A stretch of 64,000 nucleotides of DNA. It comes from a virus (taxonomy: Duplodnaviria > Caudoviricetes). Positions 1 through 64,000 of the stretch are shown here, piece by piece (the stretch's first letter is position 1; each line of letters starts with the position of its first letter). The position numbers and the translations under genes are program-made. Under the pieces are notes generated by a model. It searched no databases, was not told the DNA's origin, and saw only the letters and a program-made list of their open reading frames with translations. The DNA is taken from positions 918 through 64,917 of the IMG/VR virus record IMGVR_UViG_3300042549_000858. One strand, written 5' to 3'.

Positions 1-450
1 GCTGTACAAACTATTGGCAGGATGCGGGTTGAAGTACGCCCGGGAATATCGGGTCCTTTAGCGCACATGGGATTATTTCTTAATGAGCACAACAACAATA
101 TGCTGGTCATCAACAGCACAGTGGACAAACGCTCAGGACTTACCGAAGCGCCAATACGGGAACCCCGTGGTGAACTCATCACCCGCTATGAGCCTGACAC
201 CAAGCACTTGTTTGTGACGGTGAAACTCTTGCGTGAGTGGTGTAGCGAGAACCAAGTCTCTTACAAAGGGCTGGTGGATGACCTGTACAAGATGGGTGCT
301 TGCATCGGGACTTTGAAGAAAGCCATGTCTCGTGGGTCTGCAATGTCCACACCGCCCGTGAGTGCATTGGTGATTGATTGCGCAAAAGCAACAGCCCTAG
401 ACCCCGAAGATAGCACTCCTGTACCCGCTCCTAGCGATGACGATTTATAA
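1..450 (+). CDS. C-terminal part of primase-helicase (5'-truncated; probable continuation of the ORF starting at 62367)
   Basis: Frame is open from base 1 (AVQTIGRMRVEV...). The sequence resembles the winged-helix-like tail of DUF927-type primase-helicases, and the ORF at 62367 runs off the right edge on the same strand. Confidence 0.7.
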   Translation, partial: AVQTIGRMRVEVRPGISGPLAHMGLFLNEHNNNMLVINSTVDKRSGLTEAPIREPRGELITRYEPDTKHLFVTVKLLREWCSENQVSYKGLVDDLYKMGACIGTLKKAMSRGSAMSTPPVSALVIDCAKATALDPEDSTPVPAPSDDDL

Positions 451-640
451 TAGCAACGTACTCGTTGTTATTGAATGGCATAAATTCGTAGTTGGCAGCT
501 CATTCTATATACCGACGTTAACACCTAACGTGTTATCAGATGAAATAGACACTGCCGCAAGGGAACGCGGCATGAAAGTCAAGTTTCGTTTTTGTGTCGA
601 AGGCACTACGCATGGAGTGAGGTTCTGGCGTGTCAAATGA
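437..640 (+). CDS. Hypothetical phage protein, 67 aa
   Basis: Overlaps the stop of the upstream gene; W..F.VG.SF.IP and GVRFWR pattern is typical of small genes after phage primase-helicases. Confidence 0.65.
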   Translation: MTIYNSNVLVVIEWHKFVVGSSFYIPTLTPNVLSDEIDTAARERGMKVKFRFCVEGTTHGVRFWRVK

Positions 641-660
641 TCTTGTGTTAGAGTTCGCCT

Positions 661-732
661 AGCAACTGATCTCCTCTCTCCTTTGTAGTTGCCTTCTCCT
701 AGCCCCCCGACCAAAAGTTGGGGGGTTTTTTT
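661..732 (+). ncRNA. Candidate small RNA with three CUCCU anti-SD motifs
   Basis: Extended -10-like TGtTAGAGT at 646-654; stem GCAACT(662-667)/AGTTGC(687-692) with a C/U-rich loop; CTCCT at 671, 678 and 696; ends in an intrinsic terminator. Confidence 0.45.
701..732 (+). terminator. Rho-independent terminator where the early and late arms converge
   Basis: AGCCCCCCGAC-CAAAA-GTTGGGGGGTT hairpin followed by a T run. Confidence 0.85.
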
Positions 733-734
733 CT

Positions 735-3700
735 TTAGGCTTCCAGTTCGCGGATTGACTGCTCGATGAGAGGGCGCAACTTCTTGTTCAACTGCACCCC
801 GTGGTACATGTCTTCGGAAATTTTGTCCCGTGCCTTGACAGACTTGTTGAGAGTGTTGCCTGTTATTTTTAGTTCGGGATACTTATCGCCCAACTCAAAC
901 AGTTTTTCTTCCAACTTATCCGCACGCTCAAAGTCACCTTCACGCTGGGCAACGTAGTACTTCTTGAGCAAGGACTGCTCTTCTTTGGTAATCACGTCAC
1001 CTTGCTTCTTGGCAATAGCGTTAATCTCATACTGTGCCAACAAGTCAGCAGGTGCGAAACCTAAGACCTGCATAGCTGCGTTGTATCCATTCACATCACC
1101 CATCACTGGGTCACCGCGTAGAGTATTTACACCTTCAGTGGCATAGCGAACACCCTTGAGTACGTTACGTAACGCAATAGGTAGGGCAGTCTCGATGGCA
1201 CGCTCCATGTGCCCATCGTTAGCCAGTTCAGCCGCACGGAACATGTTGTTTACTATGGCATATGGTGCGCCAAATATCGCCTCGGTAATTTGGCTCAACG
1301 CACTAGCGTCTGCTTTACCGCCCTTGTTTTCACGGTAGATTAAGTCAGTCCAACCCACACGGTCAGCAATGCCGAGGTTCGTGATGTAGTTGATTGGGCC
1401 CTTAAACGCAAACTCACCAAGATATTTACGCATGACGGTATCAAAGTCATCCTCGTCGTCATCATTAAGCGCGTTGTAGGCGGCTTCCATAATCCAATAC
1501 ATGGGTAAACCCTTAACCCCAGCAAACAATGCGGCAGTGCCGTATACGCCTAACAACTGGCGACGGGCGGCTTGTATTTCCTCAAGTTGTTGTCCTGTGG
1601 CACCTTTAACTGGCAGCGCACGGTTCATGGTGTTGAACAACATGTAGTACATGGTGAAGCCAAACCGCTTAAACACAGTAAGAACTTTACCTATGTCTGA
1701 CTGACCGATGCTGGGCCCAGATTCAGTATGACCAGCACCATGCGCAAAGGTAACCATTTTGATGGCTTCTTCAATAGCCTGCGCTTGCTTCTCGGCATCG
1801 GACAACTTCTTGTTATTCTTGAGGCGTCCCATCTCCAACTCATAGGCGGCAACTGCCGTGATTTCACGGTTCATACGCTCGGCATGATGGAACATGTATG
1901 TGGAAATAACCGCAGTTTTGTGCGCTAAGTTTCCAGTCTTATCAAGTTCTTTTCCGGGCCTGTCGTTTACATCCAACGCGTCATAAGCTGTTGATGTTTG
2001 CAGGAACCCAAGGTCTTTGAGCCTTTGCATCAAGGCGGCATACTGCGGGGATTTGCCCATACTGACTGCGTTGTCGATAGATAGGCCAACTTCCAACCAA
2101 CTATCTTGCATGGACTTGTTGCCGTTAATATCAATTACTTCGCGCTTGGCACCGCTGGTTCTATATAACTGCAATGCCGCCAACAATGCACGGCCTGAGT
2201 TTGCCCAGCCATACTTACCCGACAAAAGCGGGTAAACAATCATAGGAGTTTGCAACGTGTTGACCACGGCAGATGATGCGTTACCAGCCAAGTTGAAGTA
2301 GAACGCGCCAGTACTTGCATAGCGTGCCCAGTCAGACACCTTGGGGTTCATAGCGTATTCTTGACGTGCTTCAAACTCGTTAATCAATTCAACTGCACGG
2401 TTTTGATTCTGCCCACGTAGACCTGCGGCGGTCTCTTTCATATTGCTAACCAAACGGCGCATACGATCACCATAGCGCATCAGAGCCAACTGGCGGGTTA
2501 CGTTCTGAGTCACATTACCAAATGCCAAGGCAACATCGTTCTCATAACCAAGCGTACCCTTACGTGTTTGGAAAGATTTCAGCAAACTAGCCTCTGGCAT
2601 CGCGGCAACGATTAACTGCAAGAACTTATTAACAGCCTCATCATCGGCGTTGCCCTCACGCATGATCTTCACAATCTGAGCCGCCATAGTTCCACGTGGA
2701 ACATTCTTTACGGTGAACTGGTCAATGCGGGAGAACTCATCAAAGTTTGTATTACCTTCTGCTTCTAACTTGCGGCGTGCAAAGTCACGTTCAGCTTGGC
2801 TGTTATACAACTTAGATACGGCATCGTTAGTCTTGTCGGTGTAGGTCAACCAGTAAGTACCCTGACGGTACAGAGGCACGTAGTGGTCAATGCCCATCTT
2901 CGTGATTTGGTCAATGATCTTGTTGTACGCACTTAGTGCCGCTTTCTCATCAGGAAAAGTTTCCTTCAGACTGCTATACAACGACCCCTTTAACTCTTTG
3001 AACAAACCACGGTATGCACCGAATGTGTCACGGTACAACTGCTTTTCTTCGTCATTGAGTTTGTTGAACTCAGCGGAGAACTGGCGATGGGCTGCTTCCC
3101 TCTCAGGCGCACCTTTGTACTGGCTAATAGGAGCCTCTGGATTTACGTCCAAGCGTGACGATTCATGCACAAGGCGTGACCATGCGTCATAGTTAGCGTT
3201 CTGACGGTATTTGTTTAGACGGTCAGCAATAGGCTTTAACTTGGCACGCAACTCTTCACGGTAACCAATCATGCCGTCCACAGAGCGGGCGAAGTCCATT
3301 GAGTCTTTACCCAATATCTTTTCACCAACTTCACCCAGAGCAGACAAGTTCAGGAAGCGTTGAGTAGCCTCACGGAAACTGATACCCATGCGTTCGGTAG
3401 CGGCAAGGAACTTCACAGCGCGTTCACTGTTCATGGCGGGCTGATTGGAAATAATGTGGTCCATACCAGCCATAACTTGTTGCGCTATGTTTGGTTTGTG
3501 GATTGACTGTGCATACATGGACTCGCCGTAGCGTGCGGCAGGGGGCGCACCCATAATCGCATTGAGCATCTGGTCAACTGCATCCACCACACTCGTTTGC
3601 TTTGGCTCGTAACCCATCAATTTACGCAGGACGTTAACAATCTTGTCCCACATTGACAGGTTAGGGGACTCGGTGCGCATTTCTTTCAAGCGCGTGCGGA

Positions 3701-6700
3701 AGACTTCGTTACTCCACATTTCAGCGGCAAACTCTTGCAAGTCTGTAGCGCCATACGCACCTTCAATATCACCCTTGATTTGCTCAAAAAGTTTGTTTAA
3801 CTTCCGGGTGATCGGGTGTGATGGGTTTGCCAAAACATGTGATAGTGCGGCGTGAGCGGCCTCATGCAAAATCTCGTACTCGCTGGCGTTTGCAGGTAAG
3901 TAGATAGTGTTTGTCTTTGGGTCGTAGCGGGCTTCGCCCACTGCCAATTTCACATCACCTAAGTACTTAGTCAAAGCACCAGCAATACGTTGTACCAAAC
4001 CAGAAGAACCGGAATCTGCAAGAGCTTGTAGAGCACCTGCAACATCACCACGCTCCAACATGTGTAAGACAACTGGATGTGCCTCACCGTGCAAAGCGGC
4101 AGTCTCTTGGGATGCAAAGTACCCTTCGCCGCGACCTCTGTTTATGAAGTCGTCATAAGAAGTTTCAATTACGTCGTCAAGGTAGATGTCATCAATCGTC
4201 TTCTGTACAGAAACTTTCTTCTTGTCTGCGGCGGCTTCTTTAGCCTCATCCGCTAACTGCTTCTTGGTCGCTTTCTTGACCCCTTGCTGTTTATCAATTC
4301 TGGAGTAGTGCACCTGAGAACTGGCGTTCTCTTTCTCGTACAGGGCAATCTGCTTGTCCATGAATGCGATTGCTTCGGGCGACAGGTTCTGACGCACCCA
4401 CTGTGCGGCGTTCTTAGCGTGTTTACCGCCTTGTCCTTTGAAAAACTCAGCCTCGGCTTGTGTGCCGAATGTCATCTCTGGGGCACCCTTGAACGACTTC
4501 ATTTTGGAATTGCGATAGGCAGTAGGCTGATATACCAAGTCGTTAGCAATCGCTTTAAGCGCCAACTCAGGTAGAACCTTGCTGAAATAAGCGTGAGCGT
4601 CTTTGGCAAGTTCGGTCATCCCTTTGAGGGATGCAGTGCGGCCTAACTTTTCAGCGGCAATCTTGAGGTCTTCACCAAACTTTATAGTTTTATTAACCTT
4701 AGCAATATTCTGTGCTTCCACCGTTTCGGCAGGGGCAGCCTCAGTAGCCTTGATAGGAGTAGCCTTTCGTCCCTTAGCAGATACAACAAGAGGAGCAGTA
4801 TCAGTAGTAGCAACAGTAACAGGAGCCGCATTTTCACCACCTATTATTTCTGTATCAGTTAAATTTTGTAGTAGCTGTTCATCGGTAACTACCCCCTGCG
4901 CCCCAAGGTTTAGTGCGGCAAATTTTTCACCATCAACTTTTACTTTTGTATCAACAACTTTTCCTGTGTCATCACGAACAATAGTTACCGTTGCAGGTTT
5001 ACCTTCAAAGGTTGTTTTGTGTTGAGTTTTGGTTTCTTTTACTGTAGCGGACTGTTCAGCTTCTCTGATAGTAGGCAGTCCAGCATCCGGCTTAGGAGAA
5101 ACCACTCGAGCTCCTGTAGGTGCTCCAGTTCCTGTGGCGGTGCCTTCTTGATCGGGTGGTGGAGCCACGCTAGTGCCTGCTCCACTTGTTGGGGCGTTAG
5201 GTTGTCCAGCATTGATGTCTCCAAAGGCGAATTGACGCGTTGCTGATTGTTGCTTCTGTGTTTTCTCAGAGATAGGCTCCGCTTGTAATTCCGCACGGGC
5301 GGCTTCGACTTCACCACCACGCCCATCAGCATATAGGCTGTCAAGTACTTTTTGGTAGTTATCTTCGTTGATGTTGATGGTGCCCGTCTTTTGTGGGTCT
5401 TCCATCGTCTGTATGAATTTGCGCACACCTTCGGGGGTAGCCATGTCAACACCCAACAACTCAGTAGTAAGGTTTGAACGTGCAGGGATACGCAAGGCTT
5501 TGAGGACTTGCTCTGTTACTGGGTCTTTCGGTGCGTTCTGTGCACCCATGTCGCCAAATGCAAACCCACGCATACCTTGCTCTTGGCTAATCTTGTTTTC
5601 AACGCGTTGCTTCTCAACTCCGGGCATGAACATGCCGCCCGTACCGGGTGTTGGCTTGGCAGTAGCGAACGCGCTTTTCGATGCTTTAGCCGCATTTTCG
5701 TCAGCGTCTTTAGCCTTGGCTTTTTTAATTGCGTCTTCTAAGTCAGCGTAGGCTCGTGAACCGGGACGTTGCTCATCCATGCGGGCTTGCAAGGCATTGA
5801 TTTCAATCTCACGCGCTTTGCGTGCGTCGTTCTCCGCAAGGGCGGCTTCCATATCAGCTTGCGTGTTGCCCGCTGTTGGAAACTGTCCTTCAATTTGGTT
5901 TTGCAAGCCAGTAGGTTGCAGTCGCGCCGCTTCTTCTTGTGCGGCTAACTGATTTAACGCTTCTTTGGCTTCTTGTGTATTTGCGTAGTCTTTCTTGGCT
6001 GTACGACCAGCGGCTATGCCACCGGGGACTCCAAAGCCAGCACCACCCACAGCACCTTTGACAAATGCTTCCTTGTACTTCTGTACGTTCTCAGGGTCAA
6101 GCAAACCTTTTGTACTGCCAGCAACTTGTGTGGCGTATGCGCCGATGGCTTCTTGTGCGCTCTCGGTAAGCCCTTCAGTAGCGGCAGACTTGGCTACTTC
6201 TTTGCCAAGGTACTTCCAAACTTTTGGTGCGGCACCAGACTCTTTTGCTAACTGCTCAATGACTTTTAGTTTGCCGTATGAGCCTAGTGAGTTAAGCACA
6301 CCAGCAGGTAACACAGAGTCCAATATGGCACTGAAGCCACCTGCTAAGGCGGCAACACCGGGCTCGAACTTACCGGTTTCTCTGTATATACCTTCAAATA
6401 CTTCGGGTGCGTTTTGGGCAAATGAACCCATGAACACACCACCATACATACCCTTTTGTGCACCAGCTTTTGCGGCAGTCTCAACACCAGCTAGACCTGC
6501 ACGGGTAGGAACGCCAGCGGCAGTGGCCGCCTTGAAAGCCGCGTTTCCAGCCAAGCGCCCGCCCAACATACTTCCCCCTACACCGGGAACTATTGAAGTA
6601 GCAATAGTAGGTGTGAGTTCACCCAAAGTCTCAACGCCGTATTCAAGCGCCTCAAACGGGCTGTTGATGTCTTTATATGATTTGAAACGAGTTGGGTATT

Positions 6701-6995
6701 TCTGCTGTAGAAGTTGGCGGCTTGCTTCCGCTTCCTTCATTTGACGTTCAGCGTATTCTTTGTCCCCACCCACAAAAGAACTAACCATAGCAGGGATGGT
6801 GTCGCCAAGAGCAATACCCGTTTCTCCCAAACCACGCATGACACCGCGCTTGGCAATCTCACCCAAACCAACATCCGGTTTAGGAAGACTGAAGTCGTAT
6901 TTTTCTGCCAGTCTGCCGACTAAATTATCGAACTGCTCTGGACTTAGGTTGTCTGGAAATTCAACATTCCCTACTTTGGGCAGTGTGACAATCAT
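735..6995 (-). CDS. Large internal virion (ejection) protein, polyvalent type with zincin HExxH metallopeptidase domain, 2086 aa
   Basis: Last and largest gene of the late operon; Gly/Ala-rich hydrophobic N-terminal helices; YDPKTNTIYL...ILHEAAHAAL...LQEFAAE zincin motif; helical C-terminal region like large polyvalent-protein domains. Confidence 0.8.
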   Translation of the reverse strand: MIVTLPKVGNVEFPDNLSPEQFDNLVGRLAEKYDFSLPKPDVGLGEIAKRGVMRGLGETGIALGDTIPAMVSSFVGGDKEYAERQMKEAEASRQLLQQKYPTRFKSYKDINSPFEALEYGVETLGELTPTIATSIVPGVGGSMLGGRLAGNAAFKAATAAGVPTRAGLAGVETAAKAGAQKGMYGGVFMGSFAQNAPEVFEGIYRETGKFEPGVAALAGGFSAILDSVLPAGVLNSLGSYGKLKVIEQLAKESGAAPKVWKYLGKEVAKSAATEGLTESAQEAIGAYATQVAGSTKGLLDPENVQKYKEAFVKGAVGGAGFGVPGGIAAGRTAKKDYANTQEAKEALNQLAAQEEAARLQPTGLQNQIEGQFPTAGNTQADMEAALAENDARKAREIEINALQARMDEQRPGSRAYADLEDAIKKAKAKDADENAAKASKSAFATAKPTPGTGGMFMPGVEKQRVENKISQEQGMRGFAFGDMGAQNAPKDPVTEQVLKALRIPARSNLTTELLGVDMATPEGVRKFIQTMEDPQKTGTININEDNYQKVLDSLYADGRGGEVEAARAELQAEPISEKTQKQQSATRQFAFGDINAGQPNAPTSGAGTSVAPPPDQEGTATGTGAPTGARVVSPKPDAGLPTIREAEQSATVKETKTQHKTTFEGKPATVTIVRDDTGKVVDTKVKVDGEKFAALNLGAQGVVTDEQLLQNLTDTEIIGGENAAPVTVATTDTAPLVVSAKGRKATPIKATEAAPAETVEAQNIAKVNKTIKFGEDLKIAAEKLGRTASLKGMTELAKDAHAYFSKVLPELALKAIANDLVYQPTAYRNSKMKSFKGAPEMTFGTQAEAEFFKGQGGKHAKNAAQWVRQNLSPEAIAFMDKQIALYEKENASSQVHYSRIDKQQGVKKATKKQLADEAKEAAADKKKVSVQKTIDDIYLDDVIETSYDDFINRGRGEGYFASQETAALHGEAHPVVLHMLERGDVAGALQALADSGSSGLVQRIAGALTKYLGDVKLAVGEARYDPKTNTIYLPANASEYEILHEAAHAALSHVLANPSHPITRKLNKLFEQIKGDIEGAYGATDLQEFAAEMWSNEVFRTRLKEMRTESPNLSMWDKIVNVLRKLMGYEPKQTSVVDAVDQMLNAIMGAPPAARYGESMYAQSIHKPNIAQQVMAGMDHIISNQPAMNSERAVKFLAATERMGISFREATQRFLNLSALGEVGEKILGKDSMDFARSVDGMIGYREELRAKLKPIADRLNKYRQNANYDAWSRLVHESSRLDVNPEAPISQYKGAPEREAAHRQFSAEFNKLNDEEKQLYRDTFGAYRGLFKELKGSLYSSLKETFPDEKAALSAYNKIIDQITKMGIDHYVPLYRQGTYWLTYTDKTNDAVSKLYNSQAERDFARRKLEAEGNTNFDEFSRIDQFTVKNVPRGTMAAQIVKIMREGNADDEAVNKFLQLIVAAMPEASLLKSFQTRKGTLGYENDVALAFGNVTQNVTRQLALMRYGDRMRRLVSNMKETAAGLRGQNQNRAVELINEFEARQEYAMNPKVSDWARYASTGAFYFNLAGNASSAVVNTLQTPMIVYPLLSGKYGWANSGRALLAALQLYRTSGAKREVIDINGNKSMQDSWLEVGLSIDNAVSMGKSPQYAALMQRLKDLGFLQTSTAYDALDVNDRPGKELDKTGNLAHKTAVISTYMFHHAERMNREITAVAAYELEMGRLKNNKKLSDAEKQAQAIEEAIKMVTFAHGAGHTESGPSIGQSDIGKVLTVFKRFGFTMYYMLFNTMNRALPVKGATGQQLEEIQAARRQLLGVYGTAALFAGVKGLPMYWIMEAAYNALNDDDEDDFDTVMRKYLGEFAFKGPINYITNLGIADRVGWTDLIYRENKGGKADASALSQITEAIFGAPYAIVNNMFRAAELANDGHMERAIETALPIALRNVLKGVRYATEGVNTLRGDPVMGDVNGYNAAMQVLGFAPADLLAQYEINAIAKKQGDVITKEEQSLLKKYYVAQREGDFERADKLEEKLFELGDKYPELKITGNTLNKSVKARDKISEDMYHGVQLNKKLRPLIEQSIRELEA

Positions 6996-6997
6996 AA

Positions 6998-9436
6998 TTA
7001 ACCTTCATCAAGCAGATCAAACACCGATTTTGCACTACCGCCGCTAGTTGCGGAAGCCATATCTCCACGTTGGTCCCGTGCGGCACTCAGTGCGTCCCCG
7101 ATTGCAGATTGACGCATTTGATTAAATTGATACTTACCTTGAATAGGCCCATACTGTTGTATGAGTTCCGCTTCTTTTCGCGTGTTTCTTGGGTTGTTAT
7201 CAAAGTCAAGTGTGGCTTTACGGCGTACGTCCATCATGCGTGCATCTGCGGCTCTAGCTTGAGCATCTGCGGCTTTATTGCGGTAGTCCATAAGCGAACC
7301 AAACTGACGCTCTTTTTGTGCCAGTTGTGCGGCACCGAGGCCAGCTTGTGAGGCGTATTGTTGACGTTGTACGTCAAGTTGTTCACGCTGTACTGCAATT
7401 TGTTTATCCACTTGTTGGAACTGACGTACTTGGGACGCCCAGCCTAGGGCTGTAGCGTTATCACCCTTACGTTGCGCCATTTGGAACTGTTGCATAGCAA
7501 TCGCAAGTTTTTGCTGATTGTCATCTGCGGCTTGAGCCAACTCATTAGTCTTAGCAACCGATGCGGCAAGTGTTGGAGATGCTTTTGCGGCACTTCGTAT
7601 TACACCAAAGATACCTTGGTTACCTACTTGACCGGGTTCAGCGGCATTAGCCGCCATTTGAAACCCAAACTCAGCCAATGCTTTACCAAAGCCTTTGTCT
7701 TTAATTTCTTTTGAACGCCCGGCAGATTTCTCCATCAGTTTGTTCAATGTGTCCATGTCGCCCTTGCTCTCGGCTTTGAGCATGTTGCGCATTTTGGTGT
7801 ACTCATCCATTAAAGAAACAGCAGGCACGCCACTATCTTTGGACAACTTAGTAATGCCAGAGAAAATCTCTGGGCTAACTTTTGGTTTGTCTTTGGTTTC
7901 AAAGTCCACGCGGCGCGTCGCAGTAGCGGCGTTGTATGGTTCACTAACCGAAGTCGTTGGTTTAGCTACCGGAGCTGTTGGCTTATCTACAACGTATTTA
8001 CCATACATAATGTCTTGCACATCTGAAAGCCCTACAGTCTTTCCTTGGTCTTTTAAATCACTAACTATTTTTTGCACTTCACTCATAGGAAGTTTTTTAG
8101 GTGTCTCGTATGTACCAATTGAGCCACCAAATTGTGGGTCTGTAATTAAGTCACCGTCGGCAAACGCAAGGATGCCGCCATTAGCGGCTTGGACTACGCC
8201 CTGCTGTTGGTCTTGTGGAAGTTGGTTATACGCCGCTGCCATACCACCACGCTCGGATGCACGCATGGCAAGTTCTTGTTGGGCGGCTACTAACTCAACC
8301 TGTGTTGTAGGGTTCTGAATAATTGACTGGAGTTGCTCATCTGACAACTTGTCAACCTGTGCCGCCATAGCCGCAGGGTCGTTCATTTTGTCGGAAATGT
8401 CCCCACCCGCACCAAACGCCAAGCCACCCTCAGCCATCTTGCTCAGACCATAGGCACCCATACCCAGACCAGCAAGCTGACCCATAGTACTTGGAGGTGC
8501 TTGATAGACCTGAGACTGTGTGTTCATACCCATCGGGGTACCACGAACCAAGTTAGACATGTAACTAAGTTGTTGGTATGGATAGTTCTTCTGTGTGAGA
8601 AAGTCTTGGTATGCAGTGTCCAGACCTCTTTGTTGCTGGGCTTGCTGTTGTGCGCCGTACTGGTTTTGCAAGGCGTTGATACCCATGCCCTGCTGATACT
8701 GGCTCTGCCCTAAGTTACCCAACTGACCAGCGGCTTGATTAGCCATGCCGTAGCCTGCAAGTTGATTCTGCAAGTTCTGGTTGTACTGGTTCTGCGCATT
8801 GCTAAATGCTGTGTTGTAGCCCTGACCAACAATCTGATTGATACCTGTATTGCGGTTGCGCTCGTTTTCAGCCGCCATGATCGCTTCGCGTGAGCCACCA
8901 AATGCACCTGCTTGAGTAGCCGCAGACTGTTGTCTAGTACCGCTAATGTCGTACGCACGGTTTGCTTCAGCAATTTGAGGAGCCAAAGACATCTGCAAGT
9001 AGGGGTTCATGTACCCACCGACTTGATTCTGGAATCCTCCGGTCGTAGACTGACCAGCTACATCAAACCCACCCAAACCCGCACCGACCGATGCGGCAGT
9101 AGCCTGACCAATTTGAGGCGCAACCTTCATATTCTGTGCGCCTTGGAACGATTGCTGTTGCATCGGGTCAAACCCGGCAATGCGCTCGCCGCCATAAGGT
9201 TGGTATGGATTCTGTCCAAGATCAGTTACTGCCTTACCCTTGGACAGCACGTCTTGCGCATATGGTTTTGCCCAATCAGGTAAGTCTTGGGTTTGTGTAG
9301 TAGATGATGCGGGCTGTTGACTACCACCCCCACCATCACCAAGGATGAAACCCCCATCGGCTTTTAAATAGGTGGCGCTATCCCCAAGCGGCTCGCCTAA
9401 TGCGTAGAGTTCACGGCGTGAATAACTTGTTCTCAT
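6998..9436 (-). CDS. Internal virion / DNA pilot (ejection) protein, 812 aa
   Basis: GGGG stretch followed by LPDWAKPY; Gln/Gly-rich YMNPY and GAFGGSR motifs typical of podovirus pilot proteins; lies between the GNAT gene and the large ejection protein. Confidence 0.75.
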   Translation of the reverse strand: MRTSYSRRELYALGEPLGDSATYLKADGGFILGDGGGGSQQPASSTTQTQDLPDWAKPYAQDVLSKGKAVTDLGQNPYQPYGGERIAGFDPMQQQSFQGAQNMKVAPQIGQATAASVGAGLGGFDVAGQSTTGGFQNQVGGYMNPYLQMSLAPQIAEANRAYDISGTRQQSAATQAGAFGGSREAIMAAENERNRNTGINQIVGQGYNTAFSNAQNQYNQNLQNQLAGYGMANQAAGQLGNLGQSQYQQGMGINALQNQYGAQQQAQQQRGLDTAYQDFLTQKNYPYQQLSYMSNLVRGTPMGMNTQSQVYQAPPSTMGQLAGLGMGAYGLSKMAEGGLAFGAGGDISDKMNDPAAMAAQVDKLSDEQLQSIIQNPTTQVELVAAQQELAMRASERGGMAAAYNQLPQDQQQGVVQAANGGILAFADGDLITDPQFGGSIGTYETPKKLPMSEVQKIVSDLKDQGKTVGLSDVQDIMYGKYVVDKPTAPVAKPTTSVSEPYNAATATRRVDFETKDKPKVSPEIFSGITKLSKDSGVPAVSLMDEYTKMRNMLKAESKGDMDTLNKLMEKSAGRSKEIKDKGFGKALAEFGFQMAANAAEPGQVGNQGIFGVIRSAAKASPTLAASVAKTNELAQAADDNQQKLAIAMQQFQMAQRKGDNATALGWASQVRQFQQVDKQIAVQREQLDVQRQQYASQAGLGAAQLAQKERQFGSLMDYRNKAADAQARAADARMMDVRRKATLDFDNNPRNTRKEAELIQQYGPIQGKYQFNQMRQSAIGDALSAARDQRGDMASATSGGSAKSVFDLLDEG

Positions 9437-9840
9437 AGATCAACCCTCATTACTTGGTGGGTGTTTTCCATACCCATTTTCTTGTACATATCAACCAGTG
9501 TGCCCCTTGCCCAGCACTGGGCTTTTTTGGCACCGTTGAGCCGCATGAAGTTTTTAGCTTCATCAAACACATAGTCTCTAACAATCCCTTTGCCACCCAT
9601 AAGATTTACATGCGCAACGCGCTCCATCGGGTAGTCAATAAACTCAATCGTACAAGCACCAGTAATGCCCTCATCGGGCTCTTCCCACACTAACAAGTGT
9701 GTTTTACCTGTACGGATGCTGTACTCAATAAACTGTTCACTGTGTGACCCGGGCTCTAAGTCCATTGCTTTTTTTAGCAAGGGTAGGGCAACAGGCCATA
9801 CATTAGGCAGATAGTTAGGGTGAACGTGGTGTAGCGGCAT
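9433..9840 (-). CDS. GNAT-fold acyltransferase-like protein (P22 gp14 / T7 gp13 position)
   Basis: 135 aa; HLLVW..ITGACTIEFIDYP...AHVNLMGGKG...GAKKAQCWAR...MYKKMG pattern; stop overlaps the ATG of the pilot gene. Confidence 0.6.
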   Translation of the reverse strand: MPLHHVHPNYLPNVWPVALPLLKKAMDLEPGSHSEQFIEYSIRTGKTHLLVWEEPDEGITGACTIEFIDYPMERVAHVNLMGGKGIVRDYVFDEAKNFMRLNGAKKAQCWARGTLVDMYKKMGMENTHQVMRVDL

Positions 9841-9842
9841 GT

Positions 9843-11516
9843 CTACGCAGGGAGATACTTCTCAGACCGGCTGTTCTTTGCCACTCTACCTTTACCCACA
9901 GTCTTACCACGAGCCGCTTGGATTCTGTCCATCATGGCGTACAGTTTGCGTGCGCCAGCCTCGGTTGAACCGTTACCCAATTCAGAGACGATACGGGCTG
10001 GAACTACGAACTCACCATCAGCCAAACGAGCAGGTTGTTTCTTACCAATCACGGCAGGAATCGAATCAGATACGCCATCCCCCGGCCCACGAAGTAAGCG
10101 ACCACCATCAGAATAGCTACCCAAGTTATATCCCGCATCTGAGATACCTCCTGTAGCCATTTGTTCGGAGTTTATGGGTACATATTGTTTTGTTTCTGGG
10201 TCATATCTAGTTCCAGCGGGGGCTTGAGCGTTATCTAACATTGGCCCAACATTACCAAAATCACCGCTCCCACCTTTAAACATACTCCCAAGGTGAGAAC
10301 CAATGTCATTAACAGCATCTCCAATAAACCCACCAAACCCGTAACTAGGGACTTGACCACCCCCCGCCATCCGTTGTTCACCCGTGTATGGGTCTACTCT
10401 TACATCGCTTGTACCTGTCAACACGTTTTGGGACGTTGGTGTTTGGTATGGGGTAGCGTAAGCATTGTTATGCAGATAGGCTTGGGGAAAACCCGTATTA
10501 GCGCCGATAGCGTTGTCGTTAGACATTTGTTCTACTGGACCGCCACCTGCGTAACCCATCAATCCACCATTTGCGGCAGTGGGGGGAACATACGCGCCAT
10601 AACCGGGGTACATCTGTTTAGCCTCTTCGTCAGAAAGGGCGGTGTATTGTGGTTTGAAATATACGTTTTCTACGCCAGTTGGACTGGCAGTAGGCGTAGG
10701 CGTTTGCGCTCCGGGGCTAAACTTGTAATGCGGTACAACTTGTTTTCCGGCGGTAGCGGATGTAGGGGGAGGTGTAAATTTCGCTTGTTCGCCCGCCGCA
10801 GGAGCCGCTGCCGCTAATCCCATTCGGGCTAAACCAGAGTAGCTTCCACCACCCAAGGCTTTAAATTTATCTGCTGTTGGATTAGAGACTAACGATTCGG
10901 CGCCTTTATACATGGCGTCCATACCTGTAGGCGGTGGGTTAGCCAACAGTTGTTCATTTACGATATTGCTTTTTATAGTTGCAAGCTGATCACCAGATAG
11001 TGCTGGATTTACTACGCCGGGGTCTATGTTTGCATAGCCGGAATTCATAGCAAGTTGTTGTTGCGCCTGTTGTTGCGCAGTTTGTCGTGCCACTTCTTGT
11101 TGAGCGCCTTCGTTAGCAAGATTTTGAACAGAAGCTCCGGCTTCTGAAGTAGCAATACCGGATAACCCCGCTCCTAATCCAGCGCCGCCATAACCGCCAA
11201 GACCTGCTGACAATCCACCCATCAAACCGCCTTTAGGATTTAACGCATAAGACCCTGCGCCAACAAGCAAACCAGCTTGCATAGCGGTCAATCCCATACC
11301 GGCTGGGCCAAGAGCCGCGCCCGCAACCAGTGGAAGAATCATGGACAAGAACCCCGCTTCGGGTAGCCCAGTCTCTGGATTGATTGTTAGTTGACCACCA
11401 TGCGCCATAGCCAAGTCGTTGAGGCTTTTGACCTCATCACGAGACATGTGCACGAGGGTATTGTCAGGCCCACGGCCTTGATCGGATAAATGTTGGGCAG
11501 CAAGTTGTAGGCTCAT
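9843..11516 (-). CDS. Internal virion (ejection) protein, 557 aa
   Basis: N-terminal GRGPDNTLVHM...TINPETGLPEAG motif, Gly-rich hydrophobic segment, and C-terminal GG..RGPGDGVSDSIPA..LADGEFVVPA module that also occurs at the ends of tape-measure proteins. Confidence 0.75.
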   Translation of the reverse strand: MSLQLAAQHLSDQGRGPDNTLVHMSRDEVKSLNDLAMAHGGQLTINPETGLPEAGFLSMILPLVAGAALGPAGMGLTAMQAGLLVGAGSYALNPKGGLMGGLSAGLGGYGGAGLGAGLSGIATSEAGASVQNLANEGAQQEVARQTAQQQAQQQLAMNSGYANIDPGVVNPALSGDQLATIKSNIVNEQLLANPPPTGMDAMYKGAESLVSNPTADKFKALGGGSYSGLARMGLAAAAPAAGEQAKFTPPPTSATAGKQVVPHYKFSPGAQTPTPTASPTGVENVYFKPQYTALSDEEAKQMYPGYGAYVPPTAANGGLMGYAGGGPVEQMSNDNAIGANTGFPQAYLHNNAYATPYQTPTSQNVLTGTSDVRVDPYTGEQRMAGGGQVPSYGFGGFIGDAVNDIGSHLGSMFKGGSGDFGNVGPMLDNAQAPAGTRYDPETKQYVPINSEQMATGGISDAGYNLGSYSDGGRLLRGPGDGVSDSIPAVIGKKQPARLADGEFVVPARIVSELGNGSTEAGARKLYAMMDRIQAARGKTVGKGRVAKNSRSEKYLPA

Positions 11517-11550
11517 TTTTGCCTCGTAGATGGGGGGTTAATCGAGTTTA

Positions 11551-11886
11551 TCACGCCTTAATCCTTAATGGGTAACTAGATGCAGACCCACCAGACGTAT
11601 CGTAGTAAATATCACCTGAACGCAAATTAGCAAAATCTGCCTGTGTAGGCAAACTAATTACGGGGGCACCAGCCAAGTTTGCTTGTGAACAACTTAACGC
11701 AGATACTATCAATGCTGGAGTAGTACCCGTGGCTGGCTGTCTTTGTGTAGATACAACTATAGGGCCGGGGTTGTCCAAAGAATTAAAGTACTGGCGCAGA
11801 ATGCTCAATAGCGCATCCATGAAACGCTGGTCGTATTCAACTGGAGCGGCAGGAAGCCGTGGGGCTGTTACACCTTTACTTGCCAT
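11551..11886 (-). CDS. Small tail-associated structural protein, 111 aa
   Basis: PRLPAAPVEYDQ..L..YFN N-terminus; directly downstream of the nozzle gene. Confidence 0.6.
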   Translation of the reverse strand: MASKGVTAPRLPAAPVEYDQRFMDALLSILRQYFNSLDNPGPIVVSTQRQPATGTTPALIVSALSCSQANLAGAPVISLPTQADFANLRSGDIYYDTSGGSASSYPLRIKA

Positions 11887-11888
11887 AC

Positions 11889-14015
11889 TTATCTCCTGCC
11901 ATCTGCTCTAACGTCAATACGAGGAGCACCTAGTTGCCACTGCGTACCCAACGTGTCTGATTGAAGTTTGAACGCCATCTGCCGCCCGCGAATCCGCACA
12001 AACACCTGCTCAGTAAATTGTTGTACGTTGTATGTTGTAGTACTTGCGTAAGACTGCTTACTTGTTACCGCTGGGTTGTCTGAGGTGCCGTAGTTTGCAC
12101 CGGGGTTTTGACGAGGACGAACCGTGAAGTTAACGGAGGGCGCTGCTGAAGCGGAGCCATCAAAAGTGACGTCAGGTATAAGCCGCCAGACAAAACCAAA
12201 GTTATGACCATCACCAATATCAAAGTCCGAGGATTGAACATAAGCATCAATAGCAACTGGAGTGCTAGTTTCGTTGTTGTCTACGCCTGTTTCTTGGTAT
12301 ACCAAACCACCATTTGTGTACGTGCCACTAGATGTATACCCAATAGCCGCCATAGGTTCAGAACGTAGTGGGCTATCCAACCAAGCAGTACGTGGGCGTA
12401 CAGTCGTGCCGTTCATAGTGCCGTAGTACCAAGTACGCTCTAGATGGTTATAGATTACGTAGCGATCAATCAACACATTTGGCGACCCAGCAGTGCCTGT
12501 ACCATTTTCACCGTCAGAAGTAGTGCCAGTAATAGATGGATAGAACCACCAAATTTCGTTGTAGCCTTCGTTAGTACCAGAGTGAATCTGGAACGTCTCT
12601 GTTAGGTTGATATTGTTGTATATGTACTGTCGCAAAGCGCAAGGTAGAGTCTCCACCCGTCCAGAGTACATATAAAATTTATCCGTGCCCATCCAGTATG
12701 TGACGTTGTTTACTGTGGATACTGCGTTAGGACTAGCAATAGATATGTTGTCGGCAAGAATCTGATTACCCCAAACATATGGAGCGCCAAGATACTGAAA
12801 AGAATACAAACAAGAATCGGAAAACACCAAAATCTCTTGCCGTGCTTGTATAGCGGTAATGATTGAAGAACCGTGGCTTAGACGGATACCGCCCGCTTGG
12901 TTGGTAATTGCTGGAGTCCAAGTGACCAAGGTATTCTGGTCAGACCAGCGAACCTGCATCGGGTCTAGTGTTGTAGTCGCATACACGCCAGTTGGGTCAT
13001 TACACCCGAATGTAAAAGTAAAACGTGATGAGTCAGATACCAGTACAAAATTAACAAGCGAGGGACAAGTCGCGTCTGGTGTAAACGTACCAGACTTTGT
13101 AACTACACCAGTACCAGCTTTAATAATCTGCCCACGGTCATAGACGTTAGGGCTTGCGTTATTAGCCCAGTAGTACATAGCGCCACTACGAGGATTAAAA
13201 ACTAAGTCTTCGCCGTAGTTAGTCTGGCTCCACAAACGCAACTGAATGCCTACACCCAAACCAGACGGTGCAGGAGAACCCCAACCAGTAGACGCATACC
13301 CAGCAGTTGCACCGCCCCAGCCGCCCGCGCCCCAGCCCACACCATAAGTAAATGTTGTATTACCTGTTGTGAGTTGATAGTTAAATGTTCCGCTAACCGC
13401 TGGATTACCAGAAGACGTAGCCGTTCCCGCAACAAGGATGGTGTATTGGCTAGAACTAATATATGAGACAACTTGGAACTCACCAGTAAGTTGAGCCGCA
13501 GTCACGCCGTTAACGGGGCCTGATACAGCGGAGATATTCACAAAGTCTCCAACTTGTACAGTGCTACCGGCATCTGTAACTGTGATAGTTGTAAAGCCAC
13601 CGCTGTTTGTTGCAGTGTTAGTGGTAAACGCACTGGCTACAGTAGCATTAGTTAGGCGAATAGGCGTGACATCATTGAACGCACCGCCGCTTGTGTTTTG
13701 AATATAAAACTTTAAGTTAGTACCAATAGACAGTAAGTTGTATCCTGTTAAGTTAATCCAATTCCACATGGACTTGGCAATACCCCAGAACACCCCAGTA
13801 GATGGAACTGCGGATGTTGTTACGCCGCTTGCAGCAAACGTACCCGTGGGGGCATCTGGGTAGATAGACCCACCGTCACGTTGCCAGCCACCTACCTTTT
13901 CAGGGAAGCCAGAACGAAAACGAATTTTGTCGCAGTCATACCAGCCGCCCTCGTTAGATAGGGTAGTGCCTTCGCGGTTAACGCCGGGTCTGAACTGTAG
14001 TTTCTGTAATGGCAT
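11889..14015 (-). CDS. Tail nozzle / tubular protein B (P22 gp10-like beta-propeller), 708 aa
   Basis: MPLQKLQFRPGVNREGT start, VRWSDQ, EIWWFYP, RTAWLD and C-terminal RIRGRQ...GAPRID...DGRR motifs; podovirus gene order. Confidence 0.8.
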   Translation of the reverse strand: MPLQKLQFRPGVNREGTTLSNEGGWYDCDKIRFRSGFPEKVGGWQRDGGSIYPDAPTGTFAASGVTTSAVPSTGVFWGIAKSMWNWINLTGYNLLSIGTNLKFYIQNTSGGAFNDVTPIRLTNATVASAFTTNTATNSGGFTTITVTDAGSTVQVGDFVNISAVSGPVNGVTAAQLTGEFQVVSYISSSQYTILVAGTATSSGNPAVSGTFNYQLTTGNTTFTYGVGWGAGGWGGATAGYASTGWGSPAPSGLGVGIQLRLWSQTNYGEDLVFNPRSGAMYYWANNASPNVYDRGQIIKAGTGVVTKSGTFTPDATCPSLVNFVLVSDSSRFTFTFGCNDPTGVYATTTLDPMQVRWSDQNTLVTWTPAITNQAGGIRLSHGSSIITAIQARQEILVFSDSCLYSFQYLGAPYVWGNQILADNISIASPNAVSTVNNVTYWMGTDKFYMYSGRVETLPCALRQYIYNNINLTETFQIHSGTNEGYNEIWWFYPSITGTTSDGENGTGTAGSPNVLIDRYVIYNHLERTWYYGTMNGTTVRPRTAWLDSPLRSEPMAAIGYTSSGTYTNGGLVYQETGVDNNETSTPVAIDAYVQSSDFDIGDGHNFGFVWRLIPDVTFDGSASAAPSVNFTVRPRQNPGANYGTSDNPAVTSKQSYASTTTYNVQQFTEQVFVRIRGRQMAFKLQSDTLGTQWQLGAPRIDVRADGRR

Positions 14016-14018
14016 TTT

Positions 14019-14495
14019 TTATCCTAAGAACAAGGCGCGTTCGTCTTTACGACGATTCTCCAACCCTTTGAGTATTTTGCCACCCGCCTTGCAATACTTC
14101 AAGAGTTCTTCCGCAGCGCCTTCCATATCCCCACGCAGAACCTTCTGACGGAGGGTTGAACGCTGTAGTGTTCCCAGACCAACATTGAAACTAAAAGATA
14201 TGAGAGCATCATATTGACCTTGAGTGAGGGGGACAGGACAGAACTGAACCACACCTCGCTCAAACCTAGCCAAATCTGCTTTAAGAATTCCATTGACTTC
14301 TTCCATGCTAAACGTGCGGTTGTCTGCATCTTTGAGGGCAAACCCGTCGCGGTCTTCTATCTTCATCTTGCCCTGCTCTGGGTACAAGACATGCCCCACC
14401 CCCACCGTCCACAGTTTGGCTGGACAACGGTAAGGCTTCTGACGCACACCTTCATGGTGCGTAATCATTTTGAGGGCTTTATCTGACAGGTTCAT
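14019..14495 (-). CDS. Endolysin, GH24 (T4-like) lysozyme
   Basis: E-x8-C-x5-T catalytic pattern (HEGVRQKPYRCPAKLWT), WTVGVGH, FSFNVG, GLENRR. Confidence 0.93.
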   Translation of the reverse strand: MNLSDKALKMITHHEGVRQKPYRCPAKLWTVGVGHVLYPEQGKMKIEDRDGFALKDADNRTFSMEEVNGILKADLARFERGVVQFCPVPLTQGQYDALISFSFNVGLGTLQRSTLRQKVLRGDMEGAAEELLKYCKAGGKILKGLENRRKDERALFLG

Positions 14496-14998
14496 TTCTT
14501 GCCAAATGCTTGTGTACCAAACCAGAATGACACCACGGATGCCCAGATGATCTGTGTCTCGTTATCCCACAGCAGGTCTAACGCAACCTCAAACGGCACT
14601 TCTTTGTAGAAAGCAAACCAAAAGCCAAATATTTCTACAAAGGCAAACAAAATGAACAAGCCATAAGTTATGGCAGGGCGCACCATAGCGCGGGCGTTAG
14701 TTACCCATTGACTAGCACCTTGACCGATAGCAATGTCGTGGGCATACAGGGCTTGACGCTCTTGCATGGCAGTCTGTGCGTTGGTCACTTCAGCGTTAAT
14801 CTGAATCTGTTCTGTCTGGATATGCTCAATGCGCTCTTGAGCTTCTAAACCAGCCTTACGTAAAGCCAGTTCTCTTTCGGTCTGCATCTGCGCCAAGGCT
14901 AGTTCATGCGACTTGTCTGCACGGTCTTGGAAGAAGTCCATCAGTTTGGGTAAACCGCCCATCAGGAAAGACAGTAGGGTTGAGAATAGTGTCATCAT
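14492..14998 (-). CDS. Holin (GTA 3TM-holin-like)
   Basis: N-terminal amphipathic helix, coiled coil, VRPAITY, two hydrophobic segments and SFWFG tail; adjacent to the lysozyme. Confidence 0.8.
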   Translation of the reverse strand: MMTLFSTLLSFLMGGLPKLMDFFQDRADKSHELALAQMQTERELALRKAGLEAQERIEHIQTEQIQINAEVTNAQTAMQERQALYAHDIAIGQGASQWVTNARAMVRPAITYGLFILFAFVEIFGFWFAFYKEVPFEVALDLLWDNETQIIWASVVSFWFGTQAFGKK

Positions 14999-15001
14999 TT
15001 T

Positions 15002-15457
15002 TTAGCCTTTCAGTTCAAAACTTAGATTTGCATGACGGGGGTATTGCACAACACGCTCCCCTTCGGGGCATTTGTATTTAATGGTTGCCAGCAAAGTTGC
15101 TTTACCACCAGCAATTTTTTCTTTACCTACCATTGTTAGTTGGTATGTAAATGTGTCAATCTCTGGCCCTGCTGGGCCGCTAAACTTGCTTGCGGTGGTG
15201 GTCGCCTCATGCACCATGCCCGCCGCATCACGGATGCTTGGCGTAAAACTCTCAACAGAACAGTCATCCCGCTTCTTTATTCTTGCAACTGTGACATTGA
15301 TGGGCTGTCCAGCCTCCGCCACAATTTTAAAATGCTCTGGAGTCCACTCAATGATGGCTCGGTCAAAAAAACCAAATTTATCGGCAAGTGTGTAACTACC
15401 CCCTAATGCGGCAATACTAGCGGCAACCGCTCCAATAGTTTTGGCAAGGTCAATCAT
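15002..15457 (-). CDS. Membrane-anchored hypothetical protein in the lysis cluster, 151 aa
   Basis: N-terminal hydrophobic helix followed by a beta-rich domain with two Cys. Confidence 0.65.
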   Translation of the reverse strand: MIDLAKTIGAVAASIAALGGSYTLADKFGFFDRAIIEWTPEHFKIVAEAGQPINVTVARIKKRDDCSVESFTPSIRDAAGMVHEATTTASKFSGPAGPEIDTFTYQLTMVGKEKIAGGKATLLATIKYKCPEGERVVQYPRHANLSFELKG

Positions 15458-15621
15458 TTTGATTCCTTTAATTCGCGTTTGAGTTTACGCAACTCTTTCA
15501 TCTCTTGTTTAAGTTGCGCTCGCATGTATAGGGTTTCCACGTATGCCATTGAGGTCACTCCAACAATTACGCATATCGCCACTCCTATCAATATCCAATA
15601 GACCAGCTTCGTAGTTGCCAC
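15454..15621 (-). CDS. Small single-TM coiled-coil protein, 55 aa (not in ORF track)
   Basis: GTG start; MATTKLVYWILIGVAICVIVGVTSMAYVETLYMRAQLKQEMKELRKLKRELKESK; its TGA overlaps the next ATG. Confidence 0.6.
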   Translation of the reverse strand: MATTKLVYWILIGVAICVIVGVTSMAYVETLYMRAQLKQEMKELRKLKRELKESK

Positions 15622-16307
15622 ATGAACCACCCAAAAAACATTGATATAAACATCACGGCGATCACCCCACTTATTGTTTCAATAACCCGAATCTCGTCTT
15701 GCTCTTGCTTCCACCTTGCCAACCTAGTCCTGCGAATCGTCTCCGACCTTGCCCATGCTTGTTCTTGTTCTATTCGGGCGTGCATCTTGAGGAATCGGCT
15801 ATACAAATCCTTCAACTCTGCTGGCGCGTAGACCATAGCCTCTCGCACCTGCTCCATCAACTTCTCCAACTGCAACTCAATCAGCGCCCGTTCTATGGCT
15901 TTTTTGCTGGTGTTTTGCGTTGGGTCGTAGTTGGTCTTTGACGTCTCCTCTAGTTCAAGGTAGTGGTTGTTAATCTGCTGTTGCGTGTCAAAGAGGACTC
16001 CGAGGTTCTCACCAATGTCTTTGATAAGTTTGAGTTCAAGTTCCTCGTAGGACTGTTGTTGTTTGGTTGCTGGCTTGGCTTTCGCTTTCGCCACAGGCTT
16101 GGGCGCTTCTGGCTTGGCTGGTTTACTAACAAATAGACCAATGAACCAATCAAAAATGCCCTTGATTGCCTTGACATCGCCAATGACCTGCTCGGCTGTC
16201 TTCTTAGCCCCTTCAAGCTCCATACGCCCTTCATGCAGGAGAGCACACCCCTGCTTGATAAAGCCAACGGCGGTTTGGGCCGCCATGAGAAGAGTGAAAG
16301 GGTCCAC
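15588..16307 (-). CDS. Hypothetical coiled-coil protein with C-terminal TM helix, 239 aa
   Basis: MDPFTLL..A.TAV..IK start, long helical body and a hydrophobic C-terminal segment. Confidence 0.7.
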   Translation of the reverse strand: MDPFTLLMAAQTAVGFIKQGCALLHEGRMELEGAKKTAEQVIGDVKAIKGIFDWFIGLFVSKPAKPEAPKPVAKAKAKPATKQQQSYEELELKLIKDIGENLGVLFDTQQQINNHYLELEETSKTNYDPTQNTSKKAIERALIELQLEKLMEQVREAMVYAPAELKDLYSRFLKMHARIEQEQAWARSETIRRTRLARWKQEQDEIRVIETISGVIAVMFISMFFGWFMWQLRSWSIGY

Positions 16308-16313
16308 ATCGTG

Positions 16314-16544
16314 TTAACTTATTAGCGCCAAAACATCTGGGTTTGCGGCTAAAAACTGTTTAAGTTTGTCGGCAGGATTTATAGGCGCGGGTTGACTTGT
16401 AACAAGCTCAAGTCTTTTTTGTTCTAGAAGTGCATTTGCTTGCTCCACTGTTATGGGGGTCAAACCGGGTTTTATATAAGCGTCTTGCGACCCATCCGCT
16501 TCATAGGCAAAAACATTGTTGTCTGGTGAAAGATAGTATTTCAT
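16314..16544 (-). CDS. Tail fibre assembly chaperone-like protein
   Basis: MKYY....NVFAYEADGSQDAYI..GL..IT motif; immediately follows a tail fibre gene. Confidence 0.7.
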   Translation of the reverse strand: MKYYLSPDNNVFAYEADGSQDAYIKPGLTPITVEQANALLEQKRLELVTSQPAPINPADKLKQFLAANPDVLALIS

Positions 16545-16552
16545 ATTAGTCC

Positions 16553-17593
16553 TTAACGAAGTTCAAGCCAATAGGCAAGGTTGCCGCCACAGTTTATGGA
16601 ATAAGTAGAACCAATAGGCACAACAAACCCAGCAAAAGCCCTTGGATATAAGTCCATGTTTGTGTAGCAAGCTAAGTTACCGTCTACGTAGCACGTAGTT
16701 ACAGCCCCGGGAGTGGCAGAAGTTGCGCTATACCAAACCCATATTGGCTTACCTGTAGAGTTTGTATATGTTGCTCCAGAAGACCGGCTACCAGTGACGT
16801 TCTGATAAGACTGGCTATTACCTAAAATGTTTGTAGCGTTAGTGGCAGTTGTTGCGGTCGTTGCTGTTGTAGCACTAGTTGCGGATGTAGCGCTGGTTGC
16901 TGTAGCCGCGTTACCACCAATAGAAAGAGCCGCCGCCGTGCCTGTAAGACTTGTGCCTGCACCAGAGAACGTAGTAGCAGTAGCCGTGCCAGACACGCCA
17001 AGGCTAGATAAACCGCTAACTGTTCCGCCTGTAATAGCGACAGCGTTAGCGTTCTGGGTAGACATAGTGCCCAAAGTACCTGTAGCCGCAGCCACAAAAG
17101 CAGTGGTAGCAATCTGCGTTGTGTTTGTTCCGGGCGATGCAGTCGGCGCAATAGGCGTTCCTGTAAGCGATGGGCTTATTAAAATGGGGATGTAGTTATT
17201 AGCCGTAACAATATCTGTGCCGTTAGATACAAGAAGTATTTTTGCTGTGGCAGGGACTGATACGCCCGTCTGACCTGAGACCTTGACCGTGACTGCGCCA
17301 GTTGAGTTGTTATAGATAAAGTACAGCTTCTTATTGGCTGGCACTATTAAGTTAGTGCTTGCTCCACCTGTGCCCGTTAGTTCAATGAACATGTTACGGG
17401 CAACACCACTTGCGCCGTTGGGAATTGTGATTGTGGTATCTGTGCCAGTAGCGACGGCTTGGGTCACGTATCCTGAGATAGCCTGTTCAAGCAAAGTGCC
17501 GAGGTTAGTGTTTGTGGTTGACCCCCAGTTACCCGCTTGGTCGCCAGTGCCGATAAGCTCAAGGGCTAGGTTGGTTGAGTACGTACTTGACAT
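16553..17593 (-). CDS. Tail fibre protein, 346 aa
   Basis: MSSTYSTNLALELIGTGDQAGNWG anchor; SP.LTGTP.APTA..GTNTTQIATTAFV fibre repeat; ATS/ATT triplets; C-terminal QNVTGSRSSG.TYTNSTGKPI...WLELR tip domain. Confidence 0.85.
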   Translation of the reverse strand: MSSTYSTNLALELIGTGDQAGNWGSTTNTNLGTLLEQAISGYVTQAVATGTDTTITIPNGASGVARNMFIELTGTGGASTNLIVPANKKLYFIYNNSTGAVTVKVSGQTGVSVPATAKILLVSNGTDIVTANNYIPILISPSLTGTPIAPTASPGTNTTQIATTAFVAAATGTLGTMSTQNANAVAITGGTVSGLSSLGVSGTATATTFSGAGTSLTGTAAALSIGGNAATATSATSATSATTATTATTATNATNILGNSQSYQNVTGSRSSGATYTNSTGKPIWVWYSATSATPGAVTTCYVDGNLACYTNMDLYPRAFAGFVVPIGSTYSINCGGNLAYWLELR

Positions 17594-17601
17594 GGTTTAC
17601 C

Positions 17602-18504
17602 TCATTGAAGGTTGTTTATATCTGTCCAGCCTGCGTTGTTGGTGGTATCTACCACTGTCCAATCTGCTGTCTCTGTGTTGCTGATTAACGCCCAGTTTGC
17701 TGTCTGGTCGTCGATGATTTTTATCCAGCCCGCTACCTGTGTATTGTCTGCCATATTGACATTCTCGGCAATGGCTGCTACGAAGGCGGCTTGGATGGTC
17801 GGCACATCCGCAAGGGTGATGTTCTCAGTGATGTCTTGCAGGAATGTAGCCGTGACAGTCTGGGCATCCGCTACGCCAAAGTTCTCTGTAATGTCCAAGA
17901 AAAACACAGAGAAGATGGTGATTAGTTCAGCAAGGGTGATGTTTTCTGTAACGCTGGCTGCAAACTGGGCAGTGAGGGCTTCCACCTCTTCTATCGTTAT
18001 GGCTTCGGAAATAGCCAAGGCAAACTGGGCTGTTGCAGTCGGCGTGTCTTCTAGAGTGATTGGCTCTGTGACCGAGGCAAGGTAGGAAAACTGTGAGGCT
18101 GGAGTGTCATCTATTACGAACGGCTCGGTGCGGTCATTCAACATAGCGGTGAAAACCACTTGGTCATCTGCGATTGTTATGTCTTCTGCACGGATGACGG
18201 CAAACTGGGCAGAGATTGCAAGCGAGTCAGCAAGAATGATGTCTTCTGTGATTGACTGTAGGAATGTTGAGGCTTGAGAAGATGCGTCGTCCAGCGTGAT
18301 TGTTTCTGTAACGCTACCAAAGAAGTTACCACCTGCGTCATTGTCAACGTCATCTACTATGATGTTCTCGGTTACGGACTGTAGGAACGCAGATGCTTGT
18401 GCGCTGTCGTCGGCTAGGGTGATGTCTTCAGAGATAGATAAGGCGAACGCCGTCCCGCCAAGACCGGCAAAGGTAGATTGGGCAAAGGCGGCGTAACCAA
18501 ACAT
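17602..18504 (-). CDS. Acidic structural protein with 12 tandem ~20-aa repeats
   Basis: [13 protein letters not shown] start; repeats of type SVTENITLAD...AQF; almost no Lys/Arg. Confidence 0.75.
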   Translation of the reverse strand: MFGYAAFAQSTFAGLGGTAFALSISEDITLADDSAQASAFLQSVTENIIVDDVDNDAGGNFFGSVTETITLDDASSQASTFLQSITEDIILADSLAISAQFAVIRAEDITIADDQVVFTAMLNDRTEPFVIDDTPASQFSYLASVTEPITLEDTPTATAQFALAISEAITIEEVEALTAQFAASVTENITLAELITIFSVFFLDITENFGVADAQTVTATFLQDITENITLADVPTIQAAFVAAIAENVNMADNTQVAGWIKIIDDQTANWALISNTETADWTVVDTTNNAGWTDINNLQ

Positions 18505-18662
18505 TATTCGTCCGCAGGCTCTGGTGTATTTCCCGCCTCAAGCCATGCTAAATATTGCTGGTAATCGGTGTTAGCGGGGTCAAATGGGATGATTGCTCCG
18601 TCAGAAACACGCATAACGCAAACTGGCTCTTGATTTGGCATAAACGTTAAATTTTTATACAT
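18504..18662 (-). CDS. Small tail-fibre partner protein, 52 aa (not in ORF track)
   Basis: MYKNLTF...[28 protein letters not shown], a motif commonly found after fibre genes; fills the gap exactly. Confidence 0.75.
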
Positions 18663-18665
18663 AAT

Positions 18666-19712
18666 TTATAACTCTATAGATGCAACAACATTAGTGGCTA
18701 ATCCAGTTCCAGCGCCCGTGGCCCAAGACCCCGACAAGTAATAAAAGTTTGTAATTCCTTGAGCAGTCCCAAAAATACTTGGGGTAATAACGCCAGTTGC
18801 ACCAGTTTGAATTGTGTAAACAGTATTTGCTACGCCATTGTAAGAAATAGAAACTGTTGGTGATGCTCTCATTGTTACTGGATAGGTAACTGTCGCCACT
18901 ACACCTTGGGTTGAATATGCGACTAAACCGCATTGACCATAATTTATGTAGTACCTTTGGCAAAGTGCTAGTTCCGTGGTGTAAGGTCTGTAATCAAAAC
19001 TCGTTGCGGTACTGCCTTTTTCTAGTTGTACGCCTGTGATGTACCAAGTAGCCCCGTTTGTGCCGACTACGCTTGTTGCGCCTGTTGCGCCAACATAGTT
19101 AGAACCTGACCAAGAACCAGCCGTACCGCTAACTGTTGAGCCAACGCCCAAACCAATCCACATATAAATACCAGCGCCATTAGTCTTCAACCAAGTGCCA
19201 GTTGTCTCACCAGCAATAGTTATAGAAATTGTTGTCCAAGTGTTTGCGCTAGAAATTGTGTAGGTGAATGGATAACTTCTGTTTTGCGCTGAGTTCTGTA
19301 ATGACCCACCAAATGTTCCAGTAAGACTTGAATAAACTCTAAAAGACAATGTTACAGAAGATGCGGATGCTGTACCCCATGCAAAGTCTGCCATGTTGTA
19401 GCCTTCAATGGCTTGCAACAAAGAAAAGTTTTCGCTTGCACCTACTGTGTAGGCAGAAGAAGAAGTAACACCCAAGTAATTTGCAAAACCAGCGGGAGGT
19501 GTTACAGAACCAGCATTTTGTTGAACTGTATATTTATTGTTTACGCTTGCTTGCGCGTAATATCTATCAAGGGTATAAACACCATTACCGCTAACACTAG
19601 CCCCCGCATTACGCTGGTCAATCACCATCGCTGAATTTATCAACCTATTTTTAAACCCTGTGTACTGGGCGTTAGTACTCAGCAGACCTTGGTCAACTTG
19701 CGTTAAAGCCAT
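18666..19712 (-). CDS. Tail fibre / carbohydrate-binding-like receptor module, 348 aa
   Basis: FKNRLIN..MVIDQRNAG...GVQLEKGSTATSFDYRPY..ELALCQRYY...P.TMRA.PT motifs. Confidence 0.8.
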   Translation of the reverse strand: MALTQVDQGLLSTNAQYTGFKNRLINSAMVIDQRNAGASVSGNGVYTLDRYYAQASVNNKYTVQQNAGSVTPPAGFANYLGVTSSSAYTVGASENFSLLQAIEGYNMADFAWGTASASSVTLSFRVYSSLTGTFGGSLQNSAQNRSYPFTYTISSANTWTTISITIAGETTGTWLKTNGAGIYMWIGLGVGSTVSGTAGSWSGSNYVGATGATSVVGTNGATWYITGVQLEKGSTATSFDYRPYTTELALCQRYYINYGQCGLVAYSTQGVVATVTYPVTMRASPTVSISYNGVANTVYTIQTGATGVITPSIFGTAQGITNFYYLSGSWATGAGTGLATNVVASIEL

Positions 19713-19721
19713 GTTTGTTCC

Positions 19722-20606
19722 TTATGCAGTGTAAGTGCCTGATGTTGTAAAGGTGTGGATGGTATAGCCGTTGGCTGTTGTAATAGTTCCGCCTGTTCCA
19801 CGTTGTTGACCTTGATAGGCAACAATCACAATACCAGAGCCACCACTACCTACAGCGTTAGGAGAACCTCCTTGTCCGCCACCACCTCCGCCAGTATTTG
19901 CAGTGCCAGAAGTTGCATCCACAGTTATTGCAGTTTGTGCGCCCCCTTTTCCGCCTCCGCCTAAACCACCTAAACCACCTGCTGGACTATTTGCACCATT
20001 CCAATAACAACCTCCGCCACCGCCACCGCCATAAGCAGTTGGTGTACCAGAAATATCACTAACAATGCCATTACCACCATTACCACCTTGAGCCAAATTA
20101 GCGGCACCTGCCGAACTACCGTTACCCCCAGCACCGCCACCGCCACCGCCACTTCTAAAATTAACTCCGTCAGAACCGCCTTGTCCCCCATTGTTGCCTT
20201 GGCCTGCTGTTCCCGCACCCCCATATGTAGATTGATTTTGCCCGCTGTAAGACCCAGAACCTCCCCCAGACCCGCCAGACAAACCAATTATTAAGGTGCT
20301 TGAACCTGTATCAGAACCACCGCCCCCGCCACCACCAGTAGCAGTTAACGAACCAAACACAGAATTTTGCCCAGAACTTCCTTGTGTAGATGTACTTCCA
20401 GCGCCGCCACTTCCTATGGTTACTGTATATGCCGTTCCAGATGTCAGCGCATAAGCAGAATATTGAAGTACTCCGCCCCCACCACCTCCACCACCACCGT
20501 TATATCTTCCGCCACCGCCACCGCCAGCAACAATTAAAAGACGGGCTAAATACCCGCCAGTAATGCCAGTAGCGCCTAATACCGATACGTTTACTGCGTT
20601 TGTCAT
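19722..20606 (-). CDS. Glycine-rich tail adhesin-like protein (copy 1)
   Basis: LLIVAGGGGGG...ANTGGGGGG...GGSGIVIV...TIHTFTTSGTYTA. Confidence 0.8.
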   Translation of the reverse strand: MTNAVNVSVLGATGITGGYLARLLIVAGGGGGGRYNGGGGGGGGGVLQYSAYALTSGTAYTVTIGSGGAGSTSTQGSSGQNSVFGSLTATGGGGGGGSDTGSSTLIIGLSGGSGGGSGSYSGQNQSTYGGAGTAGQGNNGGQGGSDGVNFRSGGGGGGAGGNGSSAGAANLAQGGNGGNGIVSDISGTPTAYGGGGGGGCYWNGANSPAGGLGGLGGGGKGGAQTAITVDATSGTANTGGGGGGQGGSPNAVGSGGSGIVIVAYQGQQRGTGGTITTANGYTIHTFTTSGTYTA

Positions 20607-20767
20607 GCTAGTTGCTCCTCAGTTGGGCGTGGCAATGTCGGGTGTTCCCACTTGGCTATGTAATCGCCTTTGCCGTCAGAGTCGTTTTGTAGTGTGATTA
20701 CAGTCATAAAGTCATGGTCTGTAAGTTGTGGGTATAGGGTTTTAATTTTTTCTGGTAATGTCATCAT
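20603..20767 (-). CDS. XkdW-like small tail-fibre partner, 54 aa
   Basis: LYPQL...DF..I.LQNDSDGKGDYIAKWEHPTL.RPT; start re-placed at the ATG overlapping the upstream stop. Confidence 0.7.
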   Translation of the reverse strand: MMTLPEKIKTLYPQLTDHDFMTVITLQNDSDGKGDYIAKWEHPTLPRPTEEQLA

Positions 20768-21759
20768 GCGCTCCTTACCATTGATGCTTGAAAATAAGAA
20801 GCCAAAAGATTGCCTCCTCTTGTCCAAGCGTTTGCGCCAATTGCATATAGTTCAACATAATCCGTTGAACCATTAAAATAGACTAAAGTTGCTATTGATG
20901 CGCTTGGGCCAGAAGATGTATCTGATTTATAGTTTTGTCCGTATTTAAATGCGGAACCATTTTTATAAACAGCAACCAAAAAATATCCGCTAGCAGAATT
21001 AGCCGTACTTTCCGCACAGCCGTTTATTTGATAGTATCCCGCAACTGTTGGAGTAAATCGATAGTTTGTTGAAGCGTCATAATTGCTATTTGTGTCAAAT
21101 TCTTCAGTGTTATATTGCATTTTTGTCCAAGTGCCAGCACTAATGCTTTGAGTTGCATTTGGCCCCGCACTGAATGCTGGCCCATTACCCGCCACACCTG
21201 TACCCAACTTAGCCTGAGTAACAGAAGCATCAGTTAAATACGTAGAGTTAACAGCACCCGCAGTAGCAGGAATAGCATTCAACACCGAACTTACATAGAA
21301 GCTCTCTGTGACTACTGAATCGCCTGATGTACAGGCGTTGTTTAGAACTACTGTCGTTCCTGTAGTGGCTGTGTAGTCTGTAGATACAAGGCGTACTCCG
21401 TTTCTATACACATCAATGTAGCCAACGGTATAAGAAGGCACACTGAATGATGTCTGCCCCGCTGTCGCTGTGAAGTTCGTTACTGTTCTGTAGGCTGTAG
21501 TCGTTACTCCGCTGGCTGGGATGCCAAGGTATCTGACGCTGATGTTTGAAGTACCGCTTGGTGGCGCAGCAGAGAAGGTCAGGGTTGTGCCTGATACAGA
21601 ATAGGTTGATGGGTCTTGGAGTACACCAGTAACCGCTACGATGATTGAAGACGTGTTGGCAGGAGCCACCGTCATGGTGAACGCTGTTTGTGAGCCTGTC
21701 CCTGAGAACGTATCGGTCAGGAAGGCTATTGAGATGGGGCTATTGCCTATGTAACTCAT
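20764..21759 (-). CDS. Tail fibre protein with C1q/TNF-like C-terminal domain, 331 aa
   Basis: MSYIGNSP N-terminus, two short beta modules (FSGTGSQTAFT; FTATAGQTSF), and PAFSA...EEFDTN..YD...RFTPTVAGYYQIN...NGSTDYVELY tip. Confidence 0.75.
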   Translation of the reverse strand: MSYIGNSPISIAFLTDTFSGTGSQTAFTMTVAPANTSSIIVAVTGVLQDPSTYSVSGTTLTFSAAPPSGTSNISVRYLGIPASGVTTTAYRTVTNFTATAGQTSFSVPSYTVGYIDVYRNGVRLVSTDYTATTGTTVVLNNACTSGDSVVTESFYVSSVLNAIPATAGAVNSTYLTDASVTQAKLGTGVAGNGPAFSAGPNATQSISAGTWTKMQYNTEEFDTNSNYDASTNYRFTPTVAGYYQINGCAESTANSASGYFLVAVYKNGSAFKYGQNYKSDTSSGPSASIATLVYFNGSTDYVELYAIGANAWTRGGNLLASYFQASMVRSA

Positions 21760-22757
21760 GCTGTGTATGTCCCGCTTGATGTAAAGGTGTGGATGGTATT
21801 TCCACCGCTTGAAGTTACTGTTCCGCCTGTTCCGCGTTGTACTCCAGCGTAAGAAATAATTACAACTCCTGAACCGCCACTACCACCAGTTCTTCCATTA
21901 CCAGAACCACCGCCACCTCCTCCTGTATTAGCCGTTCCAGCCGTGCCATTTCCAGCATTATTTCCGCCAGCACCGCCACCACCTGTGCCACCAGCAGCGC
22001 CAGCAGCGCCTACATATGCGCCTCCACCACCGCCCCCAGCGTAATAAACAGATGAGCCAGAAATAGAATTTGCTGACCCAATACCACCTGCTGTCGGTGC
22101 AGCGCTAGATGCTGTGGCTGCTGCGGCTCCTGCGCCTCCACCACCGCCAACACCATACGGGCTTGATATAAATCCACCATTACCCCCGCCAGCATTACCC
22201 TGTCCAGAAGTTCCTGAACCGCCAGCATTTGTTGCTCCAGCGTCTGCGGCTGCTCCCCCACCAGAACCACCACTTAAACCGGGTTGAGTTGTTCCTCCAC
22301 CCGGACCTGTTGTTCCGCCACCGCCGCCACCAACTGCTCCCGTAGAACCGTTAACCAACGAGCCAAAAGTTGAATTCGTCCCGCTTGAACGCGTTCCGCT
22401 ATCACAAGCACTTCCAGTACCACCAGCCCCTACAGTAATCGTATATGCAGTTGAAGTGTTTACTGACGTAGTAGAAGATAAATATCCGCCAGCGCCCCCG
22501 CCCCCAGAGCAGCCTGCACCGCCGCCAGCAACAACAAGATAAGTTACGGTATAACTAGCAGCGCTAGAAAAAGCAATCCAAGAAGATGTTGTGCTGCTAT
22601 ACCACTCCAGTTGGTTTAGTGTGGTATTTAAACCGTATTGACCATTAGACGGAGAAGCGGGTCGCCCAGCAGTAGTCCAAGAAGCGGTAATATTTCCACT
22701 TGATGGTGAAGTTAACGGATTGGTTAACCCGTTTGTACCTATAGTGCTGATTGGCAT
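21756..22757 (-). CDS. Glycine-rich tail adhesin-like protein (copy 2)
   Basis: WTTAGRPASP..G..G.NTT...LEWY linker, YLVVAGGG...GGSGVVIISY...TIHTFTSSGTYTA. Confidence 0.8.
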   Translation of the reverse strand: MPISTIGTNGLTNPLTSPSSGNITASWTTAGRPASPSNGQYGLNTTLNQLEWYSSTTSSWIAFSSAASYTVTYLVVAGGGAGCSGGGGAGGYLSSTTSVNTSTAYTITVGAGGTGSACDSGTRSSGTNSTFGSLVNGSTGAVGGGGGGTTGPGGGTTQPGLSGGSGGGAAADAGATNAGGSGTSGQGNAGGGNGGFISSPYGVGGGGGAGAAAATASSAAPTAGGIGSANSISGSSVYYAGGGGGGAYVGAAGAAGGTGGGGAGGNNAGNGTAGTANTGGGGGGSGNGRTGGSGGSGVVIISYAGVQRGTGGTVTSSGGNTIHTFTSSGTYTA

Positions 22758-22758
22758 A

Positions 22759-23112
22759 TTAAGCCCTTGTTATTTCTTTCCAAGACGTAGTTGTCTCGTC
22801 CCACTCGTAGAACTTGTCGTCTGTTGGCATCGGTGTTGGTGCGCCCCATAGACAAGTCTCATCGTTCAATACCCAAGATGGATAAGGCTTTGGTGAGATG
22901 AATGCGTCTTTTGTGCGGTCGTATGAATAGCCAATACCAGCGTAGTTCTTACGCAGTGGAGTACCGCCATTACGATGCTGACCACCATATGTGTTGTACG
23001 AAGTCTGAATCCACTCACCGGGACTTGAGTCCACAAATGTTTGAAAGAACTCAGGTTCAGCAACGATAACTTGTGTAACGATGCCGTCTACTACTTTTGC
23101 AAAATGTGACAT
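22759..23112 (-). CDS. Partner protein of Gly-rich tail modules, 117 aa
   Basis: MSHFAKV...WIQTSYN...LRKNYAGIGY.YD...DAFI.PKPYPSW.L..TCLW.AP motif. Confidence 0.75.
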   Translation of the reverse strand: MSHFAKVVDGIVTQVIVAEPEFFQTFVDSSPGEWIQTSYNTYGGQHRNGGTPLRKNYAGIGYSYDRTKDAFISPKPYPSWVLNDETCLWGAPTPMPTDDKFYEWDETTTSWKEITRA

Positions 23113-23123
23113 GTGTTTTTCCT

Positions 23124-24326
23124 TTATGCTGTGTAAGTGCCAGAAGATGTGTAAGTCAAGATGGTATTACTACCAGAGGTTGTAACTGTTGGTGAGCCTG
23201 TTGTAGTGCTTGAGTAGTTTGCTGTTGGAATGGACAAAATGACCACGCCAGAACCACCTGCACCACCAGCCCTGTTAGAAACGTCTGCTTGAATAGAACC
23301 GCCTCCACCTCCACCTCCAGTATTAGCAGTTCCAGCAGTTCCACTATTGTCAGTACCGCCTGTTCCACCACCACCTCCACCACCTGAGCCGCCAGAGCCA
23401 GCAGTTCCACCGTTATATGTTCCACCACCACCGCCACCAGAATAGGTTACAGAAGAACCCGTAATTGAAGAAGCAGTACCAGCACCGCCAGCACCACCAG
23501 TAGTTGTTGTTCCCGCCGTTCCTACAGCAGATGCACCGCCGCCGCCACCTCCACCATAGTTAGGCCCCGTGCTTGCACCACTTCCACCAGCACTTCCTTG
23601 TCCAGATGTTCCTGCACCGCCGGAGCCACCAGAGCCACCACCACCAGAACCTCCTGCTATACCAGACCCATTACCATCTCCAGCCGCACCGCCTCCACCT
23701 GTTGCAGTAATAGAGTTAAATACTGAGTTACTGCCGCTCGTTCCAACTACACCGCCACCACCTGTTCCAACTCCTCCAGCACCGCCAGAACCAACTGTGA
23801 TGGTATAACTTGTTCCTTTTAGTAAAGTCGATGTGTTAGTTAGTAAACCGCCAGCACCGCCACCGCCGCCTCGTCTACCACCGCCACCGCCACCGCCAGC
23901 AACTATTAAATAACTAACGGCATAGATAGGCGCTGTTGTCCAAGTAGGAGCGGAGCCAGAACCAGCAGAAGTTAAATATTGTCCAGATGTACCAGCAGAA
24001 CCAGTAAGAGTTAAACCCGTAGTTATGTTTGGCGATACTAGTACAGCGCCTTGGCTTGGAGCCATTACCTGAGTTATCGGGCTTGTGTAATAAACATAAA
24101 TGTTGTTAGTGCCGCTCAACGGAGCAGAAGTAAATGTGATGGTGTTGCTGCTTACTGTGTATGCTGAACTGGGATTCTGGGCTACGTTATCAATCGTAAC
24201 TTGGACTTGAGCCACAGATGCGACTGGGCGAGACAGCGTGAATGCCGTGGTTGACCCGTTACCACTGAAATAATCAATGGCTGGTGTGAAAGCCTGCGTG
24301 GTGTTGGTGTTTCCTATGAAAGCCAT
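23124..24326 (-). CDS. Glycine-rich tail adhesin-like protein (copy 3), 400 aa
   Basis: MAFIGN N-terminus with FSGNGSTTAFTLS module, YLIVAGGGGGG...GGSGVVILS...SSGTYTA. Confidence 0.8.
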   Translation of the reverse strand: MAFIGNTNTTQAFTPAIDYFSGNGSTTAFTLSRPVASVAQVQVTIDNVAQNPSSAYTVSSNTITFTSAPLSGTNNIYVYYTSPITQVMAPSQGAVLVSPNITTGLTLTGSAGTSGQYLTSAGSGSAPTWTTAPIYAVSYLIVAGGGGGGGRRGGGGGAGGLLTNTSTLLKGTSYTITVGSGGAGGVGTGGGGVVGTSGSNSVFNSITATGGGGAAGDGNGSGIAGGSGGGGSGGSGGAGTSGQGSAGGSGASTGPNYGGGGGGGASAVGTAGTTTTGGAGGAGTASSITGSSVTYSGGGGGGTYNGGTAGSGGSGGGGGGGTGGTDNSGTAGTANTGGGGGGGSIQADVSNRAGGAGGSGVVILSIPTANYSSTTTGSPTVTTSGSNTILTYTSSGTYTA

Positions 24327-24327
24327 G

Positions 24328-24654
24328 TTATGCCGCCAATAAGACAGAGACCACTACATCAGCCGATGTTGCCGCGCTTGATACAACCTTCAGCGCATCA
24401 GACGCAATCAGCACAATCCTGTTACCTTGAATCACCTCTAGCGAACCACCCACGGGGACAGTAGCAGTCTTAACCAAGTAGTAGTCCACCGCAGAACGGG
24501 TGAAGTACACATCACAGGTGATAGGGGAAGTTGTTGTGTTAGCCACCACCAGACTGGCTACAGCCGCCGTAGTAGCAGAAGCCACTGTCGTTAGGGTAGA
24601 AGCAGATGTGCCAACATTCTTGGCTACGTAGGAGGTATTGGTATAAGTTGCCAT
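24328..24654 (-). CDS. Small virion structural protein, 108 aa
   Basis: Beta-rich, V.NTT...V.V...YYLVK.A.VP.GGSL; lies in the tail gene cluster. Confidence 0.7.
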   Translation of the reverse strand: MATYTNTSYVAKNVGTSASTLTTVASATTAAVASLVVANTTTSPITCDVYFTRSAVDYYLVKTATVPVGGSLEVIQGNRIVLIASDALKVVSSAATSADVVVSVLLAA

Positions 24655-24655
24655 A

Positions 24656-25699
24656 TCAGCCCATCATAAAAGAGAGAAAGTACGCTTGGTCTGCTGTAGC
24701 CGCATTGTTAACAGCCCATGTTGGAGTCGTACCATTTGAAGTTAATATGTATGTGTTAGCGCCGATGCCCAACTTAGACAACGCAGTGCCAGAAACGTAG
24801 TAAACCATGTCACCAGCGGTATAACTTGTCAGACCTGTACCGCCATAGTTACTAGCAATAGTCCCGCCTTGCCATGTACCGTTACTGATGACCGTAGTGC
24901 CAAGGTTAAGAGCGTTAGTGCCCCAAGTCACATTCTCAGGAAGAAACCCGTGTACGTCCCATGTACCTGCAACCGTGCCGTTGGACAGCAATACAAGTTC
25001 AGCCGCACCACCAGATGTAATCGTTCCAATAGCGCCAGTGGCGTAGTCTTGGAGAGTCAGTGTTCCAGTTGCGTTGTTGTTGAACACAAACGCCACACCT
25101 GTAGTCAGGGTAGTCGCATCGGGCATCGTATAGGTCTGGTTGCCCGTGCCGTTCAATGTCTGTGAGTAACTAGATGCCGCTGTCAGGGCTGTTGTACCGC
25201 CTGCCGCTGATACCGCTGTGTTGGATTGGTTTAAACGGTTTACTGCTACGTTCTGGTTGGCATCTCTCAGCATTACCGAGTTAGCACCACTTGACGAAGT
25301 CACGCCTGTGCCACCATAAGCCACGCCTACAGTTGTACCTTGCCAAGTACCAGAAGACACAGTACCCAACGCACTTACGTTATCAGATGCGTCTAGGTTT
25401 ACAGACTTCTCAGATGGATAGGTTACAAAGACATTGACTGTGCCACTGAATGTGACCGCTGTTCCAGAGTTACTGGAAGACAGAATGGTTGTTCGTGTAA
25501 GAGTCGGGCCAGTAGTTGAGTAAGTGCCAACACCAACTTCCCAGTTGCCAGTAGCATCAAAGGAAGAGTAGTACGTCGTATTCCCGTTGCCAACGACAGC
25601 AAAGGTTTGAAAGCCCGTGACAGAGCCCGATAAGGTAAAACTTACCGTGGTGTTGGCTGTGCCAGTCTGTTGTACCCGGTCATTAAGGGCTAGAGCCAT
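24656..25699 (-). CDS. Tail fibre protein, 347 aa
   Basis: MALALNDRV...WEVGVGTY...VFVTYP anchor and two GTWQG...YGGTG repeats; strong RBS AAGGAG. Confidence 0.8.
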   Translation of the reverse strand: MALALNDRVQQTGTANTTVSFTLSGSVTGFQTFAVVGNGNTTYYSSFDATGNWEVGVGTYSTTGPTLTRTTILSSSNSGTAVTFSGTVNVFVTYPSEKSVNLDASDNVSALGTVSSGTWQGTTVGVAYGGTGVTSSSGANSVMLRDANQNVAVNRLNQSNTAVSAAGGTTALTAASSYSQTLNGTGNQTYTMPDATTLTTGVAFVFNNNATGTLTLQDYATGAIGTITSGGAAELVLLSNGTVAGTWDVHGFLPENVTWGTNALNLGTTVISNGTWQGGTIASNYGGTGLTSYTAGDMVYYVSGTALSKLGIGANTYILTSNGTTPTWAVNNAATADQAYFLSFMMG

Positions 25700-25709
25700 T
25701 TAAGACTCC

Positions 25710-26309
25710 TTAAGAAGTCGCAGTAGTCGAATAGGTAACAGTTACGGTATCGCCAGAAGTAACAGTCTTGGCAGTGCTGAAGTTGCCTTCTGAGTACAAA
25801 GTACCCGCAGTGCTAGAGATTGTGCTGACTGCGCCAGTACCTGTCACCAAGAAACATCCATACACAGTAGCAGAACCTGTCATTGTGTAGGTGATAGCCG
25901 TAGCTGTTGACGTAGTGACGTTTGATGGAGTCGTGCCAGATGAACTAGCCGCTGCAAATACTGCCGTACCGCGAACTGCTGAACCGCCCACAGTGTAGGT
26001 AGTCAACTCAGTCCATGTCTTAGAAGTCATGGTGTCTGCGGCTGCATACGTGGTGCTGTTGTTAATCAGACCTAAGAATGGGCCAACTGTGGTGTATGTA
26101 CCAGATGTGCGGAGCAGTGTGTTTAGCAACAACTCTTTACCAACGGCTACGACCAAGTTAGGAAACTCATCTTCCCACTTGAGGTTGCCTTCAGCGTCGC
26201 GGCAGACAACATGGTACTGACCATCAATGCCCATACCTTCTGGGATGGATGCGTTTGCTTGCAGTGTGGCTACGGCGTTATCGCCAAAACCGGATTGTTC
26301 TTTGTGCAT
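25710..26309 (-). CDS. Virion structural protein, 199 aa
   Basis: G.Y.V.CRD..GNLKW....NLVV..G pattern, Thr/Ser-rich beta protein; RBS GGAG. Confidence 0.7.
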   Translation of the reverse strand: MHKEQSGFGDNAVATLQANASIPEGMGIDGQYHVVCRDAEGNLKWEDEFPNLVVAVGKELLLNTLLRTSGTYTTVGPFLGLINNSTTYAAADTMTSKTWTELTTYTVGGSAVRGTAVFAAASSSGTTPSNVTTSTATAITYTMTGSATVYGCFLVTGTGAVSTISSTAGTLYSEGNFSTAKTVTSGDTVTVTYSTTATS

Positions 26310-26317
26310 ATGTGCTC

Positions 26318-26755
26318 CTATGAGAGTCGGATGATTGCAGACGTATTAGTGACTGCTGGGAATTGTACGGTGAATGTGTTAGTTGAGGTCTTATCTGAAC
26401 CAAAATCTAGTACACAAACCGCTGGGTTAGTCGTGCCATTTGCCAAGTAAATCAACGCACCTCTTGCAGTGATTGCGCCAGTCCATGCTGCGTTTGTAAA
26501 AGATATATAGGCTGTAGAACCAGAGTTACCAGTAGTTGGAACTTGGGAGATAGCCAGAACCTGTCCACCTGCCGCGTAGTTACCACCAGATGCTTCACCC
26601 GTGCTTGTGTAAGCAGTTGTGTCTTGGTTTAGTGTGGCTGCGTTGGTATACAGAGCAATCTTGAAAGTCTGAGTTGTACCCGTACCAAAATCAAACGTGC
26701 CATCAAGCAAGCCAACTAAGAACGTATTGGTTGTCCAGTTACCTGTGAACGCCAT
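26318..26755 (-). CDS. Virion structural protein, 145 aa
   Basis: FKIALYT..A.L...TT.Y...ITARGALIY...AVCVLDFG.DKT motif. Confidence 0.75.
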   Translation of the reverse strand: MAFTGNWTTNTFLVGLLDGTFDFGTGTTQTFKIALYTNAATLNQDTTAYTSTGEASGGNYAAGGQVLAISQVPTTGNSGSTAYISFTNAAWTGAITARGALIYLANGTTNPAVCVLDFGSDKTSTNTFTVQFPAVTNTSAIIRLS

Positions 26756-27480
26756 TATCTAATCCCCGTATTTTGTGGTAGGGGTGCTTCACGGTATTGC
26801 CCAGAGCGATAAGCATCGCTACGCTCCAGACCATCACCAAGGCGTTTAGCCAAACCAAGCGCTTCTTTGTACTTGAGTTCATAAAACGCCATAATGTCTG
26901 CCTCGCCCTTCATGTAGGTATACGCCTCAACTAGCGAGCCATACAAAAGGACTGTGTCAAAGTTATCGCCCAGCCAAGTCTGACCAGAGGCCGTGACGGT
27001 AATTGACTCTGGGTAATAGTAATAATGCAACTCTACAGAGTAAGACGCATCTGGTGTTGGGCCAACAATGAATGAGAGTTCATTGGTAATTGTGCTGGTG
27101 TTAACAGTTGGACCAAACAACGCGTAGTATTTTGGGATACCTGTATCCGAAGTTGGGTTTGGATACGCCTGACGGATGAAGTTCACATCCTTGTTTAGTA
27201 AATACTCATACGCGCCAGTAGCATCAATCACAGCCAAAGAATAAGTAGACAAGAAGTCTGTAGGGCAAGACAAATACTTATTAGCAGATGTAACAGACCC
27301 CGTCACGTTCTTACGCAACGACGGAAACTGAACAGAGTTGTATATACGCTGTTCAGCCTGAGTAATAAAGCGATTGATCTGAGTCGTTGAAGACACAGTA
27401 CTCCCATCCGCCAAAGTGGTAGACGGAAACGTATTTTCTGTATACGTTTGAATCGCTGTTATTAGTTCCGTGTAGGTCAC
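26755..27480 (-). CDS. Head-tail adaptor / tail tubular protein A-like
   Basis: GTG start overlapping the upstream TGA (MTYTELITAIQ); FI.QAEQRI, G.PKYYA, GPTPD..Y.VELHY, LLYGSL.EAY motifs. Confidence 0.75.
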   Translation of the reverse strand: MTYTELITAIQTYTENTFPSTTLADGSTVSSTTQINRFITQAEQRIYNSVQFPSLRKNVTGSVTSANKYLSCPTDFLSTYSLAVIDATGAYEYLLNKDVNFIRQAYPNPTSDTGIPKYYALFGPTVNTSTITNELSFIVGPTPDASYSVELHYYYYPESITVTASGQTWLGDNFDTVLLYGSLVEAYTYMKGEADIMAFYELKYKEALGLAKRLGDGLERSDAYRSGQYREAPLPQNTGIR

Positions 27481-27737
27481 GCCATCGGTCCTCTGCACAT
27501 AACGCCCTTAGTAGCCGCGCCAGCACCACGCATCTTGATGCCGGTAGTTTTGACGTTATCAGCGGCTGGATCACCAGCGCTTACTCGTTGTGCAACTGTG
27601 TATGGGTTTACACTTTTAGCAGACAAAGTATTTGGGTCTACAACGTTTGCTTTTTTATTAGCTTCGCCATGTGGCTGGGCGTAGAAGGCACCATCACCAA
27701 CTTCTTTACCCATTATTTTTTTACTAAAAGTAGCCAT
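27477..27737 (-). CDS. Small basic late protein, 86 aa
   Basis: C-terminal KTTGIKMRGAGAATKG..RGPMA; translationally coupled to its neighbours. Confidence 0.7.
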   Translation of the reverse strand: MATFSKKIMGKEVGDGAFYAQPHGEANKKANVVDPNTLSAKSVNPYTVAQRVSAGDPAADNVKTTGIKMRGAGAATKGVMCRGPMA

Positions 27738-27916
27738 TATTTGCCCCTTTGGTTTGCAACGCGAGCCATGTTACGCCCCATAGACTTCATCATGTCGGTT
27801 GTTACACCACCCTTTTTGAGCTTAGTCATAGGCTTGCCGGGATGCAGTTTCTTTTCGTGCTTGTGCACAGCACCTGCGATCATTTTCTTATCCTGTTTTA
27901 AGTCTTTCTTGTCCAT
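27737..27916 (-). CDS. Small basic late protein, 59 aa (not in ORF track)
   Basis: MDKKDLKQDKKMIAGAVHKHEKKLHPGKPMTKLKKGGVTT...GRNMARVANQRGK; RBS AGGAG. Confidence 0.75.
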   Translation of the reverse strand: MDKKDLKQDKKMIAGAVHKHEKKLHPGKPMTKLKKGGVTTDMMKSMGRNMARVANQRGK

Positions 27917-27925
27917 CTTTAGCTC

Positions 27926-28354
27926 CTAAGTTACGCTAACCGTTACTGTACCTAATTGCACCACTAAAGCCAAGTCATTTGGCGTCAATGACGCATCAAA
28001 ACTACTCGACCCACCTACTGGTGCCCAACCCCATTGGAAGATTCGGCTACCACCTTCATTTGTTCCTGTGCCACTTTGTGTAGTGCCACCGTTCACATTC
28101 GTCTGCAACCCGCTGTTTCCAGACAAAACATAACTCCTGTCAGGGCGTGGATTTCTCAACGCCTGTGGGTCGTCCACGGGGAACATACCCAACTGCAACT
28201 GTGGATGGTCTGGGTCCCAACACTCTGGGCACACCAACAAGTTGTAGTTCTTTAACTTGATAATCTCAGTCTTCAAAACCTTCAACTTGAACCGCTGACC
28301 ACAGCGGTCACACTCCGAAATCGCATATTTGCCAGAAGCAAAACGATTACCCAT
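27926..28354 (-). CDS. Zinc-binding (2x CxxC) late protein, 142 aa
   Basis: ECDRCG and VCPECWDPDHPQL motifs, DPQALRNPRPD. Confidence 0.75.
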   Translation of the reverse strand: MGNRFASGKYAISECDRCGQRFKLKVLKTEIIKLKNYNLLVCPECWDPDHPQLQLGMFPVDDPQALRNPRPDRSYVLSGNSGLQTNVNGGTTQSGTGTNEGGSRIFQWGWAPVGGSSSFDASLTPNDLALVVQLGTVTVSVT

Positions 28355-28356
28355 GA

Positions 28357-29301
28357 CTACCTCCCGATGTAGGTCTGTCTAGGAACCAAACGTAATGCTG
28401 CCTTCTCATGATCTTCGTACGCGGCAAGTTCCCAAGCCTCGTCATACTGCGCCTTTAACATGCCAATTCGCTCCATACCCTGTGGTACTTTGCCAGCGAT
28501 ATAGTACGACAGCCCAGCCGCCATACAAGGAATAAATCTAAACGGCACGTCCATAATGTTCACACCACCACCAGCATCCTGAGTGCGGCGTAGACGCCAA
28601 TACACAAATGTGTATGCTTGCGAGTTATCAGGAGTAGGCCAAACAGTTATGGCTGGAACTTGTTGCCAGTACACAGTAGCCGCAGCCGTATGAGCCGCCG
28701 CAATAGTGTTTTGCTGACCACGGAAACAGTTGTACAAAGTACCGCTAATAGCGTTTGTGTTCTGGATGATGTATCCGTAATTGATAATCTCGTTATCAAT
28801 CTTGATAAAGCCTGATGCGGGTAAACCCGTAACATCACTCAGCACGATCGTGTCTGATGTACTTGTGATGGTTGTAGTCAGCGTAGATGTTATAGGCGAA
28901 GTCTGCCCGTTGTAGCGCTGAATCCAAACCTGAATAGGTCTGGCTTGGGTTAACTTGTTTGGGATCGTTGCGTAAGTAGAAACACTAATACGCGTGATTG
29001 TCAGGTCGGCTTGGTTGGTTGTGTTGTTTGCGTCTGTACGAATCAAATGCTCAAGCAAGTCAATCGTATCGTTTGGCAGGGCGTAGGTGTTCTGACCGGG
29101 AACTAGAGTGATAGACCCCGGCTCAATAGTCCACATATTGATACCACGGTTTGCCCAATCAGCAAACATGATGTTGAGACTACGACGTGCAGTGCGCAGG
29201 TCATATCCAGTGCGCAGTTCACTACCGGCGCGTTCAAACGCCTCCTCGACCAACTCAGTGAGGTCGAGGTTAAAGCCTACTGCGCCTGACGTATTTGCCA
29301 T
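28357..29301 (-). CDS. Head-tail connector (gp11-like adaptor) with an inserted beta domain, 314 aa
   Basis: EEAFERAG..LRTGYDLRTARRSLN...WANRG.N.W, WPTPD, P.RF.P...AGL.YY; the inserted segment TSTLTTTI...RGQQNT.AAAH interrupts the core. Confidence 0.75.
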   Translation of the reverse strand: MANTSGAVGFNLDLTELVEEAFERAGSELRTGYDLRTARRSLNIMFADWANRGINMWTIEPGSITLVPGQNTYALPNDTIDLLEHLIRTDANNTTNQADLTITRISVSTYATIPNKLTQARPIQVWIQRYNGQTSPITSTLTTTITSTSDTIVLSDVTGLPASGFIKIDNEIINYGYIIQNTNAISGTLYNCFRGQQNTIAAAHTAAATVYWQQVPAITVWPTPDNSQAYTFVYWRLRRTQDAGGGVNIMDVPFRFIPCMAAGLSYYIAGKVPQGMERIGMLKAQYDEAWELAAYEDHEKAALRLVPRQTYIGR

Positions 29302-29528
29302 TACTTGGCTTTCTTCTTACGAGTTGAGGTTTCTTCGGCAAAGTGTGCTTCAATTTCCGCTTCAGTAGGCTCAACAATAGGAGCAGGTAATTGAGCAGCA
29401 ACCTTAGCGACCAAGGCTTCTAATGTAGGGTCTGTAGCACCATACAGCGTATGGTATTCATTTGCTTTAGAACGAAGAGCATCAAGAACGATTGCGTCTT
29501 CTTCGGTGGTTAGGGTGAATTGAGACAT
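29301..29528 (-). CDS. Hypothetical protein, 75 aa
   Basis: RBS AAGGA, coupled to the next gene. Confidence 0.6.
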   Translation of the reverse strand: MSQFTLTTEEDAIVLDALRSKANEYHTLYGATDPTLEALVAKVAAQLPAPIVEPTEAEIEAHFAEETSTRKKKAK

Positions 29529-29536
29529 AGTTTTCC

Positions 29537-29770
29537 TTACCTAAAATTTGCGGTTTTCTTAGCAACACTTTTTGGTTGCGCTACGAATTGTTTTCCGGCT
29601 TTTTTGCCAGCGCGTTTCGCACGCGTTGTTGCAGCATACTCAGCAGGGCTGAGACTTTTGATCGCAGCTTCTGGAAGGTATCGCTCACCTGTTTTACTAG
29701 ACGGTTTTCCACTTTTGGTTCTCCATTTTTGGTCACCCCAGTTTTTTAAGGACTGCTGTGGCGCTTTCAA
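29537..29770 (-). CDS. Small basic protein (DUF5872-like, second half)
   Basis: QQSLK.W..QKWRTKSGKPS..TGERYLP..AI..LS..EYAATTRAKR motif. Confidence 0.65.
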   Translation of the reverse strand: MKAPQQSLKNWGDQKWRTKSGKPSSKTGERYLPEAAIKSLSPAEYAATTRAKRAGKKAGKQFVAQPKSVAKKTANFR

Positions 29771-30042
29771 TCTCGGTAACCTCCGCCCGATGCCTTGTAC
29801 TTCTTGGCTACAAGCTGGGCCTTACGTGCTGACCATTGTCCCGCACCGGTACCTTGAGTTGCTGCGGCTTTTACCTGAGACACAATCCGCTTACGCAGAC
29901 TGGGTTTTGTGTAGTTGCCAGCGGCGTTAACTTTCCCACCCTCGGCGTACTGTGTGAAGTCGGTGTCATCCCTTCGGGCAGTCTTCTTGCCTTTGGGCAT
30001 TTTGGAAGGGCGCATAGCGCCCATACCGCGACTTGACATCAT
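29767..30042 (-). CDS. Small basic protein (DUF5872-like, first half) with YAEGG
   Basis: NYTKP.LRKRI..Q.KA...G..AGQWSARKAQ..AK.YK..GGGY motif. Confidence 0.65.
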   Translation of the reverse strand: MMSSRGMGAMRPSKMPKGKKTARRDDTDFTQYAEGGKVNAAGNYTKPSLRKRIVSQVKAAATQGTGAGQWSARKAQLVAKKYKASGGGYRD

Positions 30043-30354
30043 TTAGTACATCTTCCCACGGGTTTTCCCCTTAGTGCAACATCCGTCTGCACGAGCAGAA
30101 GCCGAACCACCTTTAGCGTAGGTGTCGCCCATAGCATTTGTTTTGCTAGTCTCTGTATCGCTTGACGGCGGCTTTGCAAAACCTTCTGCTGGGTTTCTAC
30201 CCGCACGTTCGGCTGGGGGTTTAGCGTAACCTTCAGCCTTTAGAGGCTTACCGTCAACGCGAATACCACTGCCGGGTTCTTGGGCCTTTACTTTCCCTTT
30301 AGGGATTGGCTCATCCACCGGTGTGGAGTCTTCGTATTTATAGTCTTTAGCCAT
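30043..30354 (-). CDS. Low-complexity late protein ending in the RADG..KGKTRG tail
   Basis: Start re-placed at MAKDYK; ends YAKGGSASARADGCCTKGKTRGKMY. Confidence 0.7.
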   Translation of the reverse strand: MAKDYKYEDSTPVDEPIPKGKVKAQEPGSGIRVDGKPLKAEGYAKPPAERAGRNPAEGFAKPPSSDTETSKTNAMGDTYAKGGSASARADGCCTKGKTRGKMY

Positions 30355-30356
30355 GA

Positions 30357-31079
30357 TTAACACATCCTTCCTTTGGTCTTACCTTTTTGAGCAATACCAT
30401 CAGCGCGTTTAGAAGCAGAGGAAGCCATGCCGCCAGAAGCCATCTTCTTGACTGCGCCGCCTTTTTTGAAGCCGTCTTCACTACCACGGGGGCGTATAGG
30501 TACATTGAACGCGCCAGCGAGGTTACGAACGCGGTCAACTTCAGAAGTATCACGCTCCATGCCTGTGGGGGCACGAGACACATAGTTACGCATACCTTCT
30601 TCGGTAGTGCTGTTGGCTTGTGGCGTACGGCGGGGCACATAGTTACGCATACCTTCAGCAGTCGTACTGTCTGCCTGTGGTTGGGTTGGCATAGTTACAC
30701 CACGGCCAGCGCCAGCCATTGAAGTTGTACGAGTACCACGACTCATACCAGCCTCAGCATTACGAGGATCACGGGGACGAGTGCCACGACTCATACCAGC
30801 TTCATCGTCAGCAGAAATGGTAGACCTAGAACTGGGAGTGGGAGTGGGAGTGGTTGCGCGTGCGCGTGAAGCCGTTGGGCTAGTACGGGGGCCTGAGTTG
30901 CGGTAGTTTTCGTCGGGTTCTTTCTCAGACATGCCAGTATCTCTACGTGGCAAGTCCTTGATACCTTCAAAACCTTCGGTGTCCATACCAGATGTGTCCG
31001 AACCCTTCTTGCCTTTAGACAACATCATGCCCAAGGCTCCAAGAGCGGCTAACCCTGCTAAATCTTTTCCTCTTGCCAT
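30357..31079 (-). CDS. Disordered late protein with internal repeats and RADG..KGKTKG tail, 240 aa
   Basis: Start re-placed at MARGKD behind RBS AAGGAG; EAGMSRGTR twice, STT.EGMRNYV twice; ends RADGIAQKGKTKGRMC. Confidence 0.7.
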   Translation of the reverse strand: MARGKDLAGLAALGALGMMLSKGKKGSDTSGMDTEGFEGIKDLPRRDTGMSEKEPDENYRNSGPRTSPTASRARATTPTPTPSSRSTISADDEAGMSRGTRPRDPRNAEAGMSRGTRTTSMAGAGRGVTMPTQPQADSTTAEGMRNYVPRRTPQANSTTEEGMRNYVSRAPTGMERDTSEVDRVRNLAGAFNVPIRPRGSEDGFKKGGAVKKMASGGMASSASKRADGIAQKGKTKGRMC

Positions 31080-31089
31080 GATGTGCTCC

Positions 31090-31602
31090 TTAGCAATATT
31101 TTTTAGCCATGCCGCCCTTGGCGAGCATTTTACCTTTAGTCTTACCTTTAACGGCAACACCATCGGCGCGAGAAGAAGCGGAACCGCCAGCAGCCATTTT
31201 CTTCATGCCGCCTTTTTTCATACCCGCCATATCAGCCATAGGGGTAGGCTTTTTCATGCCGTCCTTAGCAGTACTCATACCGGCCTTCATTGTTGGCTTG
31301 CCCATTGCTGAAGGCTTTGCGTCCTTCTTCTTAGCCATCATTGCCATAAATCCGGGATTCATTTTTGTAGCCATACGGCCTCCTTGTTTAAAAAGTGCCA
31401 TTGCGCCATGATCGGTCTTTGGCTGGTTTACTACTTGACGATCTGCTCTAGTGCCACTGCCACCAGAGCCAAACTTCATTCCCTTACTCTTGTCGCTGAA
31501 CTCAGCGCCAACAGACTGGGGTACACCCACTTTCTTGGCAAACCCTTTGTTGTGGGCTACCGCGTCCATGAATTTCTTTTGTTTTTCACTCACCGCTGGC
31601 AT
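31090..31602 (-). CDS. Basic Met/Lys/Gly-rich late protein, 170 aa
   Basis: MPAVSEKQKKFM.AVAHN..FAKKVGVPQSVG.EF N-terminal motif; five xxxGG motifs; RADGVAVKGKTKG tail. Confidence 0.75.
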   Translation of the reverse strand: MPAVSEKQKKFMDAVAHNKGFAKKVGVPQSVGAEFSDKSKGMKFGSGGSGTRADRQVVNQPKTDHGAMALFKQGGRMATKMNPGFMAMMAKKKDAKPSAMGKPTMKAGMSTAKDGMKKPTPMADMAGMKKGGMKKMAAGGSASSRADGVAVKGKTKGKMLAKGGMAKKYC

Positions 31603-31783
31603 CTTTGTTCCCCTTGCGGTTGAACCAGCCTTGTACCGTATTGGTTTCCCAAATACGAATACCCACCCAAATAATACTTAGGATGGCGGATAGTGAAGGT
31701 AGCATTTCGGTAAGTGTTCCAATAACCGTGATGAGCGACAGCCCATCAATGAATTGTTTAGCAGTTTCGTGGTTATCAGTCAT
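31586..31783 (-). CDS. Small membrane protein, 65 aa
   Basis: D.LS..TV.GTL...LP..A.LSI.W..IRIWET.TVQ; hydrophobic, holin-like in size. Confidence 0.65.
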   Translation of the reverse strand: MTDNHETAKQFIDGLSLITVIGTLTEMLPSLSAILSIIWVGIRIWETNTVQGWFNRKGNKDASGE

Positions 31784-31784
31784 T

Positions 31785-32096
31785 TCAGCACATCCTGCCT
31801 TTAGTCTTACCCTTTTGGGCTATACCGTCTGCGGAGTTCACATACCCACCATCAGCGCAGTTCCACGCTCTAAGGCTCTTGTTGATCCTAGAGTTCGGGT
31901 CGTTCGCTGTTTTTGCGGATGTCAATTTCTTTTTCATCCCACTCATACGGGCGCAAAAAGAGTCGCGCCTTGAGCCGCCCTCGGGTTGCGGCGGTTTCAA
32001 GTTGTGCCCTTCGCGTTTCGCAGAGGCTCGGCCCTTGGCGTTCAGCCCGCCGTTGGGGTTCTTGCCTTCTTTGCGAGTCCATGCGGCACTAGCCAT
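31785..32096 (-). CDS. DUF6321-like small basic protein with an appended ADG..KGKTKG tail
   Basis: AWTRKEGKNPNGGLNAKGRAS...RR.SFCARM.G...DPNSRINKSLR.WNC followed by ADGGYVNSADGIAQKGKTKGRMC. Confidence 0.7.
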   Translation of the reverse strand: MASAAWTRKEGKNPNGGLNAKGRASAKREGHNLKPPQPEGGSRRDSFCARMSGMKKKLTSAKTANDPNSRINKSLRAWNCADGGYVNSADGIAQKGKTKGRMC

Positions 32097-32373
32097 AGAA
32101 CACCGTAATAGATGAGCTAGTTGGTAAGACTACATAAAACCCGTTTTCAAACAAAACGCCTTCTGCGGGAATTAGCGTAGCAATAACAGCAGTGTTAGTT
32201 GTAACGTGCAGGGTTAAAGAGTTCCTACCAGCATTTGTAGTAGCGTTATCGTAAAACTGAATTTCTCCAGCCGTGCCACCGGGGGCTACTTGATAGCCAC
32301 GAACTCTGGTTCGACCCGCATACCCTACACCACTTGCGTCTAAATGGACGGCTTTTACGTCGGTTTGCATCAT
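32089..32373 (-). CDS. Small virion/capsid-associated protein
   Basis: MQTDVKA...IP.EG.LF..G.YV......ITVFYG motif; RBS AAGGAG. Confidence 0.7.
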   Translation of the reverse strand: MMQTDVKAVHLDASGVGYAGRTRVRGYQVAPGGTAGEIQFYDNATTNAGRNSLTLHVTTNTAVIATLIPAEGVLFENGFYVVLPTSSSITVFYG

Positions 32374-32382
32374 AATCAATCT

Positions 32383-32413
32383 CCTTGTTTAAAAACAAGG
32401 GGCCGAAGCCCCT
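32383..32413 (-). terminator. Intrinsic terminator (UUCG hairpin) overlapping an RBS-sequestering hairpin
   Basis: Minus strand reads AGGGGC-TTCG-GCCCCT-TGTTTTT. Confidence 0.7.
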
Positions 32414-32421
32414 AGGACTGA

Positions 32422-33111
32422 TTAGTCAAAGTTACCGTATGGGTAAGTTGTAGTTGTACCGATGTTGCCATCAGGCTGTGTATAGCGGATTGTGAAGTAG
32501 TAAGTACCACCGGTAATCGCCACGTTAGTGCCGTTAATAGACGCTACTGTGAACACAACTTGCGACAGGTTTGGCTCGCCGTTTATCTGAATGATATCGG
32601 TAGAAGTTGCTTGCTGGTTAGCCAACTGAGTTGCAGTAAACGCATTGAATGATTGACGACCCACTGCTGGAGAAGTTAATACTGCTGTTTGTGCGTATGT
32701 GCAAGTGCCTGCGGCAGCAACATAATTGTTGCTTACGTTAACTTGGACAGAAGTCAAAGTACCGCTTGTGAAGGTGGTGACAACGCCAATGTCAACAAAC
32801 ATATCATTGATTTGGCTACCTGCGGGGAGGTAAGCAACATAACCACGGTACACGGTAGCAGAGTCAGCAGGGATGCTGGTTGCGGTCAGTGTGGTAGAAG
32901 TGCTTGGCGTGTAAACAGTTGCTGAACTGTTAGGGATGCCGTTTGAGGCAATAAAAATACCGGAAGAGCCACCATATCCAGCAGTGTTTGCTGTGGTGTT
33001 AGCAATGTTTAGGGTTGCAGTTTGTACTAAATCTACGTAACCTACGTTACGAAAATTACCAAAACGCTGTGTGCCAGATAGTACTGGGCCTTCAAATGTG
33101 GAACGTGCCAT
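32422..33111 (-). CDS. Capsid decoration / minor head protein, 229 aa
   Basis: MARSTFEGPVLSG start, LPAGSQI.D..VD motif; follows the MCP gene. Confidence 0.65.
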   Translation of the reverse strand: MARSTFEGPVLSGTQRFGNFRNVGYVDLVQTATLNIANTTANTAGYGGSSGIFIASNGIPNSSATVYTPSTSTTLTATSIPADSATVYRGYVAYLPAGSQINDMFVDIGVVTTFTSGTLTSVQVNVSNNYVAAAGTCTYAQTAVLTSPAVGRQSFNAFTATQLANQQATSTDIIQINGEPNLSQVVFTVASINGTNVAITGGTYYFTIRYTQPDGNIGTTTTYPYGNFD

Positions 33112-33125
33112 GACAAAAAGTCCTT

Positions 33126-33192
33126 ATGCAAAAGTAACTCTACCAATCGTTGCATCGTCTGCTGGGGCAGTCCGGTAGAGTCAATCACCCAG
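33126..33192 (-). ncRNA. Pseudoknotted RNA downstream of the Mu-gpT-like capsid gene (candidate Mu-gpT-DE motif)
   Basis: Interleaved stems on the minus strand: CTGGG/CCCAG, GACTCTACCGG/TTGGTAGAGTT, ATGCAA/TTGCAT. Genomic context matches the named motif; not verified with a covariance model. Confidence 0.6.
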
Positions 33193-33200
33193 ATGTTTGG

Positions 33201-33228
33201 AATATACACCATATTTCTATGATGTCAA
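33201..33228 (-). promoter_or_regulatory. Sigma70-type promoter for the post-capsid genes
   Basis: TTGACA-16 bp-TATATT on the minus strand, directly after the MCP terminator. Confidence 0.65.
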
Positions 33229-33229
33229 T

Positions 33230-33258
33230 AAAAAAGGGGGCTTGTGACCCCCTTTCTT
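33230..33258 (-). terminator. Intrinsic terminator after the major capsid gene
   Basis: AAAGGGGG-TCACAAG-CCCCCTTTTTT on the minus strand. Confidence 0.85.
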
Positions 33259-34170
33259 TTAGTATGAACCTGAAGAGGCAAACATGCCTAAAGGATCAGA
33301 CCAGCCGAACGAATAACGCTCGCGTGCCTTGTAGCGCACGTTGCCAGTATCGAAGTCACCGTCCATGCTGTTTTGCAACGGAGTACGGATAAAGTGCTTC
33401 AAACCGTTAGGTACGTCAGTTGTCAAGAACCAAGCGCTGGTGTCGGTCAAGTAATGGTTAATGGTGTATCCCTCTGGGATCGCGCCATTATTCTTGATCG
33501 CGTTGATGTCGTTGTTGTTAGTACCAACGCGGAGGCTGGTTTCTAACAGACGAGTAGCAACGAATTGCAGTGCTGGTGGGATGATCAACTTCTTAGGCTT
33601 AGCAGCGATCAACAGTCCACGCTCATCAGTCCAAGCAGCGATCTGGATAACGGCGGCTTCCAAGGAAGTCTCGTTCAAGTCGGTTTGGGTAGATGGAGTG
33701 TTGGAGTTGACACCGCCTGCAACCAAAGGATGAGCAGTAGAGAACAAAGGTTGACCGTCGCCGCCTGTATACAGACCAGAGAAGCCATTGTTCAACACGG
33801 CAGCAGCTTTGATCTGCTTGGTGTAAGCCATAGCACGAGCCAAACCTTTGGTGTAACGAGCAGACAAGCTGTCGTACAAGTTATCTTCAATCGCTTCTTC
33901 AGTGATTGAGAAACCCAAAGCAATGGTTTCGTGGTTGTAGCGAGTTGTCCATGCCTCTTGAGCATTATCATAAGCGATGGCTGAACCTTCGTTTTTGACT
34001 GGTGCGGCAGAGAAGCCAGACAGTTTAGTTTCTTCTTCGAACGAACGCTCAGAAGTCTCTGTTTCATAAATCTCTTTATGCTCTTCGCCGTAGCGAGCAT
34101 ACTCGAGACCAAACAAAGCATTCAAGCCGGGAAGGAGTTCTTTAAGTAGTTGTGCGCGTGAAATAGCCAT
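33259..34170 (-). CDS. Major capsid protein (Mu gpT-like, HK97 fold), 303 aa
   Basis: MAISRAQLLKELLPGLNALFGLEY, EEAIEDNLY, GGDG.PLFSTAHP, DFDTGNVRYKARERYSFGWSDP; strong RBS and terminator. Confidence 0.93.
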   Translation of the reverse strand: MAISRAQLLKELLPGLNALFGLEYARYGEEHKEIYETETSERSFEEETKLSGFSAAPVKNEGSAIAYDNAQEAWTTRYNHETIALGFSITEEAIEDNLYDSLSARYTKGLARAMAYTKQIKAAAVLNNGFSGLYTGGDGQPLFSTAHPLVAGGVNSNTPSTQTDLNETSLEAAVIQIAAWTDERGLLIAAKPKKLIIPPALQFVATRLLETSLRVGTNNNDINAIKNNGAIPEGYTINHYLTDTSAWFLTTDVPNGLKHFIRTPLQNSMDGDFDTGNVRYKARERYSFGWSDPLGMFASSGSY

Positions 34171-34183
34171 TTGTATTTACTCC

Positions 34184-35014
34184 TTATGCAATGCTGGTGG
34201 CAGCGTAATACTGGTGTTGACCGAAGTTCAACTTAACCAGCAACTCTGGGTACTGTGCAAACACAATAGTCGAACTAGCAGCAAAAGCGGCTACAGGAGC
34301 TTGGTTTAACACAAAAGAAGTTGCGCCAGCAGAGGCTGCTGTATCAACAAACGAACCCGAAGGGATGTACTGACCGTTAGTAGCAAGTGAACCAACGTCT
34401 GTACCTACAGGCAATGCGAAAGGCAAAGCAGAGCAGGTAACAGTAGCGGTAGAAATGCTAGTGTAGGTAACAGAACCCAAGGTCACAACGGTGTCAGGCA
34501 CTAAGCCCAAAACACGGATTGGCAACGCGTCGGTAGTAGCGGGTGTATCGCTAGGAGCTAACAAAGCGTTAGCAGAGTCGCCAGTATTTACGTTACCAGT
34601 GTTGTTGATCATTGCCAAGTTTTGGCCGATCATGGCGCGAGCGCCAGAAGCAACAGTAGTACCAGTATTACAAACGACAGCCTTGAACACTGTGTCAGGG
34701 TCATCACAAACGATAGCAACTGCATCGCCAGCCGTTGTTGAAGCGGGCCAGTATTGAGCAAATTGCTTTTGTTTGGTGGTTGGGTTTGTGTAAGAACAAC
34801 CCAAGAAGACACCTGTAACAGTACCAAGAGTACCAGTGGAAACAGACAAGCGCTGTACATTACCACGGCTTAGACCAACGAGGTCACCGTAGAAAATGCT
34901 AGTCGAATATCCGTATGGGATCGGATATTCGCGGGTAGAACCTGCAAATACCTGACCACCGATCAAATTGATCGGCTTTAGCCCATATGGGGCGTTAACA
35001 ACGGGGTAAGCCAT
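34184..35014 (-). CDS. Capsid cement/decoration protein, 276 aa
   Basis: APYGLKP...IFYGD.V...GVF.GC.YT...DDPD..F motif; immediately upstream of the MCP. Confidence 0.75.
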   Translation of the reverse strand: MAYPVVNAPYGLKPINLIGGQVFAGSTREYPIPYGYSTSIFYGDLVGLSRGNVQRLSVSTGTLGTVTGVFLGCSYTNPTTKQKQFAQYWPASTTAGDAVAIVCDDPDTVFKAVVCNTGTTVASGARAMIGQNLAMINNTGNVNTGDSANALLAPSDTPATTDALPIRVLGLVPDTVVTLGSVTYTSISTATVTCSALPFALPVGTDVGSLATNGQYIPSGSFVDTAASAGATSFVLNQAPVAAFAASSTIVFAQYPELLVKLNFGQHQYYAATSIA

Positions 35015-35035
35015 TTAAGACTCCTTTAAAAAGAT

Positions 35036-35497
35036 TTAAGTACCAGAACCAAATGTCACTTTTGTCGATTTTTCGGAAAACTTCGACATCCGTGGATCAC
35101 TGTCTCTCATGAAGTTGTTATCTACAGATTCCATAGTGTCTTTGTTAACCTTCGCAAAGTGAGCTTCGCGTTGCTTCAAAAACTCCGACGGAATACTACA
35201 GAGAACCAAACCCCCCACCTCAATGTTGCCTTTAAAGCGACCGTCGGTAGAAGCGTGCAGCATCATTTCAGGATAATCTTCTGCTTTGCAGGGTTCATAT
35301 CCTTCTCTTAACTTACCAGAAATGTTTTGCACATCGGATACACCCAACATGCTGGTTCTTACCCAGCGGTGTGTAATACCCTCGCGCGGATTAGGTGACG
35401 GCAATATCTCGGGAGCCCGCCATGCTGTAGGGCGGTTAGTTACAACGCGGTTTTCCAACTCGCGGCTCAATCTGTTTTGTGCTTTATCCATAATCAT
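35036..35497 (-). CDS. Conserved head-module protein, 153 aa
   Basis: LP.P....G..HRWVR...REGYEP...IEVGGL.LC motif; lies between scaffold and cement genes. Confidence 0.7.
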   Translation of the reverse strand: MIMDKAQNRLSRELENRVVTNRPTAWRAPEILPSPNPREGITHRWVRTSMLGVSDVQNISGKLREGYEPCKAEDYPEMMLHASTDGRFKGNIEVGGLVLCSIPSEFLKQREAHFAKVNKDTMESVDNNFMRDSDPRMSKFSEKSTKVTFGSGT

Positions 35498-36489
35498 TCA
35501 CCTCGTGTAAGTAATGCAACCTGTTTAGCGTATTGTTCTGGGGTAATCCCTAGTTTACGGGCTAACGTAACTTGAGACTGCTTCAGTTTTATACGACTTG
35601 GCGGTGTGCTTCGTGAGGCCGGGGCCACTGGCGAAGAACTTGGTTTTTGTGCACGGCGGGGAGTTTCCTCATCTGCCGGTTCTGATGACCTTTTTGGAGG
35701 CTCGTCATCTTCCTCGTTGCTCTGAGTATCGAAATACTCAGGAAATCTTTTTCGCATGGTACTGTCGATTCGCTTGAAGTAATCATCTGTACCAATATAG
35801 TCCGCACCATACTCCCTTTGCAAACGCTTGTCAAGCCCCATAGCAGCCATAGTCATTTCATCATCGGCACCAAACCAATCACTGTTGCTATCTAGCCACT
35901 TTTTGGTCTTTGGACTTACTTTAGTTTCTGCGGGTTGGGTAGCGGGTTGGAACTGACGCTCTTCAACCTCAATCGGCTTCATACCTTCGGCTTTGTCAAT
36001 TTTCAACGTGGCTTTGGCAATGTCTTTTTGCGCGGCTACAAGCTCATCGGCGTTGCCAGCCTCATACGCATCCCGGTAGCGTTTTTCAGCGGCATCAAGT
36101 TCTCCTTGGGCTGCGCCCTTAGACGTCTCAATGTATGCTTTACTACCAGTAGACAACTGCTGCTGCAAACGTTTGTTTTCTTCAAACACTTGCCGTGCAA
36201 AATCTTCCGCCGCTTGGCGCTCACGTTCAGCGGCTTCTTTGGCGCGTCGTTCGTCGTGGTAACCACGTGTGAACTTCTTGATACGCGCTTGAACCTTTTC
36301 GTCGTACGAAGCAAGTTCGTCTTCCGTTGGGTCTTCGGGGGGCGTAGCAGCAGGTTTACGTCCACGGTCTTCGGGTGGCGTATCGTCTTCAATTTCTAAT
36401 TGGAAATCGTCGTCCTTTTTAGCCTCGGCTTTCGCTTTATCAGGATCGGGTAACTCGTAAGACTCATCGTCAAATTTTGGTAATGCCAT
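35494..36489 (-). CDS. Capsid scaffolding protein, 331 aa
   Basis: Acidic N-terminus (IEDDTPPEDRGR), coiled coil, W...N.WFG, C-terminal LARKLGITPEQYAKQ helix. Confidence 0.8.
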   Translation of the reverse strand: MALPKFDDESYELPDPDKAKAEAKKDDDFQLEIEDDTPPEDRGRKPAATPPEDPTEDELASYDEKVQARIKKFTRGYHDERRAKEAAERERQAAEDFARQVFEENKRLQQQLSTGSKAYIETSKGAAQGELDAAEKRYRDAYEAGNADELVAAQKDIAKATLKIDKAEGMKPIEVEERQFQPATQPAETKVSPKTKKWLDSNSDWFGADDEMTMAAMGLDKRLQREYGADYIGTDDYFKRIDSTMRKRFPEYFDTQSNEEDDEPPKRSSEPADEETPRRAQKPSSSPVAPASRSTPPSRIKLKQSQVTLARKLGITPEQYAKQVALLTRGE

Positions 36490-36502
36490 GATTTATCCTT
36501 TT

Positions 36503-36913
36503 TTATGCAGCACGGGTAATTCCGCGCGGGTCTTCGACAACGGCTTCGACCGAATCATCATTGATGATGCGAAATTCTCTACCGTGAATTTTCAAGCGGG
36601 TGCCTGAATTGGGGCGCACGATGACGAAATCACCTTGCTTGCAGCGGGCACCACTAGGGAACCGCGTCTTGTCTTGATATGCCTCTGGGCCTAACTTCAC
36701 AACAAATAGTACTGGGGTCAGTACTTCTTCGTAGTACATCGTCTTACTGTCTTTAATCAGCCCAACTTCACTATCAGCATATTCCTCCATCGCCTCTGGT
36801 ACTACGCAAAGCAACATAAAACCAGAAGGATCGGGCAACTGTTTGGCTTTCTCTTCGGCAGTCGTGTTGAGAATGCCAGAGAGGTCCACAGCGGATACAT
36901 CAAACTCACTCAT
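36503..36913 (-). CDS. groES: Co-chaperonin GroES-like protein
   Basis: LP.P.G..LL, VVKLGP.AY.D..RFP.G..C..GDFV, G.EFRIINDDSV.AVV; start re-placed at MSEFDV. Confidence 0.85.
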   Translation of the reverse strand: MSEFDVSAVDLSGILNTTAEEKAKQLPDPSGFMLLCVVPEAMEEYADSEVGLIKDSKTMYYEEVLTPVLFVVKLGPEAYQDKTRFPSGARCKQGDFVIVRPNSGTRLKIHGREFRIINDDSVEAVVEDPRGITRAA

Positions 36914-37100
36914 CGGAATACTCCATTTTTTGCACGAGGTCTTTGACAAGTTGTTCTGCATGTGTCAGACCCCGGATGACACCGCAGACATGCCGATACT
37001 CGGCGAAGTCTTTTGCACCTCCTCCTGCGAGGAAGGAAACTTGATCACCACGGAGCTTGTCGATCTCCGAAGCTAAATACCCAAATGTTTGATTGCTCAC
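36906..37100 (-). CDS. Small head-module protein, 64 aa
   Basis: L..G...DFAEYR..CG.IRGL motif; lies between portal and GroES. Confidence 0.75.
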   Translation of the reverse strand: MSNQTFGYLASEIDKLRGDQVSFLAGGGAKDFAEYRHVCGVIRGLTHAEQLVKDLVQKMEYSDE

Positions 37101-39583
37101 TTATTCTCCTTCTTTGCTCCGCGTTGAGCCGCCTGCACAGCCAGTTGTGCTCTATGCTTTGCGGCATCAAGACCTAAACGCACGCCTTCGGTTTGCTGTT
37201 GTTTCTGTAACTGATCGCGTTTAGCAGCAGATGTGGCGCTAACTTGCATAGCTGCTATTTGCATCTGTGCTTCAATGCGGGACTTCTCAATCTCCAACTG
37301 ATCAGCCTTAGCCGCAGCATCAATCTGCTGCTTCTGCTGTTTCAACTGGAACTCTTGCATCTTCAACTGCAACTCTTGCTGTTGCATCTGAACGATTGGG
37401 TCCATAGCTTTCTGCTGTGCGGATTGTTGGGCGGCTTCTTGTTTGTTCTGCTGTAACAACTGTTGTGACGCTTGCGCGGCAGCGATGGCGATTTGATCTG
37501 CCATGTCTTTTGGTACGGGTGGATGGTCCTCGTGTTTGTCTTGCATCGGTGGCAACGAGAAGCCCATTGATTTCTCAACCTGCAAACGGTACTCAAACGC
37601 GACGTGCTCGTTGATATGCGCCATCGCAGACGCCATGATCGCCTGCGCTTGTGGATTGCCCTGCATCATCATTTGAATCTTGGGGTCTTGAACCGCAGAC
37701 ATATGCACAGCGATGTGTGCTTGGTGGTTCTGCTCAAGGAACGCCTTGACCGGCTTCATAGTCAGCAGGTTCATGTTCTCTTGCACAGGGTCAATCGGCT
37801 TGACATCATCCTCAGTCGGGATGAGTTTGTTTGCGTTCTTGATGCCCAACACTTCTAACATCTGACGATGCAAGAGTGGTAAGTCATACAACTGTGGTGC
37901 AGACTGCGCAAGCTGTAGTGCAGACTGATACTGAACAATCTTCTGCGCCATCGTTGACGCGTTAGGGTCGCTCACTGGAATCACGTCTACTTTGTCGTAG
38001 TCGGACTTCTTCGCCTTGCGACTGCCATCAACTGGCTCGTAGTCATACTCATCAGGTGTGTAGTCGGCGATGATGACTTTGAGTAACTTGAACTCTTGTC
38101 TCATCGTGAAGTGCATACGCGCTTGCACAGCACCCATCACCTTGAGTGTTCTCTCAAGAATAGCCAGTGTTGTTCCCACAGGAGCTTGTGCGCTCATGTC
38201 GGACACGTTCATATCTCCACTCGATGCAAACGCACGACCTTCTTCCACGATCTGCTGGAACAGCGCAAACAAAGTTTGGCTTGGCTCTTTATAAGGCAGG
38301 GGGAGTATGTTGTCGCGGATAGAACCGCTTGGGACGTCTACGTCCCTGAACTCTCCGGGTTGAATCGGTGTGTCATCACCTTTAATCCGAAGTCCTCTTG
38401 ATTTAAGTCCTCCGGGGAGATTAGATAAAGTGCCCGCGTCAACAAGTTGGCGGATGAGCATCGTTGCTGATTTTGCATATCCACCAATGAGGTGGATGAG
38501 ACCATACCCGTAGAAACCAAAACCGGGGATGTATTGGTAGTGGACAAAGTGCTGTCGCTTGAGGTGGAGTTCATCTCCTTCATACCAATTTCTCCTTATG
38601 GCTAACACTTTACGTGTGCCCTTTTCGATGGTTACAACATAAGGCAGACCGATGCCGGTCTCCTCGCCCTTTTTGTTCTTGTGCTCAAACCCCTTGAGGT
38701 CTAAGTCAATGTGCATCTCAAGCACGCGGTAACGCTCATCATCGGTTGCGGACAGGCCAGTCTCTTCGGCTTTCTGCTTCTCAATGTCATCCAATTCAAA
38801 CGTAGGCTCACCAATATCTACATCACTGTAGAACCCCGCTTCTTGTAACTTAACAATCTCATTCTCAGTCTTACGCATCACGTGCGTTACACGCTCTGCT
38901 GTCTCAAGGTTACTCGCACCGTAGGGCACAACGATGTCTTCAGCAGGTATGAACACCGCCATCTGACGCCCCTTGCTTGGGTCGTAGTACACCTTCTTAA
39001 ATGCCGAACCAGTGATGGGCAAGTTCCACAACATTTTCTCGTGCTCTGGACGGTACTCATACATCACTTCCGTCAACTGGTAGTTCATGTCGTCGCGCAC
39101 GCGAGCGGCAGCTTCTTCAATCTCAGGTGTGTCTTTGCCGATGATGACGGTCTTCACAGGTCCCATTGCTGGGAATGTTTCTGTAATTCCTTCAGACTGG
39201 AATCTGACCACAGACTCTGTAAGCATGGGGTGGAACACCCCGCACGCGCCCTGCCAAGGTTCTGTTCTGTCTTCGTAGTTCAGACCCAGTAACTTCAAGC
39301 CATCTACATATGTCTTTATCCAATCTCTGCGGTCCATGATGTCTTTATCAAAATCCGCAACCAAATCTTCTGCCAACGACTGCAAGTCATTGTCGTCCAT
39401 GTACTCTGCTAAGTTGGCATCAAAGTCATCAGCCGTTTCTTTCTCGGGCTTGAGGTCAATCTCTAGGCCGCCCATACGAATACCAACCGATTCGGGGTCC
39501 TCAATCTCAATTTCAAAATCAGGACCCATGTCACTGATTCCTTCATCTAAACCTAAGGGGGCGGCGTATAAACTTTTTTCCAT
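37097..39583 (-). CDS. Portal protein (P22-like, long Gln-rich barrel), 828 aa
   Basis: EPW.GACGV.HP, GSAFKKVY.D, GFGFYG.GL, LRQLVDAG-like TLSN motif, Gln-rich C-terminal coiled coil; follows TerL. Confidence 0.92.
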   Translation of the reverse strand: MEKSLYAAPLGLDEGISDMGPDFEIEIEDPESVGIRMGGLEIDLKPEKETADDFDANLAEYMDDNDLQSLAEDLVADFDKDIMDRRDWIKTYVDGLKLLGLNYEDRTEPWQGACGVFHPMLTESVVRFQSEGITETFPAMGPVKTVIIGKDTPEIEEAAARVRDDMNYQLTEVMYEYRPEHEKMLWNLPITGSAFKKVYYDPSKGRQMAVFIPAEDIVVPYGASNLETAERVTHVMRKTENEIVKLQEAGFYSDVDIGEPTFELDDIEKQKAEETGLSATDDERYRVLEMHIDLDLKGFEHKNKKGEETGIGLPYVVTIEKGTRKVLAIRRNWYEGDELHLKRQHFVHYQYIPGFGFYGYGLIHLIGGYAKSATMLIRQLVDAGTLSNLPGGLKSRGLRIKGDDTPIQPGEFRDVDVPSGSIRDNILPLPYKEPSQTLFALFQQIVEEGRAFASSGDMNVSDMSAQAPVGTTLAILERTLKVMGAVQARMHFTMRQEFKLLKVIIADYTPDEYDYEPVDGSRKAKKSDYDKVDVIPVSDPNASTMAQKIVQYQSALQLAQSAPQLYDLPLLHRQMLEVLGIKNANKLIPTEDDVKPIDPVQENMNLLTMKPVKAFLEQNHQAHIAVHMSAVQDPKIQMMMQGNPQAQAIMASAMAHINEHVAFEYRLQVEKSMGFSLPPMQDKHEDHPPVPKDMADQIAIAAAQASQQLLQQNKQEAAQQSAQQKAMDPIVQMQQQELQLKMQEFQLKQQKQQIDAAAKADQLEIEKSRIEAQMQIAAMQVSATSAAKRDQLQKQQQTEGVRLGLDAAKHRAQLAVQAAQRGAKKENK

Positions 39584-39592
39584 TTTTAGTCC

Positions 39593-41158
39593 TTAAACGG
39601 TGTAGTACTTCTCACGGCGGTAGCCTTTGAAATATTTGGTGTCTTCTTGTTCATCATTAGGTAGACGCAAGTAACCCCCTGAGCGGAACCTCATCAGCGC
39701 AAGTGTCATTGAGTCAACCAAGTCATCGTGTTCCCCAGATGGAAAGGACGCAACTTCGTCCACGAGTTCTTCCGCCCATCGTGTCTGCGGTGCCCATACT
39801 TTACCCGATGCAAACAAATCTGCAACACTGTTTAGTCGGGTGATCTTGTCTTGTCCTTTTCCCGGACTGTATTCCTGCACTGGAATACCCATCGCACGGA
39901 ACTCTTGAATCAACGGCGCACCTGCCGCTTTCTTCTCAACAAGGAACGAGTCTGGACTCCATTCTTCCCATTCTTCAAGCGCCCACTTCTTCAACTCAGG
40001 GAACTCCACACGCTTCTTACCTGCGTTGAGCAAGATGATGTTAGGTAGACCTCGGTCCTCGTCGTTGTAGAACACACCCCACGTAGTACACGCGGAGTAG
40101 TCGTTGACCTTGCGCATCTCATGCGCCGTATCCCAAGACTGGATGATGAACTCACATGATGGAGGCCGGTCGTCTTCCCACCACTTCCACCACTCTCTCT
40201 TAATAATAGCGTTCGTATCCGAGGTAGGCTGCTGCTGGTACTGCGCCATCCACTTGCCTGAGGGCAATTCTTCCCGAAGCGCCTTCAATTCTTTCTCAGA
40301 CCAGAACTCAGGCCACAACGGTTTGTCGCTAGGCAGAATCGCAGGCAACTCAATCACCTTCCACTCTTCACCACCGCGCTGGGCGGCGGACTTGAGCACC
40401 TGAGCAGTCAAATCTCGTAGCGACCAACGCGTCATAACTATAACAATCGCCCCACCCGGCTGTAGACGCTGACGCGGACCTGACGTATACCACTCATACA
40501 CCTTGTCGTACACCTCTGGGTTGTACGCACCGATCGCCGCTTCCTGTTCTGAGTGCGGGTCATCTATTATTAGTACGTCCGCGCCCTTACCAGTGACCGC
40601 ACCACCCACACCAATCGCAAAATAGTCGCCGCCGTAGTTGGTATTCCACCGTCCAGCCGCTTTTGAGTCCGTTTGTAGCTCAATCTGGGGAAAAATCCGC
40701 TTATAAACCTCGGAATCCACCAAGTTACGCACTTTTCTACCGAATCCCGTGGCTAATTCCGCTGTATGGGACGTCTGAATCACCTTTTTCTGGGGAAATT
40801 TACCCAAAAACCAAGCTGGGAGCAGGTATGAGGCGAATTCTGACTTCGTATGACGGGGTGGCATGTTAATAATCAGGCGTTTTACCTCACCATTAGCCAC
40901 TTCCTCAAACGCTTGTGCCATTCTCTCGTGGTGTTTGCCATGAATAAACGCAGGCCAGACCGCATGAACGAACTCCATGAAGTCTTCTTGTGCCTTAACT
41001 CGGACCTTTCTAGTCCGCAGTTCTTCCAAAATGTCGGTGATGGCTCCCTGCTCATCTTTAGGGAACCTCTTTATTAGTGCGTGCAGTTGTACCGTAGTCA
41101 GGTTCTGGATTGCCTCAACCGCCTTCGGGTTTTGAAACAGACTATTCAGTGCTGTCAT
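39593..41158 (-). CDS. terL: Terminase large subunit
   Basis: INMPPRHTKS (Walker A variant), IIDDPH (Walker B), MTRW, SWDTA and HDDLVDS nuclease motifs. Confidence 0.95.
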   Translation of the reverse strand: MTALNSLFQNPKAVEAIQNLTTVQLHALIKRFPKDEQGAITDILEELRTRKVRVKAQEDFMEFVHAVWPAFIHGKHHERMAQAFEEVANGEVKRLIINMPPRHTKSEFASYLLPAWFLGKFPQKKVIQTSHTAELATGFGRKVRNLVDSEVYKRIFPQIELQTDSKAAGRWNTNYGGDYFAIGVGGAVTGKGADVLIIDDPHSEQEAAIGAYNPEVYDKVYEWYTSGPRQRLQPGGAIVIVMTRWSLRDLTAQVLKSAAQRGGEEWKVIELPAILPSDKPLWPEFWSEKELKALREELPSGKWMAQYQQQPTSDTNAIIKREWWKWWEDDRPPSCEFIIQSWDTAHEMRKVNDYSACTTWGVFYNDEDRGLPNIILLNAGKKRVEFPELKKWALEEWEEWSPDSFLVEKKAAGAPLIQEFRAMGIPVQEYSPGKGQDKITRLNSVADLFASGKVWAPQTRWAEELVDEVASFPSGEHDDLVDSMTLALMRFRSGGYLRLPNDEQEDTKYFKGYRREKYYTV

Positions 41159-41777
41159 TCGTTTCTTCCAACTCGCCACCCACAAACCCCAACTCGGCGT
41201 CTATATCTATTACCTGAACTGCTGGTGCCTTGGACACCACATCCATACTCGTCACATTCTTAGCTTCCACATCAATGATGTCGCCCAAGTATTGAGACAG
41301 CTTACTTGCCAACTCATTCTCAAGTTCTTCTGTGGTTCTGTGCGTGACGTTAATTTCCACGCGTTCGGCAAACGCACCCACGTCGCTCATCTTGCCCAGC
41401 ATCTCCAAGGCTTTCAGTTCAACCTTGTTGTCTCCGCAGTCGGACTTCTCTAACAGTTTGAGCTTAATGTATGACCGCACTTGCTGTGCGTTACGAATCA
41501 CGTCAATATCGTACTCATCCAGCAAAGCCTTCAACATCAGTGCTTTGCCCGGTGTATTTATATCTGCCAGTGTCGTGGTGGGGTTGTCCATGAAAACTGA
41601 GCGTGCAGTCTTCTTGTCTTCTGTAGTTACGGCAGTCTCTGCATCATCCAATCCGTTCGCCCGCAAAAACTCTACCGTATTGAAAGCGAGTTTGGCCTTC
41701 TCATGGATGCTGAGAATCTCTTCGTTCGTCATTGCGAACGGGGCAGGAACGTTTAGTTCTGGTGTAACAAGAATCAT
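41142..41777 (-). CDS. Putative terminase small subunit, 211 aa
   Basis: First gene of the late operon, overlaps TerL; LKALE.LGK..DVG.F.E..E helix-strand motif. Confidence 0.65.
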   Translation of the reverse strand: MILVTPELNVPAPFAMTNEEILSIHEKAKLAFNTVEFLRANGLDDAETAVTTEDKKTARSVFMDNPTTTLADINTPGKALMLKALLDEYDIDVIRNAQQVRSYIKLKLLEKSDCGDNKVELKALEMLGKMSDVGAFAERVEINVTHRTTEELENELASKLSQYLGDIIDVEAKNVTSMDVVSKAPAVQVIDIDAELGFVGGELEETNDSTE

Positions 41778-41870
41778 AGGAGGAAAGTTGGCACTCCGAA
41801 GTTCAGGAAATGTAACACAAAAAATATATGGGGGTATGGGAACCCAAATAAAAAAAGACCCGGGGGGTCT

Positions 41871-41907
41871 ATTGGATACTTAAAAACTGGGATTGGATAC
41901 TTAAAAA
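41871..41907. repeat. Direct repeat ATTGGATACTTAAAAA x2 (21-bp period)
   Basis: Exact 16-mers at 41871-41886 and 41892-41907, next to hairpin AGACCC-GGG-GGGTCT (41856-41870) and C/G tracts. Confidence 0.85.
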
Positions 41908-42132
41908 AGAACCCCCCTCCCCCCTATAAGATGTTTACGTGTGTCTGATCTATTGTAATTTTTGTGTAGCGACATGTATAGCTGGAGTACCTATTTCTAA
42001 AAATAGGTTATCTAATGAGCGGATTAGAGTAGTAGTAGCGCGTATGGTACCTAATCCTAAATCTGGGGGGTGGGGTCGGATATACCGCTCAAACTTTCGT
42101 ACTGTACGAAAGTGTAAATTTGTATCTATCCC

Positions 42133-42161
42133 GTGCAAGTTGTTGTTAGGTGTGATACAGT
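42133..42161 (+). promoter_or_regulatory. Possible sigma70 promoter of the first early gene
   Basis: GTGCAA-17 bp-TACAGT with extended TGn. Confidence 0.45.
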
Positions 42162-42220
42162 TCAACCATCGACTCAGGGATTGGCTCTGATTAGATACAG
42201 TCATACGAAAGGAATTCACC

Positions 42221-42748
42221 ATGACTAAATCCTCTACTCTCTCTAATGTTCAACTCGCTACAGACTGTGGCAACGCGGTAGCAGAAATGGCGGACGCGTT
42301 ACAAACGGCCGAGCAGAAGCGCGAACTGGCGAACACTAACATTCTCGCGCTACATAAGGCGAAGGTTGTTGTTGGCACTTATAAGAAGGACGGCACTGGT
42401 TGCGCCATTGCTACCGCGTTTGTTGACGGTGGCGTAGCGAAAGGTAAAACGCAAAGCACTATGCAAAAAACCTACCTACCTACATTCAAAGCGCATGTGG
42501 CAAGTGGCAAGCCCGTGACAGACTGGAATAGTCAACGCGCCAAGCAAAAGGCAAACGGTGCAAAGAAGGACGCAAAGACAACCAAGGAATTCTCTGCAAA
42601 ATTGGCAACATGCTTCCGTGACGCTGAATTTGAAGGGTTTATAAATGACCTTCAGGCGTCATTCCACAATGACGAAATTAAAACGCTACTGGAAGGCGTG
42701 AAGTCTTACCTCGAATCTGAAGGCGTAGACTTGAAGGCGAAAGCGTAA
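42221..42748 (+). CDS. Orphan early protein, 175 aa, monocistronic, bracketed by palindromes
   Basis: RBS AAAGGA, own terminator, Lys/Ala-rich; no family recognised. Confidence 0.8.
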   Translation: MTKSSTLSNVQLATDCGNAVAEMADALQTAEQKRELANTNILALHKAKVVVGTYKKDGTGCAIATAFVDGGVAKGKTQSTMQKTYLPTFKAHVASGKPVTDWNSQRAKQKANGAKKDAKTTKEFSAKLATCFRDAEFEGFINDLQASFHNDEIKTLLEGVKSYLESEGVDLKAKA

Positions 42749-42765
42749 GGTTTCGTACAGTACGA

Positions 42766-42791
42766 AAGCCCCCGAAAGGGGGCTTTTTTTT
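42766..42791 (+). terminator. Intrinsic terminator
   Basis: AAGCCCCC-GAAA-GGGGGCTT followed by a T run; abuts palindrome copy 2. Confidence 0.92.
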
Positions 42792-42815
42792 CGCCCAAAT
42801 TTATTTGGGTGTGAT

Positions 42816-43040
42816 ACCTGTATCCCCGAGGTTCCACTATGAACATGCTACAACACATTGACGCGTGCCGAAGCGACCCGTTCTGGCAGGCTCACTATTT
42901 GAGCCTGTTACTACTTACCCCTTTGAAACCTGTATCCTCGAAGTTGGCCGTACAACAACCTATGGCAAACACTCTGCAAACTTTCGTACCGTACGAAACC
43001 CTTACTCTTCCGAAACCTGTATCCTCGAAGTTGGCCGTAC
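42816..43040. repeat. Direct repeats with core ACCTGTATCCYCGARGTT x3 (29-bp exact pair)
   Basis: GAAACCTGTATCCTCGAAGTTGGCCGTAC at 42925-42953 and 43012-43040; degenerate core at 42816-42833. Confidence 0.9.
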
Positions 43041-43079
43041 GCGTTTAGTGTCAACATGGTTTAAGTTGTTGCAAGTCGT

Positions 43080-43416
43080 TATATCCTCTATTTAGTTCTG
43101 CAATATTCTGCATACGAGAATAAAACAAAAGCCTTTTAAATCAACAACTTAGCATAGCAAAATTCCCTATTATTCTATTATTCTATAAAATAAATATATA
43201 TGAAGTCTAAAAAAATAATCACACACAAGCCCTAACTTTCGTACCGTACGAATGTGTTTTCTCATGTTTTTGTGTTCCTTTGTTTTGTCTCGCTCAAATT
43301 CCCAAAATCACGGAATATTAGAATAATACACACAAAACACCTAAAAAAGCCTTACCAATCAACAACTTAACTTTATTCCACCCCCAAGAACATTGCAGAA
43401 CTATTAAGAGGATATA
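43080..43416. other. Mirror-symmetric AT-rich element with two IHF-consensus sites; candidate replication origin
   Basis: 30-bp inverted repeat 43080-43109/43387-43416 and further IR pairs share axis 43248; AATCAACAACTTA (matches WATCAANNNNTTR) at 43139 and 43357. Confidence 0.6.
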
Positions 43417-43441
43417 CCCCCCTATCCCACCTAGTAACAAC

Positions 43442-43470
43442 TTGACAAGCCCATGTAAATCCCTTATAAT
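43442..43470 (+). promoter_or_regulatory. Consensus sigma70 early promoter
   Basis: TTGACA-17 bp-TATAAT, perfect consensus. Confidence 0.93.
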
Positions 43471-43564
43471 TAAGGCTCATTCGGAATAAAAGCGTTTCGA
43501 GTGACTCGGCAACTTTCGTACGGTACGAAAGCCCGATGTGTAAGGGTCAACAGAAAGGGAAACC

Positions 43565-43903
43565 ATGCGACTCAATTTAGAACTGGTGCATACAGTCACC
43601 AACCAAGTGCTTAAACGCACGACCATCAAACTGCCCGACCGCTCATCACGCATGAGCATGGTCATACTGGCTAAGAAGTGGGCGCATCTATCAGGTGTGC
43701 CGAGTACCACGCATGTGCGTGGCGTCAACGAGTTCAAGGTAAACATACCGCAAGCAGAGCAAGCGATATACATAGAGAAAGATAGTCTTGATGAGGTATA
43801 CGCAGACAAGATGTTGCAACAAGAGAATAGGTTGTATGTTTGGTATGTGCCCGAGTATTCGTACGGTACGAAAGTAGACAGCATGAAGGGAGTATGGAAA
43901 TGA
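43565..43903 (+). CDS. Early hypothetical protein, 112 aa
   Basis: RBS AAAGGGA; first gene after the consensus promoter; contains palindrome copy 6. Confidence 0.7.
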   Translation: MRLNLELVHTVTNQVLKRTTIKLPDRSSRMSMVILAKKWAHLSGVPSTTHVRGVNEFKVNIPQAEQAIYIEKDSLDEVYADKMLQQENRLYVWYVPEYSYGTKVDSMKGVWK

Positions 43904-44142
43904 AATTAGAAATAGACATGGACGAGTTGGTGGGCTTGATGCTCGACAACAAGTTGTTCGAAGAAGTAATGTGTGAATTGCACCCTGAGTTCATGGGCAC
44001 ACTTGAAAAGAAATTGCAGTTCTTGAAGGACATTGTGAAAGCGGGACGTATGCACCCCGATGCACGGAATTACTTTAGAGATGACGAGTTAGATGCTGTA
44101 ACTTATTCCGCTATGCGCGGTATGAAAGGAGAAACGAAATGA
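43900..44142 (+). CDS. Early hypothetical protein, about 80 aa
   Basis: ATGA-coupled to both neighbours (MKLEIDMDEL...). Confidence 0.65.
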   Translation: MKLEIDMDELVGLMLDNKLFEEVMCELHPEFMGTLEKKLQFLKDIVKAGRMHPDARNYFRDDELDAVTYSAMRGMKGETK

Positions 44143-44546
44143 ATTACGACACACTGATGGAAGCGCAAATGGGTGAATGGCCTGACAGCGTAGTGCTAAC
44201 TGATATACATGTGTATGAGTTGGTGCGTAATGGAATACCTGATTGGCTAGTCGGGCACAAGTTCGAGGACTGGAGACACTATGACGCACGACACGAGATG
44301 GGTTGGTACGCCAGTATTGGTTACGAAAATTGGAAACAGTTGGAGATAGAAATGACCCGTGCAAGGTGGGCGCGTAGTGCCTTCAAGTATCGAGGAGATA
44401 CCCCACAAGGTTTCTTCTACGCATGTGGCAAGCGTGACGATGGGACATACCAACATGTTGGGTTTAGATACGGGACGCGGGACAGCGAGTACGCGTCGGG
44501 GTTCGATGGATTGCAATACACACCACAAGGAGAATCAAATGAGTAA
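44139..44546 (+). CDS. Early hypothetical protein, 135 aa
   Basis: RBS AAAGGAG; aromatic-rich; RYG...SEY.SG motif. Confidence 0.7.
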   Translation: MNYDTLMEAQMGEWPDSVVLTDIHVYELVRNGIPDWLVGHKFEDWRHYDARHEMGWYASIGYENWKQLEIEMTRARWARSAFKYRGDTPQGFFYACGKRDDGTYQHVGFRYGTRDSEYASGFDGLQYTPQGESNE

Positions 44547-44709
44547 AGTTGAAATGATTGCGCACTTAATCATGGCGTTTGTTATGTTGGTGTTATGCCA
44601 CGACAAAGATGGTTGGTTGTTTGAAGCGGGCTTGGTGTTCGCGGGTGCACTCATCGGTGCAGTTGCTTGGGTTGCCCTTAACGAAGTAGGAGTTGATGAT
44701 GCAGAATAA
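44539..44709 (+). CDS. Small two-TM membrane protein, 56 aa
   Basis: RBS AAGGAG before MSKVEM; two hydrophobic helices. Confidence 0.65.
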   Translation: MSKVEMIAHLIMAFVMLVLCHDKDGWLFEAGLVFAGALIGAVAWVALNEVGVDDAE

Positions 44710-44863
44710 ATTGGAACGCAAAGAATCTAATCGTAAGCATACACAGCACAAGATGTTGTGGGTTGGCATGTTCGTGGATAAGAAAGTACCACGGGAACAT
44801 TCGTACCGTACGAAAGCAGAAGAGCGTGACCGCTTGAAACTTGAAAGACAAGAGTGGAAGTAA
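44699..44863 (+). CDS. Small basic protein, 54 aa (not in ORF track)
   Basis: RBS AGGAG; MQNKLERKESNRKHTQHKMLWVGMFVDKKVPREHSYRTKAEERDRLKLERQEWK; contains palindrome copy 7. Confidence 0.55.
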   Translation: MQNKLERKESNRKHTQHKMLWVGMFVDKKVPREHSYRTKAEERDRLKLERQEWK

Positions 44864-44880
44864 CTAAACAGGGGAACTAT

Positions 44881-45228
44881 ATGAGTATCAAAATGATTGC
44901 AAACGGCAAGGCTAGGGAGAGGGTGGAGAACCGCCAAGCGTTCAGAGGTAGCAATGTGTGGGGTGAGTGGGGCGTGAACTCGTACGACAACAAGTTGTAT
45001 GGCGTTTATTCCTACCGATACACATGGCCTCTATTTGTGTACGACCACGCGGCAGATGTTTGGTACGAGAACGACAGCCAGTTCAGTCAGACCACAAGCC
45101 GACACCGAACCCAATGCAGACCGACAGGTGTGCCGACCGTGAAGTGTAGTGTGGACGATATGCGAGTTGTTGCCGTGACTGGTGGCATAGGTTTAATTGA
45201 AAGAGCAAACAAAGGAGAAGAAGCATGA
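44881..45228 (+). CDS. Early hypothetical protein, 115 aa
   Basis: F.GSN.WGE...YGVYSY..WPLFVYD..WYEN...S.TTSRH motif seen in phage early genes. Confidence 0.7.
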   Translation: MSIKMIANGKARERVENRQAFRGSNVWGEWGVNSYDNKLYGVYSYRYTWPLFVYDHAADVWYENDSQFSQTTSRHRTQCRPTGVPTVKCSVDDMRVVAVTGGIGLIERANKGEEA

Positions 45229-45413
45229 AGAAAAGAGATTGGATTATTTTGCGGGTGATACGGGTTGCGGTTAGGGACAACTTGTATGAATCAAGTAGGA
45301 ACGCTGATGTTGCAAGGTCAATCATGTACCTGATACGCAAGTACGGGAGTGCGCATGTGATGGATTGTCTTGGTCAACTACGAGATGAAGGGGGAAGTTA
45401 TGAGTTTCGATAA
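45225..45413 (+). CDS. Early hypothetical protein, 62 aa
   Basis: RBS AAAGGAG; ATGA coupling. Confidence 0.6.
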   Translation: MKKRDWIILRVIRVAVRDNLYESSRNADVARSIMYLIRKYGSAHVMDCLGQLRDEGGSYEFR

Positions 45414-45630
45414 CTACAGAGAGTGCACCATATGTGGTGATGAGTTCCCGACTGAGCGTTGGGCATTGGGATACCGCATGTGTTTGTTTTGCGGAGAAGA
45501 TTTTGCACGGGCAGAGCGCAAGTCGTGGACTGTGGTGCAAGAGTACGGCAAGGGTGGGTACATGTTCGTCACACAGGACTCGGCGAAACGTACCTTAAAA
45601 CAAACAAACCAAAAGATGTTGAGGGATTAA
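45400..45630 (+). CDS. Zinc-finger protein (DksA/TraR-like C4 pattern), 76 aa
   Basis: C..CG....ERW.LGY..CL.CGE. Confidence 0.65.
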   Translation: MSFDNYRECTICGDEFPTERWALGYRMCLFCGEDFARAERKSWTVVQEYGKGGYMFVTQDSAKRTLKQTNQKMLRD

Positions 45631-45632
45631 AT

Positions 45633-45827
45633 ATGAATGATACTTTTAATGGATTCGTGGGCAAGACTGTGGCACGTGTTGAGTATGTAACTACACGTAA
45701 AGATGGGTGCGACTACAAAGATGAATTGACATTGCACTTTACCGATGGGTCAACGCTTACTGTATGTGAAAGCGACCCCGACATCTATTTGAATGGGCTT
45801 GATGTATGTGCATCTATAAATGAGTAG
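45633..45827 (+). CDS. Early hypothetical protein, 64 aa
   Basis: RBS GAGGGA; VGKTV..VEY...L.FTDGS motif. Confidence 0.6.
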   Translation: MNDTFNGFVGKTVARVEYVTTRKDGCDYKDELTLHFTDGSTLTVCESDPDIYLNGLDVCASINE

Positions 45828-45834
45828 GTAGGAC

Positions 45835-45863
45835 TTGACAAGCCTATGTAAAGTTGTTATACT
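45835..45863 (+). promoter_or_regulatory. Strong sigma70 promoter
   Basis: TTGACA-17 bp-TATACT with extended TGn. Confidence 0.9.
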
Positions 45864-45933
45864 ATAGGCTTGTTAGTTAGTATTGTGTGTAAGTTAATCA
45901 AACGCGGTTTCGTACCGTACGAAAGGGAATCAA

Positions 45934-46803
45934 ATGGAAGAAGTTGTTGTATCTAAATTGTCGGGCTCTGCCCTCATCGTTAACTTGTCGTTGTCTGTAT
46001 GGACGGGTAGGAAACTAGATAAAAGAGTTTCCGAAGCGGTTGACCAACAGAACTCTACCCGTACCCGTGCGGGTAACTATCACAAGAACTTGTTGGCGGG
46101 TTCGGGCAAGTTGGAGGAGATAACCAAGGTGGCAAACGCTGTGCGTACATGGCACTACACGGTGACGCAACCTTGGGGTGACAACGGTGACAGGGTATTG
46201 AACATGGCAACATTCATTGACTACAAGTCACGACTGACTGAGTACGAGCAACAGTTCACGACATGTGTCAACGCGTTCTTGAATGAGTACGACACGCTTG
46301 TATCGTCCGCCGCTTTTCAGTTGGGTGACTTGTTCAATCGTGAGGACTATCCCTTGCGTGAGCAAGTTGTTAGTAAGTTTGGGTTTCGCTATGCGTTTAC
46401 CCCACTACCTACTGCGGGTGACTTTCGTGTAGACATTGGTGAGGAGGGACTACGCGAGATGAAACAGCACTACGAAGATGTGTTGAGTACCCGTGTGACT
46501 GACGCCATGCAAGATGCTTGGGATAGATTGCACGATGTGTTGACTCGCATGAGTGAGCGACTGTCTGATACAGAAGATGGCAAGCGCAAGATATTCAGGG
46601 ACTCGTTAGTTGAGAACGCTATAGAAGTTTGTGGGTTGTTGCGCCACTTCAATATCACTGGTGATGTACGCATGGAAGCAATGCGTATGGAGTTGGAGGA
46701 AACCATGCGTGGCATTGACGCATCGGTATTGCGTGAGAGTGACTTAACACGAGAGCAAACCAAGCAGAAGGTTGACGCCATGCTTGACAAGTTTTCGATG
46801 TGA
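45934..46803 (+). CDS. DUF3150-like protein, 289 aa
   Basis: L..S.WTGRKLDK...K.LL...T.PW.D.G.R.L...LGDLFN.EDYP...KF.F...P.P..GDFR; upstream of the AAA+/vWA pair. Confidence 0.7.
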   Translation: MEEVVVSKLSGSALIVNLSLSVWTGRKLDKRVSEAVDQQNSTRTRAGNYHKNLLAGSGKLEEITKVANAVRTWHYTVTQPWGDNGDRVLNMATFIDYKSRLTEYEQQFTTCVNAFLNEYDTLVSSAAFQLGDLFNREDYPLREQVVSKFGFRYAFTPLPTAGDFRVDIGEEGLREMKQHYEDVLSTRVTDAMQDAWDRLHDVLTRMSERLSDTEDGKRKIFRDSLVENAIEVCGLLRHFNITGDVRMEAMRMELEETMRGIDASVLRESDLTREQTKQKVDAMLDKFSM

Positions 46804-46865
46804 GTTTCATCGTACGGTTTCGTACCGTACGAAAGTTGTTTTGTTTTTTATCAAAGGAGAAAATC

Positions 46866-47090
46866 ATGGACGATAACTTAGACATGTTTACTGAGGAGGT
46901 AATCAAGAACATAAGTTTGGAGATAACCGAACTATGTATGAGTAAGGGTATGCCACCCGCACTAGCGTCGGGCGTGCTTGCATCAACACTTGCTATCTAT
47001 TGCAAAACTCAGGGGCTGACTCAGCACCAAGCAATCAGCAGATTCACAAATACCGTTCGCGGTATCTACAACCAAACCAACACACATTAA
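46866..47090 (+). CDS. Hypothetical protein, 74 aa
   Basis: RBS AAAGGAG before MDDNL. Confidence 0.65.
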   Translation: MDDNLDMFTEEVIKNISLEITELCMSKGMPPALASGVLASTLAIYCKTQGLTQHQAISRFTNTVRGIYNQTNTH

Positions 47091-47106
47091 CTTAAAGGGG
47101 AATCAC

Positions 47107-48186
47107 ATGTCTTTATATAAATCTTTATCTCTGCAACAAACGGCTGACCTAATCTTGGCGGTCGGTCACAAGCGGACTGTCTTAGCGCAAGGTGAAATGG
47201 GTATTGGTAAGTCATCAATCCTCAAGATGTTGCGTAACAAACCTGAGTTGAAGGACTACTTCTTTTGCTATGTTGACATCACGACGAAAGATGTTGGCGA
47301 CTTCATGGTGCCGAAGATTAAGGACATCGACGGCAACGAGGTGTGTCGCTTTGTACCTAACGAGGAGTTCGGCTTGCACTTCAAGGGCAAGAAGATTGTG
47401 ATGATGCTCGACGAGTTGGGCAAGGCTAAGGGTGGCGTGATGAACGCATGTCTACGACTTATGCAAGAGCGTTCGCTTGGTGTGTATGACTTGGACGGTA
47501 TTGTGTTCGCCACTACTAACCTGAGTGTCGAGGGTATTGGTGACAATGTACCGCCACATGCACGCAACCGTGTGATTCAGACACGAGTGGGTAAGCCCAA
47601 CGCAGAGGAGTTGATTACCTATGCAATCAACAACAACTGGAATCCGATTGTCATTGCCACTATCCAAGAGTTCCCTGAGATGTTGGCATCGTTCGAGGAC
47701 TACGAGAAGCCTGAGCAGAACATGTATATCAATGACCCACGAGATGTTCGTATGGCGGTGGTTACTCCGCGTTCATTGGAAGCGTCATCAGATGTTATCA
47801 ACGACACAATGATTCTCGGCAACGACATCATGTGCCATGCGTTGAAGGGTACGGTCGGTGAGAAGGCTATGCACAACATGTTGACGATGGTGACATTGGA
47901 TACACAACTTACATCATGGGACGACCTAATCAAAGCACCAACAACTGCCGTTGTGCCAACGAGTGCGGCGGCGGCGTGTATGTTGATTGCCAAAGCGGTA
48001 CAGCGTATTGAGAAGGCAACGATGAACGCATGGATGGAGTTCTTACCACGCATGAGCAAGGAGTCGCAAGGTTTGTTTGCACGAAGCGTGATGAGTGACA
48101 TGTGCCCCAAGCGTACGGTCGCGGCAACTAACCCCATGTTCGCTAAGTGGGCGGCAGATAACAACTATCTGTTTGCTCGTAAGTAA
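47107..48186 (+). CDS. AAA+ ATPase (MoxR/dynein-related AAA_5 type), 359 aa
   Basis: Walker A GEMGIGKS, Walker B MMLDE, sensor ATTN, arginine finger NR, VTPRS. Confidence 0.88.
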   Translation: MSLYKSLSLQQTADLILAVGHKRTVLAQGEMGIGKSSILKMLRNKPELKDYFFCYVDITTKDVGDFMVPKIKDIDGNEVCRFVPNEEFGLHFKGKKIVMMLDELGKAKGGVMNACLRLMQERSLGVYDLDGIVFATTNLSVEGIGDNVPPHARNRVIQTRVGKPNAEELITYAINNNWNPIVIATIQEFPEMLASFEDYEKPEQNMYINDPRDVRMAVVTPRSLEASSDVINDTMILGNDIMCHALKGTVGEKAMHNMLTMVTLDTQLTSWDDLIKAPTTAVVPTSAAAACMLIAKAVQRIEKATMNAWMEFLPRMSKESQGLFARSVMSDMCPKRTVAATNPMFAKWAADNNYLFARK

Positions 48187-48195
48187 GGGGGTTAT

Positions 48196-48330
48196 ATGAA
48201 AACACCAACAGAACTGTATGACTTGCTTGACAAGGCAGATATTGAATATGAAATCGTGGAGATATTTGAGGGTGTTCGTATCCTCAGTATCGAGGTCAAT
48301 GATGAACCAACCGAAGAAGGAGAGAACTAA
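48196..48330 (+). CDS. Small acidic protein, 44 aa (not in ORF track)
   Basis: RBS AAGGGGG; MKTPTELYDLLDKADIEYEIVEIFEGVRILSIEVNDEPTEEGEN; fills the gap exactly. Confidence 0.6.
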   Translation: MKTPTELYDLLDKADIEYEIVEIFEGVRILSIEVNDEPTEEGEN

Positions 48331-49503
48331 ATGTTTGTAACAGCAACCCAAGCACTACCCGCAATCAAGCGGATTGAGCGAGCCCATGTTGAACTCATGG
48401 CACACAAAGATACTATGGAGTATGCAAGCATCATCATGGTCGGGAAGTACAAGGTGTCGGACGATGTACCCACTGCTTGTACCAACGGCATCGACTGTAT
48501 GTATGGCAGTAAGTTCATAGGTGACTTATCGGACAGCGACTTGCGTGGACTCATCATGCACGAGAATCTTCACAAGACATTCCAACATACATTCTTGTGG
48601 CATCACTTGTATGAGGAGAACGCACGGTGCGCAAACATGGCGTGCGACTATGTGATTAACCTCATCATTCACGACATCTCTCAAGCATCGCGTGGGTTCG
48701 TGACATTGCCCAAGGTCGGACTACTTGATGAGCGTTTCCGTGACATGAACTCACAGGAAGTGTTTGACATACTAAGAGAAGAGGGGCATGGCGAGGGTGG
48801 TGACGGTGACGGCGCGGGCTTAGATGACCACGACTGGACTCCATCGGGTATGACTCAGAAAGAAATTGAAGAGCACATCAAGGAAGTCAATCAGGCTATC
48901 CGTCAGGGTCAACTCATGGCGGGCAAGATGGGTGGCAATCAGTCTCGTGCATTGGGTGAGTTAGTCGAGCCCAAGGTTGATTGGCGTGAACAGTTACGCG
49001 ACTACATCAATTCACTAGCCGATGGTAAAGATGTATCCACATGGCAGAAGGTCAATCGTCGTTGGTTGCAACACGATATGTATATGCCAAGCACGCTATC
49101 AGAATCTATGGGGCGCATCGTCATCGCTATCGACACATCGGGTTCTATTGGTGGTGAAGCACTCAACGAGTTCTTGTCAGAGGTGCAAGCCATCTGTATC
49201 AATGTTCAGCCTGAGTTAGTTGACTTGTTGTATTGGGATACCGAGGTGGCATCGCATGAGATATATGGACGCGACAAGTTGGGTGACTTGGTTAAGTCTA
49301 CGAAGCCCGAAGGTGGTGGGGGTACTGACCCATCATGTATTCCCGCATACATCAAAGACAAGGGCTTGAAGCCTGAGTGTGTCGTGGTGCTCACCGATGG
49401 ATATGTTGGTGGGTGGGGTACATGGGAACACCCAGTTCTTTGGGCTATCACAGGTGGGTACAAGCCTACGCCGTCCGTCGGCAAAGCAATCTATGTTAGT
49501 TAA
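48331..49503 (+). CDS. Metallopeptidase-vWA protein (DUF2201-like), 390 aa
   Basis: PTACTNG, HENLH (HExxH), N.ACDYVIN, MIDAS DTSGS, GGGGTD, LTDG. Confidence 0.88.
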   Translation: MFVTATQALPAIKRIERAHVELMAHKDTMEYASIIMVGKYKVSDDVPTACTNGIDCMYGSKFIGDLSDSDLRGLIMHENLHKTFQHTFLWHHLYEENARCANMACDYVINLIIHDISQASRGFVTLPKVGLLDERFRDMNSQEVFDILREEGHGEGGDGDGAGLDDHDWTPSGMTQKEIEEHIKEVNQAIRQGQLMAGKMGGNQSRALGELVEPKVDWREQLRDYINSLADGKDVSTWQKVNRRWLQHDMYMPSTLSESMGRIVIAIDTSGSIGGEALNEFLSEVQAICINVQPELVDLLYWDTEVASHEIYGRDKLGDLVKSTKPEGGGGTDPSCIPAYIKDKGLKPECVVVLTDGYVGGWGTWEHPVLWAITGGYKPTPSVGKAIYVS

Positions 49504-49530
49504 TACAGGTATCAAGAAAGCGAGGACTTT

Positions 49531-50499
49531 ATGGCAAACGAATACAACGCACAACATTTTTACGGGTACAACATTCGCATGGTTGACTATGCGACTACCA
49601 AAAAGTTTTACGACACAACCAAACCAATACAGGGGAGTAAAAAGAAGGGGGGCGTTGACTGCCGACCATTGACTGTACGCAGACGCACATTCGAGACTTG
49701 GTACGAGAAAGATGGTTGGGTGGGTATGGCGTTTCGTTCTATCTATCGTAAGGGTGAGCAAAACCCAATCACTAAAGAGTATGAGTTTAAAGAGTACGAA
49801 GATACGGCACGCCCTCTGCTTATGATGAACGAGCATGGTGCGTTACGGTTCACGCCGACCTACATGTATAGTTTCTCCACATACCAAGTTATTTCAGCGT
49901 TGTTGCCCGAGAGTATTAAGTTTGTAAAGTACGGGGCTAAGGTGTATTTCAAGTGCACACGACCCGATGGGCAAGAGCCTATGTATTACTTCAACAACGG
50001 GTTGGATATGACTTTCGTACCGTACGAAAGAGATGGTGTTAGGTACTATGAGCCAACACACGGCACGGTGCAAGAGTCAAAGGTAATGCTAGACCGCGAC
50101 AAGGCTAAGGTAGTACGAGAAGATTTCAAAGCGTTTTTAGATTACTTTCAACCAATGGCTGACTTGCTTGGCTTTGACCCGACGACTGAGGGTGCTACGT
50201 CATGGCAAAAGAAAGAGAAAGCCACAGAGTATTTAACAGAAACAAATTGGCTTGCACGCAAAGATGGTGAGCCATACGGTGAGCGTTGGGTTGATGGGGT
50301 TGAAGCGATGTTGGTCAAGCATACGAGTTACCAAAGTTCTTGGGAAGCAGGCAAGTGGACTTACCAATACTATGTGGCTAACGCAGAGTCATTGCGTACG
50401 ACATACAAACGCAACGAGAAGGTGTATCGACTAGCGCGTCCATTCAGGCGAGAGGGTGTGCCAATAGGTACGCCGTTCTACAACAACTACAGGGAGTAA
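49531..50499 (+). CDS. Hypothetical protein, 322 aa
   Basis: RBS GAGGA; long ORF; contains palindrome copy 10 (TFVPYER). Confidence 0.8.
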   Translation: MANEYNAQHFYGYNIRMVDYATTKKFYDTTKPIQGSKKKGGVDCRPLTVRRRTFETWYEKDGWVGMAFRSIYRKGEQNPITKEYEFKEYEDTARPLLMMNEHGALRFTPTYMYSFSTYQVISALLPESIKFVKYGAKVYFKCTRPDGQEPMYYFNNGLDMTFVPYERDGVRYYEPTHGTVQESKVMLDRDKAKVVREDFKAFLDYFQPMADLLGFDPTTEGATSWQKKEKATEYLTETNWLARKDGEPYGERWVDGVEAMLVKHTSYQSSWEAGKWTYQYYVANAESLRTTYKRNEKVYRLARPFRREGVPIGTPFYNNYRE

Positions 50500-50502
50500 A
50501 AC

Positions 50503-50706
50503 ATGCCAAGATATTTAAGAGAGATGAGTTCAGAGGAACGTCAACGCGGCCTAGCGTACATAGACGTAACTGTTAAAGAGTTGTTAGCAGTTGCCGACAG
50601 AGGTAGGTTGGACGAAGCAAGCGCCTTAGATTTATATGACTTGCTTGCAGATGCGGTCATTACTAAGGCAAGAATAACCAGTATGAAGGGAGTTAACCAT
50701 GATTAA
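50503..50706 (+). CDS. Hypothetical protein, 67 aa
   Basis: RBS GGGAG; in operon. Confidence 0.6.
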   Translation: MPRYLREMSSEERQRGLAYIDVTVKELLAVADRGRLDEASALDLYDLLADAVITKARITSMKGVNHD

Positions 50707-51586
50707 GCAAGAAGACTATGTAGGTAGCAAGACGCCATACGATAGGTACGTTTCGTTAGTGAACGAAGCGCGTGCCAAGGGGCATACTCATTGGATTAAC
50801 GATGAGATTCCCGTAGCACATAACACATTGAAGTTCTACAACGAGTTGAAGCACAAGCGTCCTGACATTGTGGTGCGGTTCGATACCCATGCGAGTTTCT
50901 ACAACGGCAAAGACTATCGTGTGTTCGCTGACTTAGGCATCGCCTACAAGGACTGCCCTGAGATTCAAGTGGGGATTATTGGGTTGGAGAACGATGGTGG
51001 TGCGCATGGTGAGTTGATGTATACAGTCACATCAGACCGCATTACCAACGATAAGTATGCGTCGTACAGCAAGGGGTACAAGGTCAAGAAGACAAAGAAC
51101 TTTAGCAATGCTGTGAAGAACGCTGTGCAGTTCTTGAAGCCCATGTTGTTCGAGGAGATGAGGAGCAAGCATGACTTGGAATTCAACAGCGCAATAGAAA
51201 ACCTACGCGCACCGTCCAAGGAGAAGTTGTATGGTGTATCAAACATGGGACGCCACATCATCATTGATGAAATACGCAACATGGTGCGCATGGGTTATGT
51301 ACCAGTCACACCCTCATTCACCGACGCCATGCACGTTCTCAAAGAGGAAGATGCTGAGATTCAACAGGCGTTGAACTACAAGCCCAAGTCATGTTTTGTG
51401 TGGGCTAAGAAGGACAAGGTTGAGTATCAGGTCGAGGGTGAAGAGCGCAAGGTGGTGTACAACCTACAAGACGTGCCCGAGTTCATAATGGATAAGGTGT
51501 CCGTCCTACAAATCGGTAGCGAAGGCAAGCCAATCATGGACGTTGGCGTGAAGATTGATAACACAACCTATTGGATATTCCTATGA
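50699..51586 (+). CDS. Hypothetical protein, 295 aa
   Basis: Long ORF with RBS; C-terminal VPE.I..KVSVL.I......DVG motif. Confidence 0.8.
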   Translation: MIKQEDYVGSKTPYDRYVSLVNEARAKGHTHWINDEIPVAHNTLKFYNELKHKRPDIVVRFDTHASFYNGKDYRVFADLGIAYKDCPEIQVGIIGLENDGGAHGELMYTVTSDRITNDKYASYSKGYKVKKTKNFSNAVKNAVQFLKPMLFEEMRSKHDLEFNSAIENLRAPSKEKLYGVSNMGRHIIIDEIRNMVRMGYVPVTPSFTDAMHVLKEEDAEIQQALNYKPKSCFVWAKKDKVEYQVEGEERKVVYNLQDVPEFIMDKVSVLQIGSEGKPIMDVGVKIDNTTYWIFL

Positions 51587-52008
51587 TTATTACGAAGAAC
51601 GGCGCACCGCCGTTTGTGAGTTGGGAAGACTACGAACGGTTGGTCAATCACCCCGAAGCACCGACACCGTTGTCCCAATCCATTAGCCTAGACATGCGGT
51701 ACTCAGGTGTTTGGTACAGCGCAGTAAGTGTGTACACCATGCTGACACACGGTATGGTTGCTGACAACCTATCGCAAGATGTATTAAGGGTTTCTATCAA
51801 TGAGGACGGGACGTTTAATATCGTAGACTTTACACTGCCAAGTTCTGAAGGTAGGATAAAGAAAAACCTAGCACAAGTAGATGTACCGCAATGGATAATG
51901 GAGAGCGTATCCATGTTGCGTATCAGTGATGCTAACGAGAAGGTAGATGAACTTGGTATGAAAATACACGACAAGTTGTATTACTTAAAAGAGAGGACTA
52001 ACACATGA
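51583..52008 (+). CDS. Hypothetical protein, 141 aa
   Basis: ATGA-coupled; C-terminal DVPQWIMESVSMLRI...ELG.KI resembles the end of the upstream protein. Confidence 0.7.
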   Translation: MIITKNGAPPFVSWEDYERLVNHPEAPTPLSQSISLDMRYSGVWYSAVSVYTMLTHGMVADNLSQDVLRVSINEDGTFNIVDFTLPSSEGRIKKNLAQVDVPQWIMESVSMLRISDANEKVDELGMKIHDKLYYLKERTNT

Positions 52009-52220
52009 CCAAACGCGAAACAATACTTGCTTTTTTAAAAGACATGTTGCGCCCACGCACCCTGCAAGAGATGATAAACATTGAATTGCGTGATGCGTAT
52101 CTAGCCAAGATGCACGCGGAGAATTCGCTTGAGTATGCGACGAGCATAGTTGAATACAACCGTCAACGTATTCGTAGGCTTGAAGAGAAACTTAAAGAAC
52201 TGGAGAAACCAAATGCTTGA
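52005..52220 (+). CDS. Coiled-coil hypothetical protein, 71 aa
   Basis: EL..A...K..AE...EYA.S.V.YN..RI.RL motif. Confidence 0.7.
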   Translation: MTKRETILAFLKDMLRPRTLQEMINIELRDAYLAKMHAENSLEYATSIVEYNRQRIRRLEEKLKELEKPNA

Positions 52221-52313
52221 AACAATCGCATGGATAGTATTTCTAATGTGCCTTGGCGCAATCATTGTTGTTGGCGTAGCAATAGCAATCGTGATGATTA
52301 CTAGGGAAGATAT

Positions 52314-52532
52314 ATGAGTGATGATTACGAAGACGAAGCGTTCAAAGAGTTAGAGAGTCGGCTAGGTAGAGACAAACTAAAACAAGTTATGACAAACCTA
52401 GACAGTGAACTATCTATATACCGCAATGAAATCATAGAAGAAATTGCCAAAGAGATTGAGGGATTCACTCCCGCATTTGGCATAGACACAACTAGCAGTT
52501 TCGCTATATTTGTAAGGGGGATGAAGACATGA
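52314..52532 (+). CDS. Hypothetical protein, 72 aa
   Basis: RN.IIEE.AKEIE.F..AFG.DT.SSFA.FVR.MK motif. Confidence 0.7.
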   Translation: MSDDYEDEAFKELESRLGRDKLKQVMTNLDSELSIYRNEIIEEIAKEIEGFTPAFGIDTTSSFAIFVRGMKT

Positions 52533-52738
52533 GTAACGAAGTAAATAAAAACCTAACCATAGAAGATGTTATAGCGCATATGAAAGAGGTATTACCCACG
52601 GTTGGCAACCTATCAGAACCCACAAAGTTATTGGTGAGTGCGGCACACATGCAAGTCATGCGGCAGATGCTTGATGCGGGAACGCTAGGTAATTTACCTA
52701 TGACACCACGTAAAGATATTTACGAGGATGAAGAATGA
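52529..52738 (+). CDS. Hypothetical protein, 69 aa
   Basis: ATGA-coupled at both ends. Confidence 0.6.
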   Translation: MSNEVNKNLTIEDVIAHMKEVLPTVGNLSEPTKLLVSAAHMQVMRQMLDAGTLGNLPMTPRKDIYEDEE

Positions 52739-52962
52739 AGTGTCCTAAATGTGAGAAGGACAAGATAGCAATAACTGAGACGATTCAAAACGAAGAGTTC
52801 ACTTACCGCAGACGATACTGCAAACTTTGTTTCTGTGTGTTCAAGACAAAAGAAGAAGTATTTGAAGGGGCATTGCCTCAGAAGAATAGGCTAACCACGC
52901 CCAAAGAGAAAGAGTATCAAAAGACTTACGCGACTAACGCACTTAAACAATATTGGGGGTGA
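52735..52962 (+). CDS. Zinc-ribbon protein (NrdR N-terminal-like), 75 aa
   Basis: MKCPKC...RRRYCKLC...FKT.E. Confidence 0.75.
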   Translation: MKCPKCEKDKIAITETIQNEEFTYRRRYCKLCFCVFKTKEEVFEGALPQKNRLTTPKEKEYQKTYATNALKQYWG

Positions 52963-52964
52963 AG

Positions 52965-53219
52965 ATGACACAGGAGAAGTTAGGGTTCAACGGCACGACA
53001 GCCGACGATATACAGGTGAGCGGTAACCACTACAAAGATATGGCAGTGCAACCGTGGCACGTGATGGAGTCGGTGCTTACCCGTGAGGAGTTCATTGGGT
53101 TTCTTAAAGGTAACGTAATTAAATATTCCCTACGTGCGGGACGAAAAGAAGGCAGTGACGATGCGGGTAAAGCACGCCACTACATGCAGAAACTAAAGGA
53201 GGTAACCAATGACAAATGA
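52965..53219 (+). CDS. DUF3310 (SaV-like / T7 gp1.7-like nucleotide kinase family) protein
   Basis: QV.GNHY...QPW...GFLKGNVIKY..RAG.K...D..KA.HY. Confidence 0.85.
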   Translation: MTQEKLGFNGTTADDIQVSGNHYKDMAVQPWHVMESVLTREEFIGFLKGNVIKYSLRAGRKEGSDDAGKARHYMQKLKEVTNDK

Positions 53220-53424
53220 AGAACAGATTGCCAAGTTAACAGAGATGTTAGAGATACAACAAAAGTTGCATGAGACAGCGATAGATATGCTCAAGCCCGC
53301 GATAGAAATAGCAGTGCAGAAAGAGCGTGAGGCGTGCGCAAAGATGTCTGAAGAATGGGCAGGATATGGTCAAGGTAGTTTTTGGCAGTTTGCTAATGCA
53401 ATCAGAGCAAGGGGACAAGCATGA
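53209..53424 (+). CDS. Hypothetical protein with EREACAK...AIRARG motif
   Basis: Recurrent small phage motif; coupled to the next gene. Confidence 0.7.
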   Translation: MTNEEQIAKLTEMLEIQQKLHETAIDMLKPAIEIAVQKEREACAKMSEEWAGYGQGSFWQFANAIRARGQA

Positions 53425-53720
53425 CACCCGAAAAGAAAGTTAAAAACGCAGTCGTAAAGATGCTGAAACTATACAAGAACTTGTATTACTTTTACCCAGT
53501 GATGGGTGGGTATGGTGCGGCGGGTATACCTGATATTGTGGTTTGCTATCGCGGTTATTTCATAGCCGTTGAGTGCAAGGCAGGTAAGGGTAAGACAACC
53601 GCACTACAGGACAAGAACTTGAAACAAATCAGAGACGCAGAGGGCATAGCCATCGTTGTCAATGAAGAGAACCTGCAAGAGTTGCAGGACATATTAAACG
53701 TAATCCTAGAGGAGGAGTGA
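53421..53720 (+). CDS. VRR-NUC family nuclease
   Basis: MTPEKKVK, GIPDI, FIAVECKAG, TTALQ PD-(D/E)xK pattern. Confidence 0.88.
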   Translation: MTPEKKVKNAVVKMLKLYKNLYYFYPVMGGYGAAGIPDIVVCYRGYFIAVECKAGKGKTTALQDKNLKQIRDAEGIAIVVNEENLQELQDILNVILEEE

Positions 53721-54301
53721 TGGGAACTTTAAGAGAACAAATGGCGAAAGTCATACAAGAGTGGGATAAAGAAGACGAACAACCTATACAGGAGAAAACC
53801 GTGGAAAAGAAACAAACAACTACAGCAAAAATCGTTGGGTTCATACGTGACAACCCAAACATCGAGAGCACCGCACTACGTGACAAGGTAGCGCATAAGT
53901 ACCCCGACATTACCTTTAAAAACATTGCGTCAATCCTCAAGCAGTTGACAGATGCAAACTACTTAGACCGCCAAGGTTCAACGATTGAAACGTCAAGAGG
54001 CGCACGACAAACATTTACCTATACCGTTGTGCCCGACGACATACGCATAGCACGTAGAAAAGCACAGAAAAATAAGATGAAAGGTATGGTCGAGCGTGCG
54101 GCTATGGCACGTGCGGCAAAAGAAGCAAAGCGCGAAGCGAGGGCTACACAGGTTGGCATTAGCGACTTGGTGCCTGAGAAGGTGGCAGAGAAATTTGAGC
54201 ACAGAACATTACGGTGGAGAGCCGATGATGTGATTAACTCACTATCAGTTATACAAGCGCGTGAGTTGTATGACCGACTGAAGCAAATTTTTGGAGGTTG
54301 A
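53717..54301 (+). CDS. Putative winged-helix DNA-binding protein, 194 aa
   Basis: IVGFIRDNP...ASILKQL...YL.R wHTH-like segment; C-terminal LSV.QARELY..LK.IFGG. Confidence 0.6.
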   Translation: MMGTLREQMAKVIQEWDKEDEQPIQEKTVEKKQTTTAKIVGFIRDNPNIESTALRDKVAHKYPDITFKNIASILKQLTDANYLDRQGSTIETSRGARQTFTYTVVPDDIRIARRKAQKNKMKGMVERAAMARAAKEAKREARATQVGISDLVPEKVAEKFEHRTLRWRADDVINSLSVIQARELYDRLKQIFGG

Positions 54302-54302
54302 T

Positions 54303-54569
54303 ATGACCAAGATGAAAGAGCAAGAACTTGGGGAGTGGCGAGAGAATCCATTCCTACACCCTGACGTACGTAAACACGTACAGAAACTAAAAAACGATTT
54401 GTTGGAGTCAAAACTGTTTAATGCAATCGAGGGTAGGAAGTTGGAGTGGATAGAAGCAACGTACCCCGACATCATCAAGCAGTACGACGCCATACGAGAA
54501 CTTGAGAAGGCTGAACAGTCAGCATGGGCAGACAAAAACACCGAACCGTTTTTTGGAGAAATCAAATGA
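54303..54569 (+). CDS. Hypothetical protein (paralogue A)
   Basis: RBS GGAGG; WIEATYPDIIKQYDAIRELEKA. Confidence 0.65.
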   Translation: MTKMKEQELGEWRENPFLHPDVRKHVQKLKNDLLESKLFNAIEGRKLEWIEATYPDIIKQYDAIRELEKAEQSAWADKNTEPFFGEIK

Positions 54570-54811
54570 ACGCAGACGAAACAAGAGAAGAGTTGAAACG
54601 TCTTGACGACCGTATCAGTTTGCAGAACGAAACAATGAAAGCCATGTGGAAGCGTTGGGAAGTTATGTTCGAGCGTGATAAGTGGTTGCAAGAGGCGTAC
54701 CCCGAAATCGTTGCACAGCACAAAGCAGTTGAGGATTTAAAACGTGCAAGTAGAGTTGGTGTTGGTGGGTTAGCACGCCCCAAAGTTACTAAAGCGGAGG
54801 AGAACAAATGA
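54566..54811 (+). CDS. Hypothetical protein (paralogue B)
   Basis: RBS GGAG; WLQEAYPEIVAQHKAVEDLKRA. Confidence 0.65.
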   Translation: MNADETREELKRLDDRISLQNETMKAMWKRWEVMFERDKWLQEAYPEIVAQHKAVEDLKRASRVGVGGLARPKVTKAEENK

Positions 54812-54960
54812 TTGGAGAAGACGATGATGACATCCAAGAGTACAAGAAGCCTTGGGTTGGGTTGACGGATAGAGAAATGATGGACGTCATACACCTAGAT
54901 GACACGCCAATGGAAATGGGGCGAAAAATAGAAGCCAAACTGAAAGAAAAAAATGGCTAG
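54808..54960 (+). CDS. Small protein with PWVGLTD..E/IEAKLKEKN motif, 50 aa (not in ORF track)
   Basis: RBS GGAGGAG; MIGEDDDDIQEYKKPWVGLTDREMM...IEAKLKEKNG. Confidence 0.7.
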   Translation: MIGEDDDDIQEYKKPWVGLTDREMMDVIHLDDTPMEMGRKIEAKLKEKNG

Positions 54961-55423
54961 ACCCTACGGCAAAATAAACAAGGGGCACACCATACCCTAC
55001 GGCACGATGGTAAATGCTGGTTATGAATTGCGCCAAGCCTACTACGGCGGGTATAAAAATGACAATGAGTTTCCTGAGTTGCCATGCCCGCCACAGCCCA
55101 CAGAATATGTATGCCCCGAAGAAGAGTTGTACAGGAAAGAAGTCTCAGCGTTTGTACAAGAACTGCTAGATGTGCTGACACCTAGAGAATCCAAAGTGTT
55201 GCGCTTTAGATTTGGTATTGAACTTGAATGTGACCATACGCTTGATGAAATTGCGGGGATGTATGACCTAACAAGGGAGCGTATTCGACAGATTGAGATG
55301 AAAGCAATACGCAAACTGAAGCACCCCGAACTTAAACTTGCAGAAGTCTTTGCACCCGAAGATTGCTACGAACCAACTAATAGAAAGAAAAGAACACATG
55401 AACGTATTGACAGTAGATTTTGA
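54953..55423 (+). CDS. Stand-alone sigma70 region 4 protein, 156 aa
   Basis: LTPRESKVLRFRFGI....HTLDEIA....LTRERIRQIEMKAIRKLKHP, closely matching RpoD region 4; no regions 2 or 3. Confidence 0.88.
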   Translation: MARPYGKINKGHTIPYGTMVNAGYELRQAYYGGYKNDNEFPELPCPPQPTEYVCPEEELYRKEVSAFVQELLDVLTPRESKVLRFRFGIELECDHTLDEIAGMYDLTRERIRQIEMKAIRKLKHPELKLAEVFAPEDCYEPTNRKKRTHERIDSRF

Positions 55424-57230
55424 GACGTACTACACCAGTGGGGACTTAGGGTTCAAGAAGCAGACCACTGAAGAGTATGTGCGTGACCCGCGATTCCATG
55501 TGATTGGTGTGTCGGTGCAAGTGGATGGTGGCAAGCCTGAGTGGTTCAGTGGTGACTACATGCAGACCTACGAGTTCCTAAAACGATTCGACTGGGCTAA
55601 CAGCATGGCGGTTGCACACAATGCCATGTTCGATATGGCAATCCTAAGTTGGCACTACAACATCAAACCTATGGCTATCGGTGACACGTTGAGCATGGCA
55701 CGTGCCGTGCATGGCACTGAGGTGGGTGGCAGTCTTGAGAAGTTGGCTGTGCACTATGGGCTTGGCGTCAAGGGTAAAGAAGTTGTCACGGCTATTGACT
55801 TGAAGCGTAAGGACTTCACAACGCGTCAACTTGATGCGTATGGTGACTACTGTAAGAACGACGTAGCACTTACCTACGACTTATTCCGAACACTACTGCC
55901 TTCATTCAAGATGCTAGAGTTGAAGTTGATTGATACAACTATCAGGATGTTTACAGAACCAGTTTTAAGGCTCGATCCGGGCCTACTTGAAAAGCATCTT
56001 GTCCAAGTACGTGATAGGAAGGCTAAGTCACTTGCAGCAGCAGGTTGTTCTATCGAAGATTTAATGTCCAACAAGAAGTTTGCAGAAGTTCTACGCAAGT
56101 TGGGTGTCGAACCGCCTATGAAGATAAGCCCAACTACGGGCAAGGAGACGCTTGCACTGGCTAAGAACGACGAAGAGTTCAAAACGTTGGCTGACCATAA
56201 AGATATACAAGTGCAAGCAGTTGTTGCCGCACGGCTTGGCAATAAAACTACGCTAGAAGAAACCCGCACCGAGCGGTTGATTGGGATTGCCACAAGAGGA
56301 CTGATACCTGTACCCCTCTCATACTACGCCGCACACACGGGACGGTGGGGTGGGTCGGACAAACTTAATTTCCAAAACTTTCCCTCACGTGGCGAGAACG
56401 CGGGGGTATTGAAGAACGCAATCCTAGCCCCCGAAGGGCATGTGATTATTGACTGCGACTCATCGCAGATTGAAGCCCGTGTGCTTGCATGGTTCGCGGG
56501 ACAAACAGATTTAGTGGAGGCATTTGCGAATGGCGAGGACGTATACAAAATCATGGCGTCGCAGATTTACCGCAAGCCCATCGAAGAAGTCTTGGATACT
56601 AAGGCGAACCCCGAACGGTTTGTGGGTAAAACCACAATTCTTGGAGCGGGTTATGGCATGGGCGGTACGAAGTTCCAAGCGCAACTCAAGACGTTTGACG
56701 TCACAGTTACTGAGGGAGAAGCCGCAGGGATTATCAAAACCTATCGAGAAACCTACCCCTATATTCCCGCCCTATGGCAAGCAGGCTCCACGGCGATTAC
56801 TGCTCTAGCAAACGGGCAAACAACCAAGTGGGGCAACGGTTGCATTGAGATACATAAAGATGGTATCCTCATGCCTAACGGTTTGTACCAACGGTATCCA
56901 AACTTGCGAAAAATGGTGGACGACCAAGGCAAGACGCAGTACGTCTATGACTCCCGTAAGGGCATAGTAAAACTGTATGGTGGCAAGTTGACAGAGAACG
57001 TTTGTCAGGGTTTGGCACGTTGCATCATTGGCGAACAGATGTTGAGAATTGCAAAGAGATACCGTGTCGTGCTTACTGTTCACGATGCTGTGGCATGTGT
57101 TGCTCCAAAAGAAGAGGCCGAAGAAGCCAAGCAATACGTGATGGAATGTATGCGCTATGTACCCGAATGGGCGAAAGGCATACCATTAAATTGTGAGGCT
57201 GGCTATGGAGATAGTTATGGAGATTGTTAA
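55398..57230 (+). CDS. polA: DNA polymerase family A with 3'-5' exonuclease
   Basis: DFETY, AHNAMFD, YC.ND exonuclease motifs; TGRW, N.QN.P; motif A DSSQIEARV, motif B R..GK...LG..YG, motif C VHD. Confidence 0.95.
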   Translation: MNVLTVDFETYYTSGDLGFKKQTTEEYVRDPRFHVIGVSVQVDGGKPEWFSGDYMQTYEFLKRFDWANSMAVAHNAMFDMAILSWHYNIKPMAIGDTLSMARAVHGTEVGGSLEKLAVHYGLGVKGKEVVTAIDLKRKDFTTRQLDAYGDYCKNDVALTYDLFRTLLPSFKMLELKLIDTTIRMFTEPVLRLDPGLLEKHLVQVRDRKAKSLAAAGCSIEDLMSNKKFAEVLRKLGVEPPMKISPTTGKETLALAKNDEEFKTLADHKDIQVQAVVAARLGNKTTLEETRTERLIGIATRGLIPVPLSYYAAHTGRWGGSDKLNFQNFPSRGENAGVLKNAILAPEGHVIIDCDSSQIEARVLAWFAGQTDLVEAFANGEDVYKIMASQIYRKPIEEVLDTKANPERFVGKTTILGAGYGMGGTKFQAQLKTFDVTVTEGEAAGIIKTYRETYPYIPALWQAGSTAITALANGQTTKWGNGCIEIHKDGILMPNGLYQRYPNLRKMVDDQGKTQYVYDSRKGIVKLYGGKLTENVCQGLARCIIGEQMLRIAKRYRVVLTVHDAVACVAPKEEAEEAKQYVMECMRYVPEWAKGIPLNCEAGYGDSYGDC

Positions 57231-57392
57231 ATGACACCGCAACCTATTACCACGTTCCCGCTTGGGTACGATGAGAAGACCGAGATGGTGCTTACTGCCG
57301 CGAATGAAATAGTTATTACGCACCCCGTAATGCCAACAATGATTTACGATGAAACTGTAATGCGTTGGGTTCACATCGAGGCAACAAACTAA
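57231..57392 (+). CDS. Hypothetical protein, 53 aa (not in ORF track)
   Basis: RBS GGAGA; fills the gap between polA and the nuclease gene. Confidence 0.5.
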   Translation: MTPQPITTFPLGYDEKTEMVLTAANEIVITHPVMPTMIYDETVMRWVHIEATN

Positions 57393-58078
57393 TGAACAAA
57401 GCACCCGCATGGAGTTACTCGAGCATCACGCTGTTCGACCAGTGCCCTAAAAAATATTACCACTTGCGAGTGGCAAAGGACATCAAGGAACCTGAGAGCG
57501 ACGCGATGATGTACGGCAAAGACTTGCACTCTGCCGCAGAGCACTACGTACGGGACGACAAACCACTACCCGCAAAGTACGACTACATATTGCCAATGTT
57601 GGACGTGTTGAAAAACATGAAAGGCGAGAAGCATTGTGAACTCAAGATGGGCATCAAGAAAGAAGATGGACGCCTTGTACCTTGTGGCTTCTTTGATAAA
57701 GAAGTTTGGTATCGTGGCGTTGCTGACCTAATCGTTATCAACAAAGAAAAGAAGGAAGCCCGTGTAGTTGACTACAAGACGGGCAAGAGCAGTAAGTACG
57801 CTGACCCTAAACAACTTGCACTAATGGCGGCTTGCATATTCGTGCATTTCCCTGAGATAGAGACTGTGAAGGGTGGGCTACTGTTTGTCGTGGTGGGTGA
57901 CTTCATCAGGGCGCAGTACAAAGTGGCTACTGGGCTTAACATATTTGCACAACTGGACGATACGTTGGTTACTCGTGAGACAGCATACGAGTCAGGCGTG
58001 TTTAATCCAAAGAAAAATTTCACATGTAAAGCATGGTGTCCCGTGCTTATATGTCCACACAACGGAAGGAATGAGTAA
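57392..58078 (+). CDS. Cas4/RecB-like PD-(D/E)xK exonuclease (DUF2800-like)
   Basis: WSYS..F.QCP, G..D, VVDYKTG, QL; C-terminal C..WCP..C (four-Cys Fe-S pattern). Confidence 0.88.
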   Translation: MNKAPAWSYSSITLFDQCPKKYYHLRVAKDIKEPESDAMMYGKDLHSAAEHYVRDDKPLPAKYDYILPMLDVLKNMKGEKHCELKMGIKKEDGRLVPCGFFDKEVWYRGVADLIVINKEKKEARVVDYKTGKSSKYADPKQLALMAACIFVHFPEIETVKGGLLFVVVGDFIRAQYKVATGLNIFAQLDDTLVTRETAYESGVFNPKKNFTCKAWCPVLICPHNGRNE

Positions 58079-58338
58079 TGACTTACAAGAACAAATCAGA
58101 CCGCGATGCCAAGCATGAGTGGGAACTGGAAAAGAAACGTGCGGGTGCACACGAAGCACGCATGGAACGACAACGCGCTAGACGTGCGCTGGACAAGAAG
58201 GGCGTAGACCGCAAGGGTAAAGATGTTGCCCACAAGGTTGCGCTGAGTAAGGGTGGCACTAACAAAGAGGGTTACACCTTGCAAGCCCCCGCAAAGAATC
58301 GTTCGTTCAAAAGGAATTCAGACAAGTCAATGAAATAA
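58078..58338 (+). CDS. Small HNH-like protein, 86 aa
   Basis: Arg-rich helix followed by KDVAHK.ALSKGG.N...NRSF. Confidence 0.7.
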   Translation: MTYKNKSDRDAKHEWELEKKRAGAHEARMERQRARRALDKKGVDRKGKDVAHKVALSKGGTNKEGYTLQAPAKNRSFKRNSDKSMK

Positions 58339-58348
58339 AGTTGTTAGT

Positions 58349-58520
58349 GCGCCCCAAGGTTAGGTGTGAGTGGTAGGGGCGCGAGGGCTGTCAATCCCTT
58401 CATGGAAACGAAAACCGCACCAGTTAGAGCCTATCGACCCCTTTCTGAGGATAGGTGATTTAACCGACTGGCACCCGCAAGGTGCCGCCAATTTCCTCTA
58501 AACACAGACCGTGTTTGGAG
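58349..58520 (+). ncRNA. Candidate structured RNA/leader with five stem-loops
   Basis: Stems 58349-55/58376-82, 58383-87/58396-400, 58420-35/58450-71, 58470-75/58481-86 and 58496-505/58511-20 in a 200-bp intergenic gap. Confidence 0.45.
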
Positions 58521-58541
58521 TGCATAACAATCGGAGAGAGC

Positions 58542-60089
58542 ATGGAGATTATTGAGAACAGAGCAATATTGCTCAAGGTAAAACACCCCGACAGAATCAC
58601 TACGGTGATTCCAAAGAGCAAGGTGTTGGAGAGAGATGAGAACTCAGCAAGTGTGTTGGTGAACTGGGGCTTGGAAGAGACCCTAGTGCTGAAGAACTTA
58701 CGTATCAACGTACCATCACCTATCAATGGAACATACAAGTGGCCGGGGCTGTACAAACCGTTCGACCATCAAAAAGTTACATCGTCTTTTCTAACCATGC
58801 ACCGCCGTGCGTTTTGCTTCAATGAGCAAGGCACAGGCAAGACCGCTAGTGTTATATGGTCGGCAGACTATCTAATGACGCAGAAGATTATCAAGCGCGT
58901 GCTTGTTATCTGCCCCTTGTCCATCATGGACTCAGCATGGCGTAATGACTTGTTTAGATTTGCGATGCACCGCAGAGTAGACGTCGCATATGGCAAGCCT
59001 GAGAAACGCAAAGAAATTATTAGGGGTGAGGCTGAGTTTGTCATCATTAACTACGACGGTTTAGAAATCGTAGCGGATGCCGTTGCACAGGGTGGCTTTG
59101 ATTTGATTGTTATTGATGAGGCGAACGCCTACAAAAATCCTCAGACGAAGCGTTGGAAAATCCTGAGTAAATTAGTCCAACCGACCACATGGCTATGGAT
59201 GTTGACAGGAACGCCCGCCTCACAATCCCCTGTAGATGCGTATGGCATAGCGAAGTTAGTTAACCCCAACAATATCCCTCGATTCTTTGGTGGGTTCAGA
59301 GACCAAGTGATGAACAAAGTCACGCAGTTCAAGTGGGTGCCGAAGCCCGATGCGAACGACACGGTATACAGAGCACTACAACCCGCGATACGTTTTACGA
59401 AAGAGCAATGCTTAGATTTACCTGAGATGACCTACGTAACGCGAGACGTACCACTTACTGCACAGCAAGAGAAATACTACGAGTTACTCCGCCGTCAGTT
59501 AATCGTGCAAGCGGCTGGTGAAGAGATAACAACAGTCAACGCCGCCGCTAACCTCAACAAGTTACTGCAACTATCAGGTGGTGCGGTGTATTCCGATACA
59601 GGCGAAGTTGTGCAGTTCGATGCAAGCAACCGCCTCGCTGTCCTACGAGAAGTTATTGAAGAGTCTAGCCACAAGGTGCTGGTGTTCGTACCGTTCAGAC
59701 ATGCGATTGAAGTTGTGTCCGAAGACTTAAAGAAGCACGGGTATGCGACCGCACTCATTCACGGCGGGGTATCCGCAAGCAAACGCACAGAAATTTTTGA
59801 GAGATTCCAAACGACTGACAGCCCACAAGTGTTAGTCATACAACCGCAAGCGGCGTCACACGGGGTCACCCTACATGCCGCAAACACGATTGTGTATTGG
59901 AGTCCGGTAATGTCCGTAGAGACATATTTGCAATGCAACGCACGAGTCCATAGGGCAGGGCAAAAGAACCCATCAGTTGTAGTGCACTTGCAGGGTAGTG
60001 GTGTAGAACGCCGCATGTACACCATGTTGAATAACAAAGTCGATATTCACCACAAAATTATTGACCTATACGGGGAAATACTGAGTTGA
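58542..60089 (+). CDS. SNF2-family helicase
   Basis: EQGTGKT, VICP, INYD, IDEA, LTGTP, HG.TL..A, Q..AR.HR.GQ; start re-placed at MEIIEN behind GGAGAG. Confidence 0.92.
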   Translation: MEIIENRAILLKVKHPDRITTVIPKSKVLERDENSASVLVNWGLEETLVLKNLRINVPSPINGTYKWPGLYKPFDHQKVTSSFLTMHRRAFCFNEQGTGKTASVIWSADYLMTQKIIKRVLVICPLSIMDSAWRNDLFRFAMHRRVDVAYGKPEKRKEIIRGEAEFVIINYDGLEIVADAVAQGGFDLIVIDEANAYKNPQTKRWKILSKLVQPTTWLWMLTGTPASQSPVDAYGIAKLVNPNNIPRFFGGFRDQVMNKVTQFKWVPKPDANDTVYRALQPAIRFTKEQCLDLPEMTYVTRDVPLTAQQEKYYELLRRQLIVQAAGEEITTVNAAANLNKLLQLSGGAVYSDTGEVVQFDASNRLAVLREVIEESSHKVLVFVPFRHAIEVVSEDLKKHGYATALIHGGVSASKRTEIFERFQTTDSPQVLVIQPQAASHGVTLHAANTIVYWSPVMSVETYLQCNARVHRAGQKNPSVVVHLQGSGVERRMYTMLNNKVDIHHKIIDLYGEILS

Positions 60090-60095
60090 CAATAC

Positions 60096-60123
60096 TTGAC
60101 AATGTTAAATTTAGCGGTATGAT
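60096..60123 (+). promoter_or_regulatory. Sigma70 promoter
   Basis: TTGACA-16 bp-TATGAT, with a second TTGACA 10 bp upstream at 60086. Confidence 0.7.
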
Positions 60124-60152
60124 GGACAACACAAAGAGAGAAGGAGAGAAAA

Positions 60153-60560
60153 ATGACTGAAGACATTTCAGCCGACAAACTCGTCGCCGTCTACATCAAG
60201 ATGCGCGACAAGAGAGCCGAACTTCTACGTGGTTACGAAGAAGAAGACGGTGCGGTGAAAGCACAGATGGAAATGGTGGAGGGCAAGTTACTTGACCTCT
60301 GCAAGACTGTCGGTGCCGATAGCCTAAAGACCAAGCACGGTACTGTTATGCGTGGTGTAAAAACTCGCTACTGGACAAGTGATTGGGCATCCATGCACAA
60401 ATTCATTTTGGAACACCAAATGCCTGACCTTTTGGAAAAGCGCATTAGTCAAGCCACACTGAAACAACTTTTGGATGAGAACCCTGACCTGATGCCCCCG
60501 GGCGTCAATGTAGATAGCAAATACTCAGTTACTGTAAGGAGAAGCACAAGTGGAAGCTGA
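60153..60560 (+). CDS. Conserved replication-module coiled-coil protein, 135 aa
   Basis: L...YIK.RD, S.KT.HGT, DW.....FI, LLEKRI.Q, PPG motifs. Confidence 0.8.
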   Translation: MTEDISADKLVAVYIKMRDKRAELLRGYEEEDGAVKAQMEMVEGKLLDLCKTVGADSLKTKHGTVMRGVKTRYWTSDWASMHKFILEHQMPDLLEKRISQATLKQLLDENPDLMPPGVNVDSKYSVTVRRSTSGS

Positions 60561-60744
60561 AACAACCCTGACTGTTTTGGAGGTCGCAAAATACTTGCGG
60601 GTTTCCCGACAAACAGTCTACACCCTGATACGTGAGGGAAAAATCCCGCACTTCAAAGTAGGCACAAAGGTACGCATTAAACGTGCAGACCTCGACGCCA
60701 TGACAAATACCCAAACCAAATCAACCACAGGAGAAACTATATGA
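60550..60744 (+). CDS. Excisionase-like HTH DNA-binding protein
   Basis: LTV.EVAKYLRVSRQTVY.LIREGKIP..KVG...RI...DL. Confidence 0.88.
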   Translation: MEAETTLTVLEVAKYLRVSRQTVYTLIREGKIPHFKVGTKVRIKRADLDAMTNTQTKSTTGETI

Positions 60745-61610
60745 CTGAAATGACTTTATTTGCCAAGGGTGGCAATACCTTACCCGCACACTTGCGTAAC
60801 CTTGAACTGGACGCAACTACCAAAGCCTTGATGGGTTCGGGTGGTGGCTCAGGCAAGCGTATATCAATCAAAGGCGGTGTATTCCGCATGATTGTTGACG
60901 GCAAAGAAATCGCACAAAACGAAGACCGCGCCATGCCGATTGTTATCGTTGCGGCTAACCCGCACGTATCCCGTAGTTACTATGCAGACACTTATGTTGA
61001 AGGACAAGTCCTCGCCCCCTCATGCTGGTCAAACGATGGAGTCTCACCTGATTCCAAAGTCAGCGAACCACAGTCCGGCAAGTGCGCAACATGTGCACAA
61101 AACATTGCTGGCTCTGCAACTCAGGGTGCTGGACGTGCTTGCCGTTACAGCCAACGCTTGGCAGTTACCCTTGAGAACGACCTCAAAGGAGATGTGTACC
61201 AGTTGACACTCCCTGCGCAGTCAATCTTTGGTAATGTCGAGAACGGCAAAATGCCTTTGCAAGCATATGCTAAGTTCTTGGGTAGCCACGGTTTGCCAAT
61301 CACAGCAGTGGTGACCGAGATGCGTTTCGATACCGCAAGTGCTACACCTAAGTTGACGTTCAAGGCACTACGTCCTTTGGAAGCCGACGAGATGGCATTG
61401 GCACAAGAGAAGGGTCAATCAGCAGAAGCCAAGTCTGCGATTGCATCAACCCCTGCAACATTGGACGGCGCAAAACCAAAAGCAGTAGCCGCACCCGCAC
61501 CTGTAGCAAAAGCAGAAGACGCGCCAGCCGAAGAAGCCGAACCAACCAAACGCGCTAAGAAAGCCGCACCGAAAGATGTGAGCGAAATCTTGGACGATTG
61601 GGCTGAGTAA
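60741..61610 (+). CDS. Putative ssDNA-binding/annealing protein, 289 aa
   Basis: RISIKGG.F, P.CWS.DG..P, C..C..N..GS...G.AC, acidic/aromatic C-terminus ILDDWAE. Confidence 0.65.
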   Translation: MTEMTLFAKGGNTLPAHLRNLELDATTKALMGSGGGSGKRISIKGGVFRMIVDGKEIAQNEDRAMPIVIVAANPHVSRSYYADTYVEGQVLAPSCWSNDGVSPDSKVSEPQSGKCATCAQNIAGSATQGAGRACRYSQRLAVTLENDLKGDVYQLTLPAQSIFGNVENGKMPLQAYAKFLGSHGLPITAVVTEMRFDTASATPKLTFKALRPLEADEMALAQEKGQSAEAKSAIASTPATLDGAKPKAVAAPAPVAKAEDAPAEEAEPTKRAKKAAPKDVSEILDDWAE

Positions 61611-61652
61611 AAACAACGGGGGGCATAAGCCCCCCTACAAAGGAGGCTAATA

Positions 61653-62078
61653 ATGGCGAAAATTTGTGAGTGCTGTGGGCAAAAGATTCGGAAACTAAAC
61701 CCACACCGAATGTGCAAACACAAAGTTACTGTGCTTGAAATTATGGCTAAGGCTGATGACTGGGTAGTTGCCCAACATGGACATGGCGTCATTGTTAATG
61801 GCGTTTCTGTTCGCGCCCCTTATAGGGCAGAGGCACATGCAAGTCGTTTAGTTTGGTTTGGTTTAGCAGAACATGGAGCAACGCGCTCAGGGATGTACCG
61901 CATCACACAGGCGGGTAGGGACTTCCTTGCGGGAACACATGCTGTACCAAAAATCATATGGTGTAAAGACGGCATAGTAGTTGAAACAGATTCCATACAA
62001 GTAACGATAGGCAGTGTGAAAGATGTAGTCCTTGATAAAGAATATTGGGACAACTATGGAGCAATGCAGAGACCATGA
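61653..62078 (+). CDS. Hypothetical protein with CxxC and wHTH-like segment, 141 aa
   Basis: CECCGQ; L.WFGL.E....G.Y.IT..G..FL.G; RBS AAAGGAGG. Confidence 0.7.
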   Translation: MAKICECCGQKIRKLNPHRMCKHKVTVLEIMAKADDWVVAQHGHGVIVNGVSVRAPYRAEAHASRLVWFGLAEHGATRSGMYRITQAGRDFLAGTHAVPKIIWCKDGIVVETDSIQVTIGSVKDVVLDKEYWDNYGAMQRP

Positions 62079-62320
62079 ACAACAAAGGTTACTCCCGTAA
62101 GTTTGTACAAGCAAACAAAACGGCTGACAACGAGCACATCGGTGTACAACTTGGGCGCATATGCGTTTCGAGAGACATACCCGTGCAAGACGTAGCAGAG
62201 TATTTATCAGTATCACGACAGGCTGTTTATATGTGGTTCTTGGGGAAGTCATTTCCCCACCCCACTATGCGCGACACCATACGTGACCTGATTAAGACAC
62301 TCAAATCTAAAAAACCCTGA
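62075..62320 (+). CDS. XRE/Cro-like HTH protein, 81 aa
   Basis: GYS...GV.LGR.C...DIPV.DVA.YL.VSRQ.VY.WF.G...P; upstream of the primase. Confidence 0.8.
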   Translation: MNNKGYSRKFVQANKTADNEHIGVQLGRICVSRDIPVQDVAEYLSVSRQAVYMWFLGKSFPHPTMRDTIRDLIKTLKSKKP

Positions 62321-62366
62321 CCGACAGTCTGCCGCCAGCAGACTACGGTTTTCAAAAGAGCGAACA

Positions 62367-64000
62367 ATGACCTCAAGGATTCCCTTTCTCTCCTCCGTGC
62401 TTGCCGACGAAGGCATGTACTGTGTGGTGGGACTAAAGAAAGGTGCCCCGAGGCAAACTTTTGTAGAGACGATTGAAGAAATAGATGGTGTAGTAGAAGG
62501 GCTGTTAGCACAGGGGTACGACGCGTACTTTGGATGTGCTAAATATTTAAACGCCTCAGAAGGGCGTACCGCACAAAACGCAAAATGGTTCAAAGCCTTT
62601 TGGGTTGACTTAGACTGCGGTGAGAATAAACCTTACGAAACACAAGCCGTTGCTTTAGATGCACTCAAGCAGTTTGTTAAGGACACAGGGCTACCACGCC
62701 CAACGATAGTGAACTCAGGCCGTGGCGTACACGCCTACTGGACACTGACCAAAGCAATTTTCTACAACGATTGGAAGCCATCGGCTGAAGCGTTCAAGAA
62801 GTTTTGTGCGGCTTACGACTTAAAGGCTGACCCTGCGGTGACCGCAGATGCGGCTCGTATCCTACGTATTCCCGAAACACTCAACCATAAAGATTCCCCA
62901 CCGTCACGAGTTGATGTGCTGGTTTCTTCTGGCGCTATGGAGTTCTCCCGATTCCAAGCGATTGTCGGTGCGGGTACTGAGGAAGAAGTCAACAACGAAC
63001 TTGGTTTCGCGGTGCCCACGCAACGCCGACCAATAGATGCAACCACTCGCGCCTTGATGGGAAACAGCATATCCCGCTTTGGGACAATCATGCGTAAGAG
63101 TGCGGAAGGTAAAGGTTGTGCGCAGCTCGTGCATATATACCGCAACCAGCAAGATGTTGAAGAGCCTTTGTGGAGAGCGGGGCTATCTATCGCCATTAAC
63201 TGTGAAGACGGTGAGTTGGCAATCCACAAGATTTCTCATGCCCATGAGGAGTACGACCCACAGGACACCAAGGTAAAGGCAGATGCCCTATTTGGTAAGC
63301 CTTATAAGTGCGCAACATTTCACAGCCTAAACTCCACAGGGTGCACCGACTGTCCGAACCGCAACAAGATTACATCGCCCATACAGATTGGGTCACAAAT
63401 CGCGGCGGCTACGGCAGAAGACAACATCGTGGTGATGCGCAACGCTACGCTGGAAGAAGACATTACGGTTGAGATTCCTGAGTATCCGTTCCCATACTTT
63501 CGTGGGAAGAACGGTGGGGTCTACAAGCGTGGCTTGCCTTCTGAGAAAGCCAAAAAGAAAGACGATGAGGAGACAGAAGAAGAACGCGACCACCTCATTT
63601 ATGAATACGACTTCTACGTGGTCAAGAGGCTAACTGACCCTGATGCTGGTGAATCTTTATGGATGCGCTTGCATATGCCCAAAGACGGCATACGGGAATT
63701 CTCTGCGCCGTTAGCAAGCGTCTTGTCGAAAGACAGATTTAGGGAAGTCATTGCTTTTCAAGGCGTGACTGCATACAACAAGAAATTGGATGGACTTATG
63801 GCTTATGTAACCCGTTGGGTAGGTGAATTGCAACAACTTGCAGAGGCTGAGAAAGCACGGCAACAGTTTGGATGGTGTGAGGACGACACGAAGTTTGTAG
63901 TTGGCAACCGTGAGATAACTGCCGCAGGGGTGAACTACAGCCCGTCGTCGCAAGCAACCGCAGAGTTAGCGACGATGTACACAAAGAAGGGCACGCTACA
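62367..64000 (+). CDS. AEP (RepB'-like) primase fused to DUF927-type helicase, 3'-truncated (absent from ORF track)
   Basis: Hand translation MTSRIPFLSSVL...FWVDLDCG...NSGRGVHAYW...DAARILRIP; Cys-rich PriCT-like region (EPLWR.GLS; C..F......C..C); QQFGW; no stop seen before the window end. Confidence 0.88.
   Translation, partial: MTSRIPFLSSVLADEGMYCVVGLKKGAPRQTFVETIEEIDGVVEGLLAQGYDAYFGCAKYLNASEGRTAQNAKWFKAFWVDLDCGENKPYETQAVALDALKQFVKDTGLPRPTIVNSGRGVHAYWTLTKAIFYNDWKPSAEAFKKFCAAYDLKADPAVTADAARILRIPETLNHKDSPPSRVDVLVSSGAMEFSRFQAIVGAGTEEEVNNELGFAVPTQRRPIDATTRALMGNSISRFGTIMRKSAEGKGCAQLVHIYRNQQDVEEPLWRAGLSIAINCEDGELAIHKISHAHEEYDPQDTKVKADALFGKPYKCATFHSLNSTGCTDCPNRNKITSPIQIGSQIAAATAEDNIVVMRNATLEEDITVEIPEYPFPYFRGKNGGVYKRGLPSEKAKKKDDEETEEERDHLIYEYDFYVVKRLTDPDAGESLWMRLHMPKDGIREFSAPLASVLSKDRFREVIAFQGVTAYNKKLDGLMAYVTRWVGELQQLAEAEKARQQFGWCEDDTKFVVGNREITAAGVNYSPSSQATAELATMYTKKGTL

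Follow-up and report, generated by a model that had tools for sequence, protein, structure and literature searches.

The window analysed here is the whole 64,000-nt stretch, which corresponds to bases 918-64917 of the 64,917-bp record of an uncultured freshwater phage. Its plus-strand early arm carries ten copies of a 17-base palindrome, TTTCGTACNGTACGAAA, all within 42095-50029, together with the gene of the first early protein (175 aa), two promoters, a terminator and a stretch of about 800 bp of non-coding DNA. The features are as follows, the palindromic sites having no strand.

42095..42111: site 1, exact, centre T; about 118 nt 5' of the start codon of the 175-aa gene
42221..42748, plus strand: candidate reader gene, encoding the 175-aa first early protein; all-helical, predicted homodimer, co-varying with palindrome type
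42751..42767: site 2, exact, centre A; 2 bp past the TAA of the candidate reader gene
42768..42791, plus strand: intrinsic terminator, GCCCCC-GAAA-GGGGGC then T8, abutting site 2; RNA fold -21.5 kcal/mol
42914-42953 and 43001-43040: D3 direct repeats of 40 nt, flanking site 3
42982..42998: site 3, exact, centre C; in the non-coding stretch, between the D3 repeats
43237..43253: site 4, one mismatch (last base), centre C; AT-rich part of the non-coding stretch
43442..43470, plus strand: promoter P1, consensus sigma-70, TTGACA-17-TATAAT (12/12); drives nine small orphan early genes
43514..43530: site 5, exact, centre G; in the 5' leader, centre 52 nt past the P1 -10
43857..43873: site 6, one mismatch (first base), centre G; 3' end of ORF 43565-43903, next start codon 27 nt on
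44799..44815: site 7, one mismatch (first base), centre C; within the 56-aa ORF 44693-44863
45835..45863, plus strand: promoter P2, near-consensus sigma-70, TTGACA-17-TATACT (11/12), TG upstream; drives the DUF3150, AAA ATPase and VWA genes
45908..45924: site 8, exact, centre C; centre 53 nt past the P2 -10, 9 bp 5' of the DUF3150 ATG at 45934
46818..46834: site 9, exact, centre C; 14 bp past the DUF3150 stop codon, with a T-rich run after it
50013..50029: site 10, exact, centre C; within the 322-aa ORF 49531-50499, coding F-V-P-Y-E

A scan of the window with up to two mismatches returned exactly these ten matches, seven of them exact and three with a single mismatch, in each case in the first or last base. 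In most copies the symmetry continues to 19 bp, CTTTCGTAC-N-GTACGAAAG, and the spacings from site to site are 656, 231, 255, 277, 343, 942, 1109, 910 and 3195 bp. Shuffled sequence gave a mean of 0.01 matches and none of 100 shuffles held ten, while the full 64,917-bp record, searched with at most one mismatch, contained the same ten copies and no further one; the reversed pattern, used as a control, had 0 matches over the whole record. The original prediction of ten copies with none elsewhere was thus confirmed, and its details also stood: three copies lie in coding sequences (sites 6, 7 and 10), one lies 2 bp past a stop codon (site 2) and the copy at 45908 ends 9 bp before the ATG. The terminator abutting site 2 was not listed by a consensus terminator scan.

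Arrays at matching positions are present in related freshwater phages, in different spellings. Five types of TTC-xxxx-N-xxxx-GAA were found, i.e., TTCGTAC-N-GTACGAA (GTAC or CGTAC type), TTCATAC-N-GTATGAA (ATAC or CATAC), TTCATAT-N-ATATGAA (ATAT or CATAT), TTCCCAC-N-GTGGGAA (CCAC or CCCAC) and TTCCTAC-N-GTAGGAA (CTAC). Across 15 full-length related loci, no site occurs in 5 kb of the structural arm, the density peaks just past the candidate reader gene and then declines rightward; each relative has its own clustered palindrome at the terminase end of the early arm, as had been asked about the neighbourhood of terS. The DUF3150 start codon is preceded by a site at 18-71 nt in all 15 loci, and a site lies 862-907 nt past this start codon in 14 of them.

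The type changes are mirrored in both arms every time, including the innermost pair (C/G to T/A). Because this pair stays complementary though it is unable to pair across a 1-nt loop, the symmetry is that of a dyad in double-stranded DNA and not of a hairpin. Complementarity also reaches the centre in two unrelated 1-nt-spacer palindromes of distant relatives, and the centre base varies freely among orthologous sites. These patterns of sequence change support the earlier proposal that the ten palindromes behave as dsDNA sites for a symmetric dimer, rather than as RNA hairpins. A role at the RNA level, with transcribed hairpins as processing sites, terminators, stabilisers or nut-like loading sites for a protein on RNA, appears improbable to us. 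All copies do lie within the transcribed plus-strand arm, two of them sit in 5' leaders behind strong promoters as nutL sits behind pL in lambda, copies 2 and 9 adjoin the terminator or T-runs, and in three of six contexts the isolated palindrome hairpin has a moderate stability of -7.9 to -12.8 kcal/mol. The 175-aa family also shows echoes of ribosomal protein S7, an RNA binder, which are far from significant (E 0.5-0.7 against PDB chains, E 0.37 against Pfam in 2 of 30 members, and one JGI label). However, the innermost positions, complementary in every 1-nt-spacer type, could not pair in a hairpin, all copies in one genome share one sequence rather than covarying, and the ATAT type would form a very weak A-U stem. 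The flanking bases, often non-complementary (e.g., G...G at copies 2, 8 and 9), do not extend the helix, the palindrome hairpin was not the minimum-energy structure in three of six contexts, and an Rfam search returned no family at threshold.

Inside a gene, the same preference for DNA is visible in codon choice. Site 10 was kept in 13 of 13 orthologues of 31-87% identity, reading TTC GTA CCG TAC GAA in 6/6 CGTAC-type and TTC ATA CCG TAT GAA in 7/7 CATAC-type phages, so that the Val/Ile codons and the synonymous Tyr codons track the palindrome type. The synonymous-site conservation looked for in the original prediction was therefore found at this copy, and judging from these alignments selection is acting on the DNA itself.

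The protein that would read the sites was sought by co-variation with palindrome type. Residues 79, 84, 88, 101, 103 and 106 of the 175-aa protein follow the type in all 49 distinct genes with an assigned type, as listed here in that order of residues.

GTAC type: xTTDNR, 12/12 genes
ATAC type: x(N/V)(T/V)DNR, 18/18 genes
ATAT type: GNTENQ, 6/6 genes
CCAC type: KNLDGK, 11/11 genes
CTAC type: KNTDNR, 2/2 genes, not separated by these six positions from two ATAC-type genes (all KNTDNR)

Gln replaces Arg106 in just the type that has A instead of G at the innermost position. The co-variation places the specificity-carrying segment at residues about 67-112, and the N- and C-terminal parts of the protein are shuffled relative to palindrome type. 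When all ORF families up to 10 kb to the left or right of the DUF3150 gene were compared, only the 175-aa family and the antisense frame over it had neighbouring columns of low diversity in step with the type. The related loci L020 and L021, 83-93% identical in DNA, differ mainly at residues 67-112 of this protein and are switched at 5 of 5 orthologous sites, and the L038/L039 pair (81-97% identical) shows the same pattern. L038 has a CCCAC-type reader yet a CATAT-type site at its P2 promoter, so either this site is dispensable or the recombinant is recent. On the tree of the neighbouring DUF3150 gene the palindrome type changes at least 10 times, but the well-supported branches provide just 2 independent contrasts for each type (for CCCAC, 6 when all branches are counted), and a sign test cannot reach significance; with so few contrasts, the reader segment may formally still be only linked to a true reader next to it.

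A new phage protein or a hijacked host protein had been anticipated as the reader, and from the candidates then listed the 175-aa protein is the one favoured by the co-variation. The 64-aa HTH protein (60550-60741) was rejected as its recognition region is invariant in 6/6 genomes spanning four palindrome types, and a 141-aa candidate (61653-62078) was rejected as it is absent from 4 of 5 complete relatives. That a host transcription factor or nucleoid protein reads the palindromes, the types corresponding to different hosts, is hardly credible. Phages with related arrays come from many freshwater samples, which would suit such a reading, but near-identical phages (81-97% DNA identity) differ in type and the type tracks the phage protein. 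A search of the genomes of 185,579 species found the 19-bp palindrome in only 6 stretches, against a chance level of about 9 by our own estimate, and the one stretch with a cluster (L133, 7 copies) is itself part of a related phage and has the reader gene.

The AF2 model of the 175-aa protein has a pLDDT of 82.6. Searches of Pfam, PDB and named relatives returned no family or fold match, and at least 500 unnamed metagenome homologues were found. The predicted fold matched no known DNA-binding domain, its best structural match (Z 5.2, chorismate-mutase-like helical bundles) being in the noise range for helical proteins, and family searches detected no ParB or CTPase domain and no HTH family, Cro/CI type included. 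The homodimer prediction scored 0.79 against 0.00 for the best control, with runs agreeing in at least 83% of contacts and a partner pLDDT of at least 71; in the calibration of the tool this mark was reached by 20/30 proteins solved as same-chain pairs and 1/23 solved as single chains, counts that hold only roughly for a run with a custom alignment as here. A Lys-rich, low-confidence linker spans residues about 108-122, and a second small helical domain also lies within the predicted interface. Taking the sequences and the model together, the 175-aa family is most likely a previously undescribed helical family with predicted DNA-binding function.

The placement of the sites points to transcription. 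P1 and P2 are the only consensus sigma-70 promoters of the early arm, and each has a copy centred 52-53 nt past its -10. When promoters with at least 11/12 matches to the sigma-70 consensus were collected from 41 typed related loci, a site was centred 38-56 nt past the -10 in 59 of 63 plus-strand promoters and in none of the three minus-strand promoters; conversely, 59/350 sites have such a promoter, as against 0.5% of control positions. The other four of the 63 plus-strand promoters have no site at this distance, and the window's own promoter at 60096-60123 is one of them. The same layout occurs with unrelated palindromes in distant relatives (4/4 promoters in L058, 1/2 in L053, 2/3 in L060 and 1/2 in L046), and in L058 the order is promoter, site, 241-aa gene and a further site right past its stop codon. 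The original view that copies and promoters show no fixed spacing is therefore incorrect. Around the candidate reader gene itself, 48 distinct typed genes had sufficient flanking sequence; 45 of them have a site no more than 330 nt 5' of the ORF, and only 13/48 have one at most 40 nt past the stop codon. Alignment of the upstream regions of relatives placed site 1 at a variable distance 5' of the putative promoter of this gene.

The dense cluster at 42.75-43.55 kb may have an architectural or origin-linked role, and would suit either equally well. If the 175-aa protein were a replication initiator or origin organiser, it would bind this AT-rich cluster as lambda O binds iterons and DnaA its boxes, and the outlying sites would be secondary regulatory copies; we consider this unlikely. 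The density of sites does peak in this stretch, which has no conserved ORFs (its ORFs have relatives in only 2 loci), both in the window and in 15/15 full-length relatives. It is AT-rich (GC 0.442 for 42-44 kb), contains several direct and inverted repeats in addition to D3, and lies at the cumulative GC skew minimum where the two gene arms diverge, while the specificity segment and exchangeable C-terminal domain of the protein resemble the two-domain logic of lambda O. On the other hand, the 231-343 bp spacing is far wider than in iteron arrays, divergent transcription explains the skew minimum equally well, and sites placed at a set distance past strong promoters, or conserved in genes at distances of up to 4 kb, would serve no obvious purpose at an origin. 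The phage also encodes a DUF927-type primase, and such primases can recognise origins themselves.

From the sites, their confinement, their positional rules and their co-variation with the protein, we infer dimer binding and roadblock repression. On balance, with a probability somewhat above even, the palindromes are dsDNA sites to which the phage's own first early protein, of 175 aa, binds as a homodimer; as a roadblock it would probably shut off the early genes. Each monomer would read one half-site, TTC-G-T-A-C, via residues about 67-112. The protein would be made early from its own monocistronic unit and, as it accumulates, would occupy the sites that follow the start points of the two strong sigma-70 early promoters by about 40-50 nt, as well as those between and inside early and middle genes. 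The bound protein would most likely block host RNA polymerase, and the early arm, probably including its own unit, would be shut off once the early functions have been made. The specificity of reader and sites appears to have been re-set repeatedly among related phages, which would fit selection for escape from the repressor of a kin phage during co-infection. The roadblock leaves two points unexplained, i.e., site 1, which lies 5' of the putative reader promoter, and the four sites crowding the 800-bp stretch with only P1 as a consensus promoter.

The original prediction favoured an array for architecture or segregation over an operator set. In such an array the sites would nucleate a structure that bridges, compacts, anchors or protects the early genome end or ratchets its entry, like parS/ParB or KorB/OB with an unrelated protein, and we hold this to be rather doubtful. 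The density gradient over about 8 kb, the sites far from promoters and in genes, kept by synonymous codons, and the Lys-rich linker with the second helical domain in the predicted interface are consistent with it, and for KorB one palindrome-binding protein is described as serving both partition and long-range silencing (PMC11790492). However, no ParB_N, AAA_31-type ParA or tyrosine integrase was found in the phage genome, whereas control genomes scored, in line with the earlier remark that no ParA/ParB was recognisable. Nothing in the genome points to lysogeny or a plasmid lifestyle, so segregation would not be needed; the 175-aa protein has no ParB or CTPase domain detectable by family searches, and the tight placement downstream of promoters points to transcription. 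A dispersed operator or roadblock network thus fits better in a phage showing no partition ATPase and no lysogeny or plasmid signs.

The proposed network may be compared with three known systems. Lambdoid Cro/CI proteins bind as dimers to pseudo-palindromic sites with a free central base pair, and their specificity modules are exchanged between related phages; the early-expressed shut-off of early promoters proposed here would resemble that by Cro. Lambda operators are 17 bp long, six in number and overlap the -35/-10 of pL and pR, whereas the sites here lie 38-56 nt downstream of the -10 and in genes, at 6-16 per genome, and the 175-aa protein matches no Cro/CI-type HTH family. KorB on the IncP plasmid RK2, as presented in PMC11790492, is a dimeric global silencer. 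It is a CTP-dependent sliding clamp of the ParB family, with KorA and a ParA protein as partners. Its OB operator is likewise an odd-length palindrome with one central base, repeated at varying distances from promoters (PMC11790492), so odd length does not single out parS2 as had been suggested; unlike KorB, the candidate reader has no ParB_N domain, none is encoded in the genome, and no co-repressor was identified here. In Cluster A mycobacteriophages, according to the account in PMC6550527, elongation is blocked at 20-30 dispersed sites. The site motif changes together with the repressor, the two defining immunity groups, and the repressor is variable in its DNA-binding as well as its C-terminal part (PMC6550527). 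As for these stoperators (L5 gp71, Bxb1 and Trixie repressors), one phage protein would here use many near-identical sites dispersed in transcribed DNA, mostly outside promoters, with a motif that co-varies with the reader between related phages (PMC6550527). Stoperators are 13-bp, asymmetric and oriented with transcription, while 17-19-bp perfect palindromes and a predicted dimer are found here, and the palindromes follow strong sigma-70 promoters at a set distance. Cluster A phages are temperate and carry integrase or parABS, and their repressors differ from the 175-aa protein, for which no HTH family or Pfam match was detected; here no integrase, ParA or ParB was found and the sites are confined to the early arm. 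The block of elongation by stoperators is experimental (PMC6550527), and the same action is proposed here by analogy. Our best reading is that this network would work like the stoperators of Cluster A mycobacteriophages, yet outside that family.

The best-supported mechanism for the palindromes of this virus is a dispersed operator network that shuts off its early arm. A pattern scan of the window gave ten copies of the 17-bp palindrome TTTCGTACNGTACGAAA, clustered within 8 kb (42095-50029, numbered here as sites 1 to 10), seven of them exact and three with one mismatch, at an outermost base; the chance expectation from shuffles was 0.01, and none of 100 shuffles reached ten. The copies stand exactly at the coordinates of the original prediction, which had also found none elsewhere, and the full record of 64,917 bp, of which the window covers bases 918-64917 and which has terminal repeats, indeed contains those ten alone, with zero hits for the reversed control pattern. 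The majority of copies widen to CTTTCGTAC-N-GTACGAAAG (19 bp). Three of the ten sites lie inside ORFs and none inside a -35/-10 pair. The genome around them is arranged as follows.

735-41777, minus strand: structural arm, with a 2086-aa LPD39/DarB-like virion protein, ejection protein, portal and large terminase
42221-42748, plus strand: gene of the 175-aa first early protein, the proposed binder of the palindromes (the reader)
From 42221, plus strand: plus-strand arm, in the order 175-aa orphan gene, about 800 bp without conserved ORFs, nine small orphan genes
Plus strand, within and after the nine small orphans: one DksA-like orphan; then DUF3150, AAA ATPase and DUF2201/VWA protein
Plus strand, continued: sigma-70 region-4 protein, family-A DNA polymerase, PD-(D/E)XK nuclease, SNF2 helicase and DUF927 primase

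By polymerase identity the closest deposited phages are distant ones, Rhizobium phage RHph_TM3_14A (36.7%) and Pseudomonas phage KPP25 (35.7%). A DNA search of deposited phages with 41800-50200 gave zero matches, and the DUF3150 protein matched three cyanophage records alone among them, at 29% identity. Matching DNA was found in lake and freshwater metagenomes (24 runs, all in contig form), and one metatranscriptome run contained contigs 90-99% alike that cover portions of the early arm, though these may stem from carried-over DNA. A tyrosine integrase was absent from the record by a search in which control genomes scored. The 156-aa protein at 54953-55423 (plus strand), encoded just 5' of the DNA polymerase gene, has a Sigma70_r4 match (E 2.5e-17) but none to region 2; it could act on middle/late genes as a phage sigma-like or -35-binding factor. 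The operon of the early promoter P1 encodes a 76-aa protein (45400-45630, plus strand) with a weak DksA-like zinc-finger match (phrog_54, E 0.0025), which may bind RNA polymerase. A 64-aa helix-turn-helix protein (60550-60741, plus strand) with an invariant LRxSRQTxY helix is present in all five complete relatives.

Scanning IMG/VR with the DUF3150 protein yielded 60 related loci, 61 with the window, and 41 of these 61 (window counted) have a TTC-xxxx-N-xxxx-GAA palindrome of a single type in two or more exact copies. Named by their arms, the types were CGTAC (GTAC for short, the window's own) in 8 loci, CATAC (ATAC) in 16, CATAT (ATAT) in 6 and CCCAC (CCAC) in 11; searching again, this time with the reader profile, turned up 67 loci and added CCTAC (CTAC) as the fifth type. 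Between types, every base change is mirrored in both arms. Relatives further removed have palindromes unrelated to these (GTAGGAC-NNN-GTCCTAC, TACTGTC-N-GACAGTA, TGTGACA-N-TGTCACA and an ATTAAC/GTTAAT type). Each relative has a clustered palindrome of its own beside the terminase end of the early arm, a point on which the original prediction had proposed a check. The number of sites per genome in relatives was 6-16. In the 15 full-length loci the array begins just 5' of the reader gene, peaks 1-3 kb past it and thins rightwards; sites recur just before the DUF3150 start (15/15), just past its stop (14/15), and at about +2.0 kb and about +3.3 to +4.4 kb, and the 5 kb of structural arm examined in these loci held zero sites. 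Among the genomes of 185,579 species the 19-bp palindrome occurred in six stretches, against our own chance estimate of about nine, and the sole clustered stretch (7 copies) was a fragment of a related phage, L133, carrying the reader gene. Binned with an alphaproteobacterial MAG from a pond, this 9,096-bp contig carries 7 CGTAC-type sites and a reader gene (match at E 3.5e-70), and its terminase/portal region is 74% identical to the window. The binning may be an artefact; if not, it hints weakly at the host group.

The evidence favours a two-fold symmetric reader acting on duplex DNA, as judged from the sequences compared. The innermost pair around the single central base is complementary in every type with a 1-nt spacer, whether near (C/G, T/A) or distant (C/G, A/T), which a hairpin leaves unexplained because this pair cannot form across a 1-nt loop; the earlier claim of a dimer site in double-stranded DNA and not a hairpin was upheld on this point. 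The central base varies freely among orthologous sites, the bases flanking the sites are often non-complementary, and the ATAT type would form only a feeble stem in RNA. The palindrome hairpin was not the minimum-energy fold in three of six folded contexts, and an Rfam search gave no family up to threshold. An RNA hairpin element (nut/boxB-like, processing or terminator) is unlikely, since base-pairing in a feasible hairpin does not explain the conservation. Hairpin promoters of the N4 type, read by a virion RNA polymerase, had been weighed for the 2086-aa virion protein and a possible 7-8-bp stem with a 3-nt loop. They were rejected on three grounds: consensus sigma-70 promoters precede the sites, changes at the innermost positions are symmetric, and the virion protein (735-6995) has LPD39 and DarB-like C-terminal matches and no polymerase family.

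The protein that follows the palindrome type was sought by clustering every ORF of 35 aa or more in the 60 loci and the window, and by comparing sub-clusters and alignment columns with palindrome type. Clustering of whole genes over all ORF families returned spurious overlapping frames only, and whole-protein identity of any early gene was uncorrelated with type. The column test picked out the 175-aa family, with the antisense frame over the same DNA, and nothing else. The segment that follows type is central, residues ~67-112 in window numbering of the alignment; outside it, N-terminal helix and C-terminal domain have been shuffled among types, and a search by gene-family presence/absence did not find a partner for the C-terminal variants. 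Pooling both scans gave 54 distinct reader genes, 49 of them with a typed array, and all 49 obey the residue signature of their own type at six positions.

Residues of the reader by palindrome type (positions 79, 84, 88, 101, 103 and 106; genes obeying the signature)
GTAC: xTTDNR; 12/12
ATAC: x(N/V)(T/V)DNR; 18/18
ATAT: GNTENQ; 6/6
CCAC: KNLDGK; 11/11
CTAC: KNTDNR; 2/2

A change from Arg106 to Gln accompanies the innermost G to A, and Thr84 is found solely in the type with G at half-site position 4. Lys79 is present in both types with C at position 4 and also in two ATAC genes, and for this reason the six positions fail to separate CTAC from those two. A simple half-site code might be readable from sequence, in which Arg106 would go with an innermost G and Gln106 with an A there, Thr84 with a G at position 4, and the Leu88/Gly103/Lys106 set with a C at position 5. 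Two pairs of close relatives show the switch at short range. At 83-93% DNA identity, L020 (CCCAC) and L021 (CATAC) have readers whose differences fall mostly within residues 67-112, and each of the five orthologous sites has switched type; L038 and L039 (81-97% identical) show the same pattern save one L038 site. L038 is a natural recombinant (L038:3792 vs L039:4133): its reader is of CCCAC type, as are five sites in its left part, but it keeps a perfect CATAT-type site, non-cognate to its reader, after its P2 promoter. On the DUF3150 tree there were at least 10 type changes, where shuffles averaged 19 and none of 200 was as low; a formal sign test was not significant because well-supported branches supply only two independent contrasts per type. 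Two other candidate readers were rejected: the 64-aa helix-turn-helix protein, whose recognition region is invariant in 6/6 genomes spanning four types, and a 141-aa protein absent from four of the five complete relatives.

The reader belongs to no named family that we could detect. Pfam and PHROG searches gave no family, and 30 family members were likewise without a Pfam match; the best PDB sequence hit had E 0.12 and was no relative, and tblastn at E 1e-3 found no homologue in 50,697 deposited phage records, a collection that presumably includes the Cluster A phages. Metagenomes hold at least 500 homologues, all unnamed. AlphaFold2 with a 30-row alignment gave an all-helical model (pLDDT 82.6) with helices at 9-46, 62-73, 78-95 and 104-112, a Lys-rich low-confidence linker and three short helices, and the predicted pair 62-73 and 78-95 resembles a helix-turn-helix. 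Foldseek against the PDB returned nothing at E <=0.001, and a wide structural search (VIA) peaked at Z 5.2 with chorismate-mutase-like bundles, within the noise range for helical proteins. In the ESM Atlas the nearest named cluster was DUF3102 at 0.82, below the level at which a match counts beyond a lead, and the opening lines of abstracts on DUF3102 dealt with unrelated topics. Homodimer prediction scored 0.79 against 0.00 for the best control; the predicted contacts are symmetric and follow the long N-terminal helix. Agreement between runs was at least 83% of contacts, and partner pLDDT was at least 71. In calibration the mark was reached by 20 of 30 same-chain pairs and 1 of 23 single chains, counts that are rough because our own alignment was used. 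The prediction supports dimerisation of the reader, short of showing it.

The sites are not indifferent to promoters. The early arm has two consensus sigma-70 promoters, P1 (43442-43470, 12/12) and P2 (45835-45863, 11/12), and the centres of sites 5 and 8 lie 52 and 53 nt past their respective -10 elements. Over the 41 typed loci, 59 of 63 plus-strand promoters (at least 11/12 matches) had a site centred 38-56 nt past the -10, as did none of three minus-strand promoters, so the earlier statement that the copies have no fixed position relative to promoters has to be withdrawn for strong promoters. The four promoters that break this pattern are in L026, L035, L038 (where the site is the non-cognate CATAT) and at 60096-60123 of the window. 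Seen from the sites, 59 of 350 have such a promoter, against 0.5% of control positions, and therefore about four fifths of sites are not promoter-proximal. The same layout occurs with unrelated palindromes in L058 (4/4 promoters), L060 (2/3), L053 (1/2) and L046 (1/2), and by eye in L056 and L054. In L058 the order is promoter, site, 241-aa gene, and a site directly 3' of its stop codon; hhalign of the reader-family profile against this 241-aa protein gave probability 0.1, no detectable homology. That the promoter-then-site rule at about +45 survives an unrelated palindrome and reader suggests a design of general use, by which strong early promoters of host type are shut off. The distance from promoter to site varies by up to 18 nt. 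Such leeway speaks for a block that polymerase meets once it has cleared the promoter, and against a phased contact made at the promoter itself. Selection on an in-gene copy is seen at site 10, in a 322-aa ORF whose orthologues are 31-87% identical: the site is kept in 13/13, all with the motif M-x-F-(V/I)-P-Y-E, and the codons are TTC GTA CCG TAC GAA in 6/6 CGTAC-type and TTC ATA CCG TAT GAA in 7/7 CATAC-type genes. The third base of the Tyr codon thus follows palindrome type, and the proposed synonymous-site conservation is confirmed for this site.

Several other elements lie near the reader gene and the promoters. CTATCCCGTGCAA (42126-42138) has a single copy in the window, about 15 nt 5' of the TGTAAT/TGTGAT -10-like element that precedes the reader gene, and is near-invariant in 12/12 relatives of four palindrome types (upstream alignment A2). 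This block may give the reader's promoter a second means of control that does not depend on type. GGTGTGATAC, common to the surroundings of sites 1 and 2, was discarded: its two exact copies are only there, and at one mismatch it is not above chance. Direct repeats of 40 nt, 90% identical and iteron-like, flank site 3 (42914-42953 and 43001-43040), with a shorter third copy of their core, CCTGTATCC-CGA-GTT, at 42812-42833, past the terminator of the reader gene. The exact 16-nt repeat ATTGGATACTTAAAAA (41871-41886 and 41892-41907, 21 nt apart, tandem-like) lies between the small-terminase-side gene and the reader gene and adjoins a minus-strand terminator-like hairpin (41856-41870). At P2 a 7-bp inverted repeat, AGCCTAT...ATAGGCT (45841-45871), brackets the spacer and the -10 and may be a site for another regulator; P1 has a 4-bp version, AGCC...GGCT. 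In sequencing run X5, two freshwater contig records join 43485 (just past P1) to 42094 (site 1) with 16 other letters between, which suggests a relative with a P1-like promoter directly before the site and reader gene.

In the proposed operator network, the first early protein would bind the palindromes as a dimer, occupying sites just past both strong promoters of host type and others spread along the early and middle operons, and the bound dimer would block elongating polymerase and so shut off the early arm. An origin-linked or architectural function of the array stays a live rival, because a roadblock poorly explains three points: that four sites fall in the 800-bp stretch lacking conserved ORFs, that one lies 5' of the reader's own putative promoter at variable distance, and that a mismatch is tolerated at the L038 P2. 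The original prediction had judged the array less like an operator set and more like an architectural one; the operator network is now the better supported, and the architectural role survives as that rival. A further-reaching proposal, an apparently virulent phage with a stoperator-like network, a new dimeric fold, a simple half-site code and a lytic-phage 'heteroimmunity' driving repeated re-targeting between near-identical phages, is possible but, in our estimation, rather unlikely to hold in all its parts. On this proposal, a resident infection would silence the early promoters of co-infecting kin unless the newcomer had another specificity. If the operator reading is correct, elongation-blocking operator networks, in print so far from temperate actinophages, would extend to abundant uncultured freshwater podophage-like viruses without lysogeny genes. 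It would also add an unannotated DNA-binding protein family of at least 500 metagenomic members, and its five matched protein-site specificities would form a natural series on the joint change of a regulator and a dozen dispersed sites. Matched reader-site pairs could serve as orthogonal repressor-operator parts.

As compared to known systems, the array resembles ParB/parS in its clustered palindromic centromere-like sites. It differs from ParB/parS, KorB/OB included, in that the record has no ParB_N protein (PF02195, scoring in 10/14 control genomes) and no ParA of the AAA_31 type (PF13614, the sole ParA-type model used, scoring in 14/14), in agreement with the earlier remark that no ParA/ParB was recognisable; the 359-aa ATPase (47107-48186) matches phrog_1297 'ATPase' and weakly nSTAND3, and is not a ParA. 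KorB/OB (PMC11790492) is a second functional analogue, excluded as a family. Unlike Cro/CI operators, which overlap the -35/-10, the sites here are centred past the -10 at 59/63 promoters. The reader might still carry a Cro/C1-type helix-turn-helix domain: it has no Pfam/PHROG match, and its predicted model contains the helix-turn-helix-like pair. Published accounts, supplementary files apart, gave none of phage early promoters with a downstream inverted-repeat roadblock, and the titles and abstract openings on KPP25 mention nothing on such repeats. In Cluster A mycobacteriophages, 20-30 dispersed sites block elongation, co-vary with the repressor and define immunity groups (PMC6550527). Cluster A stoperators are asymmetric 13-bp sites in one orientation to transcription, whereas here there are perfect 17-19-bp palindromes, a phage without lysogeny genes and a reader unrelated to any named family, and the system is therefore not a member of the Cluster A repressor/stoperator family. 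What it shares with the stoperators is many dispersed near-identical sites in transcribed DNA, mostly outside promoters, and a reader and site motif that co-vary among relatives (49/49, with few phylogenetically independent contrasts); the Cluster A stoperators are the closest described system.
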